Part shown: in pieces, positions 1 through 64,000 of the stretch
Position numbering within the stretch: the stretch's first letter is position 1
Layout: every line of letters starts with the position of its first letter
NCBI GenBank assembly: GCA_000091205.1
Contig: AP006488.2
Source of the DNA: Cyanidioschyzon merolae
Lineage: Eukaryota
Strand: one strand, 5' to 3'
DNA length: 64,000 nucleotides
Made by a program: the position numbers and the translations under genes
The notes under the pieces: generated by a model
The model's database searches: none
Told to the model about the DNA's origin: nothing
The model's input: the letters and a program-made list of their open reading frames with translations, nothing else

Positions 1-49
1 GCAACTTTTTGTTCTGCACCATGCGAGTGGAACCTTTATCCCGGATTAT

Positions 50-1531
50 TTGGTGCAGGTGCCTCTGCGGTATTCGATTGCCAGCTTCTGTGCGACTCGT
101 TCTGTTCGTCGAGAACGTGACCTGGATGAGAAGTCTGGACTACCACAGTTGCGTGAAAACGTCTTTCTTGACCTGTGGTGCATGCATGAAAAGTGTATTC
201 AGGGGTATCATGTACGTCGCGAACACTTGGCGCCAGCAGGAGAAGCACCCCCGGCCGAGTTGTCGCTCGAGAGCTCCAATCATGACGAGAACTATAATGA
301 TCTTGATGACCCTGTTCATGATGATGATGATGATCGTCATCGTGCTGTTGGTGCTGCTGGTGACGATGATGATCATGGTGATGCTGCCGGAAACCGGGTG
401 CACGGGCGACCTGTGCTGGACGTTTCAGCTTCGCAGCCACTCGAGGGGTTGATGTCGACGTCGCCGCCGGTGCTGGTGACCCACACCCATACCCTGTACG
501 AGGCTTTTCGGAAGATCGCTCCGCAACTGAAGCAGCGAAGCTCAAGCTCCAGAAAGCACTCGGCCATTGGCGTGGGCAGCGCTGCCTCAAGCTCTCCGAG
601 TCCAAATGCTGGCGACGCTGCCTCAAGTTTGCCAGTCGATGTTCGAACACTTGCTCCAGAGAGCAATGGTGAAGCTGGCGCTGCTACGCCAAAGCGCGGA
701 GACTTTCCAGATCAGGCGACGAGCGCTGGAATGCCTTTGTTCACGGAGAAGCGCATTCTGGAACTTGAAGCGCGACTGACGCGTATAGAGCAGCTCCTGC
801 ATGAACTCATGGGCACGGTGAACCACACCAGGTCGGAGACAGCCTCGACGATGCACGGTCTTCTCCAACAGATTGCCAAAGAGCACCTCGTGCCGGCTCT
901 GATGCGCACCAGTGCCGAGACGGCAACATCGCTCTCTCGAGCGCTCGACGAGGCCATACGGGTTCGCTTCAAGCCGGTTACCGAACAGCTGGAACAAGCG
1001 TTACAGCGGACACTGCAATGGCCCACGTCAGGACCTGTGTCTTCTGCTGGAATGACGGCGACGACACTGGTGCCCACCGGGTACACGGCACCGACACCGA
1101 CACCACGAGAGCAGATCCTGCGATGGCTGCATCAACAACCGATGCCGGACGAGGATCGAGCGTTTCACGCAGCGCTCAATCTAAGTGATCTGGAGACGTT
1201 GGTCTGGCTCTGCAAGCAGTGCTCTCCGGAGCTTGTCTGCGAGAAGCTCTCCCAGCCTGTGCTCCTCTCTCTGGTCCAGCAGTTAGGTTTCGATTTGCGG
1301 ACCCATCTCGAATGCAAGTTATCGTATTTAGAGGAAGCGGTGCCGCTGATTCAACCGAAAGATCCGATTATCGCTCGGCATATGGAACCAACCATGCGTC
1401 AGCTTGTGCATAATCTAGATGAACAGGTTTTACATGCTGGTGAAGAGGTTGCACCTGCGCTTCGGACGCGGGCTCGTTTGCTGCGCAAGGTCGCCACGCT
1501 GTTGCTCCTTTCACCATCGCCAGCGAGTTAA
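50..1531 (+). CDS. Hypothetical protein with an Asp-rich acidic N-terminal region and a helical/coiled-coil C-terminal half. Possibly 5'-partial: the ORF opens with TTG 50 nt from the window edge and the first ATG is about 44 codons in.
   Basis: Uninterrupted 493-codon ORF with coding-like GC3 composition and no recognisable family motif. Two roughly 37-bp direct repeats follow its stop. Confidence 0.4.
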   Translation: MVQVPLRYSIASFCATRSVRRERDLDEKSGLPQLRENVFLDLWCMHEKCIQGYHVRREHLAPAGEAPPAELSLESSNHDENYNDLDDPVHDDDDDRHRAVGAAGDDDDHGDAAGNRVHGRPVLDVSASQPLEGLMSTSPPVLVTHTHTLYEAFRKIAPQLKQRSSSSRKHSAIGVGSAASSSPSPNAGDAASSLPVDVRTLAPESNGEAGAATPKRGDFPDQATSAGMPLFTEKRILELEARLTRIEQLLHELMGTVNHTRSETASTMHGLLQQIAKEHLVPALMRTSAETATSLSRALDEAIRVRFKPVTEQLEQALQRTLQWPTSGPVSSAGMTATTLVPTGYTAPTPTPREQILRWLHQQPMPDEDRAFHAALNLSDLETLVWLCKQCSPELVCEKLSQPVLLSLVQQLGFDLRTHLECKLSYLEEAVPLIQPKDPIIARHMEPTMRQLVHNLDEQVLHAGEEVAPALRTRARLLRKVATLLLLSPSPAS

Positions 1532-1535
1532 AGGA

Positions 1536-1660
1536 CTTGAGTGGAAGTACGCTTTAGGTCCGATCGTAAATTTCCTATTGCGCCTTGTTCTAATGTAAGT
1601 GACACAAAGGACTTGAGAAGAGGTACGGTTTAGGTCTGATCGGAGATATCCCGTGGCAGA
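1536..1660. repeat. Pair of roughly 37-bp direct repeats (aaggacttgag..gtacg.tttaggtc.gatcg) separated by about 45 bp, immediately 3' of the first ORF.
   Basis: Direct visual alignment of the two copies. Confidence 0.6.
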
Positions 1661-4600
1661 CTTGCCTTCGACAATATCCTGGAACGCATCGTGCGACGAG
1701 CGCCATACCGCGCACTACGATGTTCGCAGAGCAGTGGACCCTGGAACGCATGTACCAGTACTTCTTGATTCGGCTTTCTGTCTCGCTGGTATACGAGAAA
1801 AGGGAGTGTCATTCGCAGATCGAAGAAAGGTCGCGGAAAGACTTGATGGTACAACTGCGGCCTTGCGAAAGAAACACAGGCAAACTTCAAGTTACCAATT
1901 CAACGTTCAGCAGGTAGATAAGCAATGCTTATCGTAGCAGCTATTCGGCAAGAAAAGCAACCAAACGGGAATGCCCCGAACATTATCCGCATGACTGTTT
2001 CCTCGTCGATCCATGGTTGGCGGCACATTCCCTGCGAAAAACTGCACGAGAGGCAATAGGATATGGAGTTTCCGTATCTTAGATACGAACAAATATGAAG
2101 ACGCACGGAGGGTAAAGGAAATAACGTGCGTCCAGATTGGTTTCATACTAACTTGCAAACGCTCAGAAAAAGAGCGATGCTTGTTCATCTCACTCGTTGA
2201 GCCTGCATTCGAAGGAAATGCTAGACATGTCCATGGGAACTCAAGTAGCGGCAAACATGTGTTTCTAAATAAAAGACAAGCGACAGTGAAGACTGCATCA
2301 GTCCTAGCGTCAATGGGATCATATGGTTGCCTCTATATCGCCACACGGATCGGAATGTTCAACAAATTATGCTTCTTCATCGGAGCATTTCTTGGCTTCT
2401 TCTTTGCACAGCTTTCTCACCTGATCTCTGATAAGATGGTGTTTTATCGCGCCAAAGCAGTCGTGGAGCATGCAGCTGCTACTGATATTGAGCTGCTCTT
2501 CATGCCAGCCTATTCTATCCAGTTCAGTCGAGTCAAAAGCGTGTTCTCTGTTGTCGAACGCCATCATTTCGCGCAGAGATCAATGGACTGGTCGTTTGAA
2601 TCCGTGACACCTTTATTCGACATGTCGACCTCTGTTGTCATTAACCCTTAAATGCTCCGTTGTGTCTTTGCTCATGCACCAAAGAGAGTGCGATGCAACC
2701 GTGCTGCCCGTGGGCGTACTCGCGGCCGAGAAGGCAATGGGAATGTACTTGAGGCATCATTGGTACGTTCTAGAAATGACGAGTTTGTTTTCGAGTTTCC
2801 TCCCGGAGCTTCTTCATCCCGAAGGAGGCACCGAATATGGACTATACCGTGCACAACAATGCAATGCAGCTATGAAAATAAGAAGACGAAGAAAAGCATG
2901 AAATTTCAGAGGAAATGACGAACAGGAATCGGAACGAATACCTATCGCAATGGAAAGAACCGTTTGAATCCGTGTTCACGGCCACGGCACAATGACATAT
3001 CGACGACAAGAATCTTTCAGACTGAGAGCTATGCGACACCATCCAGGTTTGCGCAGCTTCCCTCGCCTTGATGCACGTCATCGAGCAACTTTTCACAAGA
3101 GATTACGACGCGTGACTGCCACCTGTCCACATTCTACCGGAATTCTAGGATCGTACTTTCGTACGAGTACGCAAACGATGCTCGGGGCAGAAGCTGTAGT
3201 ACAGCCTGACCGTAGGATCAGGGATTCGTAGACACGCTTCCCAGAGTACGAGTTCTTGCCGCCGCGCCACGTCAGTTAATCTCGCTTCTACAGCTCGGTG
3301 CCAAAAAGTAGCAAACGAACCTAAAAAACCACGGGCTGGTCAATTTCGAGCGCCTCATGAGTCGCACCCCGTGCGCATTCGAGTTTCATCTTACCTACCC
3401 AGAAAAGTCGACGTTGATGGAAGAAATTCATGGGGCGAAGATCATGGCGATTGATCAGCGAAATGGTCCAAGAGCAGAGGATGGTACATAGCTCTGGTGA
3501 GGTGTCCCAACGAGAGCAAGAGTCGCTTCAGAGCGTCCAGGCTAACCCTGTTGCGCTTCGTCTTGGGCCGTCGGGCGTTGTATCCTGTAAATAAGTGAAA
3601 CGTAACGCATGTCTTGCTTGCATCAAGCGCTGCGACGTCATTCTGAACAGATCCCACCGGAGCACGGCAGACATACTACCCGAATCCGAGTACGCTCGCC
3701 TCCTCAAGGTTCTGTCCGAACATGTCCCAGCAGGTGAGACTGAGACCCATCGCATTGCAGCAGATATGTCTATCGTATACGATATGGTCTTGTCGTGATC
3801 TTCGGCGCGTATCTGCATGCAGATATGAAGCAGTGAACCAGCACTGCGAAGGGCATTGGCGAAGCTCATGCAACGACTCGCGTTTACAGGCAGAAATTGG
3901 AAAGAGGCTGACATTGCAATGGAACCCCACCGAGTATCCATCCGCATGCACTTTGCCAAACCGAGGCCTGAGTCGAGCATCGAGATTCGTTGTCAGCCGT
4001 AAAAGGTAGATGAAGAGAAAGGCTTCACGGCGGACGTGGATCTCGGGTTGAAGGCCATCATGGTCGTCGCCGTACCTCTGGATCAAGAGGACAGCACCGA
4101 TGGCCGCAGCGGTAAGCAGAGGAAGCTGCTCAAAATCATCCAGGGCTCTATTGGATCCAGTGTCGGGCACAGTGGACGCCAGCAGGCGAGCCACCAGGTG
4201 AAATGGTGGTGTCAGGACGCCTCGCGACGCTCTGACTACGCGATCGATCCCAGCTGGATATGTTGTGTGCTTCCAACTCAGAGCGTACATGAGCGTCCAA
4301 ATAACGAGCGCCGATGATCTTCAGCGGATGTCCATGAGATCGTCCAGCGTTCGCCAACGGTTTCTATTGTCAAGCGGCATACATCTGCCATCTTGTTCCG
4401 TTCGCTGGAAAAATGGCATGTGGGACATGTCGTGTAGTATCACGGGAATCTGTTTCGTTGGATGAGCTGTTGCACACAAAGGCTGCATTGCCGCTCCTTC
4501 GACGAGTGCGTACGCTAACTGCATGAATCGATTCTCTCGCAGGCCCATCGATGTGTGCGGGACGCCATACCCACATATAATGGGTACGAGAATGCCCGTT

Positions 4601-5286
4601 GAAACTTTTAGAGACTATGTGCATAAAACCGAGTCGAGTGCACGAGATCATGGTCTATGGACAGCGTACCATACGTCAGATGGCAAGGCAATGGAAAGCG
4701 AGAAGCGCGCTATCGTATGATTCCATCACCGGCAAGAATACGCGCAAGCACACACTGCACCGAGTCCCGGAAAAAACGTCGATCAACATCCGGACACTTT
4801 GCCTAGTTCAGGAGCATCCAGCGCTTACGTGTCGAGAAATGCGTCTCGAAAGAATCGTTCAGAAGTTTGTATAGGCATTTTACTGAAACGCTGGTGACTT
4901 GCGGTGGTATTCAAATCAGTTGCCCCGACAAAGCGGACTGGATTCCAACCCAGAACTGGGAGCTGAAACGGCACCGTTCAACTGCCCAGTGAGAGAATGA
5001 GAGCAGAGCGCCGCATACTCACATCGAGAACGATTCTCGCAGGCAACCGATAGACGATCATGGGGTTCCACCATTCGATATTCCTGCGTATGTCACGGAC
5101 TCGTCATTCCGAGGCTGGTTCGTGCCCCAGCTCTGCCGTTCGGTACCTGGATACCTGGGTCAGGCAGCACGACCCAAACATTGCTGGGTACCGACCACGA
5201 AACGTTGCTTTACGCCAGGAGAGTCGCAGTCGCGATGTTCCTCGCGAAAACGCCCCGCCATACACACACAAACTGCGGATCGTGGC

Positions 5287-7614
5287 TCAAGTCGTCGCTA
5301 CAGTGGCGCGGCGTAGATGCTCAAGGAATATTTCCATGGAAACATCATCGGTATAGATGAACTCGGCAGCGGCACTGCCGCTAAGTACATCGACATTACC
5401 GCTTGTGTGGGTAGCACTGGGGTTCAGTTTCGCGAGCAGAAAACGCGCTTGGGATCCGTACTGGTCCGACTCTACCCAGCGCGGATACGGGAAACGCGCT
5501 GCAATGCACGCTGCCGCATCTCGCCGCGGTATTTCCAGCAGCTCCGCCAAGTTTCGATAATTTGGCTGCAAATGATAGCCTGCTTTGCGCCACTGGGCAA
5601 CGGTGTCACCATAAAAGATAACGATGTAGAAGAAGGCATCGAGAAAGAGGACAACGTCGGGCCGAACGCTGGCCACATCGAGCAGCACCGGTGTAGGCGC
5701 GCTCTCCAACGAGTACTGAATCAGGCTGGGTTGAATCATGAGCATACCATCCGCGGTACTCACCCGACACAAATGCGAACGAAAGAACGCAGACTCATCG
5801 GGTGAGGTATTGAACGTTTGCAGTAACGCGCTCCGTCGCAAATGATACATGAACTGAGGATAGAATGACATGCTGGGGCCAAGTCGGAACGTCTCGGGCC
5901 GTTCCTTTTGGTAGTCGCCAAAGCGCGCACATAATCGAATCAAAAGCCGATCCAGCCATCGGAGGATATCGAAGGCCTCTTCGTTTTCCGTACGGAAAGC
6001 AGCGAGACGCGCCATGGTGACGGCGGCTGCCTCTTGATCGAAACCCGCTGCGAGGGTCACGAGGTCGTTGCCGTCGCACCAGCGCCCAGCATGCGTCGCT
6101 ACCCGCATTCGGAACTCGCCCGAGCTGTGTTGGTAAGTTGTTCGAAACTGTATGTACCGATAGTGATTCTCGGGAATCCCATTCGACTGCTGGTTCACAA
6201 CGTCGAAGAAAACGCTGAGGCTCGTGTCCGGCGAGATGCTCCCAATTCGCCATGCACAGGTACCCCCAATACCAATTTCCGTGTCCGTGGAGACGCTGGG
6301 TCCTTTCTTCTCCAGGGAAGCCGAGGGTCCGATCACGCCGGCAATCTTGAACTCCCGAGAGCAGTCGACCTCGAGTGTTGCCAAGAAATGGCGCTTAAGA
6401 TGTCCATTTTCATCGCATTCAAAGAACTTCTCGAACGAACGCTTGAACATGTCGTGCTCAAAGGATTCAGCCATTACGAAAACGCCTCCGGTGCGATCCA
6501 CGCACGCTTTCATCTCATAGAAACCGACCTGATCCAGGGAACATCCGAATACGGAGAGCGCGTGCCCGGCGTTCACCAGGCGCGTGGCTACCTCATCGTA
6601 GTGCTTGAGCGCCTTTTTCAAATGCGGTGCATTGTCTTTCTCAATATCGATATGAGAGCGCAGCTCTTCATCTAGCTTTGGACCAACGATGGTGCCGGGA
6701 CCCTCGGTGCAAGGCCCGCCTTGCAACAGGCAAATATGTGCTCCGTAGCCCCTGTAGGTGCATTCCAGGAGAGCCGCAGCCGCTGCGAGTGCGGCACCCG
6801 TACAGCGCTTTGGCCGTTCGTCGGCCGGCACTGGCCAGGCGTCACGCTGAAGGCCCTCCAGAAGCGTTGCCATCATATACTCGCATTCTTGTATGGGTTG
6901 GAGAAAGCGGTCTGGAGGTGCCAGTTTTGAATGAGCGCCCGCTGCTGTCGCATCAGCACGCTGTTTGGCGGCAGCGCTAGCTCCAGCGCCAGCAGCTGCA
7001 GAGGCGCCGCCCAGTCCAAGCAACGGCTGCAGTGACGCTGCATCATAGGATTTGTTCCCTCGAAGGATGTACGATCGAAAGCCTTCAGTGAACCCAATCT
7101 CATGAACCTGCAGGTGCTGCCCGTACGTAATCAGGCCCACTGTTGTTCCTGGCGGTAGCAGCGAAAGCGCCTTGAGGAGGTACTCCTTCACCACCGTGAA
7201 CTGTTTCTCGGGCACTGTCGTGTCCAGTACAAAGAGAAATGCCGGCGGTGGGGCCGGTGGCCTATTCAAACGATACTCTACAACTGTGTATTCCGGAATG
7301 AGCTCAGATGGCAGCTGGTTATCCGGGATGCTCGCATACTGTGGAGGGAGCTGGTTGCGCTGAAACGTAAACGGACAAACCCACATCCGCGCGTTGATGT
7401 CCACGCTACAGTACGGGTTGAGCACCGTACCCTCCCGCGACGTCACCGGCGGGTACGGCAGCGGAGGGGGCATGTTTGGTAACGGTCGCAACGGTGTAAA
7501 AAGACACGCAAACGGAAGCACGCACTGGCTAGCTGCGGCCTTGGTCGTTGGCCAGAACAGCCACGTCCAGCGCGTGCCGTCCACTTCCTCCAGTTGCGCG
7601 AAGTCTATAGACAT
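5287..7614 (-). CDS. SEC23: COPII coat GTPase-activating protein Sec23
   Basis: 775-aa ORF with a true ATG. The N-terminus 'MSIDFAQLEEVDGTRWTWLFWPTTKAAASQCVLPFACLFTPL...ARMWVCPFTFQRNQLPPQY' aligns to the Sec23 N-terminus and Zn-finger region. Length matches Sec23 (about 765 aa). Confidence 0.9.
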   Translation of the reverse strand: MSIDFAQLEEVDGTRWTWLFWPTTKAAASQCVLPFACLFTPLRPLPNMPPPLPYPPVTSREGTVLNPYCSVDINARMWVCPFTFQRNQLPPQYASIPDNQLPSELIPEYTVVEYRLNRPPAPPPAFLFVLDTTVPEKQFTVVKEYLLKALSLLPPGTTVGLITYGQHLQVHEIGFTEGFRSYILRGNKSYDAASLQPLLGLGGASAAAGAGASAAAKQRADATAAGAHSKLAPPDRFLQPIQECEYMMATLLEGLQRDAWPVPADERPKRCTGAALAAAAALLECTYRGYGAHICLLQGGPCTEGPGTIVGPKLDEELRSHIDIEKDNAPHLKKALKHYDEVATRLVNAGHALSVFGCSLDQVGFYEMKACVDRTGGVFVMAESFEHDMFKRSFEKFFECDENGHLKRHFLATLEVDCSREFKIAGVIGPSASLEKKGPSVSTDTEIGIGGTCAWRIGSISPDTSLSVFFDVVNQQSNGIPENHYRYIQFRTTYQHSSGEFRMRVATHAGRWCDGNDLVTLAAGFDQEAAAVTMARLAAFRTENEEAFDILRWLDRLLIRLCARFGDYQKERPETFRLGPSMSFYPQFMYHLRRSALLQTFNTSPDESAFFRSHLCRVSTADGMLMIQPSLIQYSLESAPTPVLLDVASVRPDVVLFLDAFFYIVIFYGDTVAQWRKAGYHLQPNYRNLAELLEIPRRDAAACIAARFPYPRWVESDQYGSQARFLLAKLNPSATHTSGNVDVLSGSAAAEFIYTDDVSMEIFLEHLRRATVATT

Positions 7615-9796
7615 GACCTCCAGAACGTCTCAAACTACGCACTGTTTACCAGGTAGGGTCAAACGCCCCCACGATCAGGCCCGAAAGACTCTGCCTAAGC
7701 GCTCGTGTTCGGCTCTGCGCTCTCCCGAACGTCGAGCGAATGACCTGTTGCGTAACTGCTGCCGCGGCGGCGGCAGCAGAGGCGAATGATGAGACCCAGC
7801 GCTTACCGAGTGCGCACTATAGGAAAAGGAACAGAAACGAACCTCTAACTAGCAAAGAGATCACATTTTCTTTCCTTCTCTATGATAAACATTAAAAGGG
7901 GGAACATGTTTTCGATATTTTAGAACGTTTACGTTATCGGCGGTAGGTTCCGCGAGCCGGACAAGACTGTCTGGGCTAGTGTATCACGCTCGTCCCGGTG
8001 GCGGGTGCTGTAGTGCGGTCTGAGCTGCAACTCGTCCAAACTGCAGTTTATTCTGGGACTTGATAGATTAGATCTCTTCCGGGTGTCGCCCTCGTTGCGG
8101 TGGACTCCACGTATATCGCTTTGCGCTGTCGCGTGCAGTGGGTTTGTCTGCGGAGCTTGCTGGCTCCGAGAATGATCATATACTCCGACTCTGTGTCAGG
8201 TGAAGCATTCCTCGATCCGACGCCCTCAGTAGTATGGCAACGCCGTTCTGTCTCTGTTATGCATCGGCATCAGCGGATTAGAGGGTAAGGCGGGTGCATC
8301 AACGCATGCACCCGACGAATGACAGGAAGCACGAGACGAGTAGTACATCCGAAAGGAAGTATACGTAATGGAATCTGGAGTTAGAATGCAGCATGATGGA
8401 TGCTTTCGCTGAATCCGATACCCATGCATAGCGCAACCTCGGATCCATTGTCAATGTGAGTGTTTTTCCATCGGAAAAATGAAGCACGTAGCTCTATCGT
8501 ACAAATTGTAACGATGTTCAAGTCGTAGAAAAGTACATTGTTTGTCCTCAATTGTGTTTCAACCTTCACACTAATGTATTCAAGTGCTTTTTCGCGCGTA
8601 ATAGCTGTCCCATCCAAAGCGGTTTCGGTTTTTATATTGAAAAAGGAAAGTTACGGAAGGGGAATTGGAGGATCCTGGGCGCCAGTGTCGCCGGCAGCCC
8701 GAAAAAACGAAGAACAGTGCCAAGTCCAAAGGAACAAGAGAAGAAGAAGAAGAAGAAGAAGTAAAAGCGGGAGGCCCTACGTCAAAGGCTACACAAAAGA
8801 CGACGGTACGACGAGATGGCGGTGAAAGCCTGTCTTCTTCAACATACCAAGGATCCGTACAGGGAAAACGTTCGAGAGGCAATCTGGAACCGTGTCGAGC
8901 CGAACTCAAGCGGTGTCCGTGACGCTTCCCAAGGAATGGCGCATTTCCTAAGGGAATGGTATCACGACGTTACGGACACCAAAACAGTCGAGGTTCTGGA
9001 AGAAATTTTCAACAAAACCTTTATTCATCACCGGATGCTTGGCACCGGGGAAACGTCTAGGTGAAATGAGCGAGTTCATGCCCTCCACAAAATTTACGCC
9101 GAATTCCGCTTCGACGGTACTCGATACAGGGGGGGATTCGAATATTTACACCTACGGGGCGATGAAGTACCTCACCAGTCTAAAGAACCATTTAACAATG
9201 AACCCCAAAAACTTCGATCGCCAGCATGAAAAGGAGATCGAATTCATCGACGAGACGACATCACTCAGGGGCATGAACGAGGATTCCGTCATCCGTACGG
9301 TTATACAAGAGCATCGTGCTGTCTTGGGACTGGCGAATCCAGCAGAAAAGATATCAGAGTGGAAAGAAGATAAGGAACGATACTATCGCCTCATCCTACG
9401 GTATTTCGTGTTTTTTGGCCGAGAACTCGAACGCAAGGCAGAGATGAAGCTGAGTGGGGAAAAAATGAAGAATGGGAGAGACGAAAGGCTGCGCTTCTGG
9501 GTAAGAGCTTAAACATCGTTCCGTTGTGAAACATCAAGTCACATTTTAAGACTATCGACTGCAGAGTCCTTCATGACATCATGAAGGAGATCTGTCCGGA
9601 GTTCGATGAACGGAAGACAGAGTTCACCGCTGAAAACCGGGAGACGTACTTGAAGAGTATCCTCAATTTCAAACGTCTCAAAGTAAGCAAGAAAAAGAAA
9701 TTCACTGGGATGATCGAAACCGATGGAGTATCTATATGTGTACACGATCGGCGGTTGAAGGTGGATCGTCCAGTCCTGCCTTCAGCCTCGCCCGTG

Positions 9797-10106
9797 ACGA
9801 AGCATGAAGGTGAGAAGGAGGCGGATCCTGCGATGCAGGAGTTGGAGGATAACGACCTTGGCGTTGACGTGGCGAAGCATGAAGAAAAGGAGAAGGCTGT
9901 TCCTGTGACTCAGGAGATAGAGCATAACGACCTTGTCGTTGACGTGACGAAGGATGAAGAAAAGAAAGAGGCGGATCCTGTGATGCAGGAGATGGAGGGG
10001 AACGACCTTGTCGTAGGCGCGGCGAATCATGAAGATGAGAAGGAAGCGAATCCTACCACGCAGAAAGCGCATGAGAACGACTTTGTAGTTGGCGCGGACC
10101 CCGGAA
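9797..10106 (+). repeat. Coding minisatellite inside Fanzor-like copy A. About 60 bp (20-aa) unit '[24 protein letters not shown]', roughly 4 tandem copies directly N-terminal to RuvC-I. The unit is a degenerate duplication of the RuvC-I strand.
   Basis: Protein-level tandem repeats 'NDLGVDVAKHEE / NDLVVDVTKDEE / NDLVVGAANHED / NDFVVGADPGSTN'. Copy B has 1 unit and copy D has 3. Confidence 0.7.
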
Positions 10107-10929
10107 GCACAAATATCATAACCATCGCTGCTCCCAAGCTCGCGGAAGATGGTATTGACGGGAACTTGCGTCAGAAATATATGCGTCTTCTGCGGCTCTC
10201 GAGAGCGAGATACTATCGACAATCGGGAATCATGAATGCGAGGAAGAAAATCGTTACGTGGAATGTAGGAATGAAAGAGCACCTGGAAGCTCTGAGTGAG
10301 GTGACGAGCCGAGGAGCGGACTTTCGAGCTTTTCGGTGATTCATGGAAGTTCGCGTTGCGCATTGGGATGCGCTATGGGAGGAGTATACCAAGCCCCGGT
10401 GGGCTCGTCTGCGTATGAATCGATACGGTGGGAAGCAGCGGGCGTTCGCGAATTTTTCAATCAGCCGAGCGCCTTGAAGGAGGATCAAAGTCAGAGGCTC
10501 GTAGTAGCGTATGGGGCACGGAGCTGGAAGACCAAAAAAGGGTGTACGCCAGCTCCAACGACAAGGGTGTACAAGGAGTGCGCACGGCGTTTCGTTACAA
10601 TACCTGTAGATGAGTTTCGAACATTGTATACACACCATGAACTGGGTTGTACACTTCAGCGAGTGGAGATGGAAAAGTGCCACAGGAGCCCTGAGGAAAT
10701 AGCAAAATACGGACCGTTGACGGAGGAGCAAATGGAAAGGAGGGTGAACGTTCGTGGATTACTTGCACTAGTAAGTACAACCAGTGATGGCAAGAAACGT
10801 ATGGAGTTTGTGAATCGTGACTTTAATGCCGCAATCAATGTACGGAGATGTGCGGTGCTGGAGAATAGACTTCCAGAGTCGACAAGAGTGAACTTTGTTG
10901 GACAACCTCTCAAAGTCGAATTATATGAG

Positions 10930-11075
10930 AAAAAGTTGGAAGCAGTCGTAGGTGGCCGGTCGAGAAACGGCGGGAAGGCGTCTGCACATCAGCTGGACAC
11001 GTTATGTCTAGGGCGCGGTTTTCCCGCCACTACGGTACACTGTCGGCGACGTCGTTCGACTTTCGAACGGCGTTT
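10930..11075 (+). ncRNA. Candidate omegaRNA/fRNA-like 3' scaffold of copy A. It is conserved with copy D through a terminal hairpin (cgttcg-acttt-cgaacg, extendable to about 10 bp) and diverges immediately after.
   Basis: A:D nucleotide identity across the C-terminal coding and 3' region ends at about 11075, and a palindrome sits at the boundary. By analogy to TnpB/Fanzor, whose guide RNA derives from the element's 3' end. No expression data. Confidence 0.3.
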
Positions 11076-11086
11076 GGAGGCGCGGC

Positions 11087-11098
11087 TTTGGCGGGAAA
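11087..11098 (+). promoter_or_regulatory. Consensus E2F site TTTGGCGGGAAA about 70 bp upstream of the MCM5 ATG, in the unique flank between the element A 3' end and MCM5.
   Basis: Exact match to the canonical E2F motif TTTSSCGC. MCM5 is a classical E2F target in animals and plants. Confidence 0.35.
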
Positions 11099-11167
11099 CG
11101 CTTGGTGGGCGCTATCTGCTCCAAACGCTCTGTGTTCAACGTCATACGGTTTACGTTTTGACGCTTC

Positions 11168-13474
11168 ATGGATTGGCACGCGGCTCCAGTTTACTATACT
11201 GATCAGGGTGTTGGAGTACCAGGTGCTGAAGAGCAAAGTGGAAATGTTTCTATCCAAGAACGGCGAATCATTGAGTTCTTGCTGCAGTTTCGCTCAGCTC
11301 CAAACGTGTTCCCTTATCGCGATCAGCTTGTGCGCCAGCTGCACGCTCGCAAGCACTGGATTCAGATCAAGATAGAGGACGTGTACGCCTTTGATGAAGA
11401 ACTGGCTGGGTATATTCGCCAAGCGCCTAACGAATGGATAGAGCGCTTGGAGCAAGCAGTCGATCGGGTGGTACGTCGGCTGCGGCTGCCGCTGGACCAC
11501 GAGATAGGCGGTGTTTCGGTGCAGGTGTTGCTGCAGTCCCAGGAGAACGCATTTCCGTTGAGGGAACTCCAGTCCGATCAGCTGGGGCGCCTTGTGCGTG
11601 TACAAGGCATTGTTATTTCCGCTTCAAAAGTACGCGCGAAAGCGCAGGTCGTCTGGTTACGTTGCCAGCACTGTGACTACCGAAAGATGATACGTGCTTC
11701 AGTGGGATTCGGTGGTTTCCAGGTGCCCCGCCAATGCGATCGTGTGACGGAAATGCGTTGCCCTCTGGACTCGTATGAGGTGATGCCGCATGAAAGCGTG
11801 TTTGTTGATCACCAGACAGTGAAGCTGCAGGAGCTGCCCGAGTCGGTACCCACTGGGGAGGTCCCTCGATCGCTCCTGCTCGTTCTCGAGCGGAATCTGA
11901 TTGATAGAGTAGCTCCTGGTGAGCGCGTCAGCGCTGTCGGTGTTTACTCGACATACGCCAGCACTCGTGATCGGAGCAGTCGTTCTGTGGCAGCTAACAT
12001 TGCCACAAGGGCTAGCGGACCAGACCTTGTAGCAGCGGTGAGAACTCCGTATATCCGAGTCCTCGGCATTGATGCTACGCAGGAAAGACGTGACCGTCAT
12101 CCAGGCTTTACCCCGGAGGAAGAGGAAGCCATGCGCAGCTTGAGTCGACTGCCAAACGTGTACGAAGTCTTGGCGGCGAGCATTGCCCCAGAAATCTGGG
12201 GTCTCTCCGATCCAAAACGTGCGGTATTGTGCCAACTATTCGGTGGCTCTCGTAAGACGCTTCCAGACGGAATGAGAATTCGAGGCGATATCAATGTGCT
12301 TCTTCTGGGCGATCCGTCTACCGCAAAATCACAGCTGCTCAAGTTTGCGGAGAAGGTCGCACCGGTCTCCGTGTATACGAGCGGCAAAGGCTCTTCCGCC
12401 GCAGGGCTGACCGCCTCTGTTATTCGAGACGCCACGCATGGTGAATTCCATCTCGAAGGCGGTGCGATGGTGCTAGCTGACGGTGGTATCGTCTGCATTG
12501 ACGAGTTTGACAAGATGCGCCTCGCAGACCGTGTCGCCATCCACGAGGCCATGGAGCAGCAGACCATTTCCATCGCCAAGGCCGGGATCACCACCGTGCT
12601 GAACTCGCGCACGGCAGTTTTGGCGGCAGCGAATCCTCTTTTTGGTTCGTTTGACGATACGCGCACTGTAGCGGATCAGATGGAGTTTGCATCCACGATT
12701 CTTTCTCGTTTCGACCTCATATTTCTGGTCCGCGACGTGCGCAATGATGAACGTGATCGAACGATTGCCCGACATGTACTAGCGCTGCATCAACGGGGCC
12801 ACAGTCTGCGCCCGCAGGGCTCTGGACTCGATTCGGCTGGTGATATCAGCGATTCAGGAATGCTGTCTTTGTCACCGAACGGTGCTAGCGAGTTCACCTC
12901 CAGCCAGATGCTGAACGCCGTTGGTCTTGTCCCGATCGACAAGTTGCGTCGCTATGTCGCCTACGCCAGACGCCGTTGCCGACCACGCCTCTCCGCAGAG
13001 GCTGCTGACCTACTACGAACAGCGTACGTGGCAGTACGCCAGGAGCTGCGCGATCGTACGGCAGATGGACCGACTCCTGTACCGATTGCGGTACGCCAGC
13101 TGGAATCCCTCATCCGCTTGACCGAGGCGTTGGCCAAGATGCGCCTGAGCGATCTTGCATCAGCTGCTGATGCCGAAGAGGCACTGCGGCTTTTCCGAGT
13201 CGCCACCATGGCCGCAGCGCACGCAGGTGCGCTACCTCCTGGTGCCTTTGAGGGTACCCTGAGCGGGGAATTTCTCATTGAGGTTCAAGCAGCCGAAGCA
13301 GCAATTCGGCGGCGCATCGCCATTGGTTCCATGCTCGCTTTGAACCGGCTGGTACGTGAACTCACCCAGCAGCATCTGTCTGCAGCGGCGACCCAGCGGG
13401 CGATCCAGATCATGCTCGGGCGACAGGAGCTCGAATGGCGTCGACAACGGACAGTACTGTGCCGTTTACGGTGA
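11168..13474 (+). CDS. MCM5: DNA replication licensing factor MCM5
   Basis: 768 aa with a true ATG. Walker A 'GDINVLLLGDPSTAKSQLLKF'. 'IDEFDKM' and the arginine-finger region. 'AIHEAMEQQTISIAKAGITTVLNSRTAVLAAANP' nearly identical to MCM5. N-terminus 'PVYYTD...IIEFLLQFR' aligns to the MCM5 N-terminus. Confidence 0.9.
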   Translation: MDWHAAPVYYTDQGVGVPGAEEQSGNVSIQERRIIEFLLQFRSAPNVFPYRDQLVRQLHARKHWIQIKIEDVYAFDEELAGYIRQAPNEWIERLEQAVDRVVRRLRLPLDHEIGGVSVQVLLQSQENAFPLRELQSDQLGRLVRVQGIVISASKVRAKAQVVWLRCQHCDYRKMIRASVGFGGFQVPRQCDRVTEMRCPLDSYEVMPHESVFVDHQTVKLQELPESVPTGEVPRSLLLVLERNLIDRVAPGERVSAVGVYSTYASTRDRSSRSVAANIATRASGPDLVAAVRTPYIRVLGIDATQERRDRHPGFTPEEEEAMRSLSRLPNVYEVLAASIAPEIWGLSDPKRAVLCQLFGGSRKTLPDGMRIRGDINVLLLGDPSTAKSQLLKFAEKVAPVSVYTSGKGSSAAGLTASVIRDATHGEFHLEGGAMVLADGGIVCIDEFDKMRLADRVAIHEAMEQQTISIAKAGITTVLNSRTAVLAAANPLFGSFDDTRTVADQMEFASTILSRFDLIFLVRDVRNDERDRTIARHVLALHQRGHSLRPQGSGLDSAGDISDSGMLSLSPNGASEFTSSQMLNAVGLVPIDKLRRYVAYARRRCRPRLSAEAADLLRTAYVAVRQELRDRTADGPTPVPIAVRQLESLIRLTEALAKMRLSDLASAADAEEALRLFRVATMAAAHAGALPPGAFEGTLSGEFLIEVQAAEAAIRRRIAIGSMLALNRLVRELTQQHLSAAATQRAIQIMLGRQELEWRRQRTVLCRLR

Positions 13475-13774
13475 GGAGAAGCAAGGTGAGCGTGTGCATT
13501 GCCCCCGGATACCTCGCAGCAACCTGCTGCAACCCGACATTCGCGAGCGCGTCTTGAAACCGAGCATACCACGCGGCACCAACTCGTGCCACTGGCGCTG
13601 CTGGTGTTGCGCGTTTCGCGAAGAGCCCGTCACCACCACCTGGGCGTCGCTGTACGCCCGCTACCAGTCCCTGAAACGGCTCAGTGCTCGAGCACCTACA
13701 TGGAATCAGTGCAGCATCCACCACGACCCGAAGGTCATGTTCGTCACCTTGCTCACGCTCGTTTCCAGAACCGA

Positions 13775-16700
13775 TCACCCGCGATGCTCGTTTTCAGCAT
13801 GCGCTTCCGCGAACGCTGCAAGTGCTTCGCGCAGTTCCGCCGACTCCCTCAGCGCTCGGTCTAGAACAGCGCTCGGTAGATGCGCCACCACGAGACTCGC
13901 GCTCTGTGGCATCAGCAACACACATGCCCGAATAAAACCCGGCCATAGTTTTGGATATTCCCAGATACGACGCTCAGTGACCAGCGTTGTGAGCAGTTGC
14001 AGGATGAGGTGTTGGGTCTTGGGGTACCGCGCCACCACCTGAAGCAGCGTTCGCATGAGCATCACCGGCAGCGGGTGCGGGGAACGCACCATACTCTGCA
14101 GGGCACTTGCCCAGCACTGCGCAGTGAATATCGTGTCCATCTCGAAGCAGGTTTGCACCGCCTCAATCTGGAGTTTCAGCGGAATCGCCTCGGACTTGGA
14201 GTCGAGACGATGCAGGGCCTCGACAAGCGCGCTCGGTGTCAGCGGTGGCGTGGTACGTCCACTGGCAACCAGCACCAGACGTTCCCAGGCAAGTCGTCGT
14301 TGATCAGCGTCCAGCTGTTGGACGAGTGACGGGAGCACTTGCCGAGCCTGCTCCGCGGACAGTGCCCTGAGTACCGGCAACAAGAGCAGCAGCGATACGC
14401 GCCCTTCGCGCTGATACCGCTGCCATACCGCATCGACTAGCGATGACGGCAGTTTGCCTGTCTGGTTGAACAGCGTTTCCGCGACCAGTTCCACGATCTG
14501 GACAATCAGTGGACTGGTTTCCGGGATCGGTGCCTCTCGGATAAGCGCTTCGAGACGATCGCTCGTCGCCGACCAACGGAAGAGCGCTCGATCGCCACAG
14601 AGACGCTGCAAGCTCGCGGCAAGTGACGCATCGGTGCTCGCTCGTGCGTACAGTTCATTCACGTAAAACTCGAGTAGCGTCACGTCGTGTCGGACCAGTG
14701 CGAGATACGTCGCAGCGAGACGTTCCAAACGCAAACGATATCGTTCAGCTGCTGGTGACGGTGAAGCGTTCAGCAGGGCACGTTCCAGGGCCTTGCTCAG
14801 CCACAACTGGAGTCGGTGCGCGATCCACGGTGCTAGGAGCGCATGCTCAGCAAAAAGCGTGTCCGCAACGAGCCGTGAGGCCGGTCCCCGCACCAGTTCA
14901 TCATCAGAACAGCAGAGTTCAAGCGTTGTGTCCAGGGCACGCTCGCGATCGACACTGTAACGTAGGGTGCAGAGCTCCTTGAGCGCAGCCAGGGCAGAGA
15001 AAGCCCGACGGGGTTCCGTTGCCATCTGCGACAAGAGCACATACACCCATGGAGGCACGCGAGGTAACTCAGCGAGGAAACGGGCTAGGAGTGAGTCGGG
15101 AACTTTGGCATGAGATGTGAGACGCTCAAGTAGAGTATCCAGCAGACGCTCGTAGCGTGCTTCGGGGAATGCGGTATCCGATTCGGCTATGGCAAGGAGC
15201 GAAGCACTTTTGTCCTCGTCGAGCAGCGCAGACTCGCGTAGCGCCTTGGCGACGCGAGCGCGTATAACGCCCAGCTCCGCTGTATGTAAAGCGGGGTCAG
15301 CTGGTGTCAACATGGGTAATGCGGTGTCAGGAATGCGTTGAGCAGTATCAGTATGAGCAGCAGCAGCAGCAGCAGCAGCGAGAGTTGATGACGGTGACTC
15401 TGACGATGCTGACGCCAGGTCCATCTGCGACGCTTGCGGCTTGACGGGCTTGTCCGCGTCTTGCGGTGTGTCGGTAGACGCTTGATTGCTGCTGGCGTCC
15501 GAGGTCTCGACAGCAGCATCTGTAGACGCGGCACGTTCGCCTACCTCTGCACTCAGACGCTGGCGCTCTTCGGCACGCGCATGAAGCAATCGCTCTAGGA
15601 GCACTTTCTTGGTGCCCTTGGCATCCAGATGGCGCCTTGCCAGTTCCGCCCTCAATGCTGCAACGGTTAGCCGCTTCGCTTTGCTCTCATCCAGGTCGAC
15701 GTCCAGCTGTTCAGGCATTGCTGTATTCGGTGCCTCCTTCGGTGCTGCACCTGTTTGATTGGAATTCGCGGACGCTGACTGGTGTACGCGGGATGCGTCC
15801 GCAGCAGGCGCAGACTTGTCATCCGTGTCTCTTGAATGGTCGTGAGCTGGCAGCTCGCGCTTCACTCCTGCAGCGTTGCCATTGGTGGCATCCACCGCAG
15901 CAAGCGTCTCCGCAGTCGGTATTCTATCGTCGCGCTCAGTGCCGGGTTCAGCAGCCGCGTCACGCTGCCAAGGCGCCGCGAGTCGCTCCCGCTTTGAGGC
16001 AGAAGCATCTAGATCAGCGCGTATCTCGCTGTGCGAGCGTTTCAGCCCACGGGGCGGCTCTTCAGGTGCTCCCCGCAGCTCAGCATCGCATGCGACCAGC
16101 GCCGTGAGCCATCGCAACGCCAGCTCCATTCGACCGGAAAAGTCTTGCACGATAAAGTCGACAACTTCCTCGCTAAGCGAGGATTCTCCATAGCTTGCCT
16201 GTGCGAGCAGGCGTGCCAACAAGGAGAGGCGCAGGTCGTTGGCCCCGCAGAGCTCCATGGCGTCCTCGGCCTGCAAGAGGCGCCGCACCGCTTGCTCTCC
16301 CAGCGTTTCCCATTGTTCCGCGGTTAGCGGAAGCGCTCGTACTTCTGGCGCCTGAGCCCGTATTACAGGACGACGTCGTTTCACCTCTTCTGCAAGGAGC
16401 GTTTTCAAATGCTTACGGATGCTCTCCACTTGCGTACGCTGACTCTGTTGTGCTGCAAGAACCTGCGCTCGGAGCCTCGGATCCATGCGACTGCTCTCGT
16501 CGTCGGGTGCAGCCTGTATCGGGCGGCTCGTGGGCATTTGCCGCAGCGTCTCCAGCACAAGCTCTTCCAAACTTGCAGGTGAGACAGCGCTCCTCGTGAC
16601 AAGGAGACGAGCGACCTGCTCACTGTCCTCCAGCTGGCGACACGTCGGCCCGTCTTGCACAACCCGGCTCCAGGGCGCAACGCTGCCCTGCTGGAGCGCA

Positions 16701-17833
16701 AGTTGCCGCTCACATTCCTCGGCAGTATTCGCAGCAGCTTCTGCCTGATCCTCAGCGCCGAATAGCTCCAATGCAGCATACAGTTCCTCCTTGAACGGCA
16801 GCATATGCGGACAGCGCAAGAGACAGAGAAAGAGGATTCGCATGTTCAGTGCGATGGACTGTTTCTGCGAAATCCTTCTCACATGCAACGATTCCTTGAA
16901 CGCCACATCATACAGCGGCACTAGCGTACGCACTGCGAGTTCTGCTCGTCGACGAGCGATGCTCGCCAACGAGGAGGCTCTCGTCAGCAACGGCACGAAC
17001 GAGGCGCCAGCTGGCGTCTCCGCCAGACGCGAGAGCGCCTGCTCTACCCATTCCTGGCACTTCACCGGGCTGATGACATCGGCAAGTCGTGCAGCATCCC
17101 GCCCTGAGAAGGAGCGTGAGCTCCAGTCCACTGGCGAAAAAGTGAAGGAGAGCACAACGAGTTCAGCGAGTTTGAAAAGCTGTGACTGAAGGCGCGCGAT
17201 GCCACTTGCGTCTGCGAATGTATCCGCAGCGAAAACACGGTCCAGCAGCTGCGCAACATCCGCTGCAACCTGCTGCCGAGGCTGCTCTAGCGGTTCAGGG
17301 CGATGCTGGACCTCTTCTGCAGCAGTTGTGGTCCGGCTGGCACCCAGCAAAGTCCAGTCTTCGCAGGTGAGTGCCTCCAGAATAGTGCGAAGTGAGCGCA
17401 GCAACGAGTTCACCAGTAACAGCAGTCGCATGCGCCTGAGAGGAGCCTCCGGGTTCTCGACAAGGCGCCGAAGCGTTGCAGTAGCTGCCCCAAGAACAGC
17501 TGCTCCGTTTACTGGGAGACTTTTTGCCAGCAGCGTGGCGAGGTGTCGCGGCCACTCGGCGACGCAACTCGACAACCAGGGCGCATCAGAGCCAGCTTGC
17601 GAGGTAGTGCCCAAGTCTTGCTCGATCCAGTCGATGGGTTCCTTGAGCAGATGCGGAATCAGCGCAGCAGTTCGCTGTACGTGTTCGTTCGGTTCATAGG
17701 AGACTGCGCGGTACCACCAGAGCGGGTGCTCTGGTGGCAGGAGGCGCGAGGTTTGCTCGCTGGCCTCAACCCAGCGTTTCCATCGCTCAGAGCTCTGGGT
17801 TGTCTCTGGTTTGGATTCTGAGCTTCCATCCAT
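13775..17833 (-). CDS. SYMPK: Symplekin (Pta1 family) with a lineage-specific central insertion containing a SAP-like motif and a poly-Ala tract.
   Basis: C-terminal about 200 aa align closely to human symplekin: 'EALHRLDS', 'LPVMLMRTLLQVVARYPK', 'IWEYPKLWPGFIRACVLLMPQSASLVVAHLP...ELREALAAF'. The ORF track start at 17857 is GTG; the first ATG is at 17833. SAP-like 'LTVAALRAELARRHLDAKGTKKVLLERLL'. Confidence 0.8.
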   Translation of the reverse strand: MDGSSESKPETTQSSERWKRWVEASEQTSRLLPPEHPLWWYRAVSYEPNEHVQRTAALIPHLLKEPIDWIEQDLGTTSQAGSDAPWLSSCVAEWPRHLATLLAKSLPVNGAAVLGAATATLRRLVENPEAPLRRMRLLLLVNSLLRSLRTILEALTCEDWTLLGASRTTTAAEEVQHRPEPLEQPRQQVAADVAQLLDRVFAADTFADASGIARLQSQLFKLAELVVLSFTFSPVDWSSRSFSGRDAARLADVISPVKCQEWVEQALSRLAETPAGASFVPLLTRASSLASIARRRAELAVRTLVPLYDVAFKESLHVRRISQKQSIALNMRILFLCLLRCPHMLPFKEELYAALELFGAEDQAEAAANTAEECERQLALQQGSVAPWSRVVQDGPTCRQLEDSEQVARLLVTRSAVSPASLEELVLETLRQMPTSRPIQAAPDDESSRMDPRLRAQVLAAQQSQRTQVESIRKHLKTLLAEEVKRRRPVIRAQAPEVRALPLTAEQWETLGEQAVRRLLQAEDAMELCGANDLRLSLLARLLAQASYGESSLSEEVVDFIVQDFSGRMELALRWLTALVACDAELRGAPEEPPRGLKRSHSEIRADLDASASKRERLAAPWQRDAAAEPGTERDDRIPTAETLAAVDATNGNAAGVKRELPAHDHSRDTDDKSAPAADASRVHQSASANSNQTGAAPKEAPNTAMPEQLDVDLDESKAKRLTVAALRAELARRHLDAKGTKKVLLERLLHARAEERQRLSAEVGERAASTDAAVETSDASSNQASTDTPQDADKPVKPQASQMDLASASSESPSSTLAAAAAAAAHTDTAQRIPDTALPMLTPADPALHTAELGVIRARVAKALRESALLDEDKSASLLAIAESDTAFPEARYERLLDTLLERLTSHAKVPDSLLARFLAELPRVPPWVYVLLSQMATEPRRAFSALAALKELCTLRYSVDRERALDTTLELCCSDDELVRGPASRLVADTLFAEHALLAPWIAHRLQLWLSKALERALLNASPSPAAERYRLRLERLAATYLALVRHDVTLLEFYVNELYARASTDASLAASLQRLCGDRALFRWSATSDRLEALIREAPIPETSPLIVQIVELVAETLFNQTGKLPSSLVDAVWQRYQREGRVSLLLLLPVLRALSAEQARQVLPSLVQQLDADQRRLAWERLVLVASGRTTPPLTPSALVEALHRLDSKSEAIPLKLQIEAVQTCFEMDTIFTAQCWASALQSMVRSPHPLPVMLMRTLLQVVARYPKTQHLILQLLTTLVTERRIWEYPKLWPGFIRACVLLMPQSASLVVAHLPSAVLDRALRESAELREALAAFAEAHAENEHRG
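15355..15385. repeat. (CAG/GCT)n microsatellite, about 9 units, encoding the poly-Ala tract inside symplekin.
   Basis: cagcagcagcagcagcagcagcagcagc; the protein reads AAAAAAAA. Confidence 0.8.
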
Positions 17834-20751
17834 GTGGTTTCGAGCGTCACCGCACACGTGCTGTGTCTTTAGAACACACTCCGTTTTGGGAATCCGAGTG
17901 CGCTGCGGCTTCAGCTTACGTACAACGAATAGCGCCGAGATGAAAAAGTTCGGCGGTGGACGTGCCCTGCGAACAAGTTTGCCTGATGTTTGCTCAGGCT
18001 ACGGTTTGTTTTACGTAGACTCGTGCTACCTTAAATGGAATCGGGACTGAAACACAGACGGTGAAGGTGGTTGATTCCGTTTTTTGTGCTTGTCGTCAAG
18101 AACAGCTTTTCGAGGGCTTTTTCGGTGTCTGGTTCCTTTTCCCCTGGCTCTCTCGTATCTCCGGCTGCGTTGTCAGCAGTTGAAGCGAGTTCAAGCCAGC
18201 ATTCAAGTCTGACTAGAGAGCTTCTGGTTGCTGTCGACTTGTTTCACTCATGCACTGACCAAAGAGAAGATCTGTGCTTGGCTTGCAAGGTTCATCCTGA
18301 TGGTATCCAGCCTCGATCGACCTTGCACAGCGGTGAAACATGGTTGTGGTTGGACGTTCCTTTGCATATTAACCAAACCTGCTCCTGTGAGAGCCACGCT
18401 GTAGCGCGTGAATGCTTGCTTTATCGCTCGGCAGAGGTTATGAACGATCACGGGAGGCTTATAACGGTGGTTCTGTGTGTGATTCCGCAGCAGCTGTTGC
18501 GCCTAGAGATAACAGGCTGGTTCTGGACTGGCCTTTCGGAGGGTACGCTGTCCGCTGCATACGCTCGTACATGCTCTTCCATTCGTCAGAGCATACGCGA
18601 AACACGACGTTGCCTGTGATAGACGCAAGGATCGGTAGATACGTCCCGGGCCGTAAAACAAATCGAAAGCTTTCAAAGCAGCAACGCTGCCGTCTTCCGA
18701 TTCTGTGACGTCGTTTGCACTGCAAGCCATCGTTGCAATGATGACGATCCAAGAGACTTGTTTGTTCAAGCTGAAGAAACAAGAGCCTCTGAGAGCATAT
18801 CCCGTGACAGGGATCATGCAGCTGCTGCTGCCCACTGCGTCGTCGATGGCTCCAACCAGGCGAGGATATGTGTTCCGTACCGAATCGATGATAGGAAGTG
18901 CCAAGAGCGTCCCGAATCTGGCATGGCCTTGTGAAGAATTCGCCAATATATTTTGTCGACCTATATTCCTTATCCATCAAGCGGCACGTATCGCTGCCCC
19001 TTTAGGTTGTCTTGAAACATAAACATCGAAAAGGTAAAGAATATGTCATTTGAGCATGCCACTCATGGGGAATCGAGAGGAATCGAGGCTTTTCCACATG
19101 AATCGGATGCTGGTATCGTTTCTGTTTTTTGCCAGATCCTGCTTGAAGACATTGCGAGCGATCTTTGTGGCGGTAGCGTAACGTATTCAAGGAAGAGCGC
19201 GTCGGCTGAGAACTGCCAAACAAGCAACAGAGGATCCCAAAAACCTCAGAATGGATCCGAAAAACTTTAGAGCTTCAGTCTTGATGTTGAAGGTATACAG
19301 CAAAACAATTTCAGGGAAAAAAGCGCATGGCAGGGACATAGCGGGCAGTGCTGTGTTCCGTCTGCATCTGACATGGATGCACGGTTTTGTGACCGCTTCG
19401 GTGTGCAGCATTTGCCGTGTTGGACTTGCACGAGCAATGTACTTGGATTCTGTCGACCGGTAACGGGCGTCGGATGACCAGTGGCTGTGGACGCTTTCGA
19501 CGCCACGCTGAAACGGCTGCCGCAAATGGGAAACGCGAGCCGGCTCGTTGCTTCGAACTACAAGTCGCTAGAGTCTACGGAACGTTCTTGGACGGTTTAA
19601 GGGGTGCAACCACCATCACGCCAACCTCGAGCGCGTCGATGCGTTCGCAGGTATATTCAGATAGCGCACGAGGCGCTGGGCAGTGTCCCAGTGCGCTTCG
19701 CATTCGACCAAGCATAGCGTTTTGCCAGTTTCTTGCCGCGCTTTGCATGCAACGCAGTGAAAACAACAAATGAGTTGCTTTTGGGGGCAGAAACGCCGAA
19801 AGCCGTGGTGTGCGATGTGACCTCCCGATCAAAGTCGCCGCGCAAAGCCGTTCAATGCACGAGGAGCGCTGCGTCCATGGGGCGCAACGTCGCTCGTGAC
19901 AGCGGCAATGGAGCGAACCTTTTATCGGCCAATGTTGCTGCATACCAACAGATCATCGTGAACAAGACGAATCCCGGCGTTTGCGCCCTAGAGCAAACAA
20001 GGCAATGGCTGCGCGATTCATACCTAGCACCCAGCAGAGGGAACTGTCCCCGCATCTCGCGAACGCTTGAACGCCCCCACTAGCCGCATGCGTTCCGTGC
20101 GCTGGTACCTTCGGGGCATCACGCACGCGGGCACCTCTGTGAGTTACACGCTTCCAGCGACTAGGAACTAGTTGCGACGTATGCGTGCCGCATCTCCTGT
20201 ACTCGCGTTGGCGCAGCAGGAGTCAGTAAAAGTTCTAAACAGTTTGGGCGTGAACACGGCATCCTATCCCTGGACGCATGCGGCAACAACGCAGCTGCAT
20301 AGATGCTCGACGTTGACGCGGAATCCGAGCCCTGTAACTGACGACGATGGCTACGCGATTTCTACCCGTGCTATCTCGTACCAGAATGGTTCAGCCTCTG
20401 GGCCATAGGCCTGCACTAGAGCCGAATCTCGACGTATTCAACATGTCCAGGGAAGCCAAGGAATGATGCCCAGCAAGCCGTGGAGCAGCATGTGCCTCTG
20501 ACTCCGACAGGCACGCTTGCGCTGTGGATCACCCAAGCGTCGTCCACGGGCAGCGCTGGTTTTTCCCCTGGGTCAACGCTGCTCGTGGAGAATCTCACGC
20601 GCTTGCCGATTCGCTTCCATATATCACACACGCGATAAAGCCTTTCAATGGTGCGGTCGAACGAATACATCGAATGACCTTGTGCTTCGATTGCCGACTG
20701 GGGCTGCCCAAGAACACGGTCCATGTTCACCCGTTGGGTTCTCTGCGAGCC

Positions 20752-21450
20752 TCACTGCTCGACGCGAGTCCATTCTTGTAAAGTTTTTCGCAGCTCTGCG
20801 AATTCTTCGCGGTCAACAGCATGACCGAGGCCTTGCACCGTTCGAAACGATACCTCGAAGCCAGGGGCCAGGTTCTGGCGCAGAAGCTCCGCGGAGTGGA
20901 CGCCCCAGTGGTAGTTCACGATCTCGTCTTGGTCACCGTGCCACAAAGCGATACGACCTTTGCGCCTACTTTTGGGAACTGCAGCGAATACCTCGTTCCG
21001 CAAGGCAAGCCAAGTACTGAGTCCCGCAAAGCCGCCCAGGTCCCGCTCGCTGCGTAGGTATGCTTGCAAAGCGATCGCACCGCCCTGTGAAAACCCCCCC
21101 AAAAAAATCCTCTCGGGTCGCACACCCTCGTTTGTGCACTCCTCTTCGACAATCTTTAAAATCCGTGAAACTGAGCGCAGAATGCCCTCACGATCCTCGC
21201 GAGCGTTCTCGCTGAGGGAGTAAATATCGGCCCAAGCTGGCATCCGCGTACCAAAGTTGAGGGTCACGGGAACCGTGTCCGCCGTTGGAAGTATAACCCG
21301 TGTGCTGGACAGCCTCAGTTCTGGCACTGCAGAGCTCCAGCCATCTGCGGTATCACCGAGACCGTGCAGCCATACCAGCGTTGCCGTGTGCTTGCCTCGG
21401 AGCGGCTCGAAGGTCTTCCCCGCACCGCCGTGTGCGTCGCCTCGCGGCAT
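20752..21450 (-). CDS. Acyl-protein thioesterase / lysophospholipase (LYPLA1/APT1 family, alpha/beta-hydrolase)
   Basis: 'ATLVWLHGLGDTADGW', 'PTADTVPVTLNFGTRMPAWADI', 'IFLGGFSQGGAIAL' and 'WHGDQDEIV' align to human APT1. The ORF track's 94-codon upstream extension has no homology, so the start is re-set to the ATG at 21450 (MPRGDAHG). Confidence 0.85.
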   Translation of the reverse strand: MPRGDAHGGAGKTFEPLRGKHTATLVWLHGLGDTADGWSSAVPELRLSSTRVILPTADTVPVTLNFGTRMPAWADIYSLSENAREDREGILRSVSRILKIVEEECTNEGVRPERIFLGGFSQGGAIALQAYLRSERDLGGFAGLSTWLALRNEVFAAVPKSRRKGRIALWHGDQDEIVNYHWGVHSAELLRQNLAPGFEVSFRTVQGLGHAVDREEFAELRKTLQEWTRVEQ

Positions 21451-22142
21451 AGTACTCGTGAGGAAGCGCAACCTACAACCAAACGACAACGTTCTTCTCT
21501 CCTTCGATGCGAGTAGTCTAGCGCGGCACAGCGCCACCAAACCGATACGCCGCTCTGTACACCGAACACCTGCCTCCTGCAACAGAAAAGCCACCATGGA
21601 ACGATTCCTCGATGGGATGCGGTCGCTCGTGGGTAGGCGCGCTGCAATGGCACCCACGCGAATGCCTAGGCGACGTCGTAACCTGGGATGTCTAATATAT
21701 ACAAGATTGTACTGGATCGTGGAGCAAGTCATTCGCGCCAGCTGCTCATGTTTCCGGCTGAAGAGAGCCGGCGCACCAACGGGGCATCCCGCCGACTCGC
21801 CATCACTGGACGGAGCGCGCGCACCGAGCGCGCATGGGTGCGTTGGTGCTGCGGGCGGCCTCAGCGCACGGCAAGATCCATACTATACATTAATGAACGT
21901 GTTTGTACGAGATGGACAGGAACGGATCCGCAATGCGCACGCACGCGCAGTGGCGTGTCGCTGGCGCACGAGCGCGCCGACAGAGCAGGCAGCGTACCGC
22001 TGGCGCTCAGCGTGCTCCATAGCGTGGGTGCCCGCTGCAACATACCAGGAAAGAGTCTCGAATGTATGGGTAGCTGGATGTTCTAAGCAGAATTCACGCG
22101 AAAACTCGCGAAGCAGCGGTGGCGAAGAGCAAAGGTTGAACC

Positions 22143-23621
22143 ATGCACAAGCCGTCCTCTGAGCGAATTCCCAGCCAGTGGCAGAACAATGCGTACCCGA
22201 AGCCGCAAACTTCCTGGCAGGTGAGCAATGCCCCGCAAACTTTAGAGCATGATCTAGAAGCAGAGTCGCTTATTCATACTGCTGCAGCGGCAGCGGCAGC
22301 GGCCTCGGGTTGCGTGGCGCAAGTGCAAGACCTCGAGCGAAGGCTTGCGGCGGACGCCGGCCTGCGCCCCCTGGCCACGACACCTCTCCGCTACATTGAA
22401 TCTGCCTTGGATCTGGAGGCGTTTCTAAGTGACATTCTTGCGGACATCGAACCAACGACAGAGAACAGTGTCTCGGGTTCCGTCTCGGGAACCGGGTCGT
22501 CCGGACTCAGCCTCGACAAAACCTGCGCTTTCAAAAAGGCGGTCGCAATCGATCTCGAAGCACACTCGTACCGCAGTTATCAAGGTTTCGTTTGCCTCGT
22601 ACAGATCAGCTCTGTTGACTGTGATGCAGTTATCGATGCGCTGGCTCTGCGTTCCGCGCTCGCGGACCCGTCAGGCGCTTTCATTCGCCTGCTTCGACAC
22701 CCGCGTGTCGTGAAAGTGATGCACGGTGCGGACTCGGACGTTCTCTGGCTGCAGCGGGATTTTACGCCTGCGGCGCGCATCGTGAATCTTTTTGATACGG
22801 CTCGAGCAGCCCAACTGCTGGGCGAACCGAGCGTATCTTTGGCGCACCTCATCAGCTGCTACGCGCGCGATGAGGATCGAACCGCAGACCCCGCATCGCT
22901 CCGCAACGGATCCCGCGACGCCTTGGCCTCCGAGAAACGCGTATTTCAGGTAGCAGACTGGCGCATTCGGCCGTTACCATCGAGTATGCTCCATTATGCC
23001 AGACAGGATACGCACTATCTCCTGTACCTTTACCGAGTCCTGAGCACCAGGCTTGTTCAGGAGACTGACCCAAACTCGCCCGAGACGAACCGCCTGCAGC
23101 AGCTGTGGCTCAAGTCTGCGGATGTCGCGCTACGCCGCTACGCGTTGCAAGAGGTTGCTGCTGATGCGCATTTGAAAGTGGCCCGGCAGTACAAAGCGAT
23201 GTTGTCGGATACGATGCTTCCACTACTGAGAGACTTGATTCACTGGCGCGATCAAATCGCGCGAGAGGCAGACGAAAGTCCGCCATACGTGTTTCCGAAT
23301 CATTTTCTGATCGCTTTGGTGCGGGAGACTCCGCGTTCCCCGTTTCAACTTGACAAGTTGCTGCGCAGGCTTGGGCTTGCACGCGGCAGATGTCTGCTGT
23401 CCAGATCGACCAAGTGTGCGCGGCGGTTACTGGCACTGATCCGAGCGCGTCTTTCTGTGGCTCGCGCTCCGGGGCGCCGTCATGCGCTGCACAGCCAGCG
23501 ACCTGCCGTCGAGCGACTTGCCATCGAGGCGTCGGGGGTTCGACCGCCTTGGCGCCGTCCCGGCACGCAAGCGACGTCACATCAGAGACGACATGAGGAG
23601 GACGACCGACGCCCAACTTAA
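22143..23621 (+). CDS. Rrp6/EXOSC10-like DEDDy 3'-5' exonuclease (exosome-associated) with an HRDC-like region
   Basis: Exo motifs 'AIDLEAHSYRSYQGFVCLVQIS', 'KVMHGADSDVLWLQRDF' and 'HYARQDTHYLLYLYRVL'. Downstream 'HWRDQIAREADESPPYVFPNHFLIALV' resembles the Rrp6 HRDC-linker. Confidence 0.75.
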   Translation: MHKPSSERIPSQWQNNAYPKPQTSWQVSNAPQTLEHDLEAESLIHTAAAAAAAASGCVAQVQDLERRLAADAGLRPLATTPLRYIESALDLEAFLSDILADIEPTTENSVSGSVSGTGSSGLSLDKTCAFKKAVAIDLEAHSYRSYQGFVCLVQISSVDCDAVIDALALRSALADPSGAFIRLLRHPRVVKVMHGADSDVLWLQRDFTPAARIVNLFDTARAAQLLGEPSVSLAHLISCYARDEDRTADPASLRNGSRDALASEKRVFQVADWRIRPLPSSMLHYARQDTHYLLYLYRVLSTRLVQETDPNSPETNRLQQLWLKSADVALRRYALQEVAADAHLKVARQYKAMLSDTMLPLLRDLIHWRDQIAREADESPPYVFPNHFLIALVRETPRSPFQLDKLLRRLGLARGRCLLSRSTKCARRLLALIRARLSVARAPGRRHALHSQRPAVERLAIEASGVRPPWRRPGTQATSHQRRHEEDDRRPT

Positions 23622-24520
23622 GTGGAGCAGCGGCGCCACCGAGGGCGCACACCCGTTGGAAAGCCAGGAGCGTCTCAGAGAGGCGCTGTGCTCGATCGCA
23701 AGGGCGGTATTTTCTGACGTGCTCTTCTCGTTGACGTCTCGTTGTGTCTGGAATCGACAAGCAGCTGACCTTGTTATGAACACGAATGTACCGAAGCTTT
23801 TCATGGGTGTGTGCATGTGTCAGCGGAGCTACGATGTCCATGTGTGCGGTCGTCTTACGAATCACGCGCGCTTCGTATGCGGATATCGCGGTCCAGTACA
23901 AACGCTGCTTTGCCTGTAATGCAGCGAGCCCAGCGCTAAAGACGATACCTTCGATGATGATTCGGGATACAATGCCGGGCCCAGTGGACGAGTTCCAAAG
24001 GAAGCCGTTCGGTGACACATGGAATGCAGGTGCCGCAGGACCTGTGCACCTTGCACCTGCCTGGACGATGGACGCTTTCGCGTGTATCGACGGTACAATC
24101 TATGAACGCGTTCCTCGCAATGCGACGAGAGCTTTGAAGACCCGTTCGGGAAGAAATCTACGCCGGTCGCTTCGCAGACTCGATCCCAACGGCGCTGGGT
24201 ACTTGAATTCGGCGGAGTGCGTCTGGACGAATCCATGAAAGCCCATCAACAGCAGTGCGATGCCTCCAAGGATCGCACACCGGCCACGACGGACACTGGA
24301 CTGAAGTCGTCCAGAGGCACCCTTTTACCCCCGTTACGTAAACTCTTTATAGATAAGAAATGGCGGTGCGCAGCGCTGCGCTTGTCGCGGCCATACAACC
24401 TTCGAAAACGCTCCCAAGCGCTCGGTCCTGTCATGTTCTCCGCACGCACTGATTACAGCCCGTCTAGCCAGATACGACGTATGCGCTGCGCAAGTTGCTT
24501 GTTCGAAAGCATGCTGCGCT

Positions 24521-25225
24521 CTAGATCGATTCGATCTCTCGCTCGAGCTCTTCGATGATGGGTTCGTTCCGCACGAACCAGGACTTGAGGCCCTCGAATA
24601 ACTGAAAGCGTTTGGGTTTTGGCTTCTGCTTTGGCGTCTCGTCCGTGTCTTGGGCGACGACCTTTTGGAAAGAGACTTTGGGCGCTTGCTGGATTTTGCG
24701 TTCATGCTCTTTGATGCGCTGCTCTGCAGTCTTGATACCGTCCGTGTTGCGGAGCACGTCTGCGTACGCATCGGCATCGAGGGAGGCGATCTCCGCTTTG
24801 AGCGCATCGAGCTCTTTGCGCAGTGCGTCAGCGCTCATCGTTTCGATGTTTTTCGAGTTCGTGCTCCCGACTTGCTCTCTGTTCACTTCGGGAGTGGCCA
24901 TATCATGCGCGAACGAGCGCCACATCGAGAGCGAGTCATCCCTCTCTTTACTTTCAGCAATCTGCAGTTGCCGGTGCACAAGTAGGATGCGGAGCTTGAG
25001 TTGCTGCACACGAGCAGCCCTTTCCTCTGCTGACAAGGACGGGGTTTTCTTTGGGGTCTTCCCCTCGGTTTTCGGTTTGCGGGGTGCCGAACCTTGCGGT
25101 TCCGCCCCGGCGGCAGCGGCTCGCAGCGGGCTCCGGGCTCTAGCACCCGCGCGCCGACACGTGGCCACCCGCTGCACTGCCATACCCGTAGACTTGCGTT
25201 GGATCCCTGTAGCGCTCACAAACAT
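24521..25225 (-). CDS. Hypothetical coiled-coil protein (Lys/Glu-rich)
   Basis: 234-codon ORF with a true ATG and heptad-like charged helical sequence. No family assignment possible. Confidence 0.35.
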   Translation of the reverse strand: MFVSATGIQRKSTGMAVQRVATCRRAGARARSPLRAAAAGAEPQGSAPRKPKTEGKTPKKTPSLSAEERAARVQQLKLRILLVHRQLQIAESKERDDSLSMWRSFAHDMATPEVNREQVGSTNSKNIETMSADALRKELDALKAEIASLDADAYADVLRNTDGIKTAEQRIKEHERKIQQAPKVSFQKVVAQDTDETPKQKPKPKRFQLFEGLKSWFVRNEPIIEELEREIESI

Positions 25226-25534
25226 AGTTCTATACCCCGATTAATTTCTTTTCAAGCGAAGGTATTAAACAAGAAACAAAATGGTGCTAGCCGCAGTTGA
25301 ACGAAACGACGTTCGCAAAGCGACACAAGGCCAATGCTTGTGCGCACTTCTCCGAGTCCATTTTCAAACGGATATCTTCCGGATGCGTGCAAGGGAAACG
25401 CAATGCGCGGCACGCACGCATGCATGCATGCGGCGATCGCCGGACAGCAATCTGCTCAGATTGCCAACGCACGTGCGTGTCCGTTTGCCGCCAAACACTG
25501 GAATCGGCGCTGTTGCTGCGGGCATTCGCGACGC

Positions 25535-25558
25535 AGGCAGGCAGGCAGGCAGGCAGGC
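25535..25558. repeat. (GCAG)6 microsatellite
   Basis: gcaggcaggcaggcaggcaggcag. Confidence 0.8.
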
Positions 25559-28544
25559 TCGGTGCGCCGCCCGTGCCGCAACCAAGGTCATCTGGCAGAG
25601 GGCTGCTGCCGATGCGCGCTCGTTGAGGTCATCATCAGAAAGGCAGTGTTAGAGCAGCGCAATGCACGCAAGGGTCATGCCATTCCCTGCGATCTGATGA
25701 ACATGATTCTCGCGCATAGACGTTGGTAAAGTGAACGATTTTCGTCAACGTGCTGCTAGCTGCAGCGCGACGGCCTTGCACAGTCTACCTCGCTAGCTAC
25801 CTGTTGGCGTCTGATGTCGCGGTGCACGAGTAACGACACCTACAGGTGCGTATGGACGTCGAGCGCGACAAAGCGCATCTGAGAGTTCGCAGGCACTGTG
25901 CTGCACTGTGCTGTGCGCTATCATCGGTTCATCGTTTCGCCAGCGTCCGAGCATCGCCGCGCAGCTCGTCCGTGCTGACAGATGCGGGGAGGAGGAAAAG
26001 CGTGAGCTGCCGCCGCTAGTCCACGGTTTTCGCATACGCAATTTATATGTCATGTTCATGGACGTAGCCCTGGATACACACGTAGCCACTACACCGAGAG
26101 AACGACAGCTGCATGCGCCTTGAAGATGCGCTGCCGGGGCTGTCTCTCGCGAAGGTTTATGCTTGCCTGTGCTGTTTCGCTTGCGTCTATCCAAGAGTGC
26201 TGGTACCGGCTAGGTCGTTGCTTTGTCATACAAACTTGGTTGCGTGCAGCTATCGTAGAGGGCCAGGGGAGTCATCGGCCGCTTGAAACCCGCACCAGTG
26301 GCGCGGCACTGCAATATCTGGGGTGTCATGACCACAGGGACCTTGGCGGGCGCGCTACGTGCTACAAGGTCTGGTGAAGCCCGCAGCGGGCAATACATGC
26401 CCTTCGACTGCAAAAAGATGTGCAGCCAATGCCTCGATACCTGGCAACTATGCGTCACGCTCGATGTCTTGGGTACGTGTACCATTCCTGTACGCCTACG
26501 TCGTTCAGTGGGGACGCCTGTCCACTGTGTAGTGCTATTTGTTGCGCACTCGTTTCTGATGCTCTAAAAGACGTGCGACAAGATCGAGCTATTATGCATT
26601 GGTATTTGCTGACAGCGCGATTCAGTTTGAGAGGTGTTCTCCTACATACTTCAGGGGATTCTTGTCGAGCGCTGTAAGCAAACAGCTACCACCACACAGT
26701 TTTCAGGATTGATGCTCAACCATAGACCGGGTATGGCGAAAAGGCAGCGGTGCTCGTCCACATGGTATTTGTTGTCCTGTATCGGCATCTTTTGACATGG
26801 GCACTTGCCTGCGCTCGTTGCAATTCAGGGATTGCCTCCACATGATCATTTTTCGTCTGCCGAGAACACCTTTGCCATGGATACTCCACTGCAGTTTCTG
26901 CGGTTTGCGCAATGCAAATTTGGAGATGAGACTCGATGCAATCTACAGCCCTGTCAGATGAAAAAAGTCCGGGAACGGCTCGCTGTCCCGACACCATTGG
27001 ATTCGAACCGAGCTGGTGGATACGAACAACCTCGACGTTTCCAGCGCAGCAGCGACAGTCTGCGGATTCATACGTACCATGTGAATTCTCCGCCAGAATT
27101 AGGAGGTGGCTTGTTCAACTCTTCTTCGCCGCTGGGATTACTGATGCCGCTAGAGACATGATGGCTCGCGATGGAATCCAACAAAGGCTCGTAAAGTAGC
27201 CGATGTAATTTCCCATTGCATACGTGCAAGCATCTATGATTCTCCTTTCCCCAACGGGTAGCATGTCCGTATCACGCAATTTCCATGGCGTGAATCTTTC
27301 TGTATCCATGCAACTCATGAGTGCACCAACTGGCGACGTCGGATTGACGACGAAGAGCACTCGACAGTGTGAGCGGAGGACTTGTTCTCAACTCATGCAG
27401 AAGGTTAACTGAGTTTACTATGGCACATTATCAGTTCCGTTCAACTGAAAAATCCCCCTTTTTACAGTCATCAATGGAACGACATTCTTCACCATTACGG
27501 TACCCGACGTCGAGTATGATCGCTCAGAAGCTGCCGACTCTTGTGCTTGCTTCGATGAAGGTCATGGTCGCGGACTACGAACGTCGATGAGATCGCACCG
27601 AATGGAGCGTGCGTCACTGCTTGGCATCTACAAGGGAACTCGGGCAGAGTGGAATGTCCGACTCCATCTCCAGCCTTGGTTCTTGATCTGGTATTTTCTT
27701 CATCACGGACAAGAGCTCGTTCCAGAAATCCTCTGTAAAACGAGGATTGCGCGCTCGCACGTGCTGCTAGTGGAGCACTTACTGGGCGTACAGATCAGAT
27801 AGGGGCCCGTCACCGTTGCATACGGTTACGGACGCAGAACCGGAGTCGATGATCGATAATTGCCCTCTGCACGGATCAACGATACGTACGGAGCGTTGAA
27901 GCAGGCTTTCACACGCGACTGGGCAGCGGTCGAAGAAGAAGGAGCAATGGACATACGAGAATACCTCGCCTCAGTTGAATGACATTGCAAAGAATTTTGT
28001 ACCGAGGCCGCGTACCTAGAAGATGCAAATGGCAAGTAACGTAGAGATGGCTACTGCCGTCTGTGAACGGAAAGCACCACCAGCAGCCAGAGGCGGCGAA
28101 AGCATGTCTTGATACTACCACACACGTCCTGATGTTGCTGATAAAGAGGTTGGAGCGAGTGGAGAGATCGGCGACCTAGAATTCCGGGAACAGGAGCAAG
28201 ATGACAAGGTAGCAGTCACAGAGAAAGCCCATACGGATCGATATCGATGCCAGCGGGAAGAGAGCCAACCTTTGGTGTAAACGGCCGTGTTAGCTACATA
28301 GAACCCGTTCCATTTAACGCTAACATGAATGTCCAAGCCAACCGTGATCACATAGCCAGCGGCAGAGTACAGCGTATGTGCTGAAGTCGTTGTTGCGCGG
28401 AGCAGCATCTCGCACGTGGACACAGCGTGTACCTGAGCGCTTTCCGCACCGCATTCCCAAGCATGCCCGGCCAGTGATAACAAAGGCGCGCACTACGAAC
28501 GCTCGACGCGGACCGCAAAGTCCAGTGCTGTGCGTTCGAGTCCC

Positions 28545-28600
28545 TGGTAGCCGCCGCCGCCGCCGCCGCCGCAGCAGCAGCAGCATTGCGAATATGCAGC
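28545..28600. repeat. (GCC)7(GCA)5 compound microsatellite
   Basis: gccgccgccgccgccgccgccgcagcagcagcagca. Confidence 0.8.
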
Positions 28601-28617
28601 GTATCAATGCTCGTCTC

Positions 28618-30555
28618 CTAGGATTCGCCGGAATCGTCGCGTGACAACAACTCGGTCACAAGACGTTGCGTCAGGGCCGGATCCAGACGACCATCGCCGC
28701 GTTTCATCACCTGTCCGACAAAAAACCCTGCAAGCTTGGTTTTCCCTTGCCTGTACGCCTGCACATTTTCGGGATGTTCACGCATGACTTGTCGAATGAG
28801 ATCCGCAATTACGGATTCACTTCGGATCTGTGTCTTGCCTTGCTTTTCAACGAGGTCACGCACCGAACTGCAGGGCTCCTCCATGAGCTCTGGGAGGATT
28901 TCCTTGGCGATCTTCCCGCTAATCGTCCCGTCCTCAATCAGCAGAATGAGTTCTGCGAGCACGCTCGGCGTCAGTGCTGTCTCCTGGATAGAGCGCGCCT
29001 GCGGTTTCTGTTTGATCAGGGCGGCGATGTCGCCGGTGATCCAGTTTGCAGCCGCTTTCGCTCGATCGATCAGCATGCGAGGATCCAGACCCTCGACAGC
29101 AAGATGTCCGACGGTGTCCTCAAAAAAGAAAGCTGTCGCTGGTTCTGCAGTGAGCACTCCTGCATCATAAGGTGTAAGGCCTAATGCTGACGTATAACGC
29201 AAGCGTTTCTCTGCAGGTAGCTCTGGCAGACTCGCTTTCCAAGCATCAACCTGAGCTTGCTCTAGAAGAATCGGCGGAATGTCAGGTTCCGGAAAATAAC
29301 GGTAGTCAGATGCACCTTCCTTGATACGCAACACCTTCGTAGCCTGTTCACGCTCATCCCATAGACGCGTCTCCTGGCGAACCGTTCCATTGCCATCAAG
29401 CATGGCCGCTTGCCGAAGAATTTCGTAATCGACTGCTCGCTCGATTGCATTGAAGGAGTTCAGGTTTTTCAGCTCTACCTTGGTCCCGAGTGCATCATCC
29501 GACCTGACACCAGACAATCCACGAGGTCTAATCGAGACGTTCACGTCGACACGAAGCGAGCCGTCCTGCATATTGCAGTCGCTGATCGCTGCGTATCGTA
29601 GGACGCGCTGCAGCTCCTCGCCGAAGGCGGCCGCTTCAGCCCCGGACTCCATATCCGGCCCTGTAACGATCTCCAACAACGGAACGCCAGCTCGATTGTG
29701 ATCTATCAGAGAGTATTTTGCTTCGTGTGCCCCAGGGTCCTGACCCGGGATTTCATCTGGCTCCTCTTCTGCAGTTTGTGAATGGAACATTTTCGCCGAA
29801 TCCTCCTCCATATGTGCACGACGGATATGTACGCGCTTGCCCGAGGACGGCAGCTCCAGGTATCCGTTCTCGGCGATGGGCATATCGTACTGGCTTATTT
29901 GGTAGTTTTTCGGCGTGTCGGCGTAGAAGTAGTTTTTCCGATCGAACTTGGTCCTCAGCGCTATCCTGCAGTGCAGAGCCAGGCCGGCTTTGACAGCCAG
30001 TTCGACCACGTTCTGGTTCAGCGCCGGTAGCGTTCCAGGCTGGCCGGTGCATACAGGGCATATATGGGTGTTCGGCCCCGGCGCTTGTTCGCAACTGCAA
30101 CCACAGTACGCTTTCGTCCTTGTAGCGAGTTGAACGTGTACTTCGACACCAACGGTTGCAGCGTACCGTTCTAAAACGCGATCGATTGCCTCGGCGCCCT
30201 TACGTCGACGACCAGCTGCACCGGACTTTGGACGTTGCCCTGTGGCGCTGGCTAATAGGGAAGCGGCCGCACGCTCTGAATGAGGGCGTGCTGCTGCTGC
30301 TGCTGCCGGCCCGAGAACGTTCTCGTTCGGACACACCTTCAGCAGCGCTCGATATCCAACGAACGACCAGAGTGCCCGGCAAGGTTGCACAAATCCAGTG
30401 CGTCTATGGCGCGCTGCACTGATCCAGTCCATCTGAGAAGCGTTCGTCGTGCGGTGCTCAGTTTGCAACGCGAAGCCAGTGTACCGGAAGGCGTTGCGAA
30501 TGAATGGAGCGCATTGCGGTTGCGCATTGCACGCGGCACGCCTCGCGATACCCAT
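28618..30555 (-). CDS. gatB: Glutamyl/aspartyl-tRNA amidotransferase subunit B (GatB), organellar type with an N-terminal presequence of about 130 aa.
   Basis: 'ATVGVEVHVQLATRTKAYCGCS', 'NTHICPVCTGQPGTLPALN', 'RKNYFYADTPKNYQISQYDMPIA' and a C-terminal YqeY-like tail. True ATG at 30555. Confidence 0.85.
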   Translation of the reverse strand: MGIARRAACNAQPQCAPFIRNAFRYTGFALQTEHRTTNASQMDWISAARHRRTGFVQPCRALWSFVGYRALLKVCPNENVLGPAAAAAARPHSERAAASLLASATGQRPKSGAAGRRRKGAEAIDRVLERYAATVGVEVHVQLATRTKAYCGCSCEQAPGPNTHICPVCTGQPGTLPALNQNVVELAVKAGLALHCRIALRTKFDRKNYFYADTPKNYQISQYDMPIAENGYLELPSSGKRVHIRRAHMEEDSAKMFHSQTAEEEPDEIPGQDPGAHEAKYSLIDHNRAGVPLLEIVTGPDMESGAEAAAFGEELQRVLRYAAISDCNMQDGSLRVDVNVSIRPRGLSGVRSDDALGTKVELKNLNSFNAIERAVDYEILRQAAMLDGNGTVRQETRLWDEREQATKVLRIKEGASDYRYFPEPDIPPILLEQAQVDAWKASLPELPAEKRLRYTSALGLTPYDAGVLTAEPATAFFFEDTVGHLAVEGLDPRMLIDRAKAAANWITGDIAALIKQKPQARSIQETALTPSVLAELILLIEDGTISGKIAKEILPELMEEPCSSVRDLVEKQGKTQIRSESVIADLIRQVMREHPENVQAYRQGKTKLAGFFVGQVMKRGDGRLDPALTQRLVTELLSRDDSGES

Positions 30556-30632
30556 GAGGATGCAAACGGTAGGGGGAAGTGCTGGAACTTTTCCCTCAGT
30601 AGGGATGTTTATGACTTTTTGAATCGAAGTAT

Positions 30633-30985
30633 GGGAATGCTATGTGCAGTGCAAAGATCCGGGCTCATAGATTCGTAGATCGTTGAATGCTATGTGCAGT
30701 GCAAAGATCCGGGCTCATAGATTCGTAGATCGTTGAATGCTATGTGCAGTGCAAAGATCCGGGCTCATAGATTCGTAGATCGTTGAATGCTATGTGCAGT
30801 GCAAAGATCCGGGCTCATAGATTCGTAGATGGTTGAATGCTATGTGCAGTGCAAAGATCCGGGCTCATAGATTCGTAGATGGTTGAATGCTATGTGCAGT
30901 GCAAAGATCCGGGCTCATAGATTCTTAGATGGTTGAATGCTATGTGCAGTGCAAAGATCCGGGCTCATAGATTCTTAGATGGTTC
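30633..30985. repeat. 50-bp tandem repeat, 7 copies (tgaatgctatgtgcagtgcaaagatccgggctcatagattcgtagatcgt), with terminal variants. It lies 80-430 bp upstream of the GatB ATG.
   Basis: Direct reading shows near-identical units. The last three carry 'ggt' or 'ctta' variants. Confidence 0.9.
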
Positions 30986-33567
30986 AAGGATTTACGATTG
31001 TGTCTGCGGACAAGCGCTTTCGACGCGTTGCTGCTGGCAGCGTTGACCTGGTCGGCATCAACATGCTTGGCGACACCCTCGAACAAGCGCTGGTAAAACT
31101 TCCGAACGCATGATCCAAGTGAATGCGTACATGGCTTTGCGGCGCTCTGTTCCTTCGATATACGGTCCTGGAATCAGGTATTCTTCCAGTTTTCGATTAT
31201 TCCGTTTCACGAGGACTCGTGAGGTACAGGTATTCGCGACGCGGGATGGACGAGGAAACATATTCAGCATGGTCTTTTGAGCGCTATTTCACGAGCTTGT
31301 TCAGAAATCTTCTCGACATTCCCTTTTTGCATCAGCGATCCAGTTTGGGAGAATTTCGTGCGTCTCTCTGTGGTGATCGATGAAACCGCATTTCACATGA
31401 GCAGCTGGATATCTCTAAAAGGATACGAGCCCAGAGATTTCCGTGGCTTTTGATTGTGCGGAAACGGGTCCTGGGTACGGGCTTGAATCATCCCAGCGAT
31501 CATATTAAGTGACGCGTCCGATACGATTTGCATAAAGGACGCGGATACGGATGAACGAATTCCGACTTGCTTTCCAGTTCGACAGTTCTTTTCGAAAATT
31601 CTTCCATGATAGGTAGCATCTCGTTTTAAAATGCTGTATTGAAGCGAATAGCATGCGGCTTCGCGTGCCTTGCAGAGAGCACTTTTCGAAAGGCTAGCCC
31701 CGAACAAGCTGGTGTTCGAGGGGTACAGCCCCAGGCGCTGCTCCTGGAGATTTCATCAAGGCGCGTCTTCTGTGGCCGTCATGGGCATCAGCCAAACGAT
31801 GCAGCAAGCGTCCACGCGTCGTAGAGCATCCAATGGAGGTTAAGGATAGGTGAACACATCGGTATACCTGCATTCAGTCACGGGTTATCAATACGAGGCG
31901 TGCGCCGAACTTGTATACGTAGACGACGACATTGCCTGGGAAAACGCAGATCGCAACGAATGTCCTTTTCCCGTGATATGCATCGGCAATAGTTGAGAAT
32001 TCCTAAAATCGACACGTGAATCTTTGCACCAACAGCTTCCGACTGCTCGTTACAGACCGAGATGAGAACTGGAGACCGCTGTATCTAAATTATGAGGTAC
32101 GAGAGAAAAATGAAAAAGCTGAAGACAAAGAACGACATGGATGATTTTGATCACTGCAGGAAGATGCTCAAACATCACTGTATCCGTATGAGCCAAGATG
32201 CGCTGTTCCCATTTCATTCTGAAGTCGGTTTAGCATTGCGGAGAGCGCATGAGACACGCTCTATATGTGGATGATCGCTCGATCAAGAGCAGGGTCTTTT
32301 ATGAAAAACTTGCACCATCTTTGTGGAATACCTTTGCACGCGAATTGTGCAGAGCATTTTGTTTTGCGTTCATCGGTATGATTCCGCTCTTCCTCGATGG
32401 AACACCATTTCAGAATATTCAGATCCTGAGCGCATGTCCGGAGATTTTATTATATTCTTCTGCAGACCAGAAGCTGTTGTACTTCAAAGGCTTTCGGAGA
32501 GATTCCGAACCCTTCAAACGAGCACGGGACGGCGCCGACTGCCGTTCGTCTGCGAATACCCATGCAAAACGCAACCCGAGAAACGCGCCAACAACCTGCA
32601 CGCGACGGAACCGCAGTTCGACGCCGCAGCGAACTGCACCATCTCAAGGCAGTGCAGGCGAGCCCTGCTCTGAGCAAATCAAACCTGGAATCCCGAGCCG
32701 AAGCCCGCATTGGTATAGCAAAGCCGCTCTGTCTCCGGTTTGCATCCGCAGCGGCGCTATTGGTGCTACCGCAGACGCTCACGGCGGGCTCGTCGCACGA
32801 TAGCGTGTAAAACATAACCACTGCATCCGAGCCAAGTACATGGAGTCTAAATTGAATATAGGTGGAACAGTGGATGCTTTTCTAATCGCTGATATTCAGG
32901 GCCCAATCGGGGATGCCTGGTCCATGTAAACTGTCCGTCAAGCGAGGAATCCCACCGACAAGCCGCATAATAAGAGGCGACAATCGAGCTGCACTGCCAC
33001 TGAACGTACGAAAGTGCGCTAAAAACTCCAGTGCGCATGTCGTAGCCTTCAAAGCCGCTTGATGCGTCGATTCTGCGGGAATCCGCCGGGTCACCGCGCG
33101 CTTTCAGGACTCGGGACACGTATGACCCGTACCAGTCGATGGGTTGCTCATCAGCGCTCATCCACATCGGCCTAGAATAGACAAGTGTACCTTGACTACG
33201 CTCAGCACAACACGGCTTGCCTGAAAAAGTCAGAAGCGGCACTGGTCCTGGTACGTGCTCGCTGTGTGCTCTTGAGCGACCACCAGTCATGCAACTGCGC
33301 AAAGTATGCGTACGGAGCGCAGCGAATCCATTCAGCTTGTGCTGTAAACTAGATGCGTCCAGAGCTTCGCGCCACACGAAGCCTTTTCCGGGCCAAAACC
33401 AGCAACGATGCCATCTCGTGTTGCATGCGATAAACTGGGGCGTGCTGCTTCACAGCGCGTACAAATCGAGTTCGTGTATACGCCGGTCTACCTGCAAGCG
33501 AACAGCAGCTGACCAAGCACGCCCTACCCTGTGCCGTACGGGATTCGCATTATTCGCAGGCATTCGG

Positions 33568-35061
33568 CTATTGCTCGAGGATAAATTCCTGAACAGGGCG
33601 TCCAAGGTGGCGCGCTATGGTACCGTTACTGTCTCGCGCCGGTCGATGCACCAAAACCTGATGCTGTCCTCTATTCAGACTTGTCACCGCAACATTCCCG
33701 TGCTGACTAGAGGACGTACCTGAGGTCGTGGGCATCGCGAAGCGCACAGTCTCCGCGTTCTGGACGATGACGTTCCCGGCGATGTCGCCGCTCCACGATT
33801 CCGTCTTGTTGCCGGCAGCGGCACCCGTACCGTCCGCATGGAGACTTAGCTGCACGAGTAGCAACGGACGACGCTCGATTTTCGCTCGTCCAAGCGTTAC
33901 AGAGCGACTTCGACCCGAGCGGGCGTCCACCGCAAGGAGTTCATCGCCAGCTCGCAGCTCGCAGAGATACTTGGTCGAGCCATCGGGGACAAGGATGTAC
34001 GAATGGACGGCACCGGCATTCACGCGAAAAGGCCTACTAGCAACGTATGGGTTCTGAGCAGCTTCGCTGAGCACCAGGGCCAGAGTGGAGGCGCTGGAGC
34101 CCACCAGAAACCCTTCGTGAAACGCCAGCAGCGAACAGGTGTCAAGACAAACACGCTCGCCAACACCAGCTTCGCGCACGTCCACAACCACAGCTGGATC
34201 CAATACGAGACTGTTTTCGAGCCGTTGATAACGATTGCGTAGACTAGCGAAGGATTCAACGGCGCTGGCGCTCCCTGTGGCCAGAATAACGCCATGGACA
34301 CCGCGCTCTAAGCTTGCAAGCTGTGCCTCAGCCATGCCCGTCGTCGACACGACAACGAGTATACTCGTTTGTCTCTGATACGCTACGCTGACCAGATTTT
34401 CAACGGGTATGAGTTCCCAGTCTTTCGTTTCAACCATGACAATAGAGCGGCAAGGCAGGTTTTCTTCCAGAGCGTGCACATCTTCCGCGGACTGCAGTTC
34501 GTAAAATACTGCGTATGTAGCACCGGTGCGCTGCTCCCGCACCAATCGTGGACAGGTTCCGTGTGCTACAATATATCGTGCATCAGTGGTTGGCTCTTTC
34601 CACTCTCCCCAGGTTGTCGCATGCTCGTGTACCAGAACGGGAAAAGCGAGGTCCACTGCACGCGCGTATGCCTCTTGAGTGGCAGGCATAACCCAGAATG
34701 AACGCGAACTTGACGATAGTGCGTGATCCGCGCGACGCAAAGCGGCTCCGTCTGCGTAGGTCTCTGCAACCTCCTGGATGAACTGAAGGGAACAGGCACC
34801 CAGAGAGTGCCTCTGTGAGCGTTCGACAGTCCGTCGACAGCGCCCGACGTGCCGGTGTCGCGGGCCCAGCAGCCTTGATCCAGTGTCTGGGTTCCTTGTG
34901 AACTTCCGTGGATGCGATTCTACATAAAATCCTGTTCGAGTCGGAGCGTGTGCTCTCAGAGAGCGAGCTGTCGACCAAAGAGCGGTTGCAGCGGCGCCAC
35001 CGCTCCACGAACACCTTGAGAAGCTCGGCGGACACAACCAGGAAACTGCTTGCGACGACAT
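33568..35061 (-). CDS. Archaeal-type 3-dehydroquinate synthase II homolog (DHQS-II, PF01959-like) with an N-terminal extension of about 120 aa.
   Basis: 'ERVCLDTCSLLAFHEGFLVGSSASTLALVLSEAAQNPYVASRPFRVNAGAVHSYILVPDGSTKYLCELRAGDELLAVD...GRAKIERRPLLLVQ' matches the conserved core of archaeal AroB' (DRVCIDTCSLM..GEGMLIGS...ENPYVATRPFRVNAGPVHAYIL...KIERRPLVL). 'KDWELIPVENLVS' matches 'RDWTIIPLENLIA'. True ATG. Confidence 0.75.
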   Translation of the reverse strand: MSSQAVSWLCPPSFSRCSWSGGAAATALWSTARSLRAHAPTRTGFYVESHPRKFTRNPDTGSRLLGPRHRHVGRCRRTVERSQRHSLGACSLQFIQEVAETYADGAALRRADHALSSSSRSFWVMPATQEAYARAVDLAFPVLVHEHATTWGEWKEPTTDARYIVAHGTCPRLVREQRTGATYAVFYELQSAEDVHALEENLPCRSIVMVETKDWELIPVENLVSVAYQRQTSILVVVSTTGMAEAQLASLERGVHGVILATGSASAVESFASLRNRYQRLENSLVLDPAVVVDVREAGVGERVCLDTCSLLAFHEGFLVGSSASTLALVLSEAAQNPYVASRPFRVNAGAVHSYILVPDGSTKYLCELRAGDELLAVDARSGRSRSVTLGRAKIERRPLLLVQLSLHADGTGAAAGNKTESWSGDIAGNVIVQNAETVRFAMPTTSGTSSSQHGNVAVTSLNRGQHQVLVHRPARDSNGTIARHLGRPVQEFILEQ

Positions 35062-35914
35062 GCCAAGAAACTAGGTCACAAGTCCGTACCTTGACCTTTT
35101 TCCACCTCGCAATAAGGGAAGAGCACCCACCCGTCTCACAGAGAGGCAAACGAGCTTGCTATCCCTTATTGTTTTACGCGTATGAAGGGTATATCAGCTG
35201 ATGCTCCAGCGTACTGGTAAACGCAGCGGTACAGCTACCACCGCCACCAGGAACGTTTTGCACCTGTTCAAGAACTCTTTTCCTCGACGAGGCAAGCTGT
35301 GTTGCGAAACTGGTGTTGCTGGTGCTGCGCTCTTGGAGCAATAAAGCGGTGGACGCTGCTGACTCGGGCGTGTTGCTGTTCGGCTCCGGGCTGGAAGGAC
35401 GCCAGCGGGAAAGCACCTCCGGTGGAGTGCTGGGCAACGCAACCGCACTTGTACGCAGTCACTTTCAAGGGAGAGTCTGCTCTCGGTGTGTACCGCTTGG
35501 GCTCGCTACACCGCCTTTCTAGAGTGCACGCAAGCGTCGTCGTCAGCAACGGTACTTGATCGGTGCTGAAAACGTTGCATCAGTGGTAGAGTGGCGCTCC
35601 CGTTGGCGCACTTCCGTGACTCTCACCTGAATACGCACGTTTCTCTTTTTGAACACCAGGTCCGCGCAGTGGTATACACAAATCTCACTATACCTGATCC
35701 GAGTCGGCGGCAGCTGCGGTGGGGCAAGCCCTGCGGGTGACGGCACCAGGCGGCTTCTCCGACCACAACGTGTGCGCTGGGCGCTCTCGTCCAACGTTAG
35801 GCGAGCAAACGAGCACAAGGAGCCACCGAGGATCCACCAGGATAGAATTCGCAACGAAGTTCACAGCGCTTCATTCTTACTCGTGAGTCGCAAGGCGCTC
35901 TCCACCCCAGCCAC

Positions 35915-37756
35915 ATGCACACAGCGACCAGCGGTGCGTTCGCATGCCTGCACCAGCGGACGCTGCCTCTGGATACCGTCTGCGTTGCAGCCTGGTCTCC
36001 TGTTGCGGACCTGCTCGCGCTGGTCTTTGCTCCGGCTTCAGTGGTCATTTTGCGCTTGAACTGGGAGCTCGTCGGTGTCTGGCGTCCAAGCGAAGCATCA
36101 GCAGGTGACTCAATACCGAAAGTCACCTGCCTCTGCTGGTCGCCGCATGAGCCCAGGCTCCTGCTCGGCCAGTCTGATGGGACACTCACCCTGCTCTCCG
36201 TGGAGCATATGCAGTGTATGACCATATACGAGGCCGACGATGAGCCGTTCGACGTCCAGTATGGCGGATGGAAGCGACTCGTTTGGATACCGCTGACAGA
36301 TCGGAAGGAGAGCAGTCTCGCGTTGGGCGTTCGTGAGCATGGCGCCGATATCTTCATCTTCATCGAAGGTCTGTACGCCTGTGGAATGTTCGACCTGGCG
36401 CGCCTCGGCTCAGTGGAAGACTTTACAACGTCGGAGGATACGCGATACCTGGCTGCGCTAGGAGCCGGAAACACCCTTCTGATCGGTGCTTTAGATGAGG
36501 TGCGTCCTCGGTTTCACGAATGGGGACGCTTCGCGCACTGGAGCGTGCAAACTCGCGAGCGCATTTTCCAGTTGCAGCTCGCCACCCAGGGCATCCAGGA
36601 GCACTGGCAAGCCACTGCTCGTGTGATGTATCAAGTCCTCGATACGCTCACGGAAACGCTGGTCCGGTACCGCCCCGAAGCGGATAGGGCGACTGCGTTT
36701 CGGGAACTGCTTCTGTTGGCATACGGGATGGCGCCAGCGCCAGCCGTACGGGACTGGCTTGCGAATACCATGTCGGAGTCTAATCAGCGAAGCTGCAGTC
36801 GGACGGTGGTGACCAGCCTCAGGGCGTGTGTTGAGATCGCCCGTACCCAGCTGCTACCGCTTTTGAATGCACTTCTGGCGCAGGTCGCTGGGTTACCGGA
36901 CGCGGGGCCCGCTTTTACAGCCGAGACCAAGGCGTGCTGGCGGCTGGGACACGGCATTGCGCTAATGCTGCAACGATTTCGACCGCTTTATGTTATGTTT
37001 TGGAGCTGGCTCGCTGGACGATCTGATGAAAACCTGCGGCTCGTGGTTGATCGCGAAAAAATTGAAGCGCTCTTTCGAGAGCGTTTCTTCGGGGTTGCGG
37101 ATATGGATGCGCAGTTGGAATCCTTCACTCGGGCGCTCATGACCCTTGAAACGAGACTGAACGATCTAGCACGGCATCATCAGTCCAGACGTTGGCCGTT
37201 GAAGACTGCGGTCTCCGCATCGATACCTCAGAGCACTGGGGAGCCGTCCTCGCTACAACCACTACTACAGCGGCAGCGACTAAGACCTATGGTGCGCTGG
37301 CTCCCGTCGATGGCAAGTTTCCAGGTCTGCACCGAAAGCGGAGACCTCTGGCTAATCTCTACCCAAGGGACGGTTGCGTTATCATTCTCGATTCGATATC
37401 TGATACAAAGCTCATCTGAAACAAGTTTCGTTCGGGTTGCATGGTACCGCGACCCCAAGATCTGTGTCTTGACTTCCGCGGGGCTCTGGTGTTTGACGAG
37501 CGTGAAAACAGGCGATGCATCGCCGCCTCGCGCAACGGAAAGTCATGACCTCTTTCGAGCGTTAGAGCTCACTGCACCCGCATCATCAACATCATCGTTC
37601 GGGAGCGCATTCCCAGAAGTGCTTCAAATCCCAGCTCTTGTCTGCGGAATTACACGCGGATTGGCATGCATCTTCGCAAGTGCTTCCCGAGTCCTGGTCT
37701 TTGACCTCGAGGACAGCGATGTAGATGCGGATGCGGCGACTGAGGCGCTGCCCTGA
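35915..37756 (+). CDS. ANAPC4: Anaphase-promoting complex subunit 4 (APC4)
   Basis: N-terminal WD40 'VCVAAWSPVADLLALV...ILRLNWELVGVW...KVTCLCWSP' aligns to human APC4 'IFLVWSPKRDLIAL...LHRLASFHRVW...EVTCLAWRP'. 'IFIFIEGLYACGMFDLARL' matches 'ILVLGG..ELYAYGMFKIARV'. Confidence 0.75.
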   Translation: MHTATSGAFACLHQRTLPLDTVCVAAWSPVADLLALVFAPASVVILRLNWELVGVWRPSEASAGDSIPKVTCLCWSPHEPRLLLGQSDGTLTLLSVEHMQCMTIYEADDEPFDVQYGGWKRLVWIPLTDRKESSLALGVREHGADIFIFIEGLYACGMFDLARLGSVEDFTTSEDTRYLAALGAGNTLLIGALDEVRPRFHEWGRFAHWSVQTRERIFQLQLATQGIQEHWQATARVMYQVLDTLTETLVRYRPEADRATAFRELLLLAYGMAPAPAVRDWLANTMSESNQRSCSRTVVTSLRACVEIARTQLLPLLNALLAQVAGLPDAGPAFTAETKACWRLGHGIALMLQRFRPLYVMFWSWLAGRSDENLRLVVDREKIEALFRERFFGVADMDAQLESFTRALMTLETRLNDLARHHQSRRWPLKTAVSASIPQSTGEPSSLQPLLQRQRLRPMVRWLPSMASFQVCTESGDLWLISTQGTVALSFSIRYLIQSSSETSFVRVAWYRDPKICVLTSAGLWCLTSVKTGDASPPRATESHDLFRALELTAPASSTSSFGSAFPEVLQIPALVCGITRGLACIFASASRVLVFDLEDSDVDADAATEALP

Positions 37757-37997
37757 GGTTTTCTGAAGCATACCTCGCCCGTCGCGCTCAGACACGACTG
37801 GATCTTCGCAACCTGTTCGCTGCGTTCGCTGGGGACAAGGGCGCCTTGGTGGCAACCGGCCCGCAAGTTGACACACTCAATCGACGCATGCGACATGCTG
37901 TCGGTCTTGTCTGCTGCAGGCACCAGATCCCTTCGCGTTCGAAAGAGACGGGGGCCATGGCGACGCCCACAATCGTTGCCTTCGACTCAGTTGGTTA

Positions 37998-38627
37998 TCA
38001 ACAGCAACCGCCGCTTTGGCTGACCTGCTCGGTTTCGGCCCGCACATCCACACCAGAGCGGCTGGTTCCAGCACCACTGCCTTTGGCGAGTGCCAGGTTC
38101 CCTGTGCGGTTTCGGATCTCTTTCGTCATCATGACAAACGCTTCCTCCACGTGATCCGCCGTCTTTGCGCTTGTCTCAATGTACGGAATGCCCAGTCTTT
38201 GCGCAAGCTCCTCGGCCTGCTGGCGGGTGACAACCCTCTGCTCCGTCAGGTCCGTCTTATTCCCCACGAGAAGCTTGCAGACCGATTCGCTCGCGTAGTT
38301 TTCAATCTCAGAAATCCAAGACGTAACATTCTTAAAGCTCTCTTCGTCGGTCACGTCAAAGACGATGATGATGCCGTGCGCCCCGCGGTAGTAGGACGAG
38401 GTGATCGTCCGGAAGCGCTCTTGCCCAGCGGTGTCCCAGATCTGCAGTTTGACGACTTTACCGTCCTCGAACTGCAGCGACTTGATCTTAAAGTCGACAC
38501 CGATCGTCGACATGAACGAGTCCGAAAACGAACCTTCCGCAAAACGCAACAATAAACAGCTCTTACCGACACCACTGTCCCCAATGAGGAGCAGTTTGAA
38601 CAAGTAGTCAAAGTCTGTTGTGCTCAT
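37998..38627 (-). CDS. Rab1/Ypt1-family small GTPase with a C-terminal CC prenylation motif
   Basis: '[23 protein letters not shown]', '[31 protein letters not shown]', 'GNKTDL', 'ETSAK', ends 'GGCC'. The ORF track start at 38636 is GTG; the ATG at 38627 gives '[11 protein letters not shown]'. Confidence 0.9.
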
Positions 38628-38851
38628 CACGAACACTTCTCGAAGTACAAGTGCTCAAAGCGCTTTCGAACCCAGACCCCCAAAAAGGACGATACCACAA
38701 ACGTGGTCGCTATTCGCAAACCGCCCAGAAACGTCACAGGCAACGAGCGTTCAGGTCTTTCTGGCAGGTTTCCGTACCGCGCAGGGACAACCGTCGTAAC
38801 ACCTTGCGCAGCGCGCCGCATATCGAGGCGATTGCACCTGCGCGCGCGAAA

Positions 38852-39200
38852 ACGTATACACGGATACGTATACACGGATACGTATACACGGATACGTATA
38901 CACGGATACGTATACACGGATACGTATACACGGATACGTATACACGCATACGTATACACGGATAAGTATACACGGATACGTATACACGGATACGTATACA
39001 CGGATAAGTATACACGGATACGTATACACGGATACGTATACACGGATAAGTATACACGGATAAGTATACACGGATAAGTATACACGGATACGTATACACG
39101 GATACGTATACACGGATACGTATACACGGATAAGTATACACGGATACGTATACACGGATAAGTATACACGCATACGTACACACGGATATGCATATATACA
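38852..39200. repeat. 14-bp minisatellite (ACGGATACGTATAC with AAG/GCA variants), about 25 copies, 200 bp upstream of the Rab1 ATG.
   Basis: Direct reading. It generates the multi-frame artifact ORFs 38627-39269. Confidence 0.9.
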
Positions 39201-42200
39201 CATCAAATGCCCACAGATCGAGAAGCGGCACAGGGGCGCTGTTGGAAACCGAAGAGAGCGCCTACCCATGGGCTATAGAGCGTGGCGTGCGCGATGACAT
39301 GCTGCCGGCCTGCGACGGCATGCTGGTTGAGTTTCATTGACAAGGTGGAATGTAGGAAAGCAACATTATATCCGAGAGGACGTATGGGTCATGGAACTTG
39401 ACGGTGGCGTCATGAATGATATGCGCTTTCTCGAATGTCGATGTTGATCGTGCAATTTAGGATTCTTCGTGTGTGCACACGTTCAGTTCAGTAAACGACA
39501 ACATAGATCGTTGGTGCAAACTCATCTGTAGAAGCAGCGATGGCGACGATCTTCTTCATGATGCGCGTACGGCGTATGCGATTCGACGTCAGTGCATCCG
39601 CGTGAATATCAAATGGAACGGGGCGCGATCACAGGGGCTCGCAGACGAGTCTTTGGGCACGGTATGCTTCCAGCGTCAATCATAAAGGACTTTGGGGTTT
39701 GCTTTTCCGCTTTCATGTATCCGGTTTTCGATAGGCTGGCCTTTGTTATTCCACCGGTGCTGCGCTCAGTAGTTGTGGGATGATGATAGCAATATTCAAG
39801 TCAAGATTTGGTAGTTTTCTGTTGTTTCATGCGCATGCGAAGCACAAGCAAAAGTTGCAACCTAGGCATCGCTTGCCCGATAAAGCTCGTTTACATAAAG
39901 CCTCGGAGCGCACATCGCAGGCGCGGCACATGGCTGTGTTCAAGCGTTCCAGTACGTCCACTGAACCTGCTCGTCCTCTGAGTACCGCCCTGTGGCGCTT
40001 GTAGGCCTGCTTCATCGCTCAGGGCATGGCCTTGGCGTGTACACGGAAACGATATTAAACGCTCTCGCCCGTTGGTGCCCCCGAAGCGTGCTGTATCCTT
40101 CGTTGGCGATCATCTTTTCGGTTATCTCCGCGGCAAGTACGCTGTCCGCTGCACGCGCAAGCGCATGTTGCTCCAACCGAACAGTTACCATGGGCTCTGT
40201 GATCGAGCTTCATTTTGCTGCATACGCTGCTGGTAAAAAGTGGCGACGGGCGCAAGCGGTGTCGTGTCCGCATCTTGCACCCGCCAGCAACCATGCGGCT
40301 ACGGCTTCTGAGGCGCCCCTCAGTTCTGTCCGCCATCTGTTAGAACCAGTCTCCCGTTTGTTCTCCTCTGCTGCGACGAAGATGAAACACTCGTGAGTAG
40401 AGCATATGACTATTGGTAAAGGTCGCAGGGTTCCGAACTCGTTGCTCCAGAGCGTCAACGGTTACCACACGAGAACTGAACTGCTGTTCGGATCGCACCG
40501 AAACGTGTCGCGAGCGGTTCGCTCGCCACAGGTCCAGCACGATGCATATCGCTCTGTGGCACTCGTTCGGCAGGTGACGCGACATTTTTGATCATCCTTC
40601 GTCTGTAGATCTCCTATTCCGAGCCTATTTGCCAATGAGATTAAAGTTGGTCACAAAGTTCATAAGACGTTCGCCTTCGATGTCGATGGATACCGCTAAG
40701 CGATCGAACGCGATGCACGGCATGACGGCTCGTTGCCATGATGCAAGCCTGTCGTTGCTGCCTTGCTTGTTCGAATGAGCTTCTTTCTTTGCCGTCTGGC
40801 GGTTTCTCTTCCTACCCTTCATAGATAATCGCTCGTTCGTGAGATCCTCCTGCTTCTGAGCCCTACATGGGCGCCCGTTATGACGCCTGTGCACCGGTCG
40901 CGTCAACGTTCTGCGCGCGCCCTCTGTGGCTTCCAAGTCCGCAACAGGTCGCTGGATCTATCAGGGTCCAAATACCTGCTGGCGGAAGACCCCGAATTGA
41001 GGCTCCTGAGCTTTGTAAAAAAGTGTGCAATGGAGACGACCTCTCTCTCCAAGTGAGCAGCAGCCTCGGCGTATATAGAAGATTCTGGTTTGCATCACGG
41101 ATCCGGCACCATTCATAATGCTTTCTGACGGCACTTGAATGGGTATCGCACGGGATTGCACTCAGAAGGACGTGCACTATGGAATGCTCTGAGTCCTGCT
41201 ATTGTCTGTATGCCTCTGTATTGTTTCGCGCTGAACAATACTTGTGATGCACGACTTTTTTGGCAGAACTGAATCGATCTGAATTGCTTTCTTATCGACC
41301 ATTTCATCAATGAACGGCAATGAGTCACACCATATGCACCCCGCAGTGCTGCCTGCCTTGATGCATGCCATTCGGACAAAGGGTCGGACAAGGACGCCTC
41401 CCCGGGGAAGCAGTATCAACTCGTCCGAGCACCTCTGCGAGACGCTCGGATGCGCGATGCGGACACACGGTCTGCATTGCTGACGGACGACGAAGCCCCA
41501 GCGGTATTGACGGGAGTTATGCAGTCCATCGTATCTCAATTGTTGCTTTGGTACAGTGGCGCTCTAACAAGGACCGAGTTCGTTCATCGTAATCGACCTC
41601 ACAACAGGGTCACCAGTGCGGTCCAGTCGATGCCGCACTCTCTGGACACGAATCGATCTGCAGGATGGGGTGTTGGCGCTCGTACGGCTTCTTCTCGGGC
41701 ACTGCTTTGAGGAGCAATGCCTGCCGTGCGTACCGTCTTGCCGAGTCCGTCTGCTGGCAACCTGGAGCTTGTGATTGCCGCATCGCCAGATGCGTCACCC
41801 GGTGTACGCCTGTCCAACGGATATTTTTACGGAAGCAGCCTAAAGCACCGGGATCGCCGACACCGACGCCCCCTTCCCTCTTGTATCCCCCCGCTTGGCG
41901 TCCCGGGCCCGCTGGACGCGCTCAACGCCAACAAAAGCCGACCCGTGCTCCCTGCTGCAGTGTACTCCGGGCGACGAGTCCGTGAACCGCAACCAAGTCT
42001 CGGTTTAAAAGCACTGCATCACCAACGGCTCCTGCCTCGCCGTGTGTTCCATGAACGCCTCGCGAGACGCTGAGAGGTATCGCAACTCGTTTCGTGCATG
42101 CGCAGAATCTTTCCTCCGCGTTCAAGCGCTTCAGTCTACGAGCTCGCCAGCGCAGCACAAACCGCCAGAGATGCTCGGTACCGTCCACTCAATCCCCAGG

Positions 42201-42417
42201 CAGTGTTCATCAGGCAAGCAGCAGCCACATGACAGTGTTCACTTCGATCCACCTCGTCACAAACACGCCACGTACTATCAACTGTGTACGCATCCAGCGT
42301 CGATAGCAACTGCGCACGCGAATGCGCCTCCAGCGTCGTGCACCCATTATATGAACGAACTTGCACCTGCGTCCAGCTACAGACTGGTGCGCTATAGGGG
42401 CTGCACTCTCTAAACAC

Positions 42418-45393
42418 TCAGCTCGATACAGGAGCCATTTCCAGACATTTGAAAATCACTTCCCCGACATCTGTGGAAAGTTTCGGGCTCTCGAGCATGC
42501 GTTCCATTTCGATACGCATCGCACTTTGGCGATCCTCCGAGAAGCGACGCCACTTGGTGAACGCATTCGCAAGGCGCGCTGCTACCTGCGGATTCCGTCC
42601 ATCGATCTCCAGAATCTGATCCGCGAGGAAACGGTAAGCGCTGGATGCATTGGATCCACCATGGAGACCATAGGGATTCGCCAGTGCGAAGCCTCCAAGG
42701 ACTGAATAGATGTTATTGGGGTTCCCGGCATTATACGCAGGGTGATGGAGTAGCGACTGAACAACCATCAGCGCGTCGGAGCGCGGGGCTGTCGCCTGGA
42801 TGCGAAGCCACTTGTCCATCAGGAGGTAATCGCCTTGCCAACGATCGTAGAACACAGAGAGCGCTTGCTCGCGATGCTCCTTGGATGCAGCGTCCGCGTG
42901 AACCAGCGTTTGTAACGTCGCAAGCATGGTCGTCATGGTCGCTGCGTTTCGCATGCGTACCAGGGCACGCTCGAGATAGGGCTCGGGGTTCGGCAAGGTA
43001 ACCAACAGGGAGAAAGCGACCGCCTCGAGCGCTCGCCTTCCCTGCTCGATGGAATCCAGACTGAAGCCGCTGCGTCCCGCTTCGTATTGCTCGGCTGTAT
43101 CCAGCACGTGCTCGAGTCGCGAGCGCAGTGCCTCGGCAAGCTGTCGCTTGATGCTTAGGCAAGCCTTGTGGACGAGTTCGGGATCTACAGGCAGGGTTGG
43201 CTGTTCGTCCATGACGTAGCTTTCGCTCAGAGGCGCCAAGACTTGCGACAGAATCAGCGGATCATCGATGAGGGCGTCGAATGCACGCTGAAACGAGGTG
43301 ATCGCCACCGGGGTGAGGCTTCCATCGCGACGGTGCGCGGCGTTGAGCAGCAGCTGCTGCGCAGCGTCCCAGCGCTGAAAGTCGTCGGTATCGTGAGCCA
43401 TAAGAAAAGCGAGCTCTCGTTCCTCGCGCTCCTGGTCAGCCCAAGATTCCCTAGTAAGCTTGATAGGTGCCGAAAAGTGTCGCAGGTAACTCACGACGTG
43501 CCCTGGAGGAACATTTTGAAGGGTGAAACTTTGCTCGGCCTCCTTCAAACAGAGGATCGTTGTCGGCACAACTTCTTTTCCGGAGGCGTCGAGCACACCC
43601 GTCGCAATAGGAATCACATGCGGTTTCTTCACTGGTTGGCCGGGGGTTGGCGGCACCCGCTGGCGCGCTACAATGGTTAGCTCTCGTCTCTGTGCGTCAT
43701 ACGCGCTGTCGCTGATCCAAACCTGAGGTGTACCTGCCTGCGCATACCACAGCTTGAATTGCTCCCAGTCTGCAGCTGAGAGAACGCTGGGGCTCGCGTC
43801 CGCCATGGCGGCAACAAAGTCGTCGCACGTCACCGCCTCGCCATCGTGCCGTGCGAAATACAGATCGGTTCCACGGCGAAAGCCCTGCTCCCCAAGCAGC
43901 GTTTTCATCATCCGGATAACCTCTGCACCTTTCTCGTAAATGGTAACCGAGTAGAAGTTATTAATGGTCTCGTAGGTGTCGGGTCGAACTGGATGTGCAG
44001 TCGGCCCTGCGTCCTGAGGAAACTGTGTGCTACGGAGTCGGGCAACGTCGGCAATGCGCTTGACTGCACGGTTGCCCCGCATGTCTGCACTGAACTCCTG
44101 TTCCCGAAAAACGGTAAAACCCTCTTTCAGAGATAGCTGGAACCAATCTCGACAAGTTACCCGGTTTCCCGACCAGTTGTGAAAGTATTCGTGCCCAACC
44201 ACTGCCTCTATAGCGTTGTAATCCGAGTCCGTTGCCGTCTGTGGGCTCGCAAGAATGTATTTCGAGTTGAAAATGTTCAGAGACTTGTTCTCCATCGCTC
44301 CCATGTTGAAGTCGTCCACAGCTACGATGTTGAACACGTCGAGATCGTAGACTCTGCCGTAGGTTTTTTCATCCCAGAGCATGGCCTTTTTCAGGGACTC
44401 CATCGCATGCGCAGTGCGGGCCTCATCACCGTGCCGGACGTAGATGTGCAAGCTCACCGGTCTGTTGGAGGCACGAACAAACTCGTCGGAGACGCGGGCG
44501 AGGTCACCGGCAACAAGTGCGAATAGATAACAGGGTTTGGGCCAGGGGTCCTCATAAATCGCATAATGCCGCTGCGGATCCCTAGGGCAAGGTCCATGCT
44601 CAACCAGATTGCCATTCGACAACAAAACCGGATACTTGGAGGCATCTGCAATAATCTTGGTGCGATACCGCGCGAGTACGTCCGGGCGATCGATGAACGG
44701 AACTATCCGACGGAAGCCTTCGGCCTCGCATTGTGTGCAAAACGTACCCTTCGAGAGATAGAGGCCCTCCAGTGCTGTATTCTCCGATGGGTTTAGGAGA
44801 ACACACGACTCCAGAGTGAATCCATCATTGCCCGAGGGTAGCTGACGGATAACGAGCTTGCCTGCATGCATGTGATAGGCACCACGTTCTGCATCCAAAC
44901 GCTTGCCGTTCAACAGCAGCGAGTCCGGAACAAGACGCACCGTTGCTCCCACATCCAGTTCGAGTGTGGAGCACGGTTCGGTGGCATATGTTGGATTAGG
45001 ACGCACGCAAAGCCGGCTCCGCACCTTGGTTTCCGTTTCGTGCAAGTCAATCTCGAGGTCGATGCTTTCAACGAGAAACGGTGGCGGCTGGTAGTCCGCA
45101 AGCCTCACTACCGTTCGAGCTCGACTCGCAGCGGTAGCAGTCATGGTTACGGAACGAGCGTTGCGACGGCTTGTACGTGATACGCGACGACGACCCCAAA
45201 GACTATGCGCCAGGCAAGCGTTCCCGAGGGCGTTTCGCTTCGTGGCCGTTAGAGGTCGCTCCGCCAGACGCAGGGAGCAACTCGAGTTCCTCGTGTTCAA
45301 AGTACGCAAGCTCGCAAGGGGTAGCTTTCGCTGCAAGGGAGCACAAGCAGCCGACAAAAGAACGCACCTTAACGGTGCAACGAAGCTGAGCAT
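42418..45393 (-). CDS. pepN: Aminopeptidase N, bacterial PepN-type M1 metallopeptidase, with an N-terminal extension of about 115 aa.
   Basis: 'GAMENKSLNIFNSKYILASPQTATDSDYNAIEAVVGHEYFHNWSGNRVTCRDWFQLSLKEGFTVFREQEFSADM' is near-identical to E. coli PepN (HExxH + E zinc site). The ORF track start at 45408 is TTG; the first ATG is at 45393. Confidence 0.9.
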   Translation of the reverse strand: MLSFVAPLRCVLLSAACAPLQRKLPLASLRTLNTRNSSCSLRLAERPLTATKRNALGNACLAHSLWGRRRVSRTSRRNARSVTMTATAASRARTVVRLADYQPPPFLVESIDLEIDLHETETKVRSRLCVRPNPTYATEPCSTLELDVGATVRLVPDSLLLNGKRLDAERGAYHMHAGKLVIRQLPSGNDGFTLESCVLLNPSENTALEGLYLSKGTFCTQCEAEGFRRIVPFIDRPDVLARYRTKIIADASKYPVLLSNGNLVEHGPCPRDPQRHYAIYEDPWPKPCYLFALVAGDLARVSDEFVRASNRPVSLHIYVRHGDEARTAHAMESLKKAMLWDEKTYGRVYDLDVFNIVAVDDFNMGAMENKSLNIFNSKYILASPQTATDSDYNAIEAVVGHEYFHNWSGNRVTCRDWFQLSLKEGFTVFREQEFSADMRGNRAVKRIADVARLRSTQFPQDAGPTAHPVRPDTYETINNFYSVTIYEKGAEVIRMMKTLLGEQGFRRGTDLYFARHDGEAVTCDDFVAAMADASPSVLSAADWEQFKLWYAQAGTPQVWISDSAYDAQRRELTIVARQRVPPTPGQPVKKPHVIPIATGVLDASGKEVVPTTILCLKEAEQSFTLQNVPPGHVVSYLRHFSAPIKLTRESWADQEREERELAFLMAHDTDDFQRWDAAQQLLLNAAHRRDGSLTPVAITSFQRAFDALIDDPLILSQVLAPLSESYVMDEQPTLPVDPELVHKACLSIKRQLAEALRSRLEHVLDTAEQYEAGRSGFSLDSIEQGRRALEAVAFSLLVTLPNPEPYLERALVRMRNAATMTTMLATLQTLVHADAASKEHREQALSVFYDRWQGDYLLMDKWLRIQATAPRSDALMVVQSLLHHPAYNAGNPNNIYSVLGGFALANPYGLHGGSNASSAYRFLADQILEIDGRNPQVAARLANAFTKWRRFSEDRQSAMRIEMERMLESPKLSTDVGEVIFKCLEMAPVSS

Positions 45394-45594
45394 GCAGAGT
45401 GCTGTCAAACCTCAACAGGGAGTCTTATAAGCAGCACAACTTCCAATTCAGGAGAACACGCAGTGCTGAGTGCAGCACGGATCTAGGAGACGCTGTACTG
45501 CTGCTACGGTAACTAGTAAGTGCTCCTTGCTAGGATGAACCCGTCCCAGTCACTTTTCTGCGTGGCAACTGCAGGAAATTGAGAAATGTTAGAG

Positions 45595-48250
45595 AGTCGC
45601 GCCGGTGTTGAATGACCACCGCACGTCTTTCAAAGGAGAAACGTTGCCGCCGTCGGTATACAGTAGAAGCGAGGAACACGCTCTAGACAAAAAGTCTCCA
45701 ACTGATGTGCAGACGCCTCCCAGTCTTTCTGGACCGGGCACCCACTACAGCTTTCAACCTTGTCTCATATGGTTCTACATTGAGAGGTTGTCCAACAAAA
45801 TTCCCTCTTGTTGACTCTGAAGGTCTCGTCTCCATCACCGCGCATCTCCTTATATTGATAGCGGCGTTAAAGTCTCTGTTCACAAACTCCATACGTTTCT
45901 TGTCATTGATTGTACTTACTGATGCAAGTAGCCCTCGCACTTTCGCCCTCCTTTGCATTTGCTCTTCCGTCCGCGGTGCGTGCTTTTTTATATCTTCAGG
46001 GCTCCGCTGGCACTTTTCCATATCGACCCTTTGAAGTGTACACCCCCGTTCATGGTGTGTATACGATGTTCGGAACTTACCGACAGGTATTGTAACATAC
46101 CGGTGTGCGCACTCCTCGTACGCTCTTGTCGTTGGAGCCGGTCTACACACATTTTTGGGTCTTCCATCGCCCTGCTCCGCAGGCTACTACGAGCCCTCGA
46201 GCCTTGTCCTCTTTGAGGGCACTCAACTGATTGAAAAAGTTCACGAATACACGCTGCTTACCACAATACAGATTCATTCGCAGACGAGCCCGCCGGGGCT
46301 TGGTATACTCCTCCCACAACGGATCCGAATGGGCAACACGAACTTCCATGGATTTCCGAAAAACTCCACAGTCCGCGCCTCGGCGCGTCACCTCGCTCAA
46401 AGCTTCCAGGTGATCCTTCATTCCTGCATTCCACGTACCTATTTTCTTCCTCGCATTCATTATACTGGATTCTCGATAGTATCTCGTTCTCGGGAACCTC
46501 AAAAGACGCATGTCTTTCTGACGTAAACTACCATCAGTACCATTTTCCGAACGCTTCGGTGCTGCGATTCTTATGATATACGTATTCCGAGGGTCCGCGC
46601 CAACGCCAAAGTCGTTATCCTGCACTTTCTGTGTCGCACGATCCGCCTCCTTCACATCTTCATGGTTCGCCGAGGACGGACCAGGACGATCTCTCTTCAA
46701 CCGCGGATAGAGTACACACATGGCTACTCCATCGGTTTCGATGATCCCAGTGAACAACTTTTGCTTGCTCACTTTGAGAAGTTTGAAATCGAAGTTGTTC
46801 TTCCAGTGCGTCTCCTGGGTATCACCGGTGAACTCTGTCTTCCTTACGATGAACTCTGGACTGATCTCCCTCATGATGCCGTAAAGGACGCCGGAGTCGA
46901 TAGTCACAAAATGTGACTTGATGTTGCATATTGGAACCCCGTTGAAGCGCTTCCCCATTAGAAAAGCCTTCCGTCTCTCCCACTCTTCATTTTTTTCCTC
47001 ACTCAGCTTCACCTCTGCCTTGCGTTCGAGCCCTCGGTCCAGAGACACGAAATACAGCAGAATGAGGCGATAGTATCTTTCCTTATCTTTTTTTCAACTC
47101 TGATATCTTGTCGGTTTGGTTCGCCAACCCCAAGACTGCATGGTGCTCTTCTATAAGCACACGGATTACAGAAGCTATATTCGTTCCCCTGTGTGACGCC
47201 TTCTTGTCGACAAATTCGATCTCATCTTCATGTTGCGATCGTTCATGATGCCGTTGATAATCGCCCATATTTCTTTGCGAGAGATGTTCGGGTACAGTGC
47301 AAACACGGCGCGTACCATAAAACGTTCGAGATTCAAAGTCAAATGGCTCTTCAGGTTCGTGATGTACTTTATCGCCCCGTATGTGTACATATGCGAGTCA
47401 CCCTTGTATCGATTACACTCAAAGCTGCAAAAGGGATGTTTTTCGTGGAGAGCATGCACCCGATCATTTTTCCTTCACGTCCCCGCTGTACCAAGCATCA
47501 TGTGACGAATAAACGTCTTGTCGAAGAACTCGCCCGGAATCTCGACGGTTGCCATGTGCGTCACGTTTTCGTACATCTCCCTCGCCCAATGCATCAGTCC
47601 TGACGAAGCCTTGACAATACTCTTGGAGTACGAGTCGACGCAGTTTTCGATAGCGTCTCGCAGCTTTTCCCTGTAGGGATCCTTGATTTGTCCAAGAAGA
47701 GAGGTTTTCACCACTATCTCGTGGTACAGTTGTCGTTCTTGCAGCCTTCGACATAGGGCCTTCCCCTTTGCTTCTTTTTCTCTTCCTTTTCTTCTGGACT
47801 CGGCACTGTATTTGTTTCTCCGGCAGCCGGCGACAATGGCGCTCCAGGATCGTGGACTTGCTTTTTCATAGCTTTCCTTTTTTGGGGTTTTTCGAAAAAG
47901 AACGCTCTTTGAACCCTTCTGTTATATACTGCGAAAAAGCACTTGACTAGACATGTTTGAGGGCTGAAACACAAATGAACTGAAAAATTGTACTTTGCTT
48001 CGACTCCAACGCAAATACAACTTTTTCCGGTAGAACAACACGTCAACGAATGGTCAGGACTACGTTTCTCTTCCACTGTGAAAAGCGCGTTGTATTTCAT
48101 GCCTTTCAAATATGGAGGTGCACAACTCGACAGAATTATTTAGAACAAAGAACAGATACTCACGATACACGACAAACGATGTAACGATTTCATTCCCCCT
48201 CTACGCTAAACGTTGACAGGGGAAGAAGCTTTCCGCATGTTAGAATGTTT
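45595..48250 (-). mobile_element. Fanzor/TnpB-like element copy B (degenerate, at least 4 frame breaks). Its 3' end lies about 190 bp upstream of the PepN start.
   Basis: Homologous to A and D over the leader, coding region and 3' tail. Its 3'-tail hairpin is degraded. Confidence 0.55.
45683..47869 (-). pseudogene. Fanzor/TnpB-like nuclease pseudogene (copy B). Pieces: 47714-48109, 47475-47714, 47175-47459, 47083-47268, 46143-47048, 45683-46150.
   Basis: RuvC-I '[18 protein letters not shown]'. RuvC-III 'RMEFVNRDFNAAINIRRCAV'. Copy-specific frame breaks. Confidence 0.6.
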
Positions 48251-48419
48251 GCGCTCCAGGCGGAAGGCCCCGTGAGCCGGACGAGTCTTCTTGGTAATTG
48301 CGTCATGGCCCCCCCAGTGGCAGGTGCTTTAGTGATATCTGACCAACTCATCCCCGAAGCGGTTTATTCCGGCATTAAGGGTGCTCAGGCAGCGTCTGCA
48401 CGTCGCCCTGGTCGCAGCG

Positions 48420-49235
48420 CATTCGATGGTACGCCAACGCTGTTCTGTCTCTGTACAGCATCCGCTCCAGCGGTACAAGCGCTGCGGCGGGTGCTCACTG
48501 CAGGCTCGGCGCACGAACGAACGCACAAATCGACCAGTCTAGCGGAAAGGGAGTCTAAGTAATGGAACCTGGAAGTAGGGTGCACCATGATGGGCGCTTT
48601 CCCGAAAGCCGATATCCATCCCGCAATCCGTGATCCACGGTCAACGGATAGGTTTTCTCAGGCCAGAAAAAGAACAAGACACGACGCTCGTGCCGCCGTT
48701 CAAGGGAAACGCCATCCTGATCAATAGCGTGTTGTTCAGCTGTGAAAGTCAGACTTCCGTTCAGGCCGTAGCCAAGCACAGTCTTTCAGTTCCTGTTTGT
48801 TTCGAACTTCAAACAAGTCTAGTCAAGTGTTTTGTCGCAGTATGTAACAGAAGCGTTCACAGAGCGTTCTTTCCAAAAAAACAAAAAAAGAATAGTTATG
48901 AAAAAGCAAGTCGACGATCCTGGAGGCCCAGGATCGCCGGCTGCCAGAAAAAAACAAAAAACATTGCCGAGTCCAGTAGAAAAGGAAGAGAAAAAAAGCA
49001 AAGGGGGAGGCCCTATGTCGATCGCGGCAACAAAGTCGACTGTACAACGGGATGGTGGTGAAAGCCTGTCTTCTTACACATCTCAAAGATCCGTACAAGG
49101 AAAAGTTGCGAGACGCTATCAGAAACCATGTCGACTCGTACTCCAAGAGTATTGTAAAGGCGTCTTCCGGACTGATGCATTGGGCGAGGGAGATGTACGA
49201 AGACGTGACGCACATGGAAACAGTCGAGACAATAT
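48420..49235 (+). mobile_element. Fanzor/TnpB-like element copy C: 5' fragment only (leader plus the first roughly 110 codons), head-to-head with copy B.
   Basis: ATG at about 48897 'MKKQVDDPGGPGSPAARKK...RGRPYV...MVVKACLLTHLKDPYKEKLRDAI...VTHMETVE'. Homology is lost after about 49235. Confidence 0.5.
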
Positions 49236-50094
49236 ATAGTCTAGATAGAGAGGCTGACAATACCCAGCGCCCAGAGCTCTGATTCTTCGTGCCTCATGAG
49301 ATCGATGGGCGTAGGCAATACCGATTAACCAGCAAAAAGCTGTGGCAGCGTGCGAACGTGATTCTTTGTAAAGTCTAGTCAATATAATCGTGTCGCGCCG
49401 ACTAGCAACGACCGGATATCGCAATTTCAGTGCTGGTGCAGCGTCGCATCGACAGTCGGACGCATTGGCATAACGTGCTGAACGTCAGATATGCAAAGGT
49501 AGGGCAGGAGATCAGGAAACAGCGCGGTGTCCATTTGATTCAGTTTAGTCCCAACAATCACGAAGCAACGAATGAGTACCGAAAAGGTTTCGTGCATTCA
49601 AAGCGAAGAATGCATCCACAAGCAACATTCGCCAGAGCAGATAGAGTGCATTCCCGTATTGAGGCAACCATATATAGGACGGATCTTCCTTCAGTGCATA
49701 CATTTGGGGCCCACGTAGTGAGCCCCCGTTACGATGCCCTGCGTTTGCATGCACATCATCGAGGCAAGTGTGCCGCCAAACGAATACTTCGCAAAGCGAC
49801 AACGCTGCGTGACGCCTCGCCCGTGCGCACTGCACCTCAGCGGGCGACGCTCCCCGTAATGCACCAGCGATCACATTAGGAACGTGAGTTTCCTTAATCC
49901 TGCTGCGGCACAGTGCGAGGTCGCAGCGACAAGAATCCTCGACAGCATTCTCCCGAAATCACCAGCAGGTTCGCAGGTCCTATCTGTTTCACCCGCTAAA
50001 CGACCATCTCGAGTCCTGTGCCAGAATGAGAATATCCATGCACAATTCTAGTGAGCGTATCCGCGAGAGGCCGCCAAATAGCCATAGCACGTGC

Positions 50095-51216
50095 TTAGCG
50101 GCCGCAGAGTCCCGGAGGTAACGCACTCGCTATTGCTGTTCGCGCAGCCTCAATAAGGTCCGTCACACTATGATCCGCAGTTTGGATCGCAGGATGAATG
50201 GTTAGGGTGATTCGCTGTTTGGGCCACCGCAACGGTGCCAGCGCCCAGGGCGGCATCACTTCCGCCGTGCCTGTAATCGTCAGTGGAACTATCGGTACCC
50301 CAGCTTGCTTTGCGACCCGAAACGGACCCTGTTTGAAAGCACGGAGCGTCCCGTCTTTTGAGCGCGTGCCCTCCGGAAAAAGCAACAGCGACACCCCGTG
50401 TTCCAGTCGCGAGACCATTTCGCGAAAGACCCGCAGCTGATCCCGTCGACTATCCCGCTCAATCCCGATTTGTCGAGCCATTCCCATCGCCCAGCCGATA
50501 ATAGGGATCGCAAAAATGCTTCTTTTGGACACAAACTTGAAAAATCGGCCTAGAAACGCCACCGTGTAGATGTCCAGGTACGAATTGTGATTGCACACAT
50601 AAAGCACAGTGGCATCAGGTGGAAGCAGATTCTCCGTACCCACGACACGCGGATGAATACCAGTGCTCAGCATGGACAGTCGCATCCAGAGCATCGCGAT
50701 CCAGTCGTAAACGCGAGCTCGATACGGATCAAGGATCAGCACGAACGGGTATAGGATCAACATGATGATAAAGAGCGGCAGCGACCAGGCAAAGGTCACG
50801 AGCAGAAAGAAGACTCCAACCAGGTTTATGCGGGTACGGTGCTGACGCTCCGCCCACGCAGACACACCGGTTTCCTTTTCCTTTGATCGCGTCTCTTCGG
50901 TTGGGTCATCTGAGCCGGGGCTCGTTGTAGCAGTGGAGCGCATGCGAGTGTCGAGCCTGCAGCACTGCAGGCGACGTCGCCTCTGTACCGGGAGTCGAAC
51001 TGATGCGGCTACAAATGCTCGCCCTATACCAACTACGACTACCCCAAATGGTTTGGCATCAGTGACTGGAACGCTACAAATGTAGCGCGCCCACAGAGTT
51101 TGCGTTGTGTTCGAGTCGCTCGAAAAGCCGCCTCGATATCCACTGGCGTGCACGAAACCACAGAGCTTGCTCCGGCTCATGTGACTCTGCAGCTTCGACC
51201 CCAAAGCTAGGTACAT
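50095..51216 (-). CDS. plsC: 1-acyl-sn-glycerol-3-phosphate acyltransferase (PlsC/LPAAT family), plastid/bacterial type, with an N-terminal extension of about 130 aa.
   Basis: Acyltransferase motifs 'NHNSYLDIY' (HX4D), 'FVSKRSIF', 'FPEGTRSKDG' and 'VPIVPLTITG'. The ORF track start at 51252 is GTG; the first ATG is at 51216. Confidence 0.85.
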   Translation of the reverse strand: MYLALGSKLQSHMSRSKLCGFVHASGYRGGFSSDSNTTQTLWARYICSVPVTDAKPFGVVVVGIGRAFVAASVRLPVQRRRRLQCCRLDTRMRSTATTSPGSDDPTEETRSKEKETGVSAWAERQHRTRINLVGVFFLLVTFAWSLPLFIIMLILYPFVLILDPYRARVYDWIAMLWMRLSMLSTGIHPRVVGTENLLPPDATVLYVCNHNSYLDIYTVAFLGRFFKFVSKRSIFAIPIIGWAMGMARQIGIERDSRRDQLRVFREMVSRLEHGVSLLLFPEGTRSKDGTLRAFKQGPFRVAKQAGVPIVPLTITGTAEVMPPWALAPLRWPKQRITLTIHPAIQTADHSVTDLIEAARTAIASALPPGLCGR

Positions 51217-51294
51217 CCTCGCACGAAACTGCCTGACGCTGGTTAGGGGCACTGATTCGGGTGCTAGGTGAAGCAGTGGCCTCGTATAAGCCGC

Positions 51295-54250
51295 AGCGCC
51301 GCCTCACGCACCATCAACGCCGTTCGAAAGTCGAACGACGCCAACGGCGTACAGTAGTGGCGAACGCGCCCCAGACAAGAAGACGCCATTTGACGTACAG
51401 ACGCTCCACGTCTTTCTGGACCGGCCACGCACTACAGCTTCCAACTTTTTCTCATGTAGTTCGACTTTGAGAGGTTGTCCAACAAAATTCCCTCTTGTTG
51501 ACTCTGAAGGTCTCGTCTCCATCACCGCGCATCTCCTTATATTGATAGCGGCGTTAAAGTCTCTGTTCACAAACTCCATACGTTTCTTGTCATTGATTGT
51601 ACTTACTGATGCAAGTAGCCCTCGCACTTTCGCCCTCCTTTGCATTTGCTCTTCCGTCCGCGGTGCGTGCTTTTTTATATCTTCAGGGCTCCGCTGGCAC
51701 TTTTCCATATCGACCCTTTGAAGTGTACACCCCCGTTCATGGTGTGTATACGATGTTCGGAACTTACCGACAGGTATTGTAACATACCGGTGTGCGCACT
51801 CCTCGTACGCTCTTGTCGTTGGAGCCGGTGTACACACTTTTTGGGTCTTCCATCGCCCTGCTCCGCAGGCTACTACGAGCCCTCGAGCCTTGTCCTCTTT
51901 GAGGGCACTCAACTGATTGAAAAAGTTCACGAATACACGCTGCTTACCACAATACAGATTCATTCGCAGACGAGCCCGCCGGGGCTTGGTATACTCCTCC
52001 CACAACGGATCCGAATGGGCAACACGAACTTCCATGGATTTCCGAAAAACTCCACAGTCCGCGCCTCGGCTCGTCACCTCGCTCAAAGCTTCCAGGTGAT
52101 CCTTCATTCCTGCATTCCATGTACCTATTTTGTTCCTCGCATTCGTTATGCCAGATTCTCTACAGTATCTCGTTCTCGGGAACCTCAAAAGGCGCATGTC
52201 TTTCTGACGTAAACTACCATCAGTACCATTTTCCGAACGCTTCGGTGCTGCGATTCTTATGATATTTGTGTGTGTAGGGTCAGTGCCAACGACATGGTCG
52301 TTATCCTGCACTTTCTGTGTCGCAGGATCCTCCTCTTTGTATTCTTCATGCTCCGCCGCGTCAACGACAAGGTCGTTATCCTCCACTTCCTGCGTCGCAG
52401 GATCCGCCTCTTTCTCAACTTCATGCTTCGCCGTGCCAACGACAAGGTCGTTATCCTCCACATTCTTCGTCTCAGTATCCGCCCGATCCTTTTCTTCACC
52501 CTTCGAGAGGAACGAAGCCGAGGGCGGAACTGGACGATCATTCTTCAGCCGCCCGATAATGTACACACAAGGCTACTCCATCGGTTTCGATCATCCCATT
52601 GAATACCTTTTGTTTGCTGACTTTGAGCCGTTTGAAATCGAAGACACTCTTCCAGTACGTGTCCCGGTTTCTCGCCGGTGAAGTCCTCCCTGCTGACAAT
52701 GTACTCCGGACTGATCTCCTTCATAATGCCGTGAAGGATTCTGGGGACGATAGTCACGAAATATGCCTTGCTATTGCACATGGGAACCACGTCGAAACGC
52801 TTTCGCATTAGGACAGCCTTCCGTCTCTCCGACTCTTCATTTTTTCCCTCACTCAGCTTCACCTCTGCCTTGCGTTCGAGTTCACGGTCCAGAAACACGG
52901 AATACCGCAGAATGAGGCGATAGTATCTTTCCTTATCTTTTTTCAGCTCTGGTACCCTGTTTGTTGGATTCGCCAACCCCAGTACCGCACGGTGCTCTTG
53001 TATACCCGCACGGAATACAGAAGCTTCATTCGCGCTCTCGTTTGACTCCTTCTTGTCCACGAATTCGACCTCATCTTCATGCTTGCGATCGTTCGTGATG
53101 TCGTTGATAATCGCCAATTTTCCATTACAAGAGATGCCCGGGTACAGCGCAAAGACGGCACGTGTCATGAAACGTTCGAGGTTCATCGTCAAATGGTTCA
53201 TCAGTTCCGTGAGCTACTTCATCGCTCCGTATGCATAAATATCCTGGTCACCCCTGCTTCGAGTACCCTCGAACCTGTAAAAGGGATGTTCTTCGTGGAG
53301 GGCGTGAATCCGCTATTTTCACTCCGTGTTTCCCCTGTGCCAAGCATTAGGTTACGAATAAAGGTCTTGTCGAAAAACTCGTCCGGAACCGCGACTGTTT
53401 CCATGTGCGTCACGTTTTCGTTCATCTTCATCACCAAATGCATTAGCCCTGACGACGCCTTTCTAATACTCATGGAGTACGAATCGACACGATTTCTGAT
53501 GGCGTCTCGCAATTTTTCCTCGTACGTATCCGTGATATGTCCGAAAAGACAGGCTATCACCACCGTATCGTCGTACATTCGTCTTTCTTGCGGCCCCTGA
53601 CTTCGGGCCTCCTGCCGTTTCTTTCTTGTCCTCTCCTTTTCCTCTGGACTAGACACTGCTTTTTGCTTTTCTCTGGCAGCCGGCGACACTTGGCGAACAG
53701 GATCTCTGACTTGCATATCCATAGCTTCTCCTTGGATTATTCATTTTTTCAATATAAACGCACTCCGATGCTCCTGCTGAAAACTGCGAAAAAGCATTCG
53801 ATGACGCTCACCTGAAGTTGGAACTAAAGTGAGATGATAGTCCATGAGTAGAAAGAGCAGGTTTGCCAGCAGGAGGACGCGGATTATGAATCATTTCATT
53901 AATAGACCCCCAACGTGGGGGCAGATCTACACTCATTTCTGAAAAAACGAGGACCGACCCTCTAAATCGGGAGAAAAGACTAGGCTTTGGGTCGCTTCTC
54001 ACTTTCGTCAATACCAGTCTTGAGGGGCATGATGTTTGACTACTTCCCTTGTCTCTCTCATATGCGCCTGTAGCAACGCAGAATTCTCTTGTCCCTCTAG
54101 CTCCGTTTTCAGAAGTAGAAGGATGTTGATGGCAGTGTCAAAGCCACCATTTCACTGCTTCCGGCTGCTGCTCACGCACTTAATGCTCGAACGGGAGATG
54201 CGATCTATGCTTTGCTTGCCATTTGCGTCTTCCTCGCGTAAAGTCGCGGT
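51295..54250 (-). mobile_element. Fanzor/TnpB-like element copy D (best preserved; about 2 frame breaks). Its 3' end lies about 80 bp upstream of the LPAAT start.
   Basis: Longest intact segment: ORF 51304-52566 spans RuvC-I to RuvC-III. Leader homology to A and B extends to at least 54020. Confidence 0.6.
51304..53722 (-). pseudogene. Fanzor/TnpB-like nuclease, likely a pseudogene (copy D). Pieces: 53219-53722, 52545-53201, 51304-52566.
   Basis: RuvC-I '[17 protein letters not shown]'. Zn-finger-like 'YEECAHRYVTIPVGKFRTSYTHHERGC..MEKCQRS'. RuvC-III 'RMEFVNRDFNAAINIRRCAV'. The RuvC-II position reads 'GLVVACGAGRWK'. Confidence 0.6.
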
Positions 54251-56304
54251 GCGCTCATCGCGGCGATGACATCTGATTGTGGTCAAGTGTTCCCCTATGT
54301 ACCCGAAAACTGTCCTTCCAAGGGCGGCCCTGCAGATCATGAACCCTTTCTTCATCGTCCGGCACATACCAACTTGACAGCCAGGAAAGGGTCCTGTCCG
54401 TTCTCTCCTCCGTTTCCGGGTCCGACGGCGAACTCTACGATGACGTGCTTGAGCTGGGTGACTACTTGGCGAGTACTATGTCTGCTGCGCGCCCGAGTGC
54501 TCGCTGTTCTATTCGATAGAGGATTCACGGAACGCTATGTTGACCATGCTGAAACAAGTACCAGAAGGAAGCTCCAGGTTGTGAAAGCGCTTGAGGGCTC
54601 TCGATCCATGCACGCCCCCAGGCTCAAAGCTGTGGCGGAATCTCGAGTGGAAGCGATCGCAGCGACGACTCTAGTTCCAGTCCAAGAAACTTTTCCAGGC
54701 GGAAAAATGAGATGGGTGCATCTGGGAGCATATCCCGTGAGCCAGGTATCATTCTGCTGCCGAATATATTTCGTCGATGACGATGAACAGAGAAGGGTTT
54801 AACTTTCGAAAGGAAACGAGTTTTTTACGTGAAATATCGGGAGCTCTTTCGGCATGGGCTGTTGAAGAGCTCGCCAAGACACATTGTCGAGCTTTCGCTT
54901 CCTCATTAATGCTTCGCCATGAATCGCTGAACAGACGAGATGACTTGAAACAGAGAAACGGACAATTTGAACATGGCTCTCCTGGGCGTTGTAAAAGTTA
55001 GGGAAGCAGAATGGTAAAGGCCTCCACCAATGAATCGGATTACAGTGTCGGTGGCTTTATGGAAGTTTGCTCGAGGATGTTGCATATCACCTTGATTACG
55101 ATGATGTCACGGATTCCGGCAGGAAAAACTTCGAAGGGGCCAGTCCGATAAGACGACCTAGAGTCCAAGTATAGGTATTCGTCCGTGAACGCGTACTGCA
55201 ATAGTTTGGATCTCGGGGCTCCACATCTAAGAAAACGCTCGAAAAAAAGCGCAATGCAAGAACAGCGCAAATCGTTCAGTACTCGAATATAGTTTAGCAA
55301 GGGAATTGGAGCTGAATGGCCAGCTAGGCAGTCTATAGAAGAAAATCGTTTTTTTACGCCTGTTCAGCCTGGCCGTCTTCATGCTCCAGATGTATTCCGT
55401 TGCCGGTTTCTTGGCTAAGGTTTCCATTAGTACTGAACGCGTTTCTTCACAAGGCACATCGCTGTAACCTGGTGGTTGTGTGCGACTCCTGTGGAAACGT
55501 CGGATCATCGGGTCACATACGGGCAATATTCGAAGCTATCATAAGCTCATCCGATTCTTTCGAGCATTTGGAAAAGCTTTATCACCAATTGCAGGGAGCA
55601 TTTAGTCGGTGAATTTGTCTTTAGCGTTTGGTAGACTTATGCGTCAAAAGAGCGTGTGGCTGAACCTTATTCGAGCAATGCTCATCCGCTGTCTAGTGCA
55701 TCTATGGTCCATATCTAAGAGGTTGCACGTTGCTAATGAAGAATTTTACAAAACACGACGACAAGACAAAAAATCACGATACCATCTTCGCCTTGGACCA
55801 TGCTTTCAGCGAGGCGGCCTCCAGACTCGCTCGTCCGTCGAAACCTGCACGTGTTATTTCTGATGGCACCTACTGCAGCACCAGGACGCGCGGACGCAGC
55901 TAAGGTTGCCTCTGGAGACGGTGCCGACATGATCCAAAAGGTGGAACTCGGTCAAGTTCGGCGAGCTTTCGCAACAAAATATGGAATTGGATACAGCAAA
56001 GGCAACTCTGAGTGCAGAGCACTGCCAGTAGTCTCTGTGTTTCGGATCCCATATAGTAAATAAATGTTATCAATCTGTACAGCAAGTCTTGCAAGTTTCT
56101 AACTAGCTGGACAAACTGCGGCCACAGATCCTCTGGCGACGATATCGAATCACAATTGAACATTGGCTTGAGTCGTGTCGGTTGAGCGATGTAGGAGTCT
56201 CGGCCTAGACGAATAGACTCGGTCTGCGAATCGCTTGACGTACGGGTTCGGCGCAGCATGCTGATGCCAATAAAGAAGCGAGATTGCAGCGAGAGCTCGA
56301 TTCT

Positions 56305-57516
56305 CTATGACCTACTGGCCTCCTGTTTTGTAGATTCGCGAGTCGGGCTTGGGATTCTGGAGGCTCCTAGTCGCCAGGTCAAGGGCTCCACTCCGGTAAC
56401 ATGCCAAATCAACATTTCCAGGCCTCGAAAAAAGCCTGTATCATCGAGCAACTGATTACACCAACCCGAGATAATGCAGTACTTTTCGTGGTAGGGGCTT
56501 TGATGATGTTGACCATGTGCTCGTTGGCTGATGAGCCATCCCGATCGTTGCAGAAACATGGCGAAGCTCGGTGGCCGAATCATGTGGCTCCATTTGTGGA
56601 ATTCCTGCGCAAAAGCAACACTGAGAAAGAAAACGCAGCTGAAACTCCGTAAATAGATTGATGTCCATTCAGCAGATGTGCCCCATGCGCCACTAAATGC
56701 AACCAGGAGCAGCGGTAATAAACTATTCACGCAGCTCTTGAATACGTTATTGCAAAAATCACGATGCGTGATCGTCCATGGATACTGATGGTGGCCCTGA
56801 AAAGCAGCAATCTGTTCCCCAAAAATGGGTGTTTCTCGGGACCCATAATTATCGAGGAAGAAATGGTAAATGCCGGAGGCGAAGTCGGCCATGATGTACG
56901 CGAAGAGAGCTGTAGCGCCCTCAAGCGCAACGCGAACCACTGGATAAAGATGTGCCGCTTGCGGTGTCTCGGCTGCCAGAAGGCAATGCATCTCCCAGAA
57001 TATCCGAAGCATCGCAAAGACACCAAGAGAAACTGTTGCCGCGACAACAACTTTTTCCTGGGGCGAGGATTCGAGCCGATCGCGCTCTAGAACTAGCGTC
57101 GCTTCCTTTTTTGGTTTCCGCACCATGCCTCTTCGCAATGCAGGTATCGATTCTCTCTCAGGTATCAGGTCGGTGTCAGCACTGCTGTGAAGTGTCCCGA
57201 CAGCGCCTCTCCCGCGGTGCAATTTTCGACCCGTAGACAACCGACCACTTGCGAGAGACTGTGCAGAGATTGCGACCACTTGACCGAGACGGAAGCGGGA
57301 CAGACCGGGGTCTACCTCAGCAACAACCGATCTTCGACTCTGAATTGCACGTCCCATTCGCAAGATTGTGCTGAACGTAGGTGACAGGAAGGCCAAGGTG
57401 CTGCAAGCGTTCACCCTCGCCTCACACTGCACGCTCCGCTTCTCCATACCTAGCGCCTCCCTGTCAAGCATACCAGTACCTGGTGCCGAATCATTTAGAA
57501 TGTTGCCACAAGACAT
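56305..57516 (-). CDS. TMEM189/CarF/FAD4-family membrane lipid desaturase (Kua domain) with a long N-terminal extension.
   Basis: His-box motifs 'FAQEFHKWSHM' and 'HGQHHQSPYHEKYCIISGWCN' in the membrane C-terminal half. True ATG at 57516. Confidence 0.55.
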   Translation of the reverse strand: MSCGNILNDSAPGTGMLDREALGMEKRSVQCEARVNACSTLAFLSPTFSTILRMGRAIQSRRSVVAEVDPGLSRFRLGQVVAISAQSLASGRLSTGRKLHRGRGAVGTLHSSADTDLIPERESIPALRRGMVRKPKKEATLVLERDRLESSPQEKVVVAATVSLGVFAMLRIFWEMHCLLAAETPQAAHLYPVVRVALEGATALFAYIMADFASGIYHFFLDNYGSRETPIFGEQIAAFQGHHQYPWTITHRDFCNNVFKSCVNSLLPLLLVAFSGAWGTSAEWTSIYLRSFSCVFFLSVAFAQEFHKWSHMIRPPSFAMFLQRSGWLISQRAHGQHHQSPYHEKYCIISGWCNQLLDDTGFFRGLEMLIWHVTGVEPLTWRLGASRIPSPTRESTKQEASRS

Positions 57517-59864
57517 AAAAATCGGAGCTCAATTGATCCAAAAAGCTTCGTAGGCAGGCACAGCCGGTTCACTTTTCCCAGAAAAAATTCCGCTTCCGTG
57601 ATCGTAGCATCGCTATGGTGAATGGCGCATCGCCGTGGCGGGCACCGCCCCGCGTGCGTCGGATGCGGCACATGTGGGAGTGATGGATATTCTAGACATT
57701 TGCGCACTGATACCCCACCGAAGACGACGGCTTTGATGTATTCACTTGTTTTTGCTGTTTCGTGACACCGTTCAGCTCTTGCTGAACATGACTGACGCGC
57801 TGCTATGTGACGACCTGTACAAAAGCTTAATATAATTTTGAGAGGGAAACCAGGGCTGCTGCCCTCTTGGAACGCTCCGGGCTGCTGTTACCTGCGTCAG
57901 GAGTAGTACTAGGTTTCGAGGTAGCAGACTGTCAGGGTACGCAGTGTGGGACTTGAAAACCTACTTTAACCCGTTCAGGGACTGGAATCCCACTCTGCAG
58001 ACACTGTTACTAGGTACGCTGGGGTTTCCTGGGTTCCAAAACGCTTTTCTGGTGCAGGACTGGCGTCTGACAGGACGGTGAGCGTCTGGCGCTAAGATAG
58101 GCTGTTTGGTGCCGTACAGGCTTCAGAGACTCACGCCAGAGTATTTGTCGTGGCCGGAAATTGCGCAGGGGGCCATAATCTGTGTGGGGAACTATCTCAT
58201 GGTCAGATACTCTCGGCAGTTTACCCGCAGTCTGTCATCTCGAGCCCCTCTGCTGACCGAGATAGACCCGCATTCCTGCGGGTATGGGCGTAGTTGCTTA
58301 TTTTTCAGAACATGGCACTCAAATATACTTTTGGTGATTCGCTATAGTCCTCCGTTAGTTGAATATATGCTCGAAACTGTCACCTGAAAGGGTCAAGGTT
58401 GTAAGACAGCTTCCAACCTGCCCTGTGGCCCGTGCACGCTATACGAGCAGCCTGCAAGCTAGATGACCGTAAGATGGACACGGTCTTGTTGGACAAATTC
58501 GGTTCATACCATCACGGGGATTTCGAGCACTAGTGAGTCCAAAATTCGTCGTATCCATCTAGAACGAGTTTCCGTATAGCATACGAAAGCTATGAGTGGC
58601 TGGCAATTTTTCGCCGCGCAAAATTCAAGCAGCTCATGTGTCCCAGATCTGGGAAGGCTGCTGCTAGAAAACGCATAATCATATACCTCATATGAAAAGA
58701 GATTCAGCAGCGTCGCTTCCGCGAATACGGACTTGCAATGGAGTCGATCTCGACTCTGAAGTGGACGTCCCGCGAAACGCCATAGATTAGCGCTCGCTGC
58801 AGGTTGTATGTGTGCCCTTTTCAGCCTGAACCGCGATACGTGTACTGCGAACAACGAGCAGTATAGAAAGTTGTTCCCAACGCCCCCATGTGGAGTCTAA
58901 GATTTCGTCGCACTCTTCTTGGACTGGCGAGTGAGGGCAGCCCACCAATGTTTTCATCATTACATAAATCGTAGCTAAAAGTTGAGAAGGTCTAATCCGT
59001 GTGAACGAACGGGTCCGAGGTATCGTCCTCATCACCTGGGAGTTGAGACAACGATGTAAATGGTCGTTGCTTCTTTCACCCGCTGTGAACGATTTCCTAT
59101 AAGCTCCGTTGTTCCTCTGAACAATCAAACGCCATCTGGACGTTGTGGCAATAGGAAACAGCAGAGGTCACGACTTGCTTGCTCCTGGATGCAAATGGTA
59201 TCGCGCACAGCATAAATTCCTTCTGTTTTCGTCAGTGGCTGAGACCTAAAGCATTTTTTTACCGTAAAAATATCCTATTGTGGGTGTCTGAATAGTACAG
59301 CAAGAGAAAAACTACAGCGTCGGTAGAAGGCCGTGAAACCGGTTCCTGCGCGACCTCGATTACAAGTTGCTTGATTCGGTGGAAGCTTGTGAGCCACAAA
59401 CTGGTTCTGAGTTGAAGTGATTGAACTTGGACGTTAAAAGTGCACAGCCGTCGAGTCGAGCACCGCACTAGTCCCTGCCCACACGGGTGACGGCTTCGAG
59501 CCTGCACAAAGATCGGCCGAGATAGGATACTCCCTTAAGGCACATTTGGACAGATTCAAGTAGAGTTGCTGCGGGTTGAGCCCTAATATCGCAACACGGA
59601 CGCATTTTCCATGTTTGTGTGACACCTCCACTCCTGGAAACGAGCCCTGCGTGAAACCCTCAATTACGTGGCCATTAGAAGACCCCTAACTGTGATCAGG
59701 CAGTTTCCAAGTGAGTTGGAAGGGTTGGCTCCGACGCTCTGCACCTGGTGGACTGCATACTGGCAATGAGAAGTTTGGATTTGTAAAACACTATCCGCGG
59801 ACCGCGCCAAGGCTGGGGCGAGCGTGGCAGAGGCGTCAATTATAGGCTTGCTTCCTGCGCTGCT

Positions 59865-62649
59865 ATGCTGCGCTTCTTCATGGCCTATCTGTGGTTCACG
59901 ACTTCTTTGAAGGTTTCATGCGCCGCGCAGGCTCCTACGTATGACGTACGGTGGACCTGGATCGGTGGGTACCAGGGTGTCAATCACCCTGGCCAGTACG
60001 GGGCTCTGAACGAGACCTCTGCCAGCAGCGTGCCGAGCACTCGTTATTTACCAGCGGCTTGGGCTGAAGCCCACGGTTTAGTGCATTTGTTAGGTGGTTA
60101 CGGGTATGGAAACACTACTTTCGGCTATCTGAATGACTTTTGGATGTTTAGACTCAGCTCTTTTGAATGGACTTGTATCGGTGGCTCATCAGAGGCCGAC
60201 GAGTCGGGGCACGATGGCGCGTTTCAGGTAAGAAGCCCTAATAATATACCCGGTGGTCGATACGGCTGCGCTTACTGGCAGACTGATGTGCATCATCTCT
60301 GGCTGTATGGCGGGCCTGGACTCGATGCATACGGGTATCGAGGTTCCCGAAACGGCATCTGGATGTACGACAGTGAGAGCGGGAGCTGGACATGGGTTAC
60401 CGGGAGTAACAGCACTGATCCTTCTGCGGCGTACGGGCCCATAGGGACTTGGGACTCTAACTATAATCCTGGAGCCCGATCCGAAACCGGCGTCTGTATG
60501 CGTTTGGATGACTCCGTGTGCCTGTTTGGTGGCTTGAAAGAAATCGATTCTTTGTCTGACCTGTACTGCTTTTCTCCCGCATGCCGTCAATGGGCTATCA
60601 TGAATGGATCTCAGGTAGCGAATCAGCCTGGAAAGTACAACGAGCCTGGAGTTGCGAGCAAGCCGAACGCTCCTGGGCACGCAAGGGCCCCGTCACGTGG
60701 ACGGATACCGAAGGAAACCTTTGGATGTTCGGGGGATTCGGATAAGTGGACAGTTCATCACGGCCCGGTTACCTGAATGATCTATGGCTCTACAACACGA
60801 GTCAGTCAGTCTGGATCTATGTGGCGGGCAATGCGTGTATCGATTCTCCTGGATCTTATGGGTGATTCGGTTCGTTCAAATCGAACATGTATCCCGGTGC
60901 AAGAGGTTTGGGCAACGGGTTCGTGGATGCAATGGGTAACCTGCTGCTCTGCGGTGGTATCGGTTATTCACCAGCTACTGATGCAGTTGGATAGGTTAAC
61001 GATCTTTGGGTTTTCGATGTTGCTCAGAGGCAGTGGGCATGGATATGTGGAAATTCGTCGGTGAATGGGGATCCCGTGTATGAATTTCAGTACGAATCTA
61101 ATCCATATGTCGCGCCTGGCGCCCGGTATGGGTCCGCCCTGTGGAATACCAGTGGAAACGATCCGATAATATTTGGAGGGTACGGATCATATTTAAGTAC
61201 GAATGGATTTCTTAATGATGTCTTCGCGCTCGACGTATCAGTGACCGCGTCAACACCAACACCGACACCGACACTAACTCATAGACCATCACCGACGCCG
61301 ACACCGACACCGACACCAAATCGAACACCAACACCAACGTAGACGTCGACACAAACACAGACACGAAAGCCGACGACAATGCTGACGCCGCTGCCTACTC
61401 CAGCAATAGCCGGTATCGCATTCTCTGTGGTTGTCAGTATAATGAACAAGACCGTGTGTGTTGATGTTGCGGTCGTTCTCCGGGATAATCTAGAGGCAAC
61501 GCTGAATGGAACTGGAGCTAACGTCACTGTGTCGGATAACTACGATAGTATCTTCGTGTCAATAGCCTCGCGCTTCGCCGATTCGTACGAGAGAAGCAGC
61601 CTCGACTTTCGACGTGTATTCAGCGCGACATCAGCAGTGAATGCAAGCTACAATGTCTCTATCCTGGCACCTACTGCACTCGTATCCAATGTGACGGAGA
61701 TCTCTACCAATTTTACAAGTAGCGTTCCAAGAATCCTGCCAAGGGGAGCGAGTCTCGTTGCGGTCTCGACGCCGACAGTTGTGCCAACACCCACACCGAC
61801 ACCAACACCGACACCAACACCGACACCAACACCGACACCAACACCTTCAGCAACGCATACGCCTTCCGTCTCAGTGTCGCCCTCACCGACAGCAAATGTT
61901 ACACAGGTCCCTGTGGGTGGCGGAACTGGGGTCTGCTTCCCAGAGGATGCCTCAGTGCTTATTGAGGTCTTGGCAATACGCGGCGGATAAGCGAATTGCG
62001 TCCAGGTATGGCCGTGATTTGCGTCGATTCACGTGGGCGACTCTTCGAGGACACAGTTCTGGGGTGGTTGCACAAAGATTTTCGCGCCACAGCAGAAAAC
62101 CTATTGATCAAGACGCGTTCGGGGAAGGAGCTGCGCTTGACGAGGCAGCATCTGGTGTACCGGATGAACGAGAACCCGAGAGTCCCGGGTCGCAAAATGA
62201 CAGCTGTGTCGAGTCTTTCACATTAGAAAGAGCAGCACATACAGAAGATCCTCGAACTGGAGACGTCTGTAGGTGAAGCGGTTTTCGCAGAAGATATCCG
62301 CATAGGCGACGCTTTATTCGACATTGCTGCACACCTGCCAGACCCCGTGGTGGCAATTGACACTCTCGTTACGAGTGATGGCCTCTATGCGCGGCTGACG
62401 CGCTCAGGGCGCGTTGTGGTCGACGGAATCCTTGTTAGCTGCTACGGGACCTATGCATCACACACTGTGGCACATGCTGCATTGTGGCCTGCGCGGGTTG
62501 AACTTTTGCGCAAGATATGGGGATCAGCGCTCGGCTCTGACAGCACAGAAGGTATCATGCCATATGCAGAAGGACTGTACCGCGTATGGACAAGTGCAGC
62601 GCGTATTCTGAAAGATAGTCGCGTGAATGCTATAGCTGTTGCCTGCTAA
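59865..62649 (+). pseudogene. Disrupted gene for a secreted Kelch-repeat propeller, Thr/Pro-rich linker and Hedgehog-type Hint (Hog) domain with an ARR/SRR-like tail.
   Basis: Signal peptide 'MLRFFMAYLWFTTSLKVSCAAQA'. At least 6 Kelch units (GGYG...LNDLW). (TP)n linkers. Hint: 'GVCFPEDASVLIE', 'RPGMAVICVDSRGRLFEDTVLGWLH', 'LLIKTRSGKELRLTRQHLVY', 'GLYARLTRSGRVVVDGILVSCYG...AHAALWPARV', 'IMPYAEGLYRVWTSAARIL'. Frame path 0>2>1 with frameshifts near 60690 and 61966. In-frame TAA (~60741), TGA (~60863), TAG (~60991), TAG (61340) and TAG (62227). Confidence 0.65.
61790..61850. repeat. Hexanucleotide (ACACCG/ACACCA)n tract encoding (Thr-Pro)n in the Kelch-Hog linker. A similar tract lies at about 61240-61340.
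   Basis: caccgacaccaacaccgacaccaacacc... Confidence 0.8.
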
Positions 62650-64000
62650 GAATGCGCTGCGAAGCAAAGAAGGGGTAGAGCTGATACTGGAGACCAATTC
62701 TGAGATGCCTCGCAGACACTTTGCGACTTTTTTTACGAGTATTATTCGTAGTAGGATTCTCCGAACCGAAAAAGATCCAGGGAGAGGCTGTTTTGACAAG
62801 CGGACCAAGAACGGAATTCTAGCACTAATAAGGAAGGTGAAATTCATTCCAGGCAGAGGATTTCCGCAAAAGAGGAGTCCAGTCAGAAATATTTGTCGAG
62901 AAGAAAAAACTGGTGAGAAGAACCATCCATGGCTACAGCATCCGAGGTAGTCCGATTGAAAAAGGCGCGATCAACTCTACAGGTGCATGGATCGTTGGGA
63001 TTCCATGGGTGCTGTCAGGTGCCAAAGTCATCCGTCGAAATATGCTCCAAGTGAGAATTTACCGGTTTGATATGTGGATATGCTCATGTACGGATGAGCG
63101 CGAATTCGATGTTCGATCGAAGGGAAGCTACCAGTTCTCCAAATGGGATAAATTATATCACGTCGCGGGAGAAAATGATATAATGTATGATACGTTAACC
63201 AGATTTGCGCTGGACGGAAAAAGCCAAAAGTGTTTTATAGAGGCTCGAGCTTTCCACTCAGGCACAGGAACGACAACAGAAAGATTCGCGATGAAAAGCG
63301 TAAACATATGAAAGATACCTACTGGAATCTCGTCAGTTATGATGTGCAGAAAAAACAGCACTGGGGTACAATTAGAAGTACAAGACAGCAGACCTAATTT
63401 GAAGAGACGTATGGAGGGGAAACAAGCGTCCGTGAATTACCAGAAAAAGTTACATTTAAGACAATGGAAACCTAACAATAAAAAATCTCATAAAAAATAC
63501 CAAAAAAAGAATCGCCCCTAGAGGAAGCATCCAACACATAAGCGTTATTGAAACTAGAAGAGGGGCTAACAGTATAAAGCGACGATTAATTACAGGGCCA
63601 AATTTTGCTCATATGCCAAATAGAGGGAAGAAAGCCAAAGGATTTGATATAACCAACATACAAAATGAGACACTATTATTGAGAAACGGAAGCAGGGTGA
63701 CGAAAAAATGTTAAAAAGGAGAAGGCGCTATGAGAATGTCCGCAGAAAGTGCCCAGCAGTACTACGTAGTGTAGAGAACGGTATTTCCAATAAACAGTGC
63801 CACATACCCAACAACCTGCACAAAATTGAGATCCACTATAAGAGCAGCAACCGACTCTCAACTATTCTGTGCCAAAGAAATCAAGATGTACAAAATGGAG
63901 CAAAATACAGCAATAAAACAATGCGAAGAATGCAGAACAAAAATCGGATAACACGGAAAGAAAGGAAACGGCGGAAGCTGGGGAGAATGGGGGGAATGGG

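Follow-up and report, generated by a model that had tools for sequence, protein, structure and literature searches.

Copies of the Fanzor1 element CMe-1A in Cyanidioschyzon merolae carry an in-frame tandem repeat of 75 bp (25 codons) immediately upstream of the RuvC-I catalytic motif. Three long copies, out of roughly 150 genomic CMe-1A copies, lie in the window (the whole 64,000-nucleotide stretch analyzed here), and these are dead relics with four (copy A), one (copy B), and three (copy D) units. Our preferred reading, to which we assign a probability of about 0.7, is that the repeat is a coding minisatellite in a tolerated, length-variable acidic spacer of this known nuclease. Element, family, and host have already been published; the loop repeat is a small, apparently undescribed variant feature, which adds detail to a known element and family and is not a new system.

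Element, host, and family assignment

Two genes in the window, Sec23 (5287-7614) and MCM5 (11168-13474), exactly match C. merolae 10D proteins (BAM79524.1 and BAM79525.1, respectively) and place the flanked element in a eukaryotic host, as expected of Fanzor1. The genes flanking the Fanzor copies are intronless and eukaryotic. CMe-1A was described as one Fanzor1 element in C. merolae by Bao and Jurka in 2013 (Mob DNA 4:12; PMC3627910), with ∼150 copies, each ∼80% identical to a 3,169-bp consensus, a 734-aa encoded protein, no terminal inverted repeats or target-site duplications, and a 5′ 635 bp in common with TE-N2_CMe; according to these authors, some old copies still encode intact proteins. 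Consensus DNA and protein were taken from the supplementary files of PMC3627910. Window copies were 78 to 88% identical to this consensus (blastn), with copies A, B, and D at 80 to 88% and similar over most of the consensus length, and are thus the same element, in the same host, at the identity already published.

Copy A (8488-11072, plus strand; consensus 740-3169; blastn) has lost its start codon, carries an 88-bp deletion, is frameshifted three or more times (tblastn frames 2/3/2/2/1; alignment), and abuts an inverted segment resembling the 5′ part of TE-N2_CMe (7799-8473, minus strand; consensus 1-663; blastn, 78% over 677 bp). Copy B (45624-48417, minus strand; consensus 366-3169; blastn) and copy D (51318-53832, minus strand; consensus 800-3169; blastn) are also pseudogenes, the latter in four reading-frame pieces. 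All three copies are broken into several reading frames by frameshifts, so none can encode the enzyme. Fragment C (48674-49228, plus strand; consensus 683-1238; blastn) is the 5′ part of another CMe-1A copy, lies head-to-head with copy B, and has no repeat region. Self-BLAST of 8001-11400 recovered the 2.5 kb around the copy A array in two diverged versions on the minus strand. In the 64-kb window, neither Rfam nor a tRNA scan matched anything.

An earlier note on this DNA, made from the letters alone, had assigned the protein to the TnpB/Fanzor type of RuvC nucleases and taken its ADPG motif for RuvC-I. That the protein might not be a RuvC nuclease, with ADPG something other than RuvC-I, is suggested by narrow searches, in which single open reading frames (ORFs), full-length relatives, and a 17-sequence profile matched nothing meaningful in Pfam, NCBIfam, or the PDB (best matches, angiogenin and a ribonuclease; E about 1), and by the usual CxxC zinc-ribbon pairs, which are not obvious in the CMe-1 sequence. 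We regard this as having a negligible chance of being correct, because broader searches point the other way and the element was already published as Fanzor1. A search with a repeat-free relative, P0117 (699 aa), yielded 82 relatives, mostly of 600 to 700 aa, some with a precomputed PF07282 OrfB_Zn_ribbon annotation, and a profile search of 1.84 billion cluster representatives yielded 2,036 relatives at an E value of ≤0.001. A 72-sequence profile, built from relatives found with P0117, matched three solved Fanzor1 proteins, namely, PpFz1 (9cf0; E = 3.6e-20), SpuFz1 (8gkh; E = 1.3e-13), and GtFz1 (9cer; E = 2e-3), and aligned “vvgiDPGr” on their DPG/DPN, “vdEFRTS” on LDEYKTS, and “NRDlNAA” on NRD. 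The ADPG Asp falls on D383 of the SpuFz1 DPN motif, the catalytic RuvC-I Asp; in SpuFz1, D383/N385, E541, and D606 coordinate two magnesium ions (PMC10432273). An AlphaFold2 model of P0117 (pLDDT, 87.6; pTM, 0.84) matched SpuFz with E = 1e-17 and TM scores of 0.62/0.72 (Foldseek), and SpuFz structures were the top Foldseek matches for this model and for that of a four-unit relative (P0353, described below), consistent with the REC/WED/RuvC/TNB fold of Fanzor1. From the profile and the fold match of P0117 to SpuFz1, the ADPG Asp is the RuvC-I catalytic residue, as the earlier note had it.

The family consensus, P0353, a second multi-unit relative (P0384), and copy A all have the Asp/Glu/Asp triad; in copy A, the RuvC-II motif VDEFRT (10606-10623, plus strand; aligned to SpuFz1 LDEYKTS, E541) retains its Glu and RuvC-III reads NRDFNAAINV (10813-10842, plus strand; aligned to SpuFz1 NRD, D606). 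In copies B (46067-46084, minus strand) and D (51754-51771, minus strand) RuvC-II reads VGKFRT, and the Glu is lost. The earlier note had missed this loss, the pseudogene state of all three copies, and their identity with CMe-1A.

Anatomy of the repeat

Tandem Repeats Finder (TRF) detected a period-75 array at 9793-10054 in copy A (3.5 copies, 79% matches) and at 52283-52483 in copy D (period 75, 2.7 copies, 84% matches), and the 75-bp offsets also appeared in the self-BLAST of 8001-11400. With scores of 328 and 290, respectively, these head-to-tail units exceed chance and lie within the 10 to 100 bp of a minisatellite. Read in frame, the copy A array (9794-10093, plus strand; TRF period and translation) consists of four 25-codon units, u1 (9794-9868), u2 (9869-9943), u3 (9944-10018), and u4 (10019-10093), which translate as VTKHEGEKEADPAMQELEDNDLGVD, VAKHEEKEKAVPVTQEIEHNDLVVD, VTKDEEKKEADPVMQEMEGNDLVVG, and AANHEDEKEANPTTQKAHENDFVVG. 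Upstream, the linker is anchored by the ETDG motif of the WED beta-hairpin (9716-9727, plus strand; located in the sequence); downstream, u4 is followed directly by the RuvC-I motif ADPGSTN (10094-10114, plus strand), with its Asp codon at 10097-10099. Copy D has three units (52509-52435, 52434-52360, and 52359-52285, minus strand; TRF period and translation) directly followed by TDPTHTN (52264-52284, minus strand), and copy B has one (46599-46673, minus strand; translation) directly followed by ADPRNTY (46578-46598, minus strand). In-frame reading, together with TRF for copies A and D, thus bore out the counts of four, three, and one units in the earlier note, which had put the unit at about 60 bp and 20 aa; TRF and translation correct this to 75 bp and 25 aa. 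Nucleotide identity among the copy A units is 65 to 84%, which, at the level of sequence, marks them as old, distinguishable copies and argues against a low-complexity coincidence.

Each unit comprises ∼20 acidic linker residues and the first four residues of RuvC beta-1 (FVVG; F/L-V-V-G/D). The fifth residue of the strand is supplied by the residue after the unit, which ends two residues before the catalytic Asp. It had been proposed that the array duplicates the RuvC-I strand; the repeat is indeed in frame, lies just N-terminal to the motif, and holds the start of beta-1, but the duplication covers only the linker and the first four beta-1 residues out of six and does not extend to the catalytic motif itself. 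The earlier units had further been described as decoys with a mutated Asp context. At the position equivalent to the Asp, the 66 internal junctions of the 36 arrays described below have Ala (30), Thr (29), Val (4), Glu (2), and Met (1), and Asp in none, so that “decoy strand” is accurate as a description only: no evidence was found that pseudo-strands compete with the real beta-1, and an AlphaFold2 model leaves them disordered.

The plus-strand ORF that had been called an artifact of the repeat (52259-52681; ORF listing) is present and runs antisense across the copy D array; ORFs 52270-52602 and 52317-52559 (plus strand) are likewise antisense readings of this array. No coding evidence was found for ORF 52259-52681, which the repeat generates as a side effect on the strand opposite the Fanzor frame.

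Unit number across the subfamily

We assembled 36 nonredundant arrays of the CMe-1 subfamily, drawing on the window copies, the CMe-1A consensus, and relatives from metagenomes, mostly short-read assemblies. Together they hold 102 units in frame, each of 25 aa or, rarely, 24 or 26 aa. Tabulated unit number varies from one to six: one unit in 10 arrays, two in 6, three in 6, four in 9, five in 4, and six in 1. Spacing from TDG to the catalytic Asp grows in step (48/52, 73/77, 102, 123/127, 148/152, and 177 residues). Outside the subfamily, the loop is unrepeated; it measures 31 to 59 aa in 156 of 165 proteins, and a few carry long, unrelated insertions. A single unit is therefore the ancestral state, and this is the state displayed by the published CMe-1A consensus DNA and 734-aa protein, in contrast to the one to six units of the window copies and their relatives. 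The word “tandem” is absent from the main text of PMC3627910, where this variation is apparently undescribed, and, judged by title and abstract, none of the listed papers that mention both Fanzor and tandem repeats takes it up.

Arrays are inherited and not created afresh in each copy. The closest match of a unit in another array falls into its own class of position (first, internal, or last) in 70% of cases, against a mean of 34% and a maximum of 50% with shuffled position labels (300 shuffles), and single-unit copies look like last units. Such positional homology across paralogs indicates that arrays were copied by transposition from multi-unit source elements.

Changes in number were seen at two places. 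L018 and L019 come from two JGI metagenomes and represent one locus (an MFS transporter and a DEAD_2 helicase as neighbors in both; 99.1 to 99.4% identity over 10.6 kb; both short-read contigs), with five and three units, respectively. The difference, 147 bp, amounts to two additional units, each duplicating its neighbor exactly except for a 3-bp deletion in one. Either the array grew or shrank very recently, or the shorter version results from collapse in short-read assembly, as could happen with extra units that are almost identical. Compared with its paralog L020, L021 has one more unit, a hybrid of the head of unit 1 and the tail of unit 2, as would be expected from out-of-register exchange.

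Stability was seen at the copy A locus, which has four units in the window and in three independent metagenome assemblies (L001, L013, and L014; 98 to 98.5% identity), with no 75-bp indel in any of the latter. Among 31 proteins, 24 of 27 pairs with RuvC identity of ≥93% share their unit number, compared with ∼13% of pairs (56 of 438) below 93%, and the differences observed lie mostly between paralogs. Arrays thus seem to be resized over several percent of sequence divergence, with occasional recent events. A hypervariable minisatellite was rejected on the invariance of the copy A locus at 98 to 98.5% identity and the mostly shared unit number above 93% RuvC identity. Microhomology as the origin of the first duplication was unconvincing (TGGCG at consensus positions 2119 and 2189, which are 70 bp apart, not 75), and slippage driven by DNA secondary structure was unsupported (array folding z = −1.35 versus shuffles).

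The earlier note had named assembly collapse or expansion as what would refute it. That unit numbers are artifacts of this kind is very improbable: the case for it comes from L018/L019 only, where short reads could collapse the near-identical extra units, and for the window arrays it is excluded, given units divergent enough (65 to 84% identity) for reads to be placed uniquely and the same four units in three independent assemblies of the copy A locus. The C. merolae 10D genome was reportedly finished to completion (Nozaki et al., 2007).

Selection, predicted structure, and competing explanations

Among database proteins, no strictly intact multi-unit gene was found, and the nearest candidates to an intact copy with expanded units are P0353/P0360 and P0384. 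P0353 (L017; JGI 3300050362) is open over 752 codons in a single frame, which includes four units and the full set of three catalytic motifs; its lesions are a 1-nt change of frame within an A-run directly behind the ATG and a stop (CAA to TAA) that comes 35 codons earlier than that of the consensus. P0360, from the same locus and the same 90%-identity cluster, has its ATG in frame, and its frame ends at another A-run. The two differ by 1-nt indels in A-runs, which are either homopolymer sequencing errors or signs of a locus just starting to decay. P0384 has 716 open codons, six units, and intact motifs, with the first ∼138 codons not in frame. P0353 and P0384 both keep GADPG, VDEFRTS, and NRDFNAA.

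Pooled over copy pairs, dN/dS (Nei-Gojobori) was 0.29 for RuvC, and it was 0.59 for the N-terminal half; against the consensus, RuvC gave 0.16 in both four-unit copies examined (winA and L017). The low RuvC values indicate that much of the divergence between copies, multi-unit copies included, arose under selection for the nuclease, in agreement with the remark on intact old copies in PMC3627910. Multi-unit proteins are probably active now or were formerly. For the units, dN/dS was 0.93 to 1.05 unit versus unit and 0.80 between copies (values that are noisy on 25 codons), which suggests little or no constraint on unit sequence. A role resting on charge or length, independent of sequence, would not show up in dN/dS.

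The P0117 model places a 20-residue loop, with a pLDDT of <50 at 400-406, between the WED hairpin (strands 375-382 and 386-394, with TDG inside) and RuvC beta-1 (416-421; FVMSCD), the last residue of which is the catalytic Asp. The AlphaFold2 model of P0353 (88-sequence alignment; pLDDT, 82.4) has the ETDG hairpin at 351-358 and 362-370, no secondary structure at 377-469 (units 1 to 3 and the first half of unit 4; pLDDT, 25 to 39), and beta-1 at 478-484 (DFIVGAD), formed by the last unit; most blocks of the remainder have a pLDDT of >90. It matched SpuFz with E = 2e-15 and a target-normalized TM score of 0.71, against 0.72 for P0117. Repeat-free and four-unit proteins are thus predicted to share one SpuFz-like fold, with the extra units disordered and the WED-to-RuvC linker lengthened by the repeat, as the earlier note had expected.

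These observations are compatible with the following course of events. The ancestral loop would have joined the WED beta-hairpin (ETDG) to RuvC beta-1 (FVVGAD), and its last 25 codons would have been tandemly duplicated, once, in the CMe-1 lineage. Only the unit abutting ADPG would supply the real beta-1 and present the catalytic Asp, and upstream units would form a disordered, strongly acidic loop. With both loop ends anchored on folded protein, the fold would tolerate any unit number, since beta-1 need come from the last unit only, with the others forming a disordered acidic tether. Multi-unit arrays would have been carried by lineages with a nuclease domain under purifying selection and spread by transposition, and their number would keep changing by out-of-register recombination (unequal exchange) or replication slippage. 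The array itself probably has no function of its own.

Two other explanations would give the repeat a different standing. Pure decay of pseudogenes, in which slippage expanded the arrays only after the death of a copy, never in a working protein and without relevance to Fanzor biology, would fit the pseudogene state of all three window copies, the unit dN/dS of about 1, and the placement of the most recent expansion seen (L018) in an N-terminally truncated ORF. We consider it improbable, because, across paralogs, first units tend to match first units and last units to match last units (70% versus 34%), the long open frames with four and six units keep their catalytic motifs, RuvC dN/dS is as low as 0.16 in four-unit copies, and the reading frame is kept through the arrays, in which 24- and 26-aa units are rare. 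Somewhat less probable still is a functional, length-tunable module, acting as a nucleic-acid mimic, an auto-inhibitor, a dock for a host factor, or a set of competing pseudo-beta-1 strands that switch the enzyme off. Its attractions are a net charge of about −7 in the consensus unit (on average −13.5 for arrays versus 0.0 for the equivalent loop in other family members), the direct junction of the loop with the strand that bears the catalytic Asp, and a possible precedent, by analogy, in the ∼100-aa folded FRI insertion of PpFz1, which lies elsewhere in RuvC and binds cyclophilin (PMC11423790). Against such a module stand near-neutral substitution in the units, a unit number that varies freely from one to six among close relatives, no ordered contact in the AlphaFold2 model, and the common fold of one-unit and repeat-free relatives. 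It is similarly doubtful, if conceivable, that Asp-less pseudo-beta-1 strands swap into the RuvC sheet to give inactive conformers. With any such length-tunable regulator, unit number would set activity in each lineage. Should it prove regulatory, the loop would count among the rare control elements in transposon nucleases that are polymorphic in length.

Coding minisatellites (in-frame variable-number tandem repeats) are known in eukaryotic genes, for example, in the cell-wall adhesin genes of yeast. Like these, the CMe-1A array is head-to-tail, has a unit that is a multiple of 3 bp, changes by what looks like unequal recombination or slippage, contains hybrid units, and has edge units more stable than internal ones; unlike adhesin-type repeats, it lies in a transposon nuclease, copies part of a beta-strand of the catalytic domain, and varies mainly among paralogous transposon copies. 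The solved Fanzor1 structures (SpuFz1, 8gkh and 9ceu-9cez; GtFz1, 9cer; PpFz1, 9cf0-9cf3) have the same fold and domain order and aligned Asp/Glu/Asp motifs, and, like CMe-1A, a WED hairpin, a loop, and then RuvC beta-1. Their loop is single, unrepeated, and ∼30 to 60 residues long, whereas that of CMe-1A is repeated, predicted to be disordered, and includes part of a core strand. Bacterial TnpB and Cas12 have the same RuvC core, and fold matches to Cas12f and TnpB were weak and remote (TM score, about 0.2 to 0.3).

The WED-to-RuvC-I loop of Fanzor1 apparently has room for 125 or more additional residues, with long ORFs and nuclease selection persisting, and an insertion-tolerant loop of this kind would be useful for placing tags or effector domains in compact genome editors. 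Unit number and hybrid units may also serve as markers for lineages, gene conversion, and recombination among the ∼150 old CMe-1A copies. The C. merolae genome that harbors them is very small and nearly repeat-free.

Possible sequence exchange between copies and within the array

Copies B and D, two decayed copies in the window of the Fanzor1 transposon CMe-1A (consensus, 3,169 bp; Bao and Jurka 2013), were 99 to 100% identical along a stretch of about 600 bp in the RuvC half, compared with about 80% in other parts. By sequence identity, this near-identical tract spanned window positions 45830-46400 in copy B and 51520-52086 in copy D, and both copies carried the same Glu-to-Lys change in RuvC-II. 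The tract looks like the product of gene conversion between two paralogs 5.7 kb apart.

Two metagenomic relatives of the CMe-1A nuclease, P0005 (four units) and P0008 (three units), were 99.6% identical 3′ of the array of in-frame units that precedes the RuvC-I catalytic Asp; on the 5′ side of the array, the alignment showed visibly much greater divergence. Judged from this alignment, the pair is a mosaic with its breakpoint within the repeat array.

Reading frames of relatives and insertions in the WED-to-RuvC-I loop

Proteins P0353, P0360, and P0361, members of a single cluster at 90% identity recovered from different JGI samples, had reading frames that were broken at two A-runs, one directly after the ATG and the other at “WKTQK”; in L017, the metagenomic locus encoding P0353, the region concerned was 3937-4001. 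In a composite sequence, the frame would stay open for about 773 codons and include four units; the A-run indels may stem from sequencing errors or from genuine slippage. Further downstream (L017, 6256-6258), a CAA-to-TAA change stopped the frame directly after “...NFIG,” 35 codons short of the consensus stop, and relatives P0019, P0031, and P0034 ended at the same position (“...NFFG”). The stop after NFIG/NFFG may reflect a shorter C-terminus inherited within one sub-lineage, rather than independent decay.

In the wider Fanzor1 family, a few unrelated members (P0289, P0228, P0303, P0213, and P0255) carried insertions of 73 to 142 amino acids in the WED-to-RuvC-I loop, the site of the array, and P0303 and P0213 showed an internal duplication (AAKKPKS/VAKKPNS). 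This loop seems to be a general insertion hot spot.

Other CMe-1A pieces and tandem repeats

Matches to the CMe-1A consensus identified an inverted segment (consensus 1-663) resembling TE-N2_CMe, an element that shares its 5′ part with CMe-1A, abutting copy A (7799-8473, minus strand), and a 5′ fragment of a further CMe-1A copy, head-to-head with copy B (48674-49228, plus strand). The published consensus structure differs from the local arrangements at both sites.

The window held two additional tandem arrays, one of 7.0 copies of 50 bp (30635-30984; 99% matches) and one of 24.1 copies of 14 bp (38852-39188; 95% matches). Next to the latter, the sequence at 39348-39463 weakly matched the 5′ region of CMe-1A/TE-N2. 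At metagenomic locus L019, about three tandem copies of a unit of about 119 bp (10659-11013), called as three 38-amino-acid open reading frames, lay 3′ of a DEAD_2 helicase gene.

Follow-up and report, generated by a model that had tools for sequence, protein, structure and literature searches.

Decayed CMe-1A Fanzor1 elements of Cyanidioschyzon merolae point their 3' ends towards nearby host gene starts

The window analysed here, a stretch of 64,000 nucleotides of Cyanidioschyzon merolae 10D DNA, contains three near-full repeats and one fragment, each of the three lying 5' of a host gene and running in the direction of that gene. The genes and elements on which the analysis relies are given below with their positions in the window.

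5287-7614, minus strand: Sec23 CDS, divergent neighbour of MCM5, byte-identical to the 10D RefSeq protein
7799-8473, minus strand: TE-N2_CMe-like module, consensus 1-663 (blastn against the published CMe-1A consensus and repeat mask)
8488-11072, plus strand: copy A of CMe-1A, consensus 740-3169 (blastn against the published consensus)
11050-11072, plus strand: 3'-terminal hairpin of copy A, CGTCGTTCGA-CTT-TCGAACGGCG, read from the sequence and ending at the published terminus
11073-11167, plus strand: spacer between copy A and MCM5, 95 bp of sequence
11168-13474, plus strand: MCM5 CDS, 768 aa (Pfam; 100% identity at full coverage to the C. merolae 10D protein)
42418-45393, minus strand: aminopeptidase N (PepN, M1) CDS, RefSeq 991 aa (Pfam; byte-identical to 10D RefSeq)
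45624-48660, minus strand: copy B of CMe-1A, full length, consensus 4-3169, ~83% identity
48674-49228, plus strand: fragment C, a 5' piece of CMe-1A, consensus 683-1238, head-to-head with copy B and without a 3' end
50095-51216, minus strand: 1-acylglycerol-3-phosphate O-acyltransferase (LPAAT) CDS, RefSeq 373 aa (Pfam; byte-identical to 10D RefSeq)
51318-53832, minus strand: copy D of CMe-1A, a pseudogene, consensus 800-3169

The identities of MCM5, LPAAT and PepN proposed in a first-pass annotation of this DNA are borne out by Pfam and by matches to 10D proteins. Because LPAAT, PepN and Sec23 are byte-identical to their RefSeq counterparts, their start codons are the same. The description of the repeats as Fanzor-like was equally correct. 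By their DNA and protein matches, all three are decayed copies of CMe-1A, a known Fanzor1 (eukaryotic TnpB) family of C. merolae with a consensus of 3169 bp, first described by Bao & Jurka 2013 (PMC3627910). This paper is silent on the position of CMe-1A copies relative to host genes and leaves target-site duplications and transposon class undetermined. Copies A and D share 78-87% identity with the consensus at the DNA level, and copy D is 94% identical to copy B over the 3' 1 kb and 78% over the rest. The TE-N2-like module has the opposite orientation to the Fanzor portion of copy A, and 184 bp separate its far end from the Sec23 ATG. The 5' limits of the elements were drawn from an all-against-all repeat mask together with the published consensus, as the three window copies by themselves gave too short an element.

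At the protein level, the published CMe-1 sequence matches the three copies at 61-86% identity over residues 1-734 (tblastn), and a 45-sequence family profile matches the solved Fanzor1 structures of Parasitella (9CF0, 1e-21), Spizellomyces (8GKH, 1e-15) and Guillardia (9CER, 2e-11). Six of the 45 family members match Pfam PF07282 (Cas12f1-like TNB domain). Pfam gave no match for the broken ORFs and intact relatives, nor did phmmer or a 10-sequence profile against the PDB, and an AlphaFold2 model based on the shallow alignment of 10 sequences reached a mean pLDDT of 40. Of the RuvC residues, D398 (GxDPG) and E569 (vDEFRT) never vary in the family alignment, and D636 hardly does so, within an otherwise invariant RDxNAAxNI motif. 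Copy A retains GADPG, VDEF and NRDFNAA; copies B and D carry GKF in place of DEF at RuvC-II (PVGKFRT), with loss of the glutamate. Copy A is a pseudogene with at least four frame changes and 4 in-frame stops (its consensus-frame stop codon lies at 11009-11011), and copy B has accumulated 5 in-frame stops and one frameshift. With three broken ORFs, two of them without the RuvC-II glutamate, the window copies are therefore members of the family and not active nucleases. Every copy sampled is a pseudogene, no Rep/helicase ORF was found within any element, and no transposase in or near any copy.

The termini of CMe-1A read CGATGAC... and ...AAGGCG, and the published 3' end, ...GAAAGGCG, is the point at which similarity among the copies stops. 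Measured to this terminus, the 3' ends of copies A, D and B, initially placed at about 11075, 51295 and 45595, fall at 11072, 51318 and 45624. The stop codon of CMe-1A precedes the terminus by 59 nt, leaving a short and hairpin-rich non-coding tail. Downstream of the published end, the bases T, T, n, G occur in 23, 21 and 18 of 25 copies, and this motif may itself belong to the element as a part not recognised so far, since in several copies it pairs with bases on the 5' side of the hairpin. The repeat mask and the long terminal stem suggest an element about 5-15 nt longer than published, reaching ~11077, ~51304 and ~45615 in copies A, D and B; the flank sequence suggests an extension of about 7-16 nt.

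From the published terminus to the RefSeq ATG, the spacers are 95 bp for copy A and MCM5, 101 bp for copy D and LPAAT, and 230 bp for copy B and PepN, somewhat more than the 93, about 80 and about 200 bp noted at first. The co-oriented placement of the three copies just 5' of host starts, which was the central claim of the first-pass annotation, is confirmed: the termini lie close to the annotated starts and not far from the host 5' ends. Alternative gene callers place the starts of PepN and LPAAT 83 and 91 aa downstream of these, respectively, which would lengthen the two spacers to ~479 and ~374 bp. The same annotation held that the guide flank of the elements would be the 5' UTR or start region of the host gene. 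In the three window copies the would-be guide, taken by analogy with SpuFz1 (PMC10432273) as the 15-20 nt of flank next to the element, falls 75-230 bp ahead of the ATG; on this analysis it would be promoter or leader DNA, the start codon lying outside it in these copies.

The MCM5 spacer holds an exact match, TTTGGCGGGAAA at 11087-11098, which can be read as a putative E2F-type site; as the spacer keeps this site of its own, the host promoter may be intact there. Similarity to the MCM5 locus of Cyanidiococcus begins exactly at the ATG, 11168, and none is seen upstream. Cyanidiococcus MCM5 has no upstream element, its upstream DNA is unalignable and its upstream neighbour is different. The comparison with empty sites that had been proposed for defining the termini yielded none: no locus was found that joins both flanks of any site without the element.

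That three copies out of three should be so placed was first considered unlikely by chance, an argument that proves weak when taken alone. The per-site null is 0.36-0.5, and the co-orientation of copy A is automatic because it sits between two divergent genes (Sec23 on the minus and MCM5 on the plus strand). The matter is decided by a wider sample of 54 distinct C. merolae insertion sites, 3 in the window and 51 further ones, covering about one third of the ~150 copies. Sites, metagenome contigs being among their sources, were de-duplicated by flank identity. At the further loci checked, host proteins either show 99% identity to 10D proteins or fall into clusters with them at an identity of 90% or more; a distant species as the source of the contigs, considered for a PI4-kinase (locus L088) only 53-54% identical to those of named species, was rejected on the 99% identity.

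Of the 54 sites, 37 have a co-oriented host start no more than 600 bp from the element 3' end, at a median of 106 bp (31 within 300 bp, 12 within 60 bp), and in only 3 does the 3' end of a gene face the element 3' end there. The expectation that other copies would also be promoter-proximal and co-oriented is therefore upheld, and the gene-start placement of CMe-1A is confirmed across the family. Outside the window, a called gene lies within 1 kb of the 3' end at 37 of the 51 sites, in the form of 34 co-oriented starts and 3 gene 3' ends (p = 1e-7). Simulated random intergenic insertion faces a gene start with P = 0.36, at a median of 700 bp, and finds a start within 300 bp with P = 0.09; tested against this simulation, the orientation has p = 2e-13 and the frequency of starts within 300 bp has p = 3e-21. 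Chance or artefact, through a gene-dense genome, ORF-based gene calling or redundant contigs, is hardly credible against these values, the de-duplication, and downstream genes that carry Pfam domains and have equal-length 10D RefSeq counterparts on at least six different chromosomes. Some room is left to it by the insignificance of the window's own three sites, by a gene caller that overlooked at least one short gene (that of ribosomal S21 at locus L089) and by the 14 of 54 sites, ambiguous in this respect, with no gene within 1 kb.

Among 30 typed sites, 17 lie between divergent genes, copy A included, and only 2 between convergent ones, so that co-orientation is partly automatic. Occupied and free regions stand at 28 to 23 for divergent, 16 to 29 for tandem and 7 to 54 for convergent arrangements (divergent versus convergent, Fisher p = 1e-6), and divergent regions make up only 15% of free intergenic bases. 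CMe-1A is enriched in promoter-containing intergenic regions relative to their share of intergenic DNA. Such figures would be expected if integration simply preferred open, nucleosome-poor promoter DNA in either orientation, a habit of many transposons, with survival, in a compact genome, of the harmless copies that leave the short core promoters intact and with co-orientation arising mostly from divergent genes. With a median length of 499 bp, free divergent regions put any copy landing in them near a start, the 5' side of the element also faces gene starts in 20 of the 30 typed sites, and copy A, with the E2F-type site of its spacer, fits the same description. We regard this explanation as possible, if on the unlikely side, as it predicts that the two ends of the element should behave alike and they do not. 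On the 3' side the spacers to gene starts have a median of 106 bp and go down to 13 bp; on the 5' side, where the boundary comes from the repeat mask and is less exact, the median is 381 bp and the shortest spacer measures 176 bp (n=13; Mann-Whitney p = 4e-5). Tandem regions, which hold 8 co-oriented and 3 anti-oriented copies, go against it as well, in a count that is small and falls to 6:3 without the window's own two sites.

The very short spacers are a further difficulty for intact host promoters. A DDX56-like DEAD-box helicase (XP_005536936.1) starts 13 bp from an element 3' end, an E2 ubiquitin-conjugating enzyme (XP_005539079.1) 19 bp, CysRS (XP_005536061.1) 30 bp and UFD1 (XP_005536445.1) 54 bp. 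The start codons of these four genes are well supported, with a Pfam domain beginning at residue 12-33, the next in-frame Met at residue 64 or later, and protein lengths equal to the 10D RefSeq models. For E2, the flank of another copy has 12 of the 19 spacer bases in common with this one, leaving ~7 nt. Spacers of 13-54 bp are too short for an intact host core promoter, and at these four housekeeping genes we infer that the promoter or leader must be element DNA.

One-way insertion would account for the asymmetry in another manner. An HUH-type machinery (Helitron- or IS200/IS605-like), or another strand-specific one, might insert in a single orientation near transcription start regions, for instance into single strands laid bare by transcription or replication, or at a strand-specific motif. 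The family has no known terminal inverted repeats or target duplications (PMC3627910), it ends in a long 3' hairpin, and its flanks are non-random: a T-rich tract immediately precedes the start of the long form, with T at -2 in 16/17 copies, and together with the 3' motif the flanks resemble the TTTT targets of the Fanzor1-carrying Helitron2 of Chlamydomonas. Orientation-specific integration nevertheless seems quite unlikely, with no transposase in or near any copy, no empty site found to define the termini, and a flank motif that may belong to the element. Strand-asymmetric T-tracts in promoters were examined as a source of co-orientation and rejected: counted over the 200 bp ahead of genes that lack an element, TTTT occurs 77 times and AAAA 72, so a T-tract target alone would give no co-orientation.

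The explanation that we favour, at somewhat less than an even chance, is that outward transcription from the ωRNA-bearing end of CMe-1A makes co-oriented insertions tolerable or useful, and that the family survives where this is the case. The guide RNA (ωRNA) would lie at the right, or 3', end of the element. This end would drive outward-directed transcription, which every TnpB/Fanzor element needs in order to copy its guide from the flank. Copies landing in open promoter DNA in the direction of the gene would be tolerated and could take over as its promoter or leader, and copies aimed at gene 3' ends would produce antisense RNA and be lost. Across the C. merolae genome the family is in fact preserved almost exclusively in places where the right end faces the 5' end of a host gene from a very short distance, the left end standing further from gene starts. 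Among the explanations first put forward, namely a target preference for promoter or 5' UTR sequence, a 3' end that supplies either of these to the host gene, and read-through co-transcription, the second gains most from the four starts at 13-54 bp, the mechanism being our own inference.

Several observations count against outward transcription with selection on orientation. Extra constraint on the 3' end was sought and conservation found to be flat, at an identity of 0.80-0.89 along the whole element. The 5'-truncated copies that keep their 3' end are not enriched near genes (5/11, against 32/43 longer copies). The E2F-type site of the MCM5 spacer, the element-free MCM5 of Cyanidiococcus, the less exact 5' boundary, the small size of the tandem test and the weak signs of a structured RNA at the 3' end, with no Rfam match, belong on the same side.

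It can be asked how far the right end resembles a guide-RNA unit. Fold z-scores at the 3' ends are -2.9, -1.4 and -3.0, the last 116 nt of copy A giving -2.9. A four-hairpin structure drawn by hand has 78% of its cells paired, as opposed to 41-53% when slid along the alignment, with little covariation. Applied to the 3' 230 nt and to a trimmed realignment, RNAalifold returned essentially no consensus structure, and Rfam had no match for the CMe-1A 3' end. These results give a faint hint that a structured RNA might be formed there. A bolder proposal, unlikely in our estimate, is that the guide-RNA unit of the right end doubles as promoter and 5' leader of dozens of genes. Host mRNAs would then begin with the ωRNA scaffold, and the guide would correspond to the leader of the gene itself or, where the spacer does not exceed 20 bp, to the start codon.

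Fanzor and TnpB elements have been studied as RNA-guided nucleases, and their effects on neighbouring genes in native eukaryotic hosts are hardly known. In a genome of ~16.5 Mb with few repeats, the guide-RNA end of ~150 mostly dead Fanzor1 copies abuts host gene starts, with some essential-gene start codons within 13-30 bp of the element. Should transcripts start in the element, this would explain why a compact genome retains ~0.4 Mb of decayed transposon, and it would tie the obligatory read-out transcription of the ωRNA to host gene expression. If in addition host leaders carried the ωRNA scaffold, a transcriptional dependency between transposon and host, possibly an RNA-guided regulatory layer, would be preserving a dead transposon family in a eukaryotic genome that ranks among the smallest. 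If only promoter targeting and survivorship are at work, this would still be the first placement rule for a Fanzor-carrying element, as far as the literature searched shows. C. merolae is tractable by homologous recombination and public RNA-seq exists, which makes the idea directly testable.

The closest known system is CMe-1A as published (PMC3627910), with which the window copies share the 734-aa Fanzor1 protein, the 5' TE-N2_CMe module of 635-663 bp, the lack of TIRs and a roughly 80% divergence from consensus. The Fanzor1 OMEGA system of Spizellomyces punctatus (Saito et al. 2023, PMC10432273; 8GKH) has a homologous protein (profile E = 1e-15), and CMe-1A is comparable to it in its short, hairpin-rich tail of 59 nt after the stop codon; the ωRNA at the CMe-1A 3' end is putative. 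Inverted repeats of 30-33 bp and TA duplications are present in Spu-1 and absent from CMe-1A, and the passages searched of that paper do not describe placement near host gene starts. With IS200/IS605 elements carrying TnpB and with the Fanzor1 Helitron2 of Chlamydomonas (PMC3627910), CMe-1A has in common the absence of TIRs, (sub)terminal hairpins, a strand-specific insertion logic and a T-rich 5' junction, but no Y1/HUH or Rep/helicase gene was found in it. The Helitron termini 5'-TC...CTRR-3' are absent from CMe-1A; the 3' hairpin and a 3' flank starting with T, in 23/25 copies, are shared.

P elements, Tf1 and transposons of the mPing/Mutator type are promoter-targeting transposons, and CMe-1A shares with them enrichment in 5' intergenic DNA and depletion between gene 3' ends; we know of no comparably strict asymmetry of the two ends in any of them. 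In bacterial insertion sequences with outward promoters and in eukaryotic solo LTRs, element DNA lying upstream supplies a gene with its promoter or leader. CMe-1A would differ from both in that promoter activity would come from a Fanzor element's guide-RNA end, in an arrangement repeated at dozens of genes within a eukaryotic genome of very small size.

The first-pass annotation had described three Fanzor-like copies as lying upstream of, and co-oriented with, the genes of MCM5, an acyltransferase (LPAAT) and aminopeptidase N (PepN), and this is indeed their arrangement. From published element terminus to RefSeq start codon, the spacers of copies A, D and B are 95, 101 and 230 bp, respectively, the latter two with the caveat that other gene callers choose downstream starts for LPAAT and PepN. 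The annotation had also judged three out of three unlikely by chance, an argument that the window trio does not make compelling alone. The co-orientation of copy A is uninformative, because Sec23 and MCM5 diverge and the 3' end would face a co-oriented gene whichever way the copy had inserted between them. Self-comparison of the window yields a single repeat, in three long copies and one fragment, mapped onto the CMe-1A consensus of this Fanzor1 element family from the supplement of Bao & Jurka 2013 (PMC3627910):

Copies in the window
7799-8473, inverted: TE-N2_CMe-like module before copy A, from the consensus mapping
8488-11072, plus: copy A, consensus 740-3169
48660-45624, minus: copy B, consensus 4-3169
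48674-49228, plus: fragment C, a 5' fragment head-to-head with B
53832-51318, minus: copy D, consensus 800-3169

That these repeats are Fanzor follows from two alignments. The published CMe-1 Fanzor1 protein (734 aa) is 61-86% identical to the window copies, and a profile of 45 sequences, drawn from the 2214 representatives of an exhaustive search at E up to 0.001, matches the Fanzor1 structures 9CF0 (1e-21), 8GKH (1e-15) and 9CER (2e-11). Across the 45 aligned sequences, D398 and E569 never vary, and D636 is nearly invariant within an otherwise invariant R-D-x-N-A-A-x-N. Searches with single ORFs, intact relatives or a 10-sequence profile found nothing in Pfam or the PDB, and the AlphaFold2 model of the element protein could not be used. 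Several frameshifts and in-frame stops mark copies A, B and D all as pseudogenes, copies B and D carry GKF at the catalytic DEF position of the family, and no intact copy was found in the 87 loci examined.

The 3' 1 kb of B (45648-46672) and D (51339-52358) is 94% identical, against 78% for the remainder, and the DEF>GKF change is common to both, a pattern that resembles gene conversion between copies of like orientation, 5.7 kb apart. A 75-bp unit that encodes an acidic 25-aa repeat and directly precedes the RuvC-I motif varies in number, with four units in A (9793-10092), three in D (52287-52511), one in B (46601-46675), one in the published consensus (2117-2196) and several more in some database relatives (e.g. 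P0001, P0004). In copy A the TE-N2_CMe-like module is inverted beside the Fanzor part and so acts like an independent element, not like the 5' terminal portion of CMe-1A; a lone 115-bp piece of it lies at 39348-39463. Only 13 bp separate B from fragment C (48660-48674), and at two other loci (L041, L085) two 3' halves stand head-to-head, with both 3' ends facing outward at genes. Three tandem-repeat arrays (38777-39266, 30585-31037, 61241-61893) are unrelated to element placement: one has a 14-bp unit in about 24 copies, one a 50-bp unit in 7, and one ACACCG-type 12/18-bp repeats falling within ORFs 61379-61990 and 61758-62276.

MCM5 (11168-13474, plus) is 100% identical to the protein of C. 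merolae strain 10D, and its start is secure, since the ATG is exactly where the resemblance to the Cyanidiococcus orthologue sets in. Byte-identical 10D RefSeq proteins exist for the acyltransferase, aminopeptidase N and Sec23, on a 536,163-bp chromosome. MCM5-symplekin synteny with Cyanidiococcus yangmingshanensis is kept (window 7615-11167 versus L078 9442-10000) and breaks exactly upstream of MCM5, where copy A lies: C. merolae has Sec23 as the neighbour there, and Cyanidiococcus has a zf-CCCH gene.

The genome-wide check gave a far stronger result. Loci came from one metagenome scan (75) and nine protein look-ups (ten more). At the checked loci, host proteins either match 10D proteins at 99% identity or share clusters with them at no less than 90%, and they map to at least six different chromosomes; the contigs are thus wild C. 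merolae and not another species. Element 3' ends were set by the published consensus, sites with flanks at least 88% identical were merged, repeats were masked by all-against-all comparison, and genes were called from ORF length and codon log-odds, long ORFs serving as gene models because the genome is intron-poor. Of the 54 distinct insertion sites so defined, 37 have a co-oriented host start no more than 600 bp from the 3' end of the element, 31 have one within 300 bp and 12 have one within 60 bp; only 3 have a gene 3' end in the 600-bp range, and at 14 no gene was called up to 1 kb away. With the three window sites excluded, co-oriented starts outnumber gene 3' ends by 34:3 (p = 1e-7), which bears out promoter-proximal, co-oriented placement at further copies. 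If copies inserted at random into the intergenic DNA of these contigs that is free of elements, 36% would face a gene start (median distance 700 bp) and 9% would have one within 300 bp. In the sample, the shares are 86% (44/51 sites in that pass, p = 2e-13) and 63% (32/51, p = 3e-21), and the median is 106-142 bp, according to the definition of the 3' end used. At the looked-up loci, the Pfam-labelled gene calls of JGI agree, placing a same-strand Pfam gene directly downstream at L085 (Kri1), L087 (ABC transporter), L088 (PI4-kinase) and L089 (ribosomal S21). A homologue search with the PI4-kinase (L088 11264-14701) returned no C. merolae 10D protein among its results, although host proteins beside it match 10D at 99% identity; either 10D lacks a model of this gene or has a different one, or the hit was lost in the word pre-filter.

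Where both neighbours could be typed (30 sites), 17 regions are divergent, 8 tandem co-oriented, 3 tandem anti-oriented (a small tandem count) and 2 convergent. Divergent regions make up only 15% of free intergenic bases, yet over half of the regions that hold a copy are of this type, so that much of the co-orientation is occupancy of promoter-only regions. The main rival explanation would go no further than this, invoking promoter targeting neutral to orientation, followed by survivorship; we consider it rather unlikely. The two ends of the element still behave differently toward gene starts: the 3' end lies at a median of 106 bp (minimum 13 bp) and the 5' boundary at 381 bp (minimum 176 bp; p = 4e-5), the 5' figures being less exact since that boundary was taken from the repeat mask.

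Four genes start very close to the published element end, at 13 bp for a DDX56-like DEAD-box helicase, 19 bp for an E2 ubiquitin-conjugating enzyme, 30 bp for cysteinyl-tRNA synthetase and 54 bp for UFD1. All four proteins have the lengths of their 10D RefSeq models. In each, a Pfam domain begins at residue 12-33, and a start at the following in-frame methionine would truncate it. Ahead of the E2 start, 12 of the 19 bases also occur in the flank of another copy. From these distances we infer that the promoters must be element DNA, and the leaders probably too. Elsewhere, a UbiE-like methyltransferase starts 52 bp from an element end (L013, 10462-10515), and one database gene model (protein P0113) runs the C-terminal region of the Fanzor ORF into this downstream gene, implying an open frame across the junction in some strain. 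The fusion is probably a gene-calling artefact, though it illustrates how tight the junction is.

The junctions themselves are not random. Past the published 3' end, 25 distinct junctions show T (23/25), then T (21/25), with G at +4 (18/25) and at +7 (17/25); the window flanks examined were 11073-11090 (A), 51300-51317 (D) and 45606-45623 (B). In several copies these bases are complementary to sequence on the 5' side of the terminal hairpin, which argues that the element probably runs 7-16 nt further; or they may reflect a TTTGTTG-like target. A T-rich tract directly precedes consensus position 1 in long-form and TE-N2 copies (T at -2 in 16/17 and at -4 in 14/17; in the window, for example, 8474-8503 and 48664-48693), recalling the TTTT target of Chlamydomonas Fanzor1/Helitron2 elements. 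This flank, the terminal hairpin and the missing inverted repeats would suit an HUH-like enzyme that integrates the element strand-specifically, a second rival that we hold improbable. Promoter T-tracts have no strand asymmetry.

Tentatively, we favour outward transcription as the force shaping which orientations survive. The CMe-1A tail after the stop codon is 59 nt long and hairpin-rich, and an element of this type would need outward transcription that reads over its right end. Co-oriented, promoter-proximal copies would then be tolerable or useful and copies aimed at gene 3' ends harmful, while integration itself would probably be biased to open promoter DNA. Several observations speak against a strong form of this reading: conservation is flat along the element, truncated copies keeping the 3' end are not enriched beside genes, the Cyanidiococcus MCM5 locus has no element, and the MCM5 spacer holds an exact TTTGGCGGGAAA (11087-11098), 15 bp after the element end and 70-81 bp upstream of the ATG, read as a putative E2F-type site. 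A one-mismatch copy of this motif occurs at 25484-25495, about 260 bp upstream of ORF 24521-25225 (minus).

The element family was already known; what appears to be new is where its copies sit with respect to host genes. Bao & Jurka 2013 (PMC3627910) make no mention of this placement, nor do the searched passages of Saito et al. 2023 and of the Replitron and Auxenochlorella papers, nor any result of our literature searches. The interest lies in the link between promoter-proximal placement and the guide-RNA end of a Fanzor element. Promoter-proximal accumulation of transposons and transposon-derived promoters are both known kinds of phenomenon, of which the placement of CMe-1A is a variant.

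Follow-up and report, generated by a model that had tools for sequence, protein, structure and literature searches.

A conserved stem-loop right end and candidate ωRNA scaffold in relic CMe-1A Fanzor1 elements of Cyanidioschyzon merolae

In bacterial transposons of the IS200/IS605 type, hairpins are present at both ends, the element ends a few bases past the hairpin, and the right-end region also encodes the ωRNA scaffold. Their transposases use the pairing of bases 5′ and 3′ of the hairpin foot on single-stranded DNA. For the eukaryotic Fanzor nucleases, guide RNAs have been experimentally defined in only a few species. [quoted passage not shown] The family CMe-1A of the red alga Cyanidioschyzon merolae was described as having ~150 copies of ~3 kb, each ~80% identical to the consensus, with no TIRs and with TSDs that could not be determined (Bao & Jurka 2013, PMC3627910). 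The 5′ 635 bp of CMe-1A form a separate element, TE-N2_CMe, with ~70 copies, and these authors, who also defined Helitron2, left CMe-1A unclassified (PMC3627910).

The window analyzed here is a 64,000-nucleotide stretch of C. merolae DNA. Self-comparison of the window revealed four copies (A, B, C, and D) of one repeat, and the features of these copies are collected in Table 1. Copies A and D are ~80% identical and, as originally predicted, remain alignable past the end of the ORF; the alignment runs on to 11074/51316. Copy C can be aligned across the same region, but its palindrome has diverged. A metagenome scan of hot-spring samples for relatives of the ORF yielded 80 loci, and merging of the same site across samples left 32 independent insertion sites. 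No intact ORF was found in the window or in the 80 related loci, and the longest (629 aa) was missing its N-terminus. All copies in the window are frameshifted or truncated, leaving no intact expressible ORF. With the nuclease gene broken in all four, the system survives in the window only as a relic.

Table 1. Positions of the CMe-1A and TE-N2-like features in the window
Feature	Position	Strand	Description
TE-N2-like non-coding module U	7797–8482	+	Joined to copy A on its 5′ side; recurrent in many loci
Copy A repeat	~8483–11074	+	From self-comparison; preceded by a second repeat (7797–8482)
Copy A Fanzor1 pseudogene	8653–11011	+	Start equivalent ACG at 8653; ancestral stop TAG at 11009–11011
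Copy A ORF pieces	9039–9512, 9581–10339, 10336–11202	+	From the ORF list
Copy A proximal non-coding tail	11012–11041	+	Short hairpin GGCG (11012–11015)/CGCC (11025–11028)
Copy A terminal stem-loop	11042–11086	+	Upper stem 11049–11059/11063–11073, loop CTT; lower stem 11042–11047 with 11080–11086
Copy A copy-specific flank	11087–11106	+	Candidate guide region; conservation at background
Copy C terminal stem-loop	45614–45654	-	Variant 2 type (ACGTTTCTC..GAAAGACGT), partly decayed
Copy C repeat	45640–48072	-	From self-comparison
Copy C Fanzor1 pseudogene	45683–48072	-	Ancestral stop TAG kept, 45685–45683
TE-N2-like module and copy B 5′ fragment	48188–49229	+	Module 48188–48644, copy B 48677–49229; head-to-head with copy C
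Copy B repeat	48677–49229	+	5′ fragment, without the 3′ tail
Copy D terminal stem-loop	51309–51349	-	19-bp helix; exact 24-nt motif at 51339–51316
Copy D repeat	51316–53796	-	From self-comparison
Copy D Fanzor1 pseudogene	51371–53722	-	ATG at 53722; stop equivalent mutated to TGG at 51373–51371

Judged by its agreement with the published description rather than with a Repbase consensus, the element belongs to CMe-1A, a Fanzor1 family already known from C. merolae. Copy A is followed, after 94 nt, by an MCM5 gene (11168–13474) with 100% identity to the C. merolae 10D gene. The organism, the length of ~3 kb, the ~80% likeness between copies, the Fanzor1 ORF, the lack of TIRs, the failure to find TSDs, and the non-coding 5′ module of ~635–680 bp that also exists alone are all shared with CMe-1A and TE-N2_CMe, and no feature of the window copies speaks against membership. 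Some intact CMe-1A copies have been reported, whereas none is located within the window, and the same report does not describe end hairpins, covariation in the stem-loop, an ωRNA, or where the right terminus lies (PMC3627910).

The CMe-1A nuclease is a Fanzor1 protein, and this assignment is sound on the basis of profile and fold searches. The translations of copy A contain the RuvC motifs GADPGSTN, VDEFRT, and NRDFNAA, while copies C and D have VGKF in RuvC-II at the place of VDEF in A and have lost the RuvC-II glutamate. In a 70-sequence family alignment, the catalytic triad D398, E569, and D636 is invariant and follows the order RuvC-I, RuvC-II, RuvC-III. The profile built from these 70 members matched the Fanzor1 structures of Parasitella (9cf0, E 8.7e-17) and Spizellomyces (8gkh, E 2.4e-10) in the PDB; it alone reached the Fanzor1 structures, and searches of the PDB with single sequences and with a 10-sequence profile gave no match. 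An AF2 model (pLDDT 89.7) was made of P0106, an intact relative sharing 48% identity with the query, the ORF of copy D. In a Foldseek search with this model, SpuFz, PpFz, and GtFz occupied the top 7 PDB places (E ~1e-15 to 2e-17), and the comparison with SpuFz gave TM values of 0.65/0.72 (E 2e-17), of which 0.72 was the highest TM observed. A Pfam search with the window ORFs and the intact relatives gave only a faint Cas12f1-like_TNB match (E 3.2) at the NRDFNAA motif, and an NCBIfam search gave no match. An Rfam scan of the whole window at the gathering score returned 0 matches, and no tRNA was found in a scan of the window.

The position of the right end was evident from the alignments. Most blastn alignments of the 80 related loci to the tail of copy A stop at A 11074–11077, with dozens of loci stopping there, and the homology among the 32 independent copies collapses just past the palindrome. 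In these 32 sites the mean pairwise identity is 0.8–0.87 in the ORF, 0.56–0.85 in the tail, 0.29 at 11078–11097, and 0.13–0.24 further out. Conservation in the tail does not exceed that in the coding region. The stop codon is located at one alignment column in 26 of the 32 copies (23 TAG and 3 TAA), and the ancestral stop of copy A is followed by a conserved non-coding tail of ~63 nt up to GCGTT. The original prediction had the ORFs of all copies running on into this tail in different frames. Three copies do so; the run-on is a product of frameshifts. With ~8–12 nt added to the 63 nt between the stop and GCGTT, the conserved non-coding region reaches the right end of the element, which is the layout of an ωRNA.

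The tail consists of the short GGCG/CGCC hairpin and an invariant GCCACTACTGTAC motif, followed by an imperfect stem-loop of 40–45 nt whose 3′ strand extends ~12 nt beyond GCGTT. In the alignment of the 32 copies, the proximal part of the tail contains the near-invariant motif GCCACTACGGTAC at 11026–11038. Several copies are truncated at the 5′ side and have an intact 3′ end, and several others break inside the hairpin. Empty sites were sought at the MCM5 locus: two other samples with an identical MCM5 gene both carry copy A, and at the Cyanidiococcus MCM5 locus the upstream genes differ and there is no alignable intergenic DNA.

The predicted palindrome at the end of copies A and D was confirmed. 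The 24-nt sequence GTCGTTCGACTTTCGAACGGCGTT is present exactly at 11051–11074 (+) and 51316–51339 (-), it occurs exactly twice in the window, and it was absent from 100 dinucleotide-preserving shuffles. The hairpin is real and is longer than the 6-bp core stem, extendable to about 10 bp, that was first proposed; the upper stem of A has 11 bp (11049–11073, one G·U) and the helix of D has 19 bp. The 5–12 nt past GCGTT pair with the 5–9 nt directly upstream of the hairpin, resulting in a stem-loop of 40–45 nt. Folded as RNA, this structure has an energy of -24.2 kcal/mol (z -2.65) in copy A, -28.3 kcal/mol (z -5.05, 0 of 200 shuffles) in copy D, and -17.5 kcal/mol (z -2.35) in copy C, which occupies the same site as metagenome locus L077.

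With the arms of the upper stem anchored by sequence, 229 of 256 cells pair, a total in which four mis-anchored copies (L018, L022a, L051, and L058) are counted; loss is frequent at the two apical pairs. The stem is perfect in each of two subfamilies despite their different sequences (CGTCGTTC...GAACGGCG versus CGTCTTTC...GAAAGACG), with compensatory changes at 3–4 of 8 pairs. The changes include one G-C to U-A that separates the subfamilies and one U·G to U-A; within the second subfamily one pair goes from C-G through U·G to U-A, and locus L005 has a G-C to A-U change in the upper stem.

The lower stem was analyzed by exchanging its partners. The stabilization contributed by a copy's own post-hairpin bases is -7.5 kcal/mol, and that by its own distal flank is -4.65 kcal/mol. 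When the partners were permuted among copies, the value was -6.36±0.42 kcal/mol and 24 of 5000 permutations were as good as the true partners, in a comparison that ignores the kinship of the copies; on the antisense strand the own-partner effect is absent (892/5000). The neutral alternative, in which the palindrome is a functionless relic of common descent, would fit the decay of all copies into pseudogenes, a tail no more conserved than the ORF, and a global covariation test that was negative. We consider it highly improbable, as it is at odds with the perfect stems kept by compensatory changes in two subfamilies, with the advantage of own over permuted partners, and with a strong asymmetry between the two strands.

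This asymmetry is apparent in the folds. The mean fold energy is -18.1 kcal/mol for the sense strand versus -11.3 kcal/mol for the antisense strand, and G·U pairs make up 103 of 493 pairs in the sense folds versus 17 of 383 in the antisense folds. With RNA parameters, the centroid of A, D, and C is the whole stem-loop. With DNA parameters, it is reduced to the upper 11-bp stem in A and D, and in the decayed copy C hardly any of it is left. The compensatory changes, the G·U pairs, and the sense-only stability seen in these sequence comparisons favor a structure that acts as sense-strand RNA. Such a structure, specific for the sense strand, stable as RNA, and in a tail that directly follows the stop codon, could also be expected if the Fanzor mRNA carried an ordinary element in its 3′ UTR, for example a hairpin for 3′-end formation, termination, or stability, with no link to guiding or transposition. 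That explanation is very unlikely: at 32 independent sites the tail falls precisely where the mobile unit ends, a non-coding element appears to end in a similar hairpin, and neither a T-run nor any other terminator feature follows the hairpin.

Structural covariation across copies, which was proposed as a check on the candidate scaffold, is present as compensatory changes in the terminal stem-loop and did not extend to the rest of the tail. RNAalifold on a MAFFT alignment of the 32 tails recovered just 3 pairs (GCG/CGC of the proximal hairpin), and in a four-helix model of the whole tail, covariation among the 32 copies was not above that of column shuffles. This is in part because MAFFT sets the two hairpin variants out of register; the hairpin arms were therefore re-anchored by sequence. 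The GGCG/CGCC hairpin has a single compensatory change, G-C to A-U at its outermost pair. Two further candidate helices were rejected: a long-range helix between CAGTAGT (coding, EAVV) and ACTACTG had single changes of the wobble type at approximately the chance rate and no compensatory change, and a helix internal to the ORF (CGTCTGCA/TGGAGACG) showed no covariation.

According to the original prediction, the sequences become unrelated immediately after the hairpin. This was not the case, as the first ~11 nt are biased, are partly common to subfamilies, and pair back into the stem-loop. In the 32 sites, the first ~11 nt after GCGTT contain 12% A and 40% G, compared with 21–26% of each further out. 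A GGYG/GYGG motif is present at +1 to +14 in 24 of 32 sites, while two distal windows used as controls each had it in 3 of 32. Subfamilies have 5–14 nt in common after GCGTT (e.g., GATGGTGC, TGGTGYGG, TGTTTCCAGGGGT, and CGCTAGCAGCGG), and the flanks become unrelated only beyond this G/T-rich stretch of 5–14 nt that pairs back into the stem-loop. The boundary between scaffold and guide that was first placed at the palindrome falls inside the stem-loop (A 11042–11086) and calls for revision. Since the bases after GCGTT pair into the stem-loop, any guide would start ~8–14 nt further out. If the tail is an ωRNA scaffold, the candidate guide would start at ~11087 in copy A and ~51308 in copy D, uncertain by a few nt, with the boundary placed from the end of the lower stem and the end of the bases shared by subfamilies.

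The CMe-1A tail resembles those of the described Fz1 systems in layout. SpuFz1, PpFz1, and GtFz1 (Saito 2023, PMC10432273; Xu 2024, PMC11423790) share with it the protein fold and family, and a conserved non-coding tail that runs from the stop codon to the right end, has 1–2 stem-loops, and is followed by variable sequence. The short hairpin and the terminal stem-loop are in the same order in the Fz1 ωRNA and in CMe-1A. There are differences as well. SpuFz1 has 30-nt inverted repeats and a scaffold that spans the right one, while CMe-1A is without TIRs and ends in a long hairpin; the identity of the CMe-1A-clade protein to the solved Fz1 chains is just 11–15%; and RNA expression, RNP formation, and cleavage were demonstrated for the Fz1 systems, whereas the ωRNA of CMe-1A is a candidate.

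The region is the conserved right end of the CMe-1A Fanzor1 transposon, and we think the chances are about even that its tail served as the ωRNA scaffold in active ancestors. As the best single explanation of the whole tail, this reading is held with the same evenly balanced confidence. The guide-RNA architecture of TnpB and Fanzor that was originally proposed for this site holds with respect to the Fanzor1 nuclease and the order of terminal stem-loop and copy-specific sequence; it does not hold with respect to the boundary, and a covariation test of the whole tail was negative. In the active ancestors, a sense transcript of the tail, probably extended by a few dozen bases from the end of the ORF, would have been bound by Fanzor as its ωRNA scaffold. 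The stem adjoining the guide would be the terminal stem-loop, and the guide itself would be copied from the 15–20 nt of host DNA that follow the element. So directed, the nuclease could cut vacant insertion sites. The same hairpin would probably also mark the end of the element for the mobilizing enzyme.

Intact Fanzor1 relatives from brine metagenomes (P0117, P0241, and P0242; loci L084–L093) belong to the same clade, with 45–48% identity to the copy D ORF, and also have a structured non-coding tail after the stop codon. They differ in their tail, which measures 183 nt and has a TIR-like ...GAGTATA at its end, and in that a gene for a DDE_3 (Tc1/mariner-like) transposase is located upstream. 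Copies identical to one another occur within at least 4 different flanks, suggesting that these relatives were recently active. In the consensus of their tails, 15 of 43 predicted pairs are compensatory, from only four sequences. This Fanzor1 clade does carry structured 3′ tails, and those of the relatives are not homologous in sequence to the CMe-1A tail: local alignment of the CMe-1A tail with the tails of the intact relatives, compared with shuffles, found no significant similarity. A common layout of hairpin-ACTGTA-CACCGTTGG that had been noticed by eye was discarded, as its local alignment scores were within the shuffled distribution.

The left side of the element is relevant to the role of the hairpin. 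Module U has a length of 680 bp, consistent with the description of TE-N2_CMe (PMC3627910), and it recurs in either orientation beside the Fanzor left end. It contains a palindrome GCGC..GCGC at 7800–7818 and a T/A-rich hairpin at 8464–8480, and the TE-N2-like consensus has no ORF or transposase. In short-form elements, the left end is the palindrome ATCGCGCTCGGTGAGCGCACC. The left-end junctions are mosaic. With the right stem-loop, and with the left palindrome of the short-form copies and that at 7800–7818, hairpins are present at both ends and TIRs are absent. No TSD was found at L023, L047, and L058, the three sites with both flanks known, as their left and right flanks share no repeat. The TE-N2-like module has the same kind of left palindrome but is without the rest of the Fanzor tail, and its right-end hairpin folds in 4–5 of 7 hand-picked copies and resembles the stem of the second subfamily by eye. 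The TE-N2-like element thus appears to carry a similar end hairpin, and therefore the CMe-1A hairpin may equally, or also, be a DNA transposition signal.

In its strict form, this alternative makes the terminal stem-loop a DNA-level cis signal only, recognized on one strand by an HUH-type transposase (IS200/IS605-like or Helitron-like) or another transposase acting in trans, with no guide-RNA role. It would account for an element that has no TIRs or detectable TSDs, that has its own palindrome at the left end, and that ends 5–14 nt past the upper stem in the manner of IS200/IS605 and Helitron right ends. The ORF-less element with the same left palindrome and a T/A-rich right hairpin similar by eye would be explained, as would the copies that are 5′-truncated with the 3′ end retained and those that break within the hairpin. 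However, no Y1 HUH transposase (TnpA) was seen in the element or in TE-N2. The lower stem relies on G·U pairs and is missing from the centroid with DNA parameters, and the ~40 nt of conserved tail upstream of the hairpin, with its invariant 13-mer that is missing in TE-N2, would be left unexplained. Both roles coexist in bacteria, so that a DNA signal is compatible with an ωRNA role. Overall, we regard a signal acting solely on DNA as somewhat unlikely, although a dual or purely DNA-level role of the hairpin is a serious alternative to the scaffold reading.

Helitron termini have 5′-TC (or T) and CTRR-3′, with a hairpin ~10–12 nt from the 3′ end. An assignment to Helitron or Helitron2 was rejected: the position of the hairpin is similar, but the CMe-1A ends are ...GATGGTGC, ...TGGTGYGG, and ...CCAGGGGT rather than CTRR, and no 5′-TC/CTRR-3′ pattern is present. 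The tnpB-only elements of IS200/IS605 (bacterial OMEGA) are like CMe-1A in having a subterminal hairpin at each end and neither TIR nor TSD, in a nuclease gene directed toward the right end, and in the complementarity of the bases 5′ and 3′ of the hairpin foot. Their right-end hairpin region doubles as the scaffold, as is proposed here for CMe-1A. The resemblance is architectural only; the CMe-1A host is eukaryotic, the stem-loop is much longer, and no Y1 TnpA was identified in the element or in TE-N2. It is doubtful, but conceivable, that CMe-1A and TE-N2 are hairpin-ended, TIR-less, and TSD-less eukaryotic elements that work like IS200/IS605, with a strand-specific right-end stem-loop doing double duty as transposition signal and last stem of the guide RNA, and with the end specified by bases on either side of the hairpin foot.

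The window alone is of small practical importance, as its copies are dead and the family and the principle are already known. C. merolae is, however, a genetically tractable and nearly intron-free model alga with ~150 copies of CMe-1A, and the right end with its candidate scaffold provides a concrete testable construct that consists of the last ~110 nt of the element and 20 nt of flank. The more interesting side is the IS200/IS605-like end architecture in an unclassified eukaryotic transposon. If true, the hairpin-ended, TIR-less architecture would offer a way to study how a Fanzor element can move in the absence of a recognizable transposase. The IS200/IS605-like reading would, if true, resolve how to classify a family that has stood as 'unknown' since 2013, and with its dual role CMe-1A would be a eukaryotic survivor of the ancestral coupling between TnpB and its transposon.

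The pseudogene copies of Fanzor1 in the window, and their relatives in metagenomes, differ in how they are joined to one another and to the TE-N2-like module, an element without an ORF. Copies C (minus strand) and B (plus strand) lie head-to-head within 45614-49229 with one such module (48188-48644) between them, and copy D follows 2 kb beyond this pair. Some of the related metagenome loci lack the module; in others it adjoins the left end of Fanzor and can face either way. Inverted-duplication junctions were found in four of these loci (L007, L022, L024 and L027), where a minus-strand Fanzor 3′ half, corresponding to 10041-11042 of copy A, is set against a plus-strand copy that begins at the equivalent of position 9782.

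The coding sequence itself is variable. Copies A, C and D carry 75-nt (25-aa) tandem coding repeats, and the number of these repeats also varies among the metagenome homologues of the gene. A segment of approximately 80-90 nt that is present in nearly all related loci is missing from copy A at 9204-9215; copy A may have lost it by deletion, or the other loci may carry a variable segment that resembles an intron. At about position 10963 the window reads GGTCGAGAAACGG, and two other samples of the same locus (L081 and L082) read GGTCCA-AAACGG; the frameshift at the end of the copy A ORF is therefore polymorphic between strains. The window also contains three other tandem arrays, which have no relation to the finding at the Fanzor right end.

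Repeats and terminal palindromes in the window
Feature	Position	Strand	Detail
Left-end GCGC..GCGC palindrome, TE-N2-like module	7800-7818
Right-end T/A-rich hairpin, TE-N2-like module	8464-8480
75-nt coding repeat, copy A	9793-10092	+	4 repeats
75-nt coding repeat, copy C	46601-46675	-	1 repeat
75-nt coding repeat, copy D	52287-52511	-	3 repeats
Tandem array, 50-nt period	30585-31037		about 9 units
Tandem array, 14-nt period	38777-39266		about 35 units
Tandem array	61241-61893		ACACCG-type 6/12-nt repeats

The MCM5 gene of Cyanidiococcus yangmingshanensis is 82% identical to that of the window, and the symplekin gene downstream of it is syntenic. Upstream, where the window has Sec23 and Fanzor, this alga has a zf-CCCH gene together with an ORF of 2152 aa, so the two share neither the Fanzor insertion nor the synteny on that side.

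Intact Fanzor1 genes of 676-702 aa were found in brine and other metagenomes (loci L084-L093). They fall into seven distinct element types or contigs, five of which (L084-L087, L091 and L092) have a gene for a DDE_3 (Tc1/mariner-like) transposase upstream, and at least four different flanks contain identical P0117 elements. The 183-nt tail of these relatives ends in GAGTATA and shows strong covariation.

At their left ends (in the window and in loci L002-L065), the short-form element and the TE-N2-like module both carry a GCGC..GCGC palindrome. The stem of the module's right-end hairpin varies by copy (CGTTTT/AAAACG, TTTTTCC/GGAAAAA or TTTTCT/AGAAAA). At the Fanzor right end, homology stops just before the terminal hairpin, or within its 5′ arm or loop, in several copies (L002, L003, L004, L030/L045, L021, L033, L035 and L065), as if this hairpin were a point of breakage or recombination.

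Follow-up and report, generated by a model that had tools for sequence, protein, structure and literature searches.

The segment at positions 51,295 to 54,250 of a 64,000-nucleotide stretch of Cyanidioschyzon merolae DNA (the window, meaning here the whole stretch that was analyzed) raises the question of what kind of element it represents. A reading of the letters alone (the sequence-only reading) had described it as the last of four mutually homologous segments, A to D, and had assigned all four to the Fanzor/TnpB family of RuvC nucleases. Fanzor1 proteins are eukaryotic homologues of TnpB with a WED-REC-RuvC-TNB fold. We conclude, with a probability of roughly 95%, that A to D all belong to CMe-1A, the principal interspersed repeat of C. 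merolae, and are copies in a state of decay; the element carries one intron-less gene for a Fanzor1 protein of ~734-780 aa.

The window contains four copies of CMe-1A and an older relic

Repeat search, pairwise blastn and a three-way alignment all showed that segments A, B, C and D are related as proposed, with 78-87% identity and E=0 over more than 1 kb, and B and D share 94-99% identity across their 3' ~1 kb. To set the limits of the copies, the window was mapped by blastn against the 3169-bp consensus published for CMe-1A, which aligned to all four segments at 78-87% identity over 0.55-2.8 kb. The proposed homology thus stood, and the ends of the segments were corrected by this mapping. Copy D is a pseudogene of the CMe-1A core on the minus strand at 51308-53832 (consensus 800-3169, 82-85% identity by blastn), which is 5'-truncated at consensus ~800 and complete on its 3' side up to the terminal palindrome. 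It therefore stops at 53832 and not at 54250, and nothing homologous to 53833-54250 was found in the other copies or in the CMe-1A consensus.

Copy A lies on the plus strand at 8488-11082, where the core starts at consensus ~740 and extends as far as the palindrome at the 3' terminus. This copy adjoins a 675-bp upstream module at 7799-8473 (minus strand) that resembles TE-N2_CMe (consensus 1-663; 78% identity over 677 nt by blastn) and that is oriented opposite to the arrangement in the published CMe-1A consensus. Copy B, on the minus strand at 45612-48417, is collinear with consensus 366-3169, and the 5' part of its TE-N2_CMe module (consensus 4-236) lies at 48427-48660, also on the minus strand and collinear with B after a 129-bp deletion. 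The consensus position-1 end of this module abuts fragment C, a plus-strand piece at 48674-49228 in which 555 bp from the 5' side of the core (consensus 683-1238) remain, so that C stands head-to-head with the 5' module of B. Two solo TE-N2_CMe-like fragments, both on the minus strand and both 72% identical to the consensus, were found at 32694-32931 (consensus 13-253, E=1.5e-27) and 39348-39463 (consensus 30-144, E=2.9e-11). Because of the limits obtained by consensus mapping, the single leader of about 450 bp that had been described for all segments does not hold: the 5' region is modular. TE-N2_CMe is collinear with the core in B and inverted beside A and C, and D lacks it.

The element is already known and has been published twice. 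It was reported as a 'novel interspersed repetitive element' of about 3.2 kb, transcribed, present in 253 copies on all chromosomes and making up about 5% of the genome, with a truncated ORF resembling WSV486 of WSSV (Nozaki et al., 2007, BMC Biol 5:28, PMC1955436). This is the same element, although its relationship to TnpB/Fanzor was not recognised in that paper. CMe-1A was later classified as Fanzor1, and its 3169-bp consensus and the CMe-1 protein were published (Bao and Jurka, 2013, Mob DNA 4:12, PMC3627910); in that consensus the 5' 635 bp correspond to TE-N2_CMe and are collinear with the rest. The window copies agree with the published element in their ~80% identity, their lack of terminal inverted repeats (TIRs) and their link to TE-N2_CMe, but differ from it in being pseudogenes and in the inversion of TE-N2_CMe in A and C. 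Furthermore, a 75-nt (25-aa) repeat is present in 1-4 units in the copies (4 in copy A), compared to one in the published consensus.

A further Fanzor1-like relic, strongly decayed, was found on the plus strand at 2876-4820. It was matched in several frames by our family profile A3, described below (best domain E=4.4e-8), and by P0079 in tblastn (summed E=1.2e-20, 24-34% identity), and it showed no DNA similarity to CMe-1A. This relic is a fifth Fanzor1-like copy in the window, of a different and much older lineage.

The encoded protein is related to Fanzor1 nucleases by profile and predicted fold

A majority consensus of A, B and D, proposed by the sequence-only reading as a way to check the family assignment, restored a single reading frame of 800 codons, the protein of which is 76% identical to published CMe-1 over its full length (734 aa). 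Scans of the window ORFs and of a 783-aa consensus against Pfam and NCBIfam gave no relevant match, PF07282 (OrfB_Zn_ribbon) being below threshold or absent, and a phmmer search of PDB with the consensus yielded no TnpB or Fanzor match and a spurious match to angiogenin only. A shallow profile of 10 sequences (A2) likewise retrieved nothing from PDB at E<=10, and the pre-computed annotation of several matches was limited to PF26935 (DUF8286). We then used the divergent homologue P0026, which recruited 100 further relatives, and built the 85-sequence family profile A3. This profile matched three solved Fanzor1 structures, PpFz (9cf0, E=3.3e-19), SpuFz1 (8gkh, E=5.5e-11) and GtFz (9cer, E=4e-4), with the DPG, vDEFRTs and nRDxNAAlN motifs lined up, and frames of the window matched A3 with E as low as 4e-140. 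Fanzor1 matches appeared only once the relatives recruited through P0026 were in the profile. Thus, the proposed profile check failed in its single-sequence form and succeeded with the 85-member profile, and the failed searches reflect a problem of sensitivity rather than a real negative. One likely reason why this clade was missed by every single-sequence search used is the loss of its zinc ribbon.

The predicted fold agrees with the profile. The AlphaFold model of P0001, a relative 71% identical to the window consensus, has a pLDDT of 83.3 and a pTM of 0.80, and its top Foldseek matches in PDB were SpuFz1, PpFz and GtFz (E=5e-17 to 1e-13, TM up to 0.72; for SpuFz1, E=5e-17 and TM about 0.7), in agreement with the WED-REC-RuvC-NUC/TNB fold of Fanzor1. 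Cas12 variants and Fanzor2 followed only as weak matches (E about 3e-3 to 1e-2), and the viral matches were Fanzor-like proteins of giant viruses and baculoviruses. The assignment to a Fanzor-type family is therefore supported by the A3 profile, the predicted fold and the 76% identity to CMe-1, and the protein is, as judged by profile and predicted fold, homologous to the solved Fanzor1 nucleases. CMe-1 shares with SpuFz1 (8GKH), PpFz (9CF0) and GtFz (9CER) this homology, the overall fold and the rearranged D/E/D residues, but is only 12-15% identical to them in sequence; its family also differs in having a disordered tandem-repeat linker before RuvC-I, and the element lacks 30-nt inverted repeats.

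The family keeps a rearranged catalytic triad and has lost the zinc finger

The longest ORF of copy D (420 aa; 51304-52566, minus strand, from the ORF list) spans the disordered 25-aa repeat linker, RuvC-I, RuvC-II, a TNB-like region and RuvC-III, and A3 matched it at 51466-52362 with E=8e-90. This ORF and all motifs quoted from it were found as written. The RuvC-I motif (52261-52293, minus strand) retains the catalytic Asp, in a column that is Asp in 81 of 85 family members and that aligns to D383 of SpuFz1. LVVACGAGRWK is present at 51847-51879 (minus strand), and the RuvC-III motif FVNRDFNAAINI at 51538-51573 (minus strand) is seen in the ORF translation, the family alignment and the A3 profile alignment. 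The segment IPVGKFRTSYTHHERGC (51727-51777, minus strand) contains the site of the relocated RuvC-II Glu, at which the DE of the family's VDEFRT is mutated to GK, and has residues other than Cys at the zinc-finger ligand positions.

Across the 85 sequences, the rearranged D/E/D triad is at least 95% conserved (D484 in 81, E656 in 82 and D725 in 81). The position of the canonical RuvC-II residue is Y/F-G, and the Glu has been relocated to VDEFRT (82/85). In the alignment to SpuFz1, D383 and E541 were counted, whereas D606 was placed by offset and not counted. Two explanations had been offered for the unusual RuvC-II site of D, a rearranged active site or an inactivated one, and both apply: the site is rearranged in the family, the Glu is mutated in B and D, and all copies are frameshifted.

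The partial loss of zinc ligands that had been noticed in D was read correctly and extends to the whole clade of 85 sequences. The CCCC zinc finger of NUC/TNB is absent from CMe-1, whose ligand columns read H, L, L and S. No more than one of these columns is commonly Cys in the clade, and in 76 of the 85 proteins the whole interval from the relocated Glu to the RuvC-III Asp contains two Cys at most. This finger has been called strictly conserved in Fanzor and TnpB (Bao and Jurka, 2013, PMC3627910), and its absence counts against the Fanzor1 assignment.

All four copies in the window are pseudogenes

Alignment of CMe-1 by tblastn revealed 1-3 frameshifts as well as stop codons in each of A to D. 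In copy A the D/E/D residues are retained, but the reading frame is shifted at least 3 times, contains 4 in-frame stops and lacks 78 nt through a deletion. Copy B has 2 frameshifts and 5 stops, and the tblastn match of copy D to CMe-1 is split over 3 frames and includes 1 in-frame stop; in both copies, the relocated catalytic Glu has been lost (VDEF to VGKF). All four window copies are non-functional pseudogenes.

This decay bears on whether the sequences could instead be host genes, either a family dispersed through the genome or a nuclease that was domesticated. Intact ORFs have been reported in some other copies despite about 20% divergence (Bao and Jurka, PMC3627910), the elements are reported to be transcribed (PMC1955436) and conservation of the triad throughout the wider family is strong, all of which would suit a host gene. 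However, frameshifts and stops are present in every window copy, and most of 80 metagenomic copies are likewise broken by frameshifts or stops, with only about 3 ORFs longer than 700 aa. Moreover, 150-253 copies are spread over all chromosomes, and copies have common, defined ends and differing flanks. We consider a host gene family very improbable, and a mobile element the reading to be kept.

The surroundings are those of C. merolae

The genes around the copies had been described as eukaryotic, and this was borne out by the ORF at 11168-13474, which is identical to MCM5 of C. merolae 10D. One neighbouring ORF is, by the look of its sequence, presumably an M1-type aminopeptidase. An exact look-up found none of the window ORFs in the protein collection, and they are therefore apparently unannotated.

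This genomic context refutes bacterial IS605 contamination. The RuvC motifs do resemble those of TnpB, and CMe-1 shares the RuvC core with its GxDxG and RDxNAAxNI motifs with TnpB of IS200/IS605 and IS607 and with Cas12. However, the copies are surrounded by genes that match C. merolae exactly, both the structure and the profile searches placed eukaryotic Fanzor1 proteins rather than TnpB first, and the protein, at about 750 aa with a large REC domain, is Fanzor1-like. Compared to bacterial TnpB, CMe-1 is about twice the size, has a eukaryotic host and a relocated RuvC-II Glu, and lacks both the zinc ribbon and an adjacent TnpA. Contamination, or recent horizontal transfer from bacteria, is accordingly left with a vanishingly small probability.

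An origin as remnants of integrated viral DNA, from a giant virus or a WSSV-like virus, would instead place the copies outside a cellular transposon family. The ORF was first recognised by its similarity to WSV486 of WSSV (PMC1955436), the closest viral folds are proteins of Tetraselmis virus, klosneuviruses, nudiviruses and granuloviruses, and Bao and Jurka, who counted the related WSSV protein as Fanzor1, proposed that Fanzor is spread by viruses (PMC3627910). Yet every copy is a unit of about 2.5-3.2 kb that holds just one gene and shares its ends with the others. Within the window the copies are flanked by MCM5, the aminopeptidase-like ORF and other ORFs and by no further viral gene, and their large number and roughly 80% identity are in keeping with amplification within the genome. 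Viral remnants are thus highly unlikely, and the copies are better regarded as members of a cellular transposon family.

A constant core apparently adjoins interchangeable 5' modules

The core of the element has a sharp 5' boundary marked by a GC-rich hairpin (GCGCTCAGTGAGCGC or variants of it), and its 3' side is closed by a long terminal palindrome followed by a GT-rich tail, which extends the conserved 3' end about 7-10 nt beyond the end of the published consensus. A post-stop hairpin is conserved in the 3' region, and the 5' end of TE-N2_CMe is always preceded by a T-rich motif. Both orientations of TE-N2_CMe recur in metagenomic copies, as do other 5' modules, and the published consensus looks like a composite of a constant Fanzor core and an interchangeable 5' module. 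A covariance model of the terminal hairpin (R1) matched 51308-51360 in D and 11027-11082 in A and found 46 copies. Covariation in this hairpin did not exceed that in shuffled alignments (113/500 shuffles for the percentage of cells paired, 103/500 for the covariation score), and we therefore do not claim a selected RNA structure. RNAalifold gave essentially no consensus structure for the last 290 nt of 42 copies (-2.8 kcal/mol), and a scan of the whole window at Rfam gathering thresholds gave 0 matches.

A tentative reading, to which we give a low probability, is that the mobile unit is not the 3.2-kb CMe-1A but the constant ~2.5-kb core (consensus ~648 to the end), bounded by the 5' GC hairpin and the 3' palindrome, repeatedly joined at its 5' end to one or the other end of TE-N2_CMe or to a different 5' module, and encoding a member of a Fanzor1 clade that lacks the zinc finger and keeps D/E/D. 

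CMe-1A carries no transposase gene and lacks TIRs. If it works as established for SpuFz1, GtFz1 and other Fanzor1 proteins, the 3' end of an intact copy, where the post-stop hairpin and terminal palindrome lie, would give rise to an omega-RNA to which the protein binds. The guide of this RNA would come from the DNA beside the element, and the resulting complex would cleave matching sites adjacent to a TAM. Such cleavage would favour persistence or spread of the element, either by homology-directed repair or with the aid of a trans-acting transposase.

As for spread alone, the core could instead have been moved as single-stranded DNA by a trans-acting HUH enzyme (Helitron2 or IS200/IS605-like), with the Fanzor gene as a passenger. 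The absence of TIRs and of detectable target site duplications (Bao and Jurka, 2013, PMC3627910), the hairpin and palindrome-tail boundaries of the core and the T-rich motif ahead of TE-N2_CMe would all suit such an enzyme, as would the precedent of Chlamydomonas CRe-1/2/3, where non-autonomous Helitron2 elements that have a hairpin at each end carry the Fanzor1 gene (PMC3627910). CMe-1A resembles these in being a high-copy, non-autonomous Fanzor1 element of an alga that lacks classical TIRs and has a hairpin close to either end, but no asymmetric terminal inverted repeat (ATIR) was recognised in it, and it is not known to resemble any Helitron. The covariation in the terminal hairpin is not significant, and variable 5' modules and 5' truncations would suit other mechanisms, such as recombination or retro-type copying, equally. 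C. merolae is not known to have a Rep/Hel partner. We regard HUH-driven movement as rather unlikely.

Implications

If the ~2.5-kb core is the mobile unit, it would point to hairpin-dependent (HUH-like) or Fanzor-guided site-specific spread, undescribed for Fanzor1 elements, and would imply a Fanzor that works without a zinc ribbon. C. merolae is a thermo-acidophilic and haploid alga with very efficient homologous recombination. For these reasons, a reconstructed CMe-1 could be a practical test of whether a Fanzor lacking the zinc finger has RNA-guided nuclease activity, and could also show how such elements spread.

The repeated segments are copies of the published Fanzor1 family CMe-1A

The feature is already known: it is CMe-1A, a published Fanzor1 family and the only one that Bao & Jurka (2013; PMC3627910) gave for C. 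merolae, with about 150 copies, each ~80% identical to a ~3 kb consensus. They described it as lacking TIRs, left its TSDs undetermined, and supplied the 3169-bp consensus and the 734-aa protein CMe-1 as supplementary files. By blastn, this consensus aligned to all four homologous window segments (A-D), and the window consensus protein was 76% identical to CMe-1 over its full length. Nozaki et al. (2007; PMC1955436) had already reported the element as a transcribed ~3.2 kb repeat that accounts for ~5% of the C. merolae genome and whose truncated ORF shows weak similarity to WSSV WSV486; Bao & Jurka counted one Fanzor1 in the WSSV genome (PMC3627910).

A window repeat search and pairwise blastn confirmed the mutual homology, over 0.55-2.8 kb, that the sequence-only reading had proposed for A (+), B (-), C (+) and D (-), with A 70-81% identical to B and D (blastn). 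The D ORF at 51304-52566 (-) and every peptide motif quoted from it were also found in the sequence. None of the four copies contained an intact gene. When the A/B/D alignment is reduced to its majority consensus, a single 800-codon frame emerges, which indicates that the copies descend from one intron-less gene of ~2.3 kb. The adjoining ORF 11168-13474 matched C. merolae 10D MCM5 residue for residue, and the surroundings are therefore eukaryotic, as claimed earlier.

The encoded protein has a predicted Fanzor1 fold and a Fanzor1-type catalytic site

Pfam and NCBIfam scans of single sequences gave no match, and single-sequence phmmer against the PDB returned nothing relevant. A database search with the 783-aa window consensus identified 26 relatives, all from JGI metagenomes, including P0001 (752 aa, 71% identical to the query) and the divergent P0026 (633 aa, 29% identical); a profile from these relatives alone still missed the PDB. 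A second search with P0026 added ~100 relatives, many of them Haematococcus lacustris proteins, and the profile of an 85-sequence alignment of the enlarged set (A3) matched three solved Fanzor1 nucleases, 9cf0 (Parasitella parasitica, E=3.3e-19), 8gkh (Spizellomyces punctatus, E=5.5e-11) and 9cer (Guillardia theta, E=4e-4), with the iDPG, vDEFRTs and nRDxNAAlN motifs aligned. The proposed relationship to Fanzor was detected with the family profile; the single-sequence negatives reflect limited sensitivity. Counted in the printed alignment, SpuFz1 residues D383 and E541 face the first two motifs and, by the same numbering offset, the third should lie opposite D606; the Mg ligands of the solved SpuFz1 structure are D383, E541 and D606, plus N385.

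An AlphaFold2 model of P0001 on A3 reached a mean pLDDT of 83.3 and a pTM of 0.80, the sole sizeable low-confidence stretch (pLDDT <50) being residues 380-469, a tandem 25-aa repeat. Foldseek of this model against the PDB ranked SpuFz1, PpFz and GtFz on top (E 4.6e-17 to 1e-13, target-normalised TM up to 0.72), with Cas12 variants and Fanzor2 far lower. The initial assignment to Fanzor therefore stands, the predicted fold being of WED-REC-RuvC type and closest to Fanzor1. The best Foldseek matches among viral models were proteins of giant viruses, nudiviruses and granuloviruses that carry transposase or Cas12f1-like TNB annotations. An exhaustive profile search returned 2388 cluster representatives at E<=1e-3, and the clade is therefore large. 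The repeat of the disordered P0001 linker corresponds to an acidic 75-nt (25-aa) unit present in 1 to ~6 units depending on the copy (9782-10100 in A, 52285-52505 in D, consensus 2117-2196).

The zinc finger is lost in the clade and the catalytic Glu in two window copies

Bao & Jurka (PMC3627910) include a C4 zinc finger in the motif that is strictly conserved in TnpB and Fanzor, and the SpuFz1 NUC domain carries a CCCC finger. In contrast, CMe-1 has H, L, L and S at the four ligand positions. No more than one of these positions is commonly Cys in the 85-sequence clade, and between the relocated RuvC-II Glu and RuvC-III 76 of the 85 proteins contain at most two Cys, whereas the D/E/D triad is at least 95% conserved. 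Loss of the zinc ligands probably explains why PF07282 found no match.

We used tblastn with CMe-1 to follow the reading frame through each copy. A runs through frames 2/3/2/2/1, with at least three frameshifts, four in-frame stops and, in the A/B/D alignment, a 78-nt deletion; B through -1/-3/-1, with two frameshifts and five stops; and D through -1/-3/-1/-2, with three frameshifts and one stop. C, a fragment only, has two frames, one frameshift and no in-frame stop. The catalytic motifs GADPG, VDEFRT and NRDFNAA are retained in A. Both Asp residues also survive in B and D, but VDEFRT is replaced by VGKFRT, so that the relocated Glu is gone. The RuvC-II site had been read as either rearranged, as described for Fanzor (Jiang et al. 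2023; PMC10530073), or inactivated, and each alternative applies in part: the relocated Glu is present in 82 of 85 family members and lost in B and D. These two copies, 5.7 kb apart, share the DE-to-GK mutation and a 3' ~1 kb that is 94-99% identical (45624-46670 versus 51318-52360; repeat search and blastn), yet identity drops to 78% in their 5' parts, which suggests gene conversion or partial duplication between them.

A fifth, heavily decayed Fanzor1-like relic lies at 2876-4820 (+). At the nucleotide level it does not resemble CMe-1A; its closest match is the metagenomic protein P0079 (24-34% amino acid identity, summed E=1e-20). The relic thus points to an additional, older lineage of Fanzor1 in C. 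merolae, in contrast to the single family of Bao & Jurka (PMC3627910).

A constant core is joined to different 5' modules

Copy boundaries were taken from blastn of the window against the 3169-bp consensus. D covers only consensus 800-3169 (53832-51318, -); it had been drawn to 54250, and 53833-54250 lacks homology to any copy or to the consensus. B (-) covers 366-3169 and, after a 129-bp deletion, continues collinearly with consensus 4-236 at 48660-48427. C (48674-49228, on the opposite strand to B; consensus 683-1238) begins 14 bp beyond the consensus position-4 edge of B's module, and the module (48427-48660, -) is thus flanked on both sides by cores whose 5' ends face it. A covers 740-3169 from 8488 (+), preceded by consensus 1-663 inverted at 8473-7799 (-).

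Over its 5' 635 bp, CMe-1A shares 95% identity with TE-N2_CMe, an element in its own right (Bao & Jurka 2013, PMC3627910). We compared 80 related metagenome loci, presumably from Cyanidioschyzon-like algae. The part shared by all copies, the core, has a sharp 5' boundary near consensus 646-650, marked by a GC-rich hairpin (ATCGCGCTCAGTGAGCGCACC and variants), and at least four upstream contexts recur: TE-N2_CMe forward, TE-N2_CMe inverted with a constant GAAAAAAAGA spacer before the core, a 446-bp module common to at least 10 loci, and a fourth module. CMe-1A as published therefore looks like one of several combinations of a 5' module with a constant core. TE-N2_CMe abuts the core in either orientation in A and B/C and in L004, L006, L033, L034, L037, L038, L053, L068 and L079. 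The 446-bp module, 75-82% identical among loci (L007, L010, L011, L030, L032, L056, L063, L064, L066, L071, L073, L075, L080, L081), takes its place upstream of the same core; the 5' modules are thus interchangeable, resembling Mucor MCi-2 (Bao & Jurka, PMC3627910).

A T-rich motif (TTTTTC/T) precedes TE-N2_CMe position 1 at 8474-8483 and 48661-48672, and recurs in the otherwise unrelated flanks of L006, L010, L022, L035, L041, L053, L055 and L061; either the published TE-N2_CMe consensus misses a few bases at its 5' end or T-rich targets are preferred. Two solo fragments with ~72% identity to the first ~250 bp of TE-N2_CMe lie at 32694-32931 (-) and 39348-39463 (-), the latter ~80 bp from a tandem array of a 14-nt unit repeated ~35 times (38777-39266). 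Another array, of a 50-nt unit repeated ~9 times, occupies 30585-31037.

The 3' end carries a terminal palindrome

In most copies the stop codon is followed by a short hairpin (TAGGGCG...CGCCACTA) and then a long palindrome with one of two stem variants, CGTCGTTCGA-CTT-TCGAACGGCG or CGTTTTTC-TTTT-GAAAGGCG; several copies stop just short of it. A GT-rich tail (TTTGKTG, ~7-10 nt) continues past the end of the published consensus and can lengthen the stem by pairing back. The palindrome lies at 11027-11082 (+), 45609-45669 (-) and 51308-51360 (-) in the window. A covariance model from nine copies found 46 instances, all at copy ends, and the inner helix was paired in 91.5% of cells. Covariation in the terminal hairpin was no better than in shuffles, and RNAalifold on the last 290 nt of the copies gave no consensus. 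By analogy, this 3' region is where a putative Fanzor omega-RNA would be expected.

Fanzor1 is borne by Helitron2 elements in Chlamydomonas; given this precedent, the two hairpinned ends and the lack of TIRs and TSDs, HUH-type mobilisation of the element is a reasonable but speculative idea. Beyond the family identity, homology, predicted fold, conserved catalytic residues and local-copy decay documented here, characterised Fanzor1 systems suggest that an intact protein would be guided by omega-RNA and require a TAM, and that its DNA cleavage may support retention or spread of the element.

Follow-up and report, generated by a model that had tools for sequence, protein, structure and literature searches.

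A probable unannotated pseudogene of the subtelomeric Kelch-Hint family at the right end of Cyanidioschyzon merolae chromosome 6

Does the last gene-like stretch before the telomere at the right end of chromosome 6 in Cyanidioschyzon merolae 10D encode a working protein, a poorly sequenced one or the remains of one? The DNA analysed (the window, 64,000 nucleotides) is the terminal 64 kb of that chromosome end, and its segment 59865-62649, on the plus strand, reads as one multi-domain protein when three frames are joined. A preliminary description left the choice between a recent pseudogene and low-quality sequence. We conclude, with a probability of roughly 0.93, that the locus is a true pseudogene, missing from the annotation, and belongs to the subtelomeric Kelch-Hint (K+H) family of Cyanidiales.

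Chromosome 6 has 536,163 bp (Nozaki 2007), and the window ends in the telomere repeat AATGGGGGG (63979-64000, plus strand), which agrees with the published C. merolae unit (PMC1955436). Three neighbouring open reading frames are identical to the 10D proteins BAM79525, BAM79531 and BAM79536, and gene numbers ascend along the window from CMF178C to CMF187C. In the ordered gene list, the latter (56305-57516) is the last protein given for chromosome 6 and is followed by CMG221C of chromosome 7. An exact-sequence look-up of every open reading frame of the broken gene found none in the protein collection, which is weak evidence for the locus being unannotated, because the genes called on a related environmental contig (L002) were missed by the same look-up; the ordered gene list is the stronger evidence. 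A literature search on the identifiers CMF186 and CMF188-CMF192 found no mention of them. Some 1.3 kb separate the gene from the telomere repeat, and this interval (62650-63978) is A-rich and GC-poor (GC 0.41). This had been taken as a sign of low quality: it is telomere-adjacent sequence, conserved at 1.6-4.5% divergence from three environmental relatives (L002, L010 and L008).

All coding features are on the plus strand. The encoded parts follow each other as a likely signal peptide, a six-blade Kelch propeller, a Thr-Pro linker, a segment of about 125 residues, a second Thr-Pro linker and a Hint/Hog domain. Three-frame translation reproduces every peptide quoted previously, and searches with hidden Markov models together with alignment to human Sonic hedgehog (SHH) verify the proposed arrangement of Kelch repeats, mucin-like Thr-Pro linkers and Hog-type Hint domain. 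The start codon and the likely signal peptide (MLRFFMAYLWFTTSLKVSCAA, 59865-59927) comprise a hydrophobic N-terminus followed by a small-residue site (SCA/AQ), so the signal peptide proposed earlier is plausible; the region aligns with the N-termini of paralogs, and the paralog CMF001C was scored SP(Sec/SPI) in the supplement of Plant Cell 2026.

The propeller (59946-61240) is read in the frame of 59865 up to 60677 and in the frame of 60677 thereafter. Where at least six blades had been proposed, exactly six can be read directly from the sequence, all of the form W.W..G ... PG.R ... GG.G ... LNDLW, enough repeated motifs for a predicted closed propeller. Seven Kelch-type Pfam families exceed their cut-offs on the stitched protein (among them PF24681 at 9.4e-25, Kelch_3 at 9e-14 and Kelch_4 at 5e-13; accessions include PF13415, PF13418 and PF01344), and tblastn with P0007 and P0002 (Cyanidiococcus) covers 59871-61231 at 42-55% identity. 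Linker 1 (61244-61378) contains a tandem repeat at 61251-61352. Linker 2, with a Ser/Thr/Pro-rich lead-in to the cleavage site, occupies 61784-61927 with its repeat at 61784-61845, and L002 differs in it by an in-frame length change of 6 bp at 61835-61840.

The Hedgehog-type Hint/Hog domain and the stop codon occupy 61928-62649. On the frame-repaired translation, Pfam PF01079 matches with E=2e-35 and 122.7 bits (cut-off 29.7) over profile positions 10-207 of 213, and phmmer aligns human SHH (7e2i_G, E=2e-14) with the catalytic positions in register; a search of solved structures returned Hedgehog proteins only. The three catalytic blocks named in the preliminary description all find their counterparts: GVCFPEDASV aligns to SHH GGCFPGSATV (C198), with the Cys codon at 61934-61936 in Gly-Val-Cys-Phe; LTRQHLVY aligns to LTAAHLLF, with TRQH at 62140-62151; and VSCYGTYASHTVAHAA aligns to ASCYAVIEEHSWAHRA, with VSCYG at 62434-62448. 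The general-base position is occupied by His (WLHKD, 62065-62079) in place of the Asp of SHH (FLDRD, D243) and of the fly protein (D303), and His is also found in the relatives P0001-P0006. In the account of Zhao 2019 given by PMC9163320, the fly D303H enzyme stays active and takes more sterols, so the Asp-to-His replacement appears compatible with sterol transfer, which falls short of proving it. The suggested likeness to the sterol-recognition region falls within the Pfam Hint match (IMPYAEGLYRVWT, from 62554) and is not significant by itself, a separate alignment of this stretch to SHH GIHWYSQLLYQIGT scoring a weak -2.0 bits.

Compared with animal HhC domains (human SHH 7e2i, Drosophila 1at0/6td6), the gene shares the Gly-Cys-Phe nucleophile, T-x-x-H and S-C-Y and may have a weak counterpart of the sterol-recognition helix. 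Unlike animal Hedgehog, it has no N-terminal Hedge signalling domain: HH_signal has no Pfam match on the stitched protein, whose N-terminal half is the Kelch propeller. It is therefore not a bona fide Hedgehog protein, which requires a Hedge (HhN) domain, and Plant Cell 2026 likewise moves these proteins to a non-Hh Hog class. The non-Hedgehog Hog proteins of protists, red algae and mosses (Burglin 2008, PMC2362128) are alike in joining a Hog-type Hint domain to an unrelated secreted N-terminal domain, and their Hog domains resemble animal Hog domains and not inteins, with which the PF01079 match and the Hedgehog-only structure matches agree. That survey includes neither Cyanidioschyzon nor a Kelch partner, the partner present here.

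The best protein matches are Kelch+Hint proteins of C. merolae and Cyanidiococcus (E=1e-164 to 1e-209), belonging to a family already on record as subtelomeric "K+H" genes or "similar to hedgehog protein" (Nozaki 2007, Cho 2023, Plant Cell 2026). As the family is defined in Cho 2023, the locus belongs to it: Kelch, a Thr/Pro/Ala linker and Hint are present in one gene by the telomere. Part order and subtelomeric position are identical to those of the Cyanidiales genes CMF001C, CMC002C, CMP358C and CCYA03G1141 (Cyanidiococcus), and the Hint part is 66-70% identical to the K+H copies of C. merolae, the Kelch part 46-48% identical to P0002 and P0007 of Cyanidiococcus. This copy differs in being dead and in having the extra segment of about 125 residues between two linkers; its chromosome end, 6R, was reported by Nozaki 2007 to be without DNA homology to other chromosome ends. 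For P0003 and P0004, we found no C. merolae gene on record with exactly these products. Supplementary Dataset 5 of Cho 2023 gives this chromosome end of Cyanidioschyzon as "X <T,H>", where "<>" denotes pseudogenized. The label might suggest a trefoil remnant; none was found, tblastn with the trefoil-bearing part of P0007 giving no match in the window. Most likely the "T" stands for the resemblance between the Kelch half and K+T genes that carry the annotation "trefoil factor". The family and the dead state of the 6R copy are therefore already published, and the case is an ordinary one. What is new is minor: the lesion-by-lesion history, the intact alleles in nature and the undescribed middle segment.

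In place of the uninterrupted frame of a functional K+H member, the 10D sequence has seven lesions (two 1-bp deletions and five in-frame stops), so that no full-length product is possible. Frameshift 1 is one G absent from a G run at 60675-60677 (CCT GG(G) GCA CGC; PG/ARKGP), where NAPG (60666-60677) and ARKGPVTW (60677-60700) have base 60677 in common and the paralog P0007 reads SNAPGARKGASTW; the deletion had been placed near 60690 and is real, at this slightly different site. L002 and a second environmental contig, L011, share it. Frameshift 2 lies where it had been reported, one base (T or A) being lost between 61965 and 61966 (LIE/GLGN): the site is GATGGT in L008, L026 and L006, all intact, and GAAGGT in intact L009, and GA-GGT in the window, L002, L011 and L010.

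The stops have differing histories. TAA at 60743-60745 in blade 4 (GGFG-stop) is common to L002 and L011 and probably replaced Tyr, as had been proposed, paralogs reading GYG. For TAG at 60992-60994 in blade 5 (G-stop-VNDLW) the earlier proposal is right: the codon is TAA in L002 and still TAC (Tyr), the intact state, in L011. TGA at 60863-60865 occurs in the 10D reference only, and did arise by a single-base change, from Ser (TCA in L002 and L011) and not from the Cys or Trp suggested before. TAG at 61340-61342, within linker 1, is common to L002 and L011, and intact relatives have Thr, Pro or Ala codons there. TAG at 62224-62226, in a variable loop of the Hint domain, is again confined to the 10D reference, the other seven sequences all having GAG (Glu). 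The two stops found in the reference only, at 60863 and 62224, could in principle be reference errors; the gene is dead regardless.

L002 is an independent metagenome contig of 9.3 kb that is 97.9% identical to window positions 54757-63999 and also ends in telomere repeats, with 51 more bases of repeat than the window. With 10D it shares the two deletions and three stops (60743, 60992 and 61340); L011 shares the two deletions and two stops (60743 and 61340); and L010, which spans 61784-63998 only, has the second deletion. Each of these broken relatives bears private stops as well. In five others (L006, L007, L008, L009 and L026) a single open frame runs from linker 1 to the stop codon, and Pfam Hint scores 126.5 bits (1.4e-36) on L006. 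"Intact" here refers to the 3' 45-60% of the gene, no intact relative spanning the Kelch half having been recovered because contigs break in the Thr-Pro repeats.

Among intact relatives the dN/dS of the Hint part is 0.11-0.32, showing purifying selection; in comparisons with broken copies it is 0.32-1.5, and constraint on the dead copy is relaxed. 10D and L002 differ at 2.84% of sites in the dead gene and at 0.99% in a neighbouring gene. The shared lesions, together with intact relatives elsewhere, mark the locus as a true pseudogene that is restricted to one lineage. Simple neutral decay along one tree does not account for everything, since divergence is higher in the gene body than in its flanks and different parts of the locus give conflicting genealogies, with a switch at the second Thr-Pro repeat.

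The locus might have a residual role, making a truncated protein or acting as a silent donor of gene conversion to K+H genes that are expressed, much as archival surface-antigen cassettes do. In favour of this, the genealogies are mosaic, and among broken haplotypes the dN/dS of the Kelch and middle parts is 0.44-0.57 and not 1, a value that also counts against the pseudogene reading. The Hint parts of 10D and L002 are near-identical (one difference in 769 bp, with about 4% in adjoining sequence). Hint-only and Kelch-only genes do occur in the K+H family, and residual open reading frames exist: one of 303 residues (59865-60776) would encode the signal peptide and 3.7 blades, and L002 has a Hint-only frame of 213 residues. 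However, a partial propeller is unlikely to fold, and the Hint-only frame begins downstream of the nucleophile Cys and is cut in 10D by TAG 62224. The Hint parts of L010 and L011 have many amino-acid changes and extra stops. With no database paralog more than 70% identical to this Hint domain, there is no evident recipient of conversion, and conversion by paralogs as the source of L010's excess changes is unsupported, 4 of its 25 private bases matching any of the six paralogs sampled. Ordinary recombination or chimeric metagenome contigs could also give the mosaic genealogies. We therefore regard a residual role as improbable.

Still less credible is an intact gene whose lesions are errors of sequencing or assembly at a chromosome end that is hard to clone. 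Special PCR and cloning were needed for 34 of the 40 C. merolae chromosome ends (Nozaki 2007), frameshift 1 falls within a G run and two stops are private to the reference. Nevertheless, the independent contigs of relatives carry both deletions and two to three of the five stops, which is why the lesions cannot be put down to sequencing. The two deletions, along with the stops at 60743 and 61340, are found again in contigs about 2% diverged from 10D, which moreover bear additional private stops; for five of the seven lesions, error is already refuted. Long intact open reading frames identical to deposited C. merolae proteins occur in the remaining 60 kb of the window. The pseudogene option of the preliminary description is thus upheld over low-quality sequence. 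Expression through introns, programmed frameshifting, stop-codon readthrough or a variant genetic code can be set aside almost entirely: although C. merolae does have some introns (27 genes), nothing direct speaks for it, the stops and shifts sit within conserved motifs of the blades and the Hint domain, where the alignment to paralogs is free of gaps, and so could not be removed by introns, the neighbouring genes use the standard code with normal stops, and the lesions are polymorphic among close relatives, intact ones having sense codons there.

The pseudogene retains one part without a described counterpart. The middle segment (61379-61783, about 125 residues in an open frame, with six N-x-S/T sites) had been called N-glycosylation-rich; the segment is there, and it proves to be more than a linker, a conserved extra module of intact relatives, in frame in L006, L007, L008 and L026 and absent from L009. 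It is absent from all seven of the closest database relatives, reaches no Pfam family above threshold and gave no match in a word-indexed search of 5.8 billion proteins. A full HMMER scan returned one weak match of HYR_4C type, to the repetitive protein P0156 (48 residues, 35% identity to its repeats), with an E-value inflated by six near-identical repeats. An HYR or HYR_4C Ig-like module is not supported, there being no Pfam HYR match in the window's version (E up to 1) or in two intact versions (E up to 10). A single-sequence AlphaFold model (mean pLDDT 35.5) was discarded. We consider the segment an undescribed module.

It is conceivable, if rather doubtful, that the 6R copy represents a distinct undescribed subtype (K-linker-M-linker-Hog) whose middle module selection maintains in wild relatives and which disappeared with the gene in the 10D lineage, the Thr-Pro coding repeats acting as recombination joints. 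Such joints would explain why the module is missing in L009, why the genealogy switches at linker 2, and why the Kelch part has its nearest matches among Cyanidiococcus proteins and the Hint part among paralogs of the same species. If this were true, the K/T/H surface-protein genes would diversify through linker-mediated domain shuffling, dead copies included.

By analogy with Hedgehog, the intact precursor would enter the secretory pathway, its Hog domain would convert the Gly-Cys peptide bond to a thioester, and a sterol or other nucleophile would attack it. The Kelch propeller would thereby be freed on an O-glycosylated Thr-Pro stalk, probably lipid-anchored, as a cell-surface glycoprotein; secretion, glycosylation, autoprocessing chemistry and surface role are all presumed from this paradigm. 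In the 10D lineage, 1-bp deletions and nonsense changes knocked the gene out, with drift since.

The importance of the locus beyond annotation is little. It confirms that a broken multi-domain gene can be correctly recovered by reading raw sequence, and the right end of chromosome 6 in the C. merolae reference, previously blank, gains an explicit pseudogene model. For work on Hog and Kelch proteins in 10D, it is relevant that one member of a surface-protein family kept by wild relatives has been lost in this strain, and the intact environmental alleles offer a template for autoprocessing tests of a red-algal Hog domain with a general-base His.

The window is eukaryotic and nearly intron-free, with intact long ORFs for Sec23, MCM5, symplekin, GatB, type II dehydroquinate synthase, APC4, aminopeptidase N and others, and three of its ORFs match the C. 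merolae 10D proteins BAM79525, BAM79531 and BAM79536 letter for letter. The record bearing these proteins is 536,163 bp long, as is the published chromosome 6 (PMC1955436). The gene order tabulated in the Plant Cell 2026 supplement is CMF178C, 179C, 180C, 181C, 182C, 185C and 187C, with CMF187C (BAM79536, window 56305-57516) closing the chromosome 6 entries ahead of those of chromosome 7, and the window's final 22 bases (63979-64000) consist of the C. merolae telomere repeat AATGGGGGG. Together, these observations show that the window is the chromosome 6 right end. The broken Kelch-Hog gene follows the last annotated gene and ends ~1.3 kb short of the telomere repeat; the GC-poor window end, which the preliminary description had taken as a possible sign of poor sequence, is telomere-adjacent sequence. 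Elsewhere in the window, BAM79531, annotated merely as 'hypothetical protein, conserved', is the type II (archaeal-type) 3-dehydroquinate synthase (33568-35061, minus strand; PF01959, 6.5e-81), here on a red-algal nuclear chromosome.

Translation of all three forward frames of window 59700-62800 reproduced the previously proposed reconstruction of a single protein. Frame 1 opens at the ATG at 59865 and encodes a hydrophobic N-terminus followed by three and a half Kelch blades. A frameshift at 60675-60677 steps the reading back one base (PG/ARKGPVTW) into frame 2, which encodes the remaining blades, a Thr-Pro repeat (linker 1), a segment of ~125 residues with many N-x-S/T sites, another Thr-Pro repeat (linker 2) and the start of the Hint domain, GVCFPEDASVLIE. 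A second one-base step back, between 61965 and 61966, leads into frame 3, which holds the rest of the Hint domain up to the TAA at 62647. In-frame stops on the plus strand are TAA 60743, TGA 60863, TAG 60992, TAG 61340 and TAG 62224, and the longest ORF, of 303 residues (59865-60776), ends within blade 4. On the stitched protein, seven Kelch-type Pfam families pass their cut-offs and Hint (PF01079) matches over nearly the full model at E=2e-35, while six blades can be counted directly in the sequence. The domain matches and blades of 59865-62649 are far beyond chance.

The preliminary description left open whether the gene is a pseudogene or low-quality sequence. A 9.3-kb metagenome contig, L002 (JGI sample 3300050354), bears the CMF187C orthologue, is 97.9% identical to window 54757-63999 and continues into telomere repeats; in the last 51 bases of its reverse complement, degenerate telomere units GGAATGGAA precede the canonical ones. 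A metagenome scan with the Hint peptide found seven further contigs of this chromosome end. The broken clade comprises four sequences: 10D, L002, L011 and L010. The base at 61965/61966 is missing in all four, and the G-run deletion at 60675-60677, TAA 60743 and TAG 61340 are common to the three that cover them (10D, L002 and L011; L010 lacks coverage there). Codon 60992 is TAG in 10D, TAA in L002 and still TAC (Tyr) in L011. Only 10D has TGA 60863 and TAG 62224, where the others have TCA (Ser) and GAG (Glu), respectively. L002 and L011 share an additional TAG at 60881, L002 has a further TAG at 60591, and L010 has two more in its Hint part. Errors in a single assembly cannot yield such a pattern of shared and private lesions across contigs, and we rejected them as the cause. 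The lesions, shared among independent contigs, decide for a pseudogene, and their distribution looks like that of a dead gene decaying separately in related lineages.

Five other contigs (L006, L007, L008, L009 and L026) carry one open frame from the contig edge within linker 1 to the stop codon; all break in Thr-Pro repeats, and their intactness is thus shown from linker 1 onward. The L006 Hint domain scores 1.4e-36 in Pfam. In the Hint part, dN/dS is 0.11-0.32 among intact sequences and 0.32-1.5 in comparisons involving broken ones. The downstream flank of L008 differs from that of 10D by 3.8%, against 1.6-2.4% within the broken clade. Inactivation therefore postdates the separation from the L008 lineage and predates the divergence of the four broken haplotypes, bearing out the earlier view that it was recent. 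Compared with window 61969-63930, the telomere-side flanks of L009 and L006/L007 differ by 17-21% whereas the Hint-coding part differs by only ~4%, reflecting either strong conservation of the gene or recently copied paralogous ends that are not strict orthologues.

Among the near-identical broken haplotypes (window 59600-62800 against L002, L010 and L011), divergence in the gene body is several times that of either flank. The haplotype nearest to 10D is L011 upstream of the gene and L010 downstream of the stop codon; within the Hint part it is L002, with a single base of 769 differing, and linker 2 marks the switch. Changes of nearest haplotype thus fall at the gene borders and the second Thr-Pro repeat, and of the 25 bases private to L010, only 4 agree with any of the six sampled paralogs. 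Ordinary recombination with Thr-Pro breakpoints, chimeric metagenome contigs or poor short-contig quality are all possible explanations for the excess divergence and the mosaic genealogy; the group is now known to have a sexual cycle (Plant Cell 2026). The window also holds three or four copies, 75-99% alike, of a dispersed ~2.4-kb repeat (45650-48090 and 51310-53800, plus strand; 9215-11079 and 48680-49230, minus strand), whose ORFs have no Pfam match. It also adjoins intact Kelch+Hint paralogs in metagenome loci L012-L027, and may therefore be a mobile element or move along with blocks of subtelomeric genes.

The seven closest relatives in the database lack the ~125 residues that separate the linkers (61379-61783); the segment is in frame and conserved in L006 (about 370-800), L007, L008 (about 60-470) and L026; L009 has one long Thr-Pro linker in its place. 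Neither Pfam nor a search of 5.8 billion proteins gave a match to it, and a single-sequence structure model was unusable (mean pLDDT 35.5). Among 1.84 billion representatives, a full HMMER scan returned one match, of ANVTVSDNCD...RVFSATSA to P0156, a protein of six HYR_4C repeats. This short motif, the sole outside similarity, is only a lead.

The Hint domain aligns with human Sonic hedgehog (SHH; 7e2i, E=2e-14), the Cys of GVCF corresponding to C198, TRQH to T267-x-x-H270 and VSCYG to the S-C363-Y block, while IMPYAEGLYRVWT aligns weakly with the start of the SHH sterol-recognition region. Unlike in animal Hedgehog, the general-base Asp (SHH D243, fly D303) is His here and in all six of the relatives P0001-P0006. 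The fly D303H enzyme retains both structure and activity and takes a broader range of sterols (PMC9163320), so His is compatible with lipid transfer. Following the Hedgehog paradigm, from which every step is drawn, an intact protein would enter the secretory pathway and undergo an N-to-S acyl shift at Gly-Cys; the thioester would be attacked by a sterol or other nucleophile, releasing the Kelch propeller on its glycosylated stalk, probably lipid-anchored, at the surface of the wall-less haploid cell. The 10D copy is capable of none of these four steps.

Among 5.8 billion proteins, the top matches are Kelch+Hint proteins (E 1e-164 to 1e-209): P0003 and P0004 from C. merolae ("similar to hedgehog protein"), P0002 and P0006 from Cyanidiococcus yangmingshanensis, and P0001 and P0005 from hot-spring metagenomes. 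The two halves differ in their nearest relatives: these are C. merolae and metagenome copies for the Hint part (66-70% identity) and Cyanidiococcus P0007 (Kelch+trefoil) and P0002 (Kelch+Hint) for the Kelch part (46-48%), which suggests domain-wise shuffling or concerted evolution within species. "Hedgehog protein" genes were mapped to chromosome ends by Nozaki 2007 (PMC1955436), and Hog genes carry H3K27me3 (Mikulski 2017). Cho 2023 defined subtelomeric genes in which Thr/Pro/Ala linkers connect K, T and H domains, and gave Cyanidioschyzon 11 K+H copies; Plant Cell 2026 counts 17 Hog genes in C. merolae, expressed mostly in haploid cells, and reassigns their products to the non-Hedgehog Hog proteins. 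In Supplementary Dataset 5 of Cho 2023, the Cyanidioschyzon chromosome 6 end reads "X <T,H>", where "<>" denotes a pseudogenized gene, and the dead copy had therefore been noticed earlier, though as a table symbol only. We found no trefoil remnant in the window, and the "T" probably stems from the Kelch half, which resembles genes with a trefoil factor annotation. Both the observation and the interpretation in the preliminary description hold: the locus is a real, recently inactivated and unannotated member of a published subtelomeric family, its dead state already flagged in a supplementary table.
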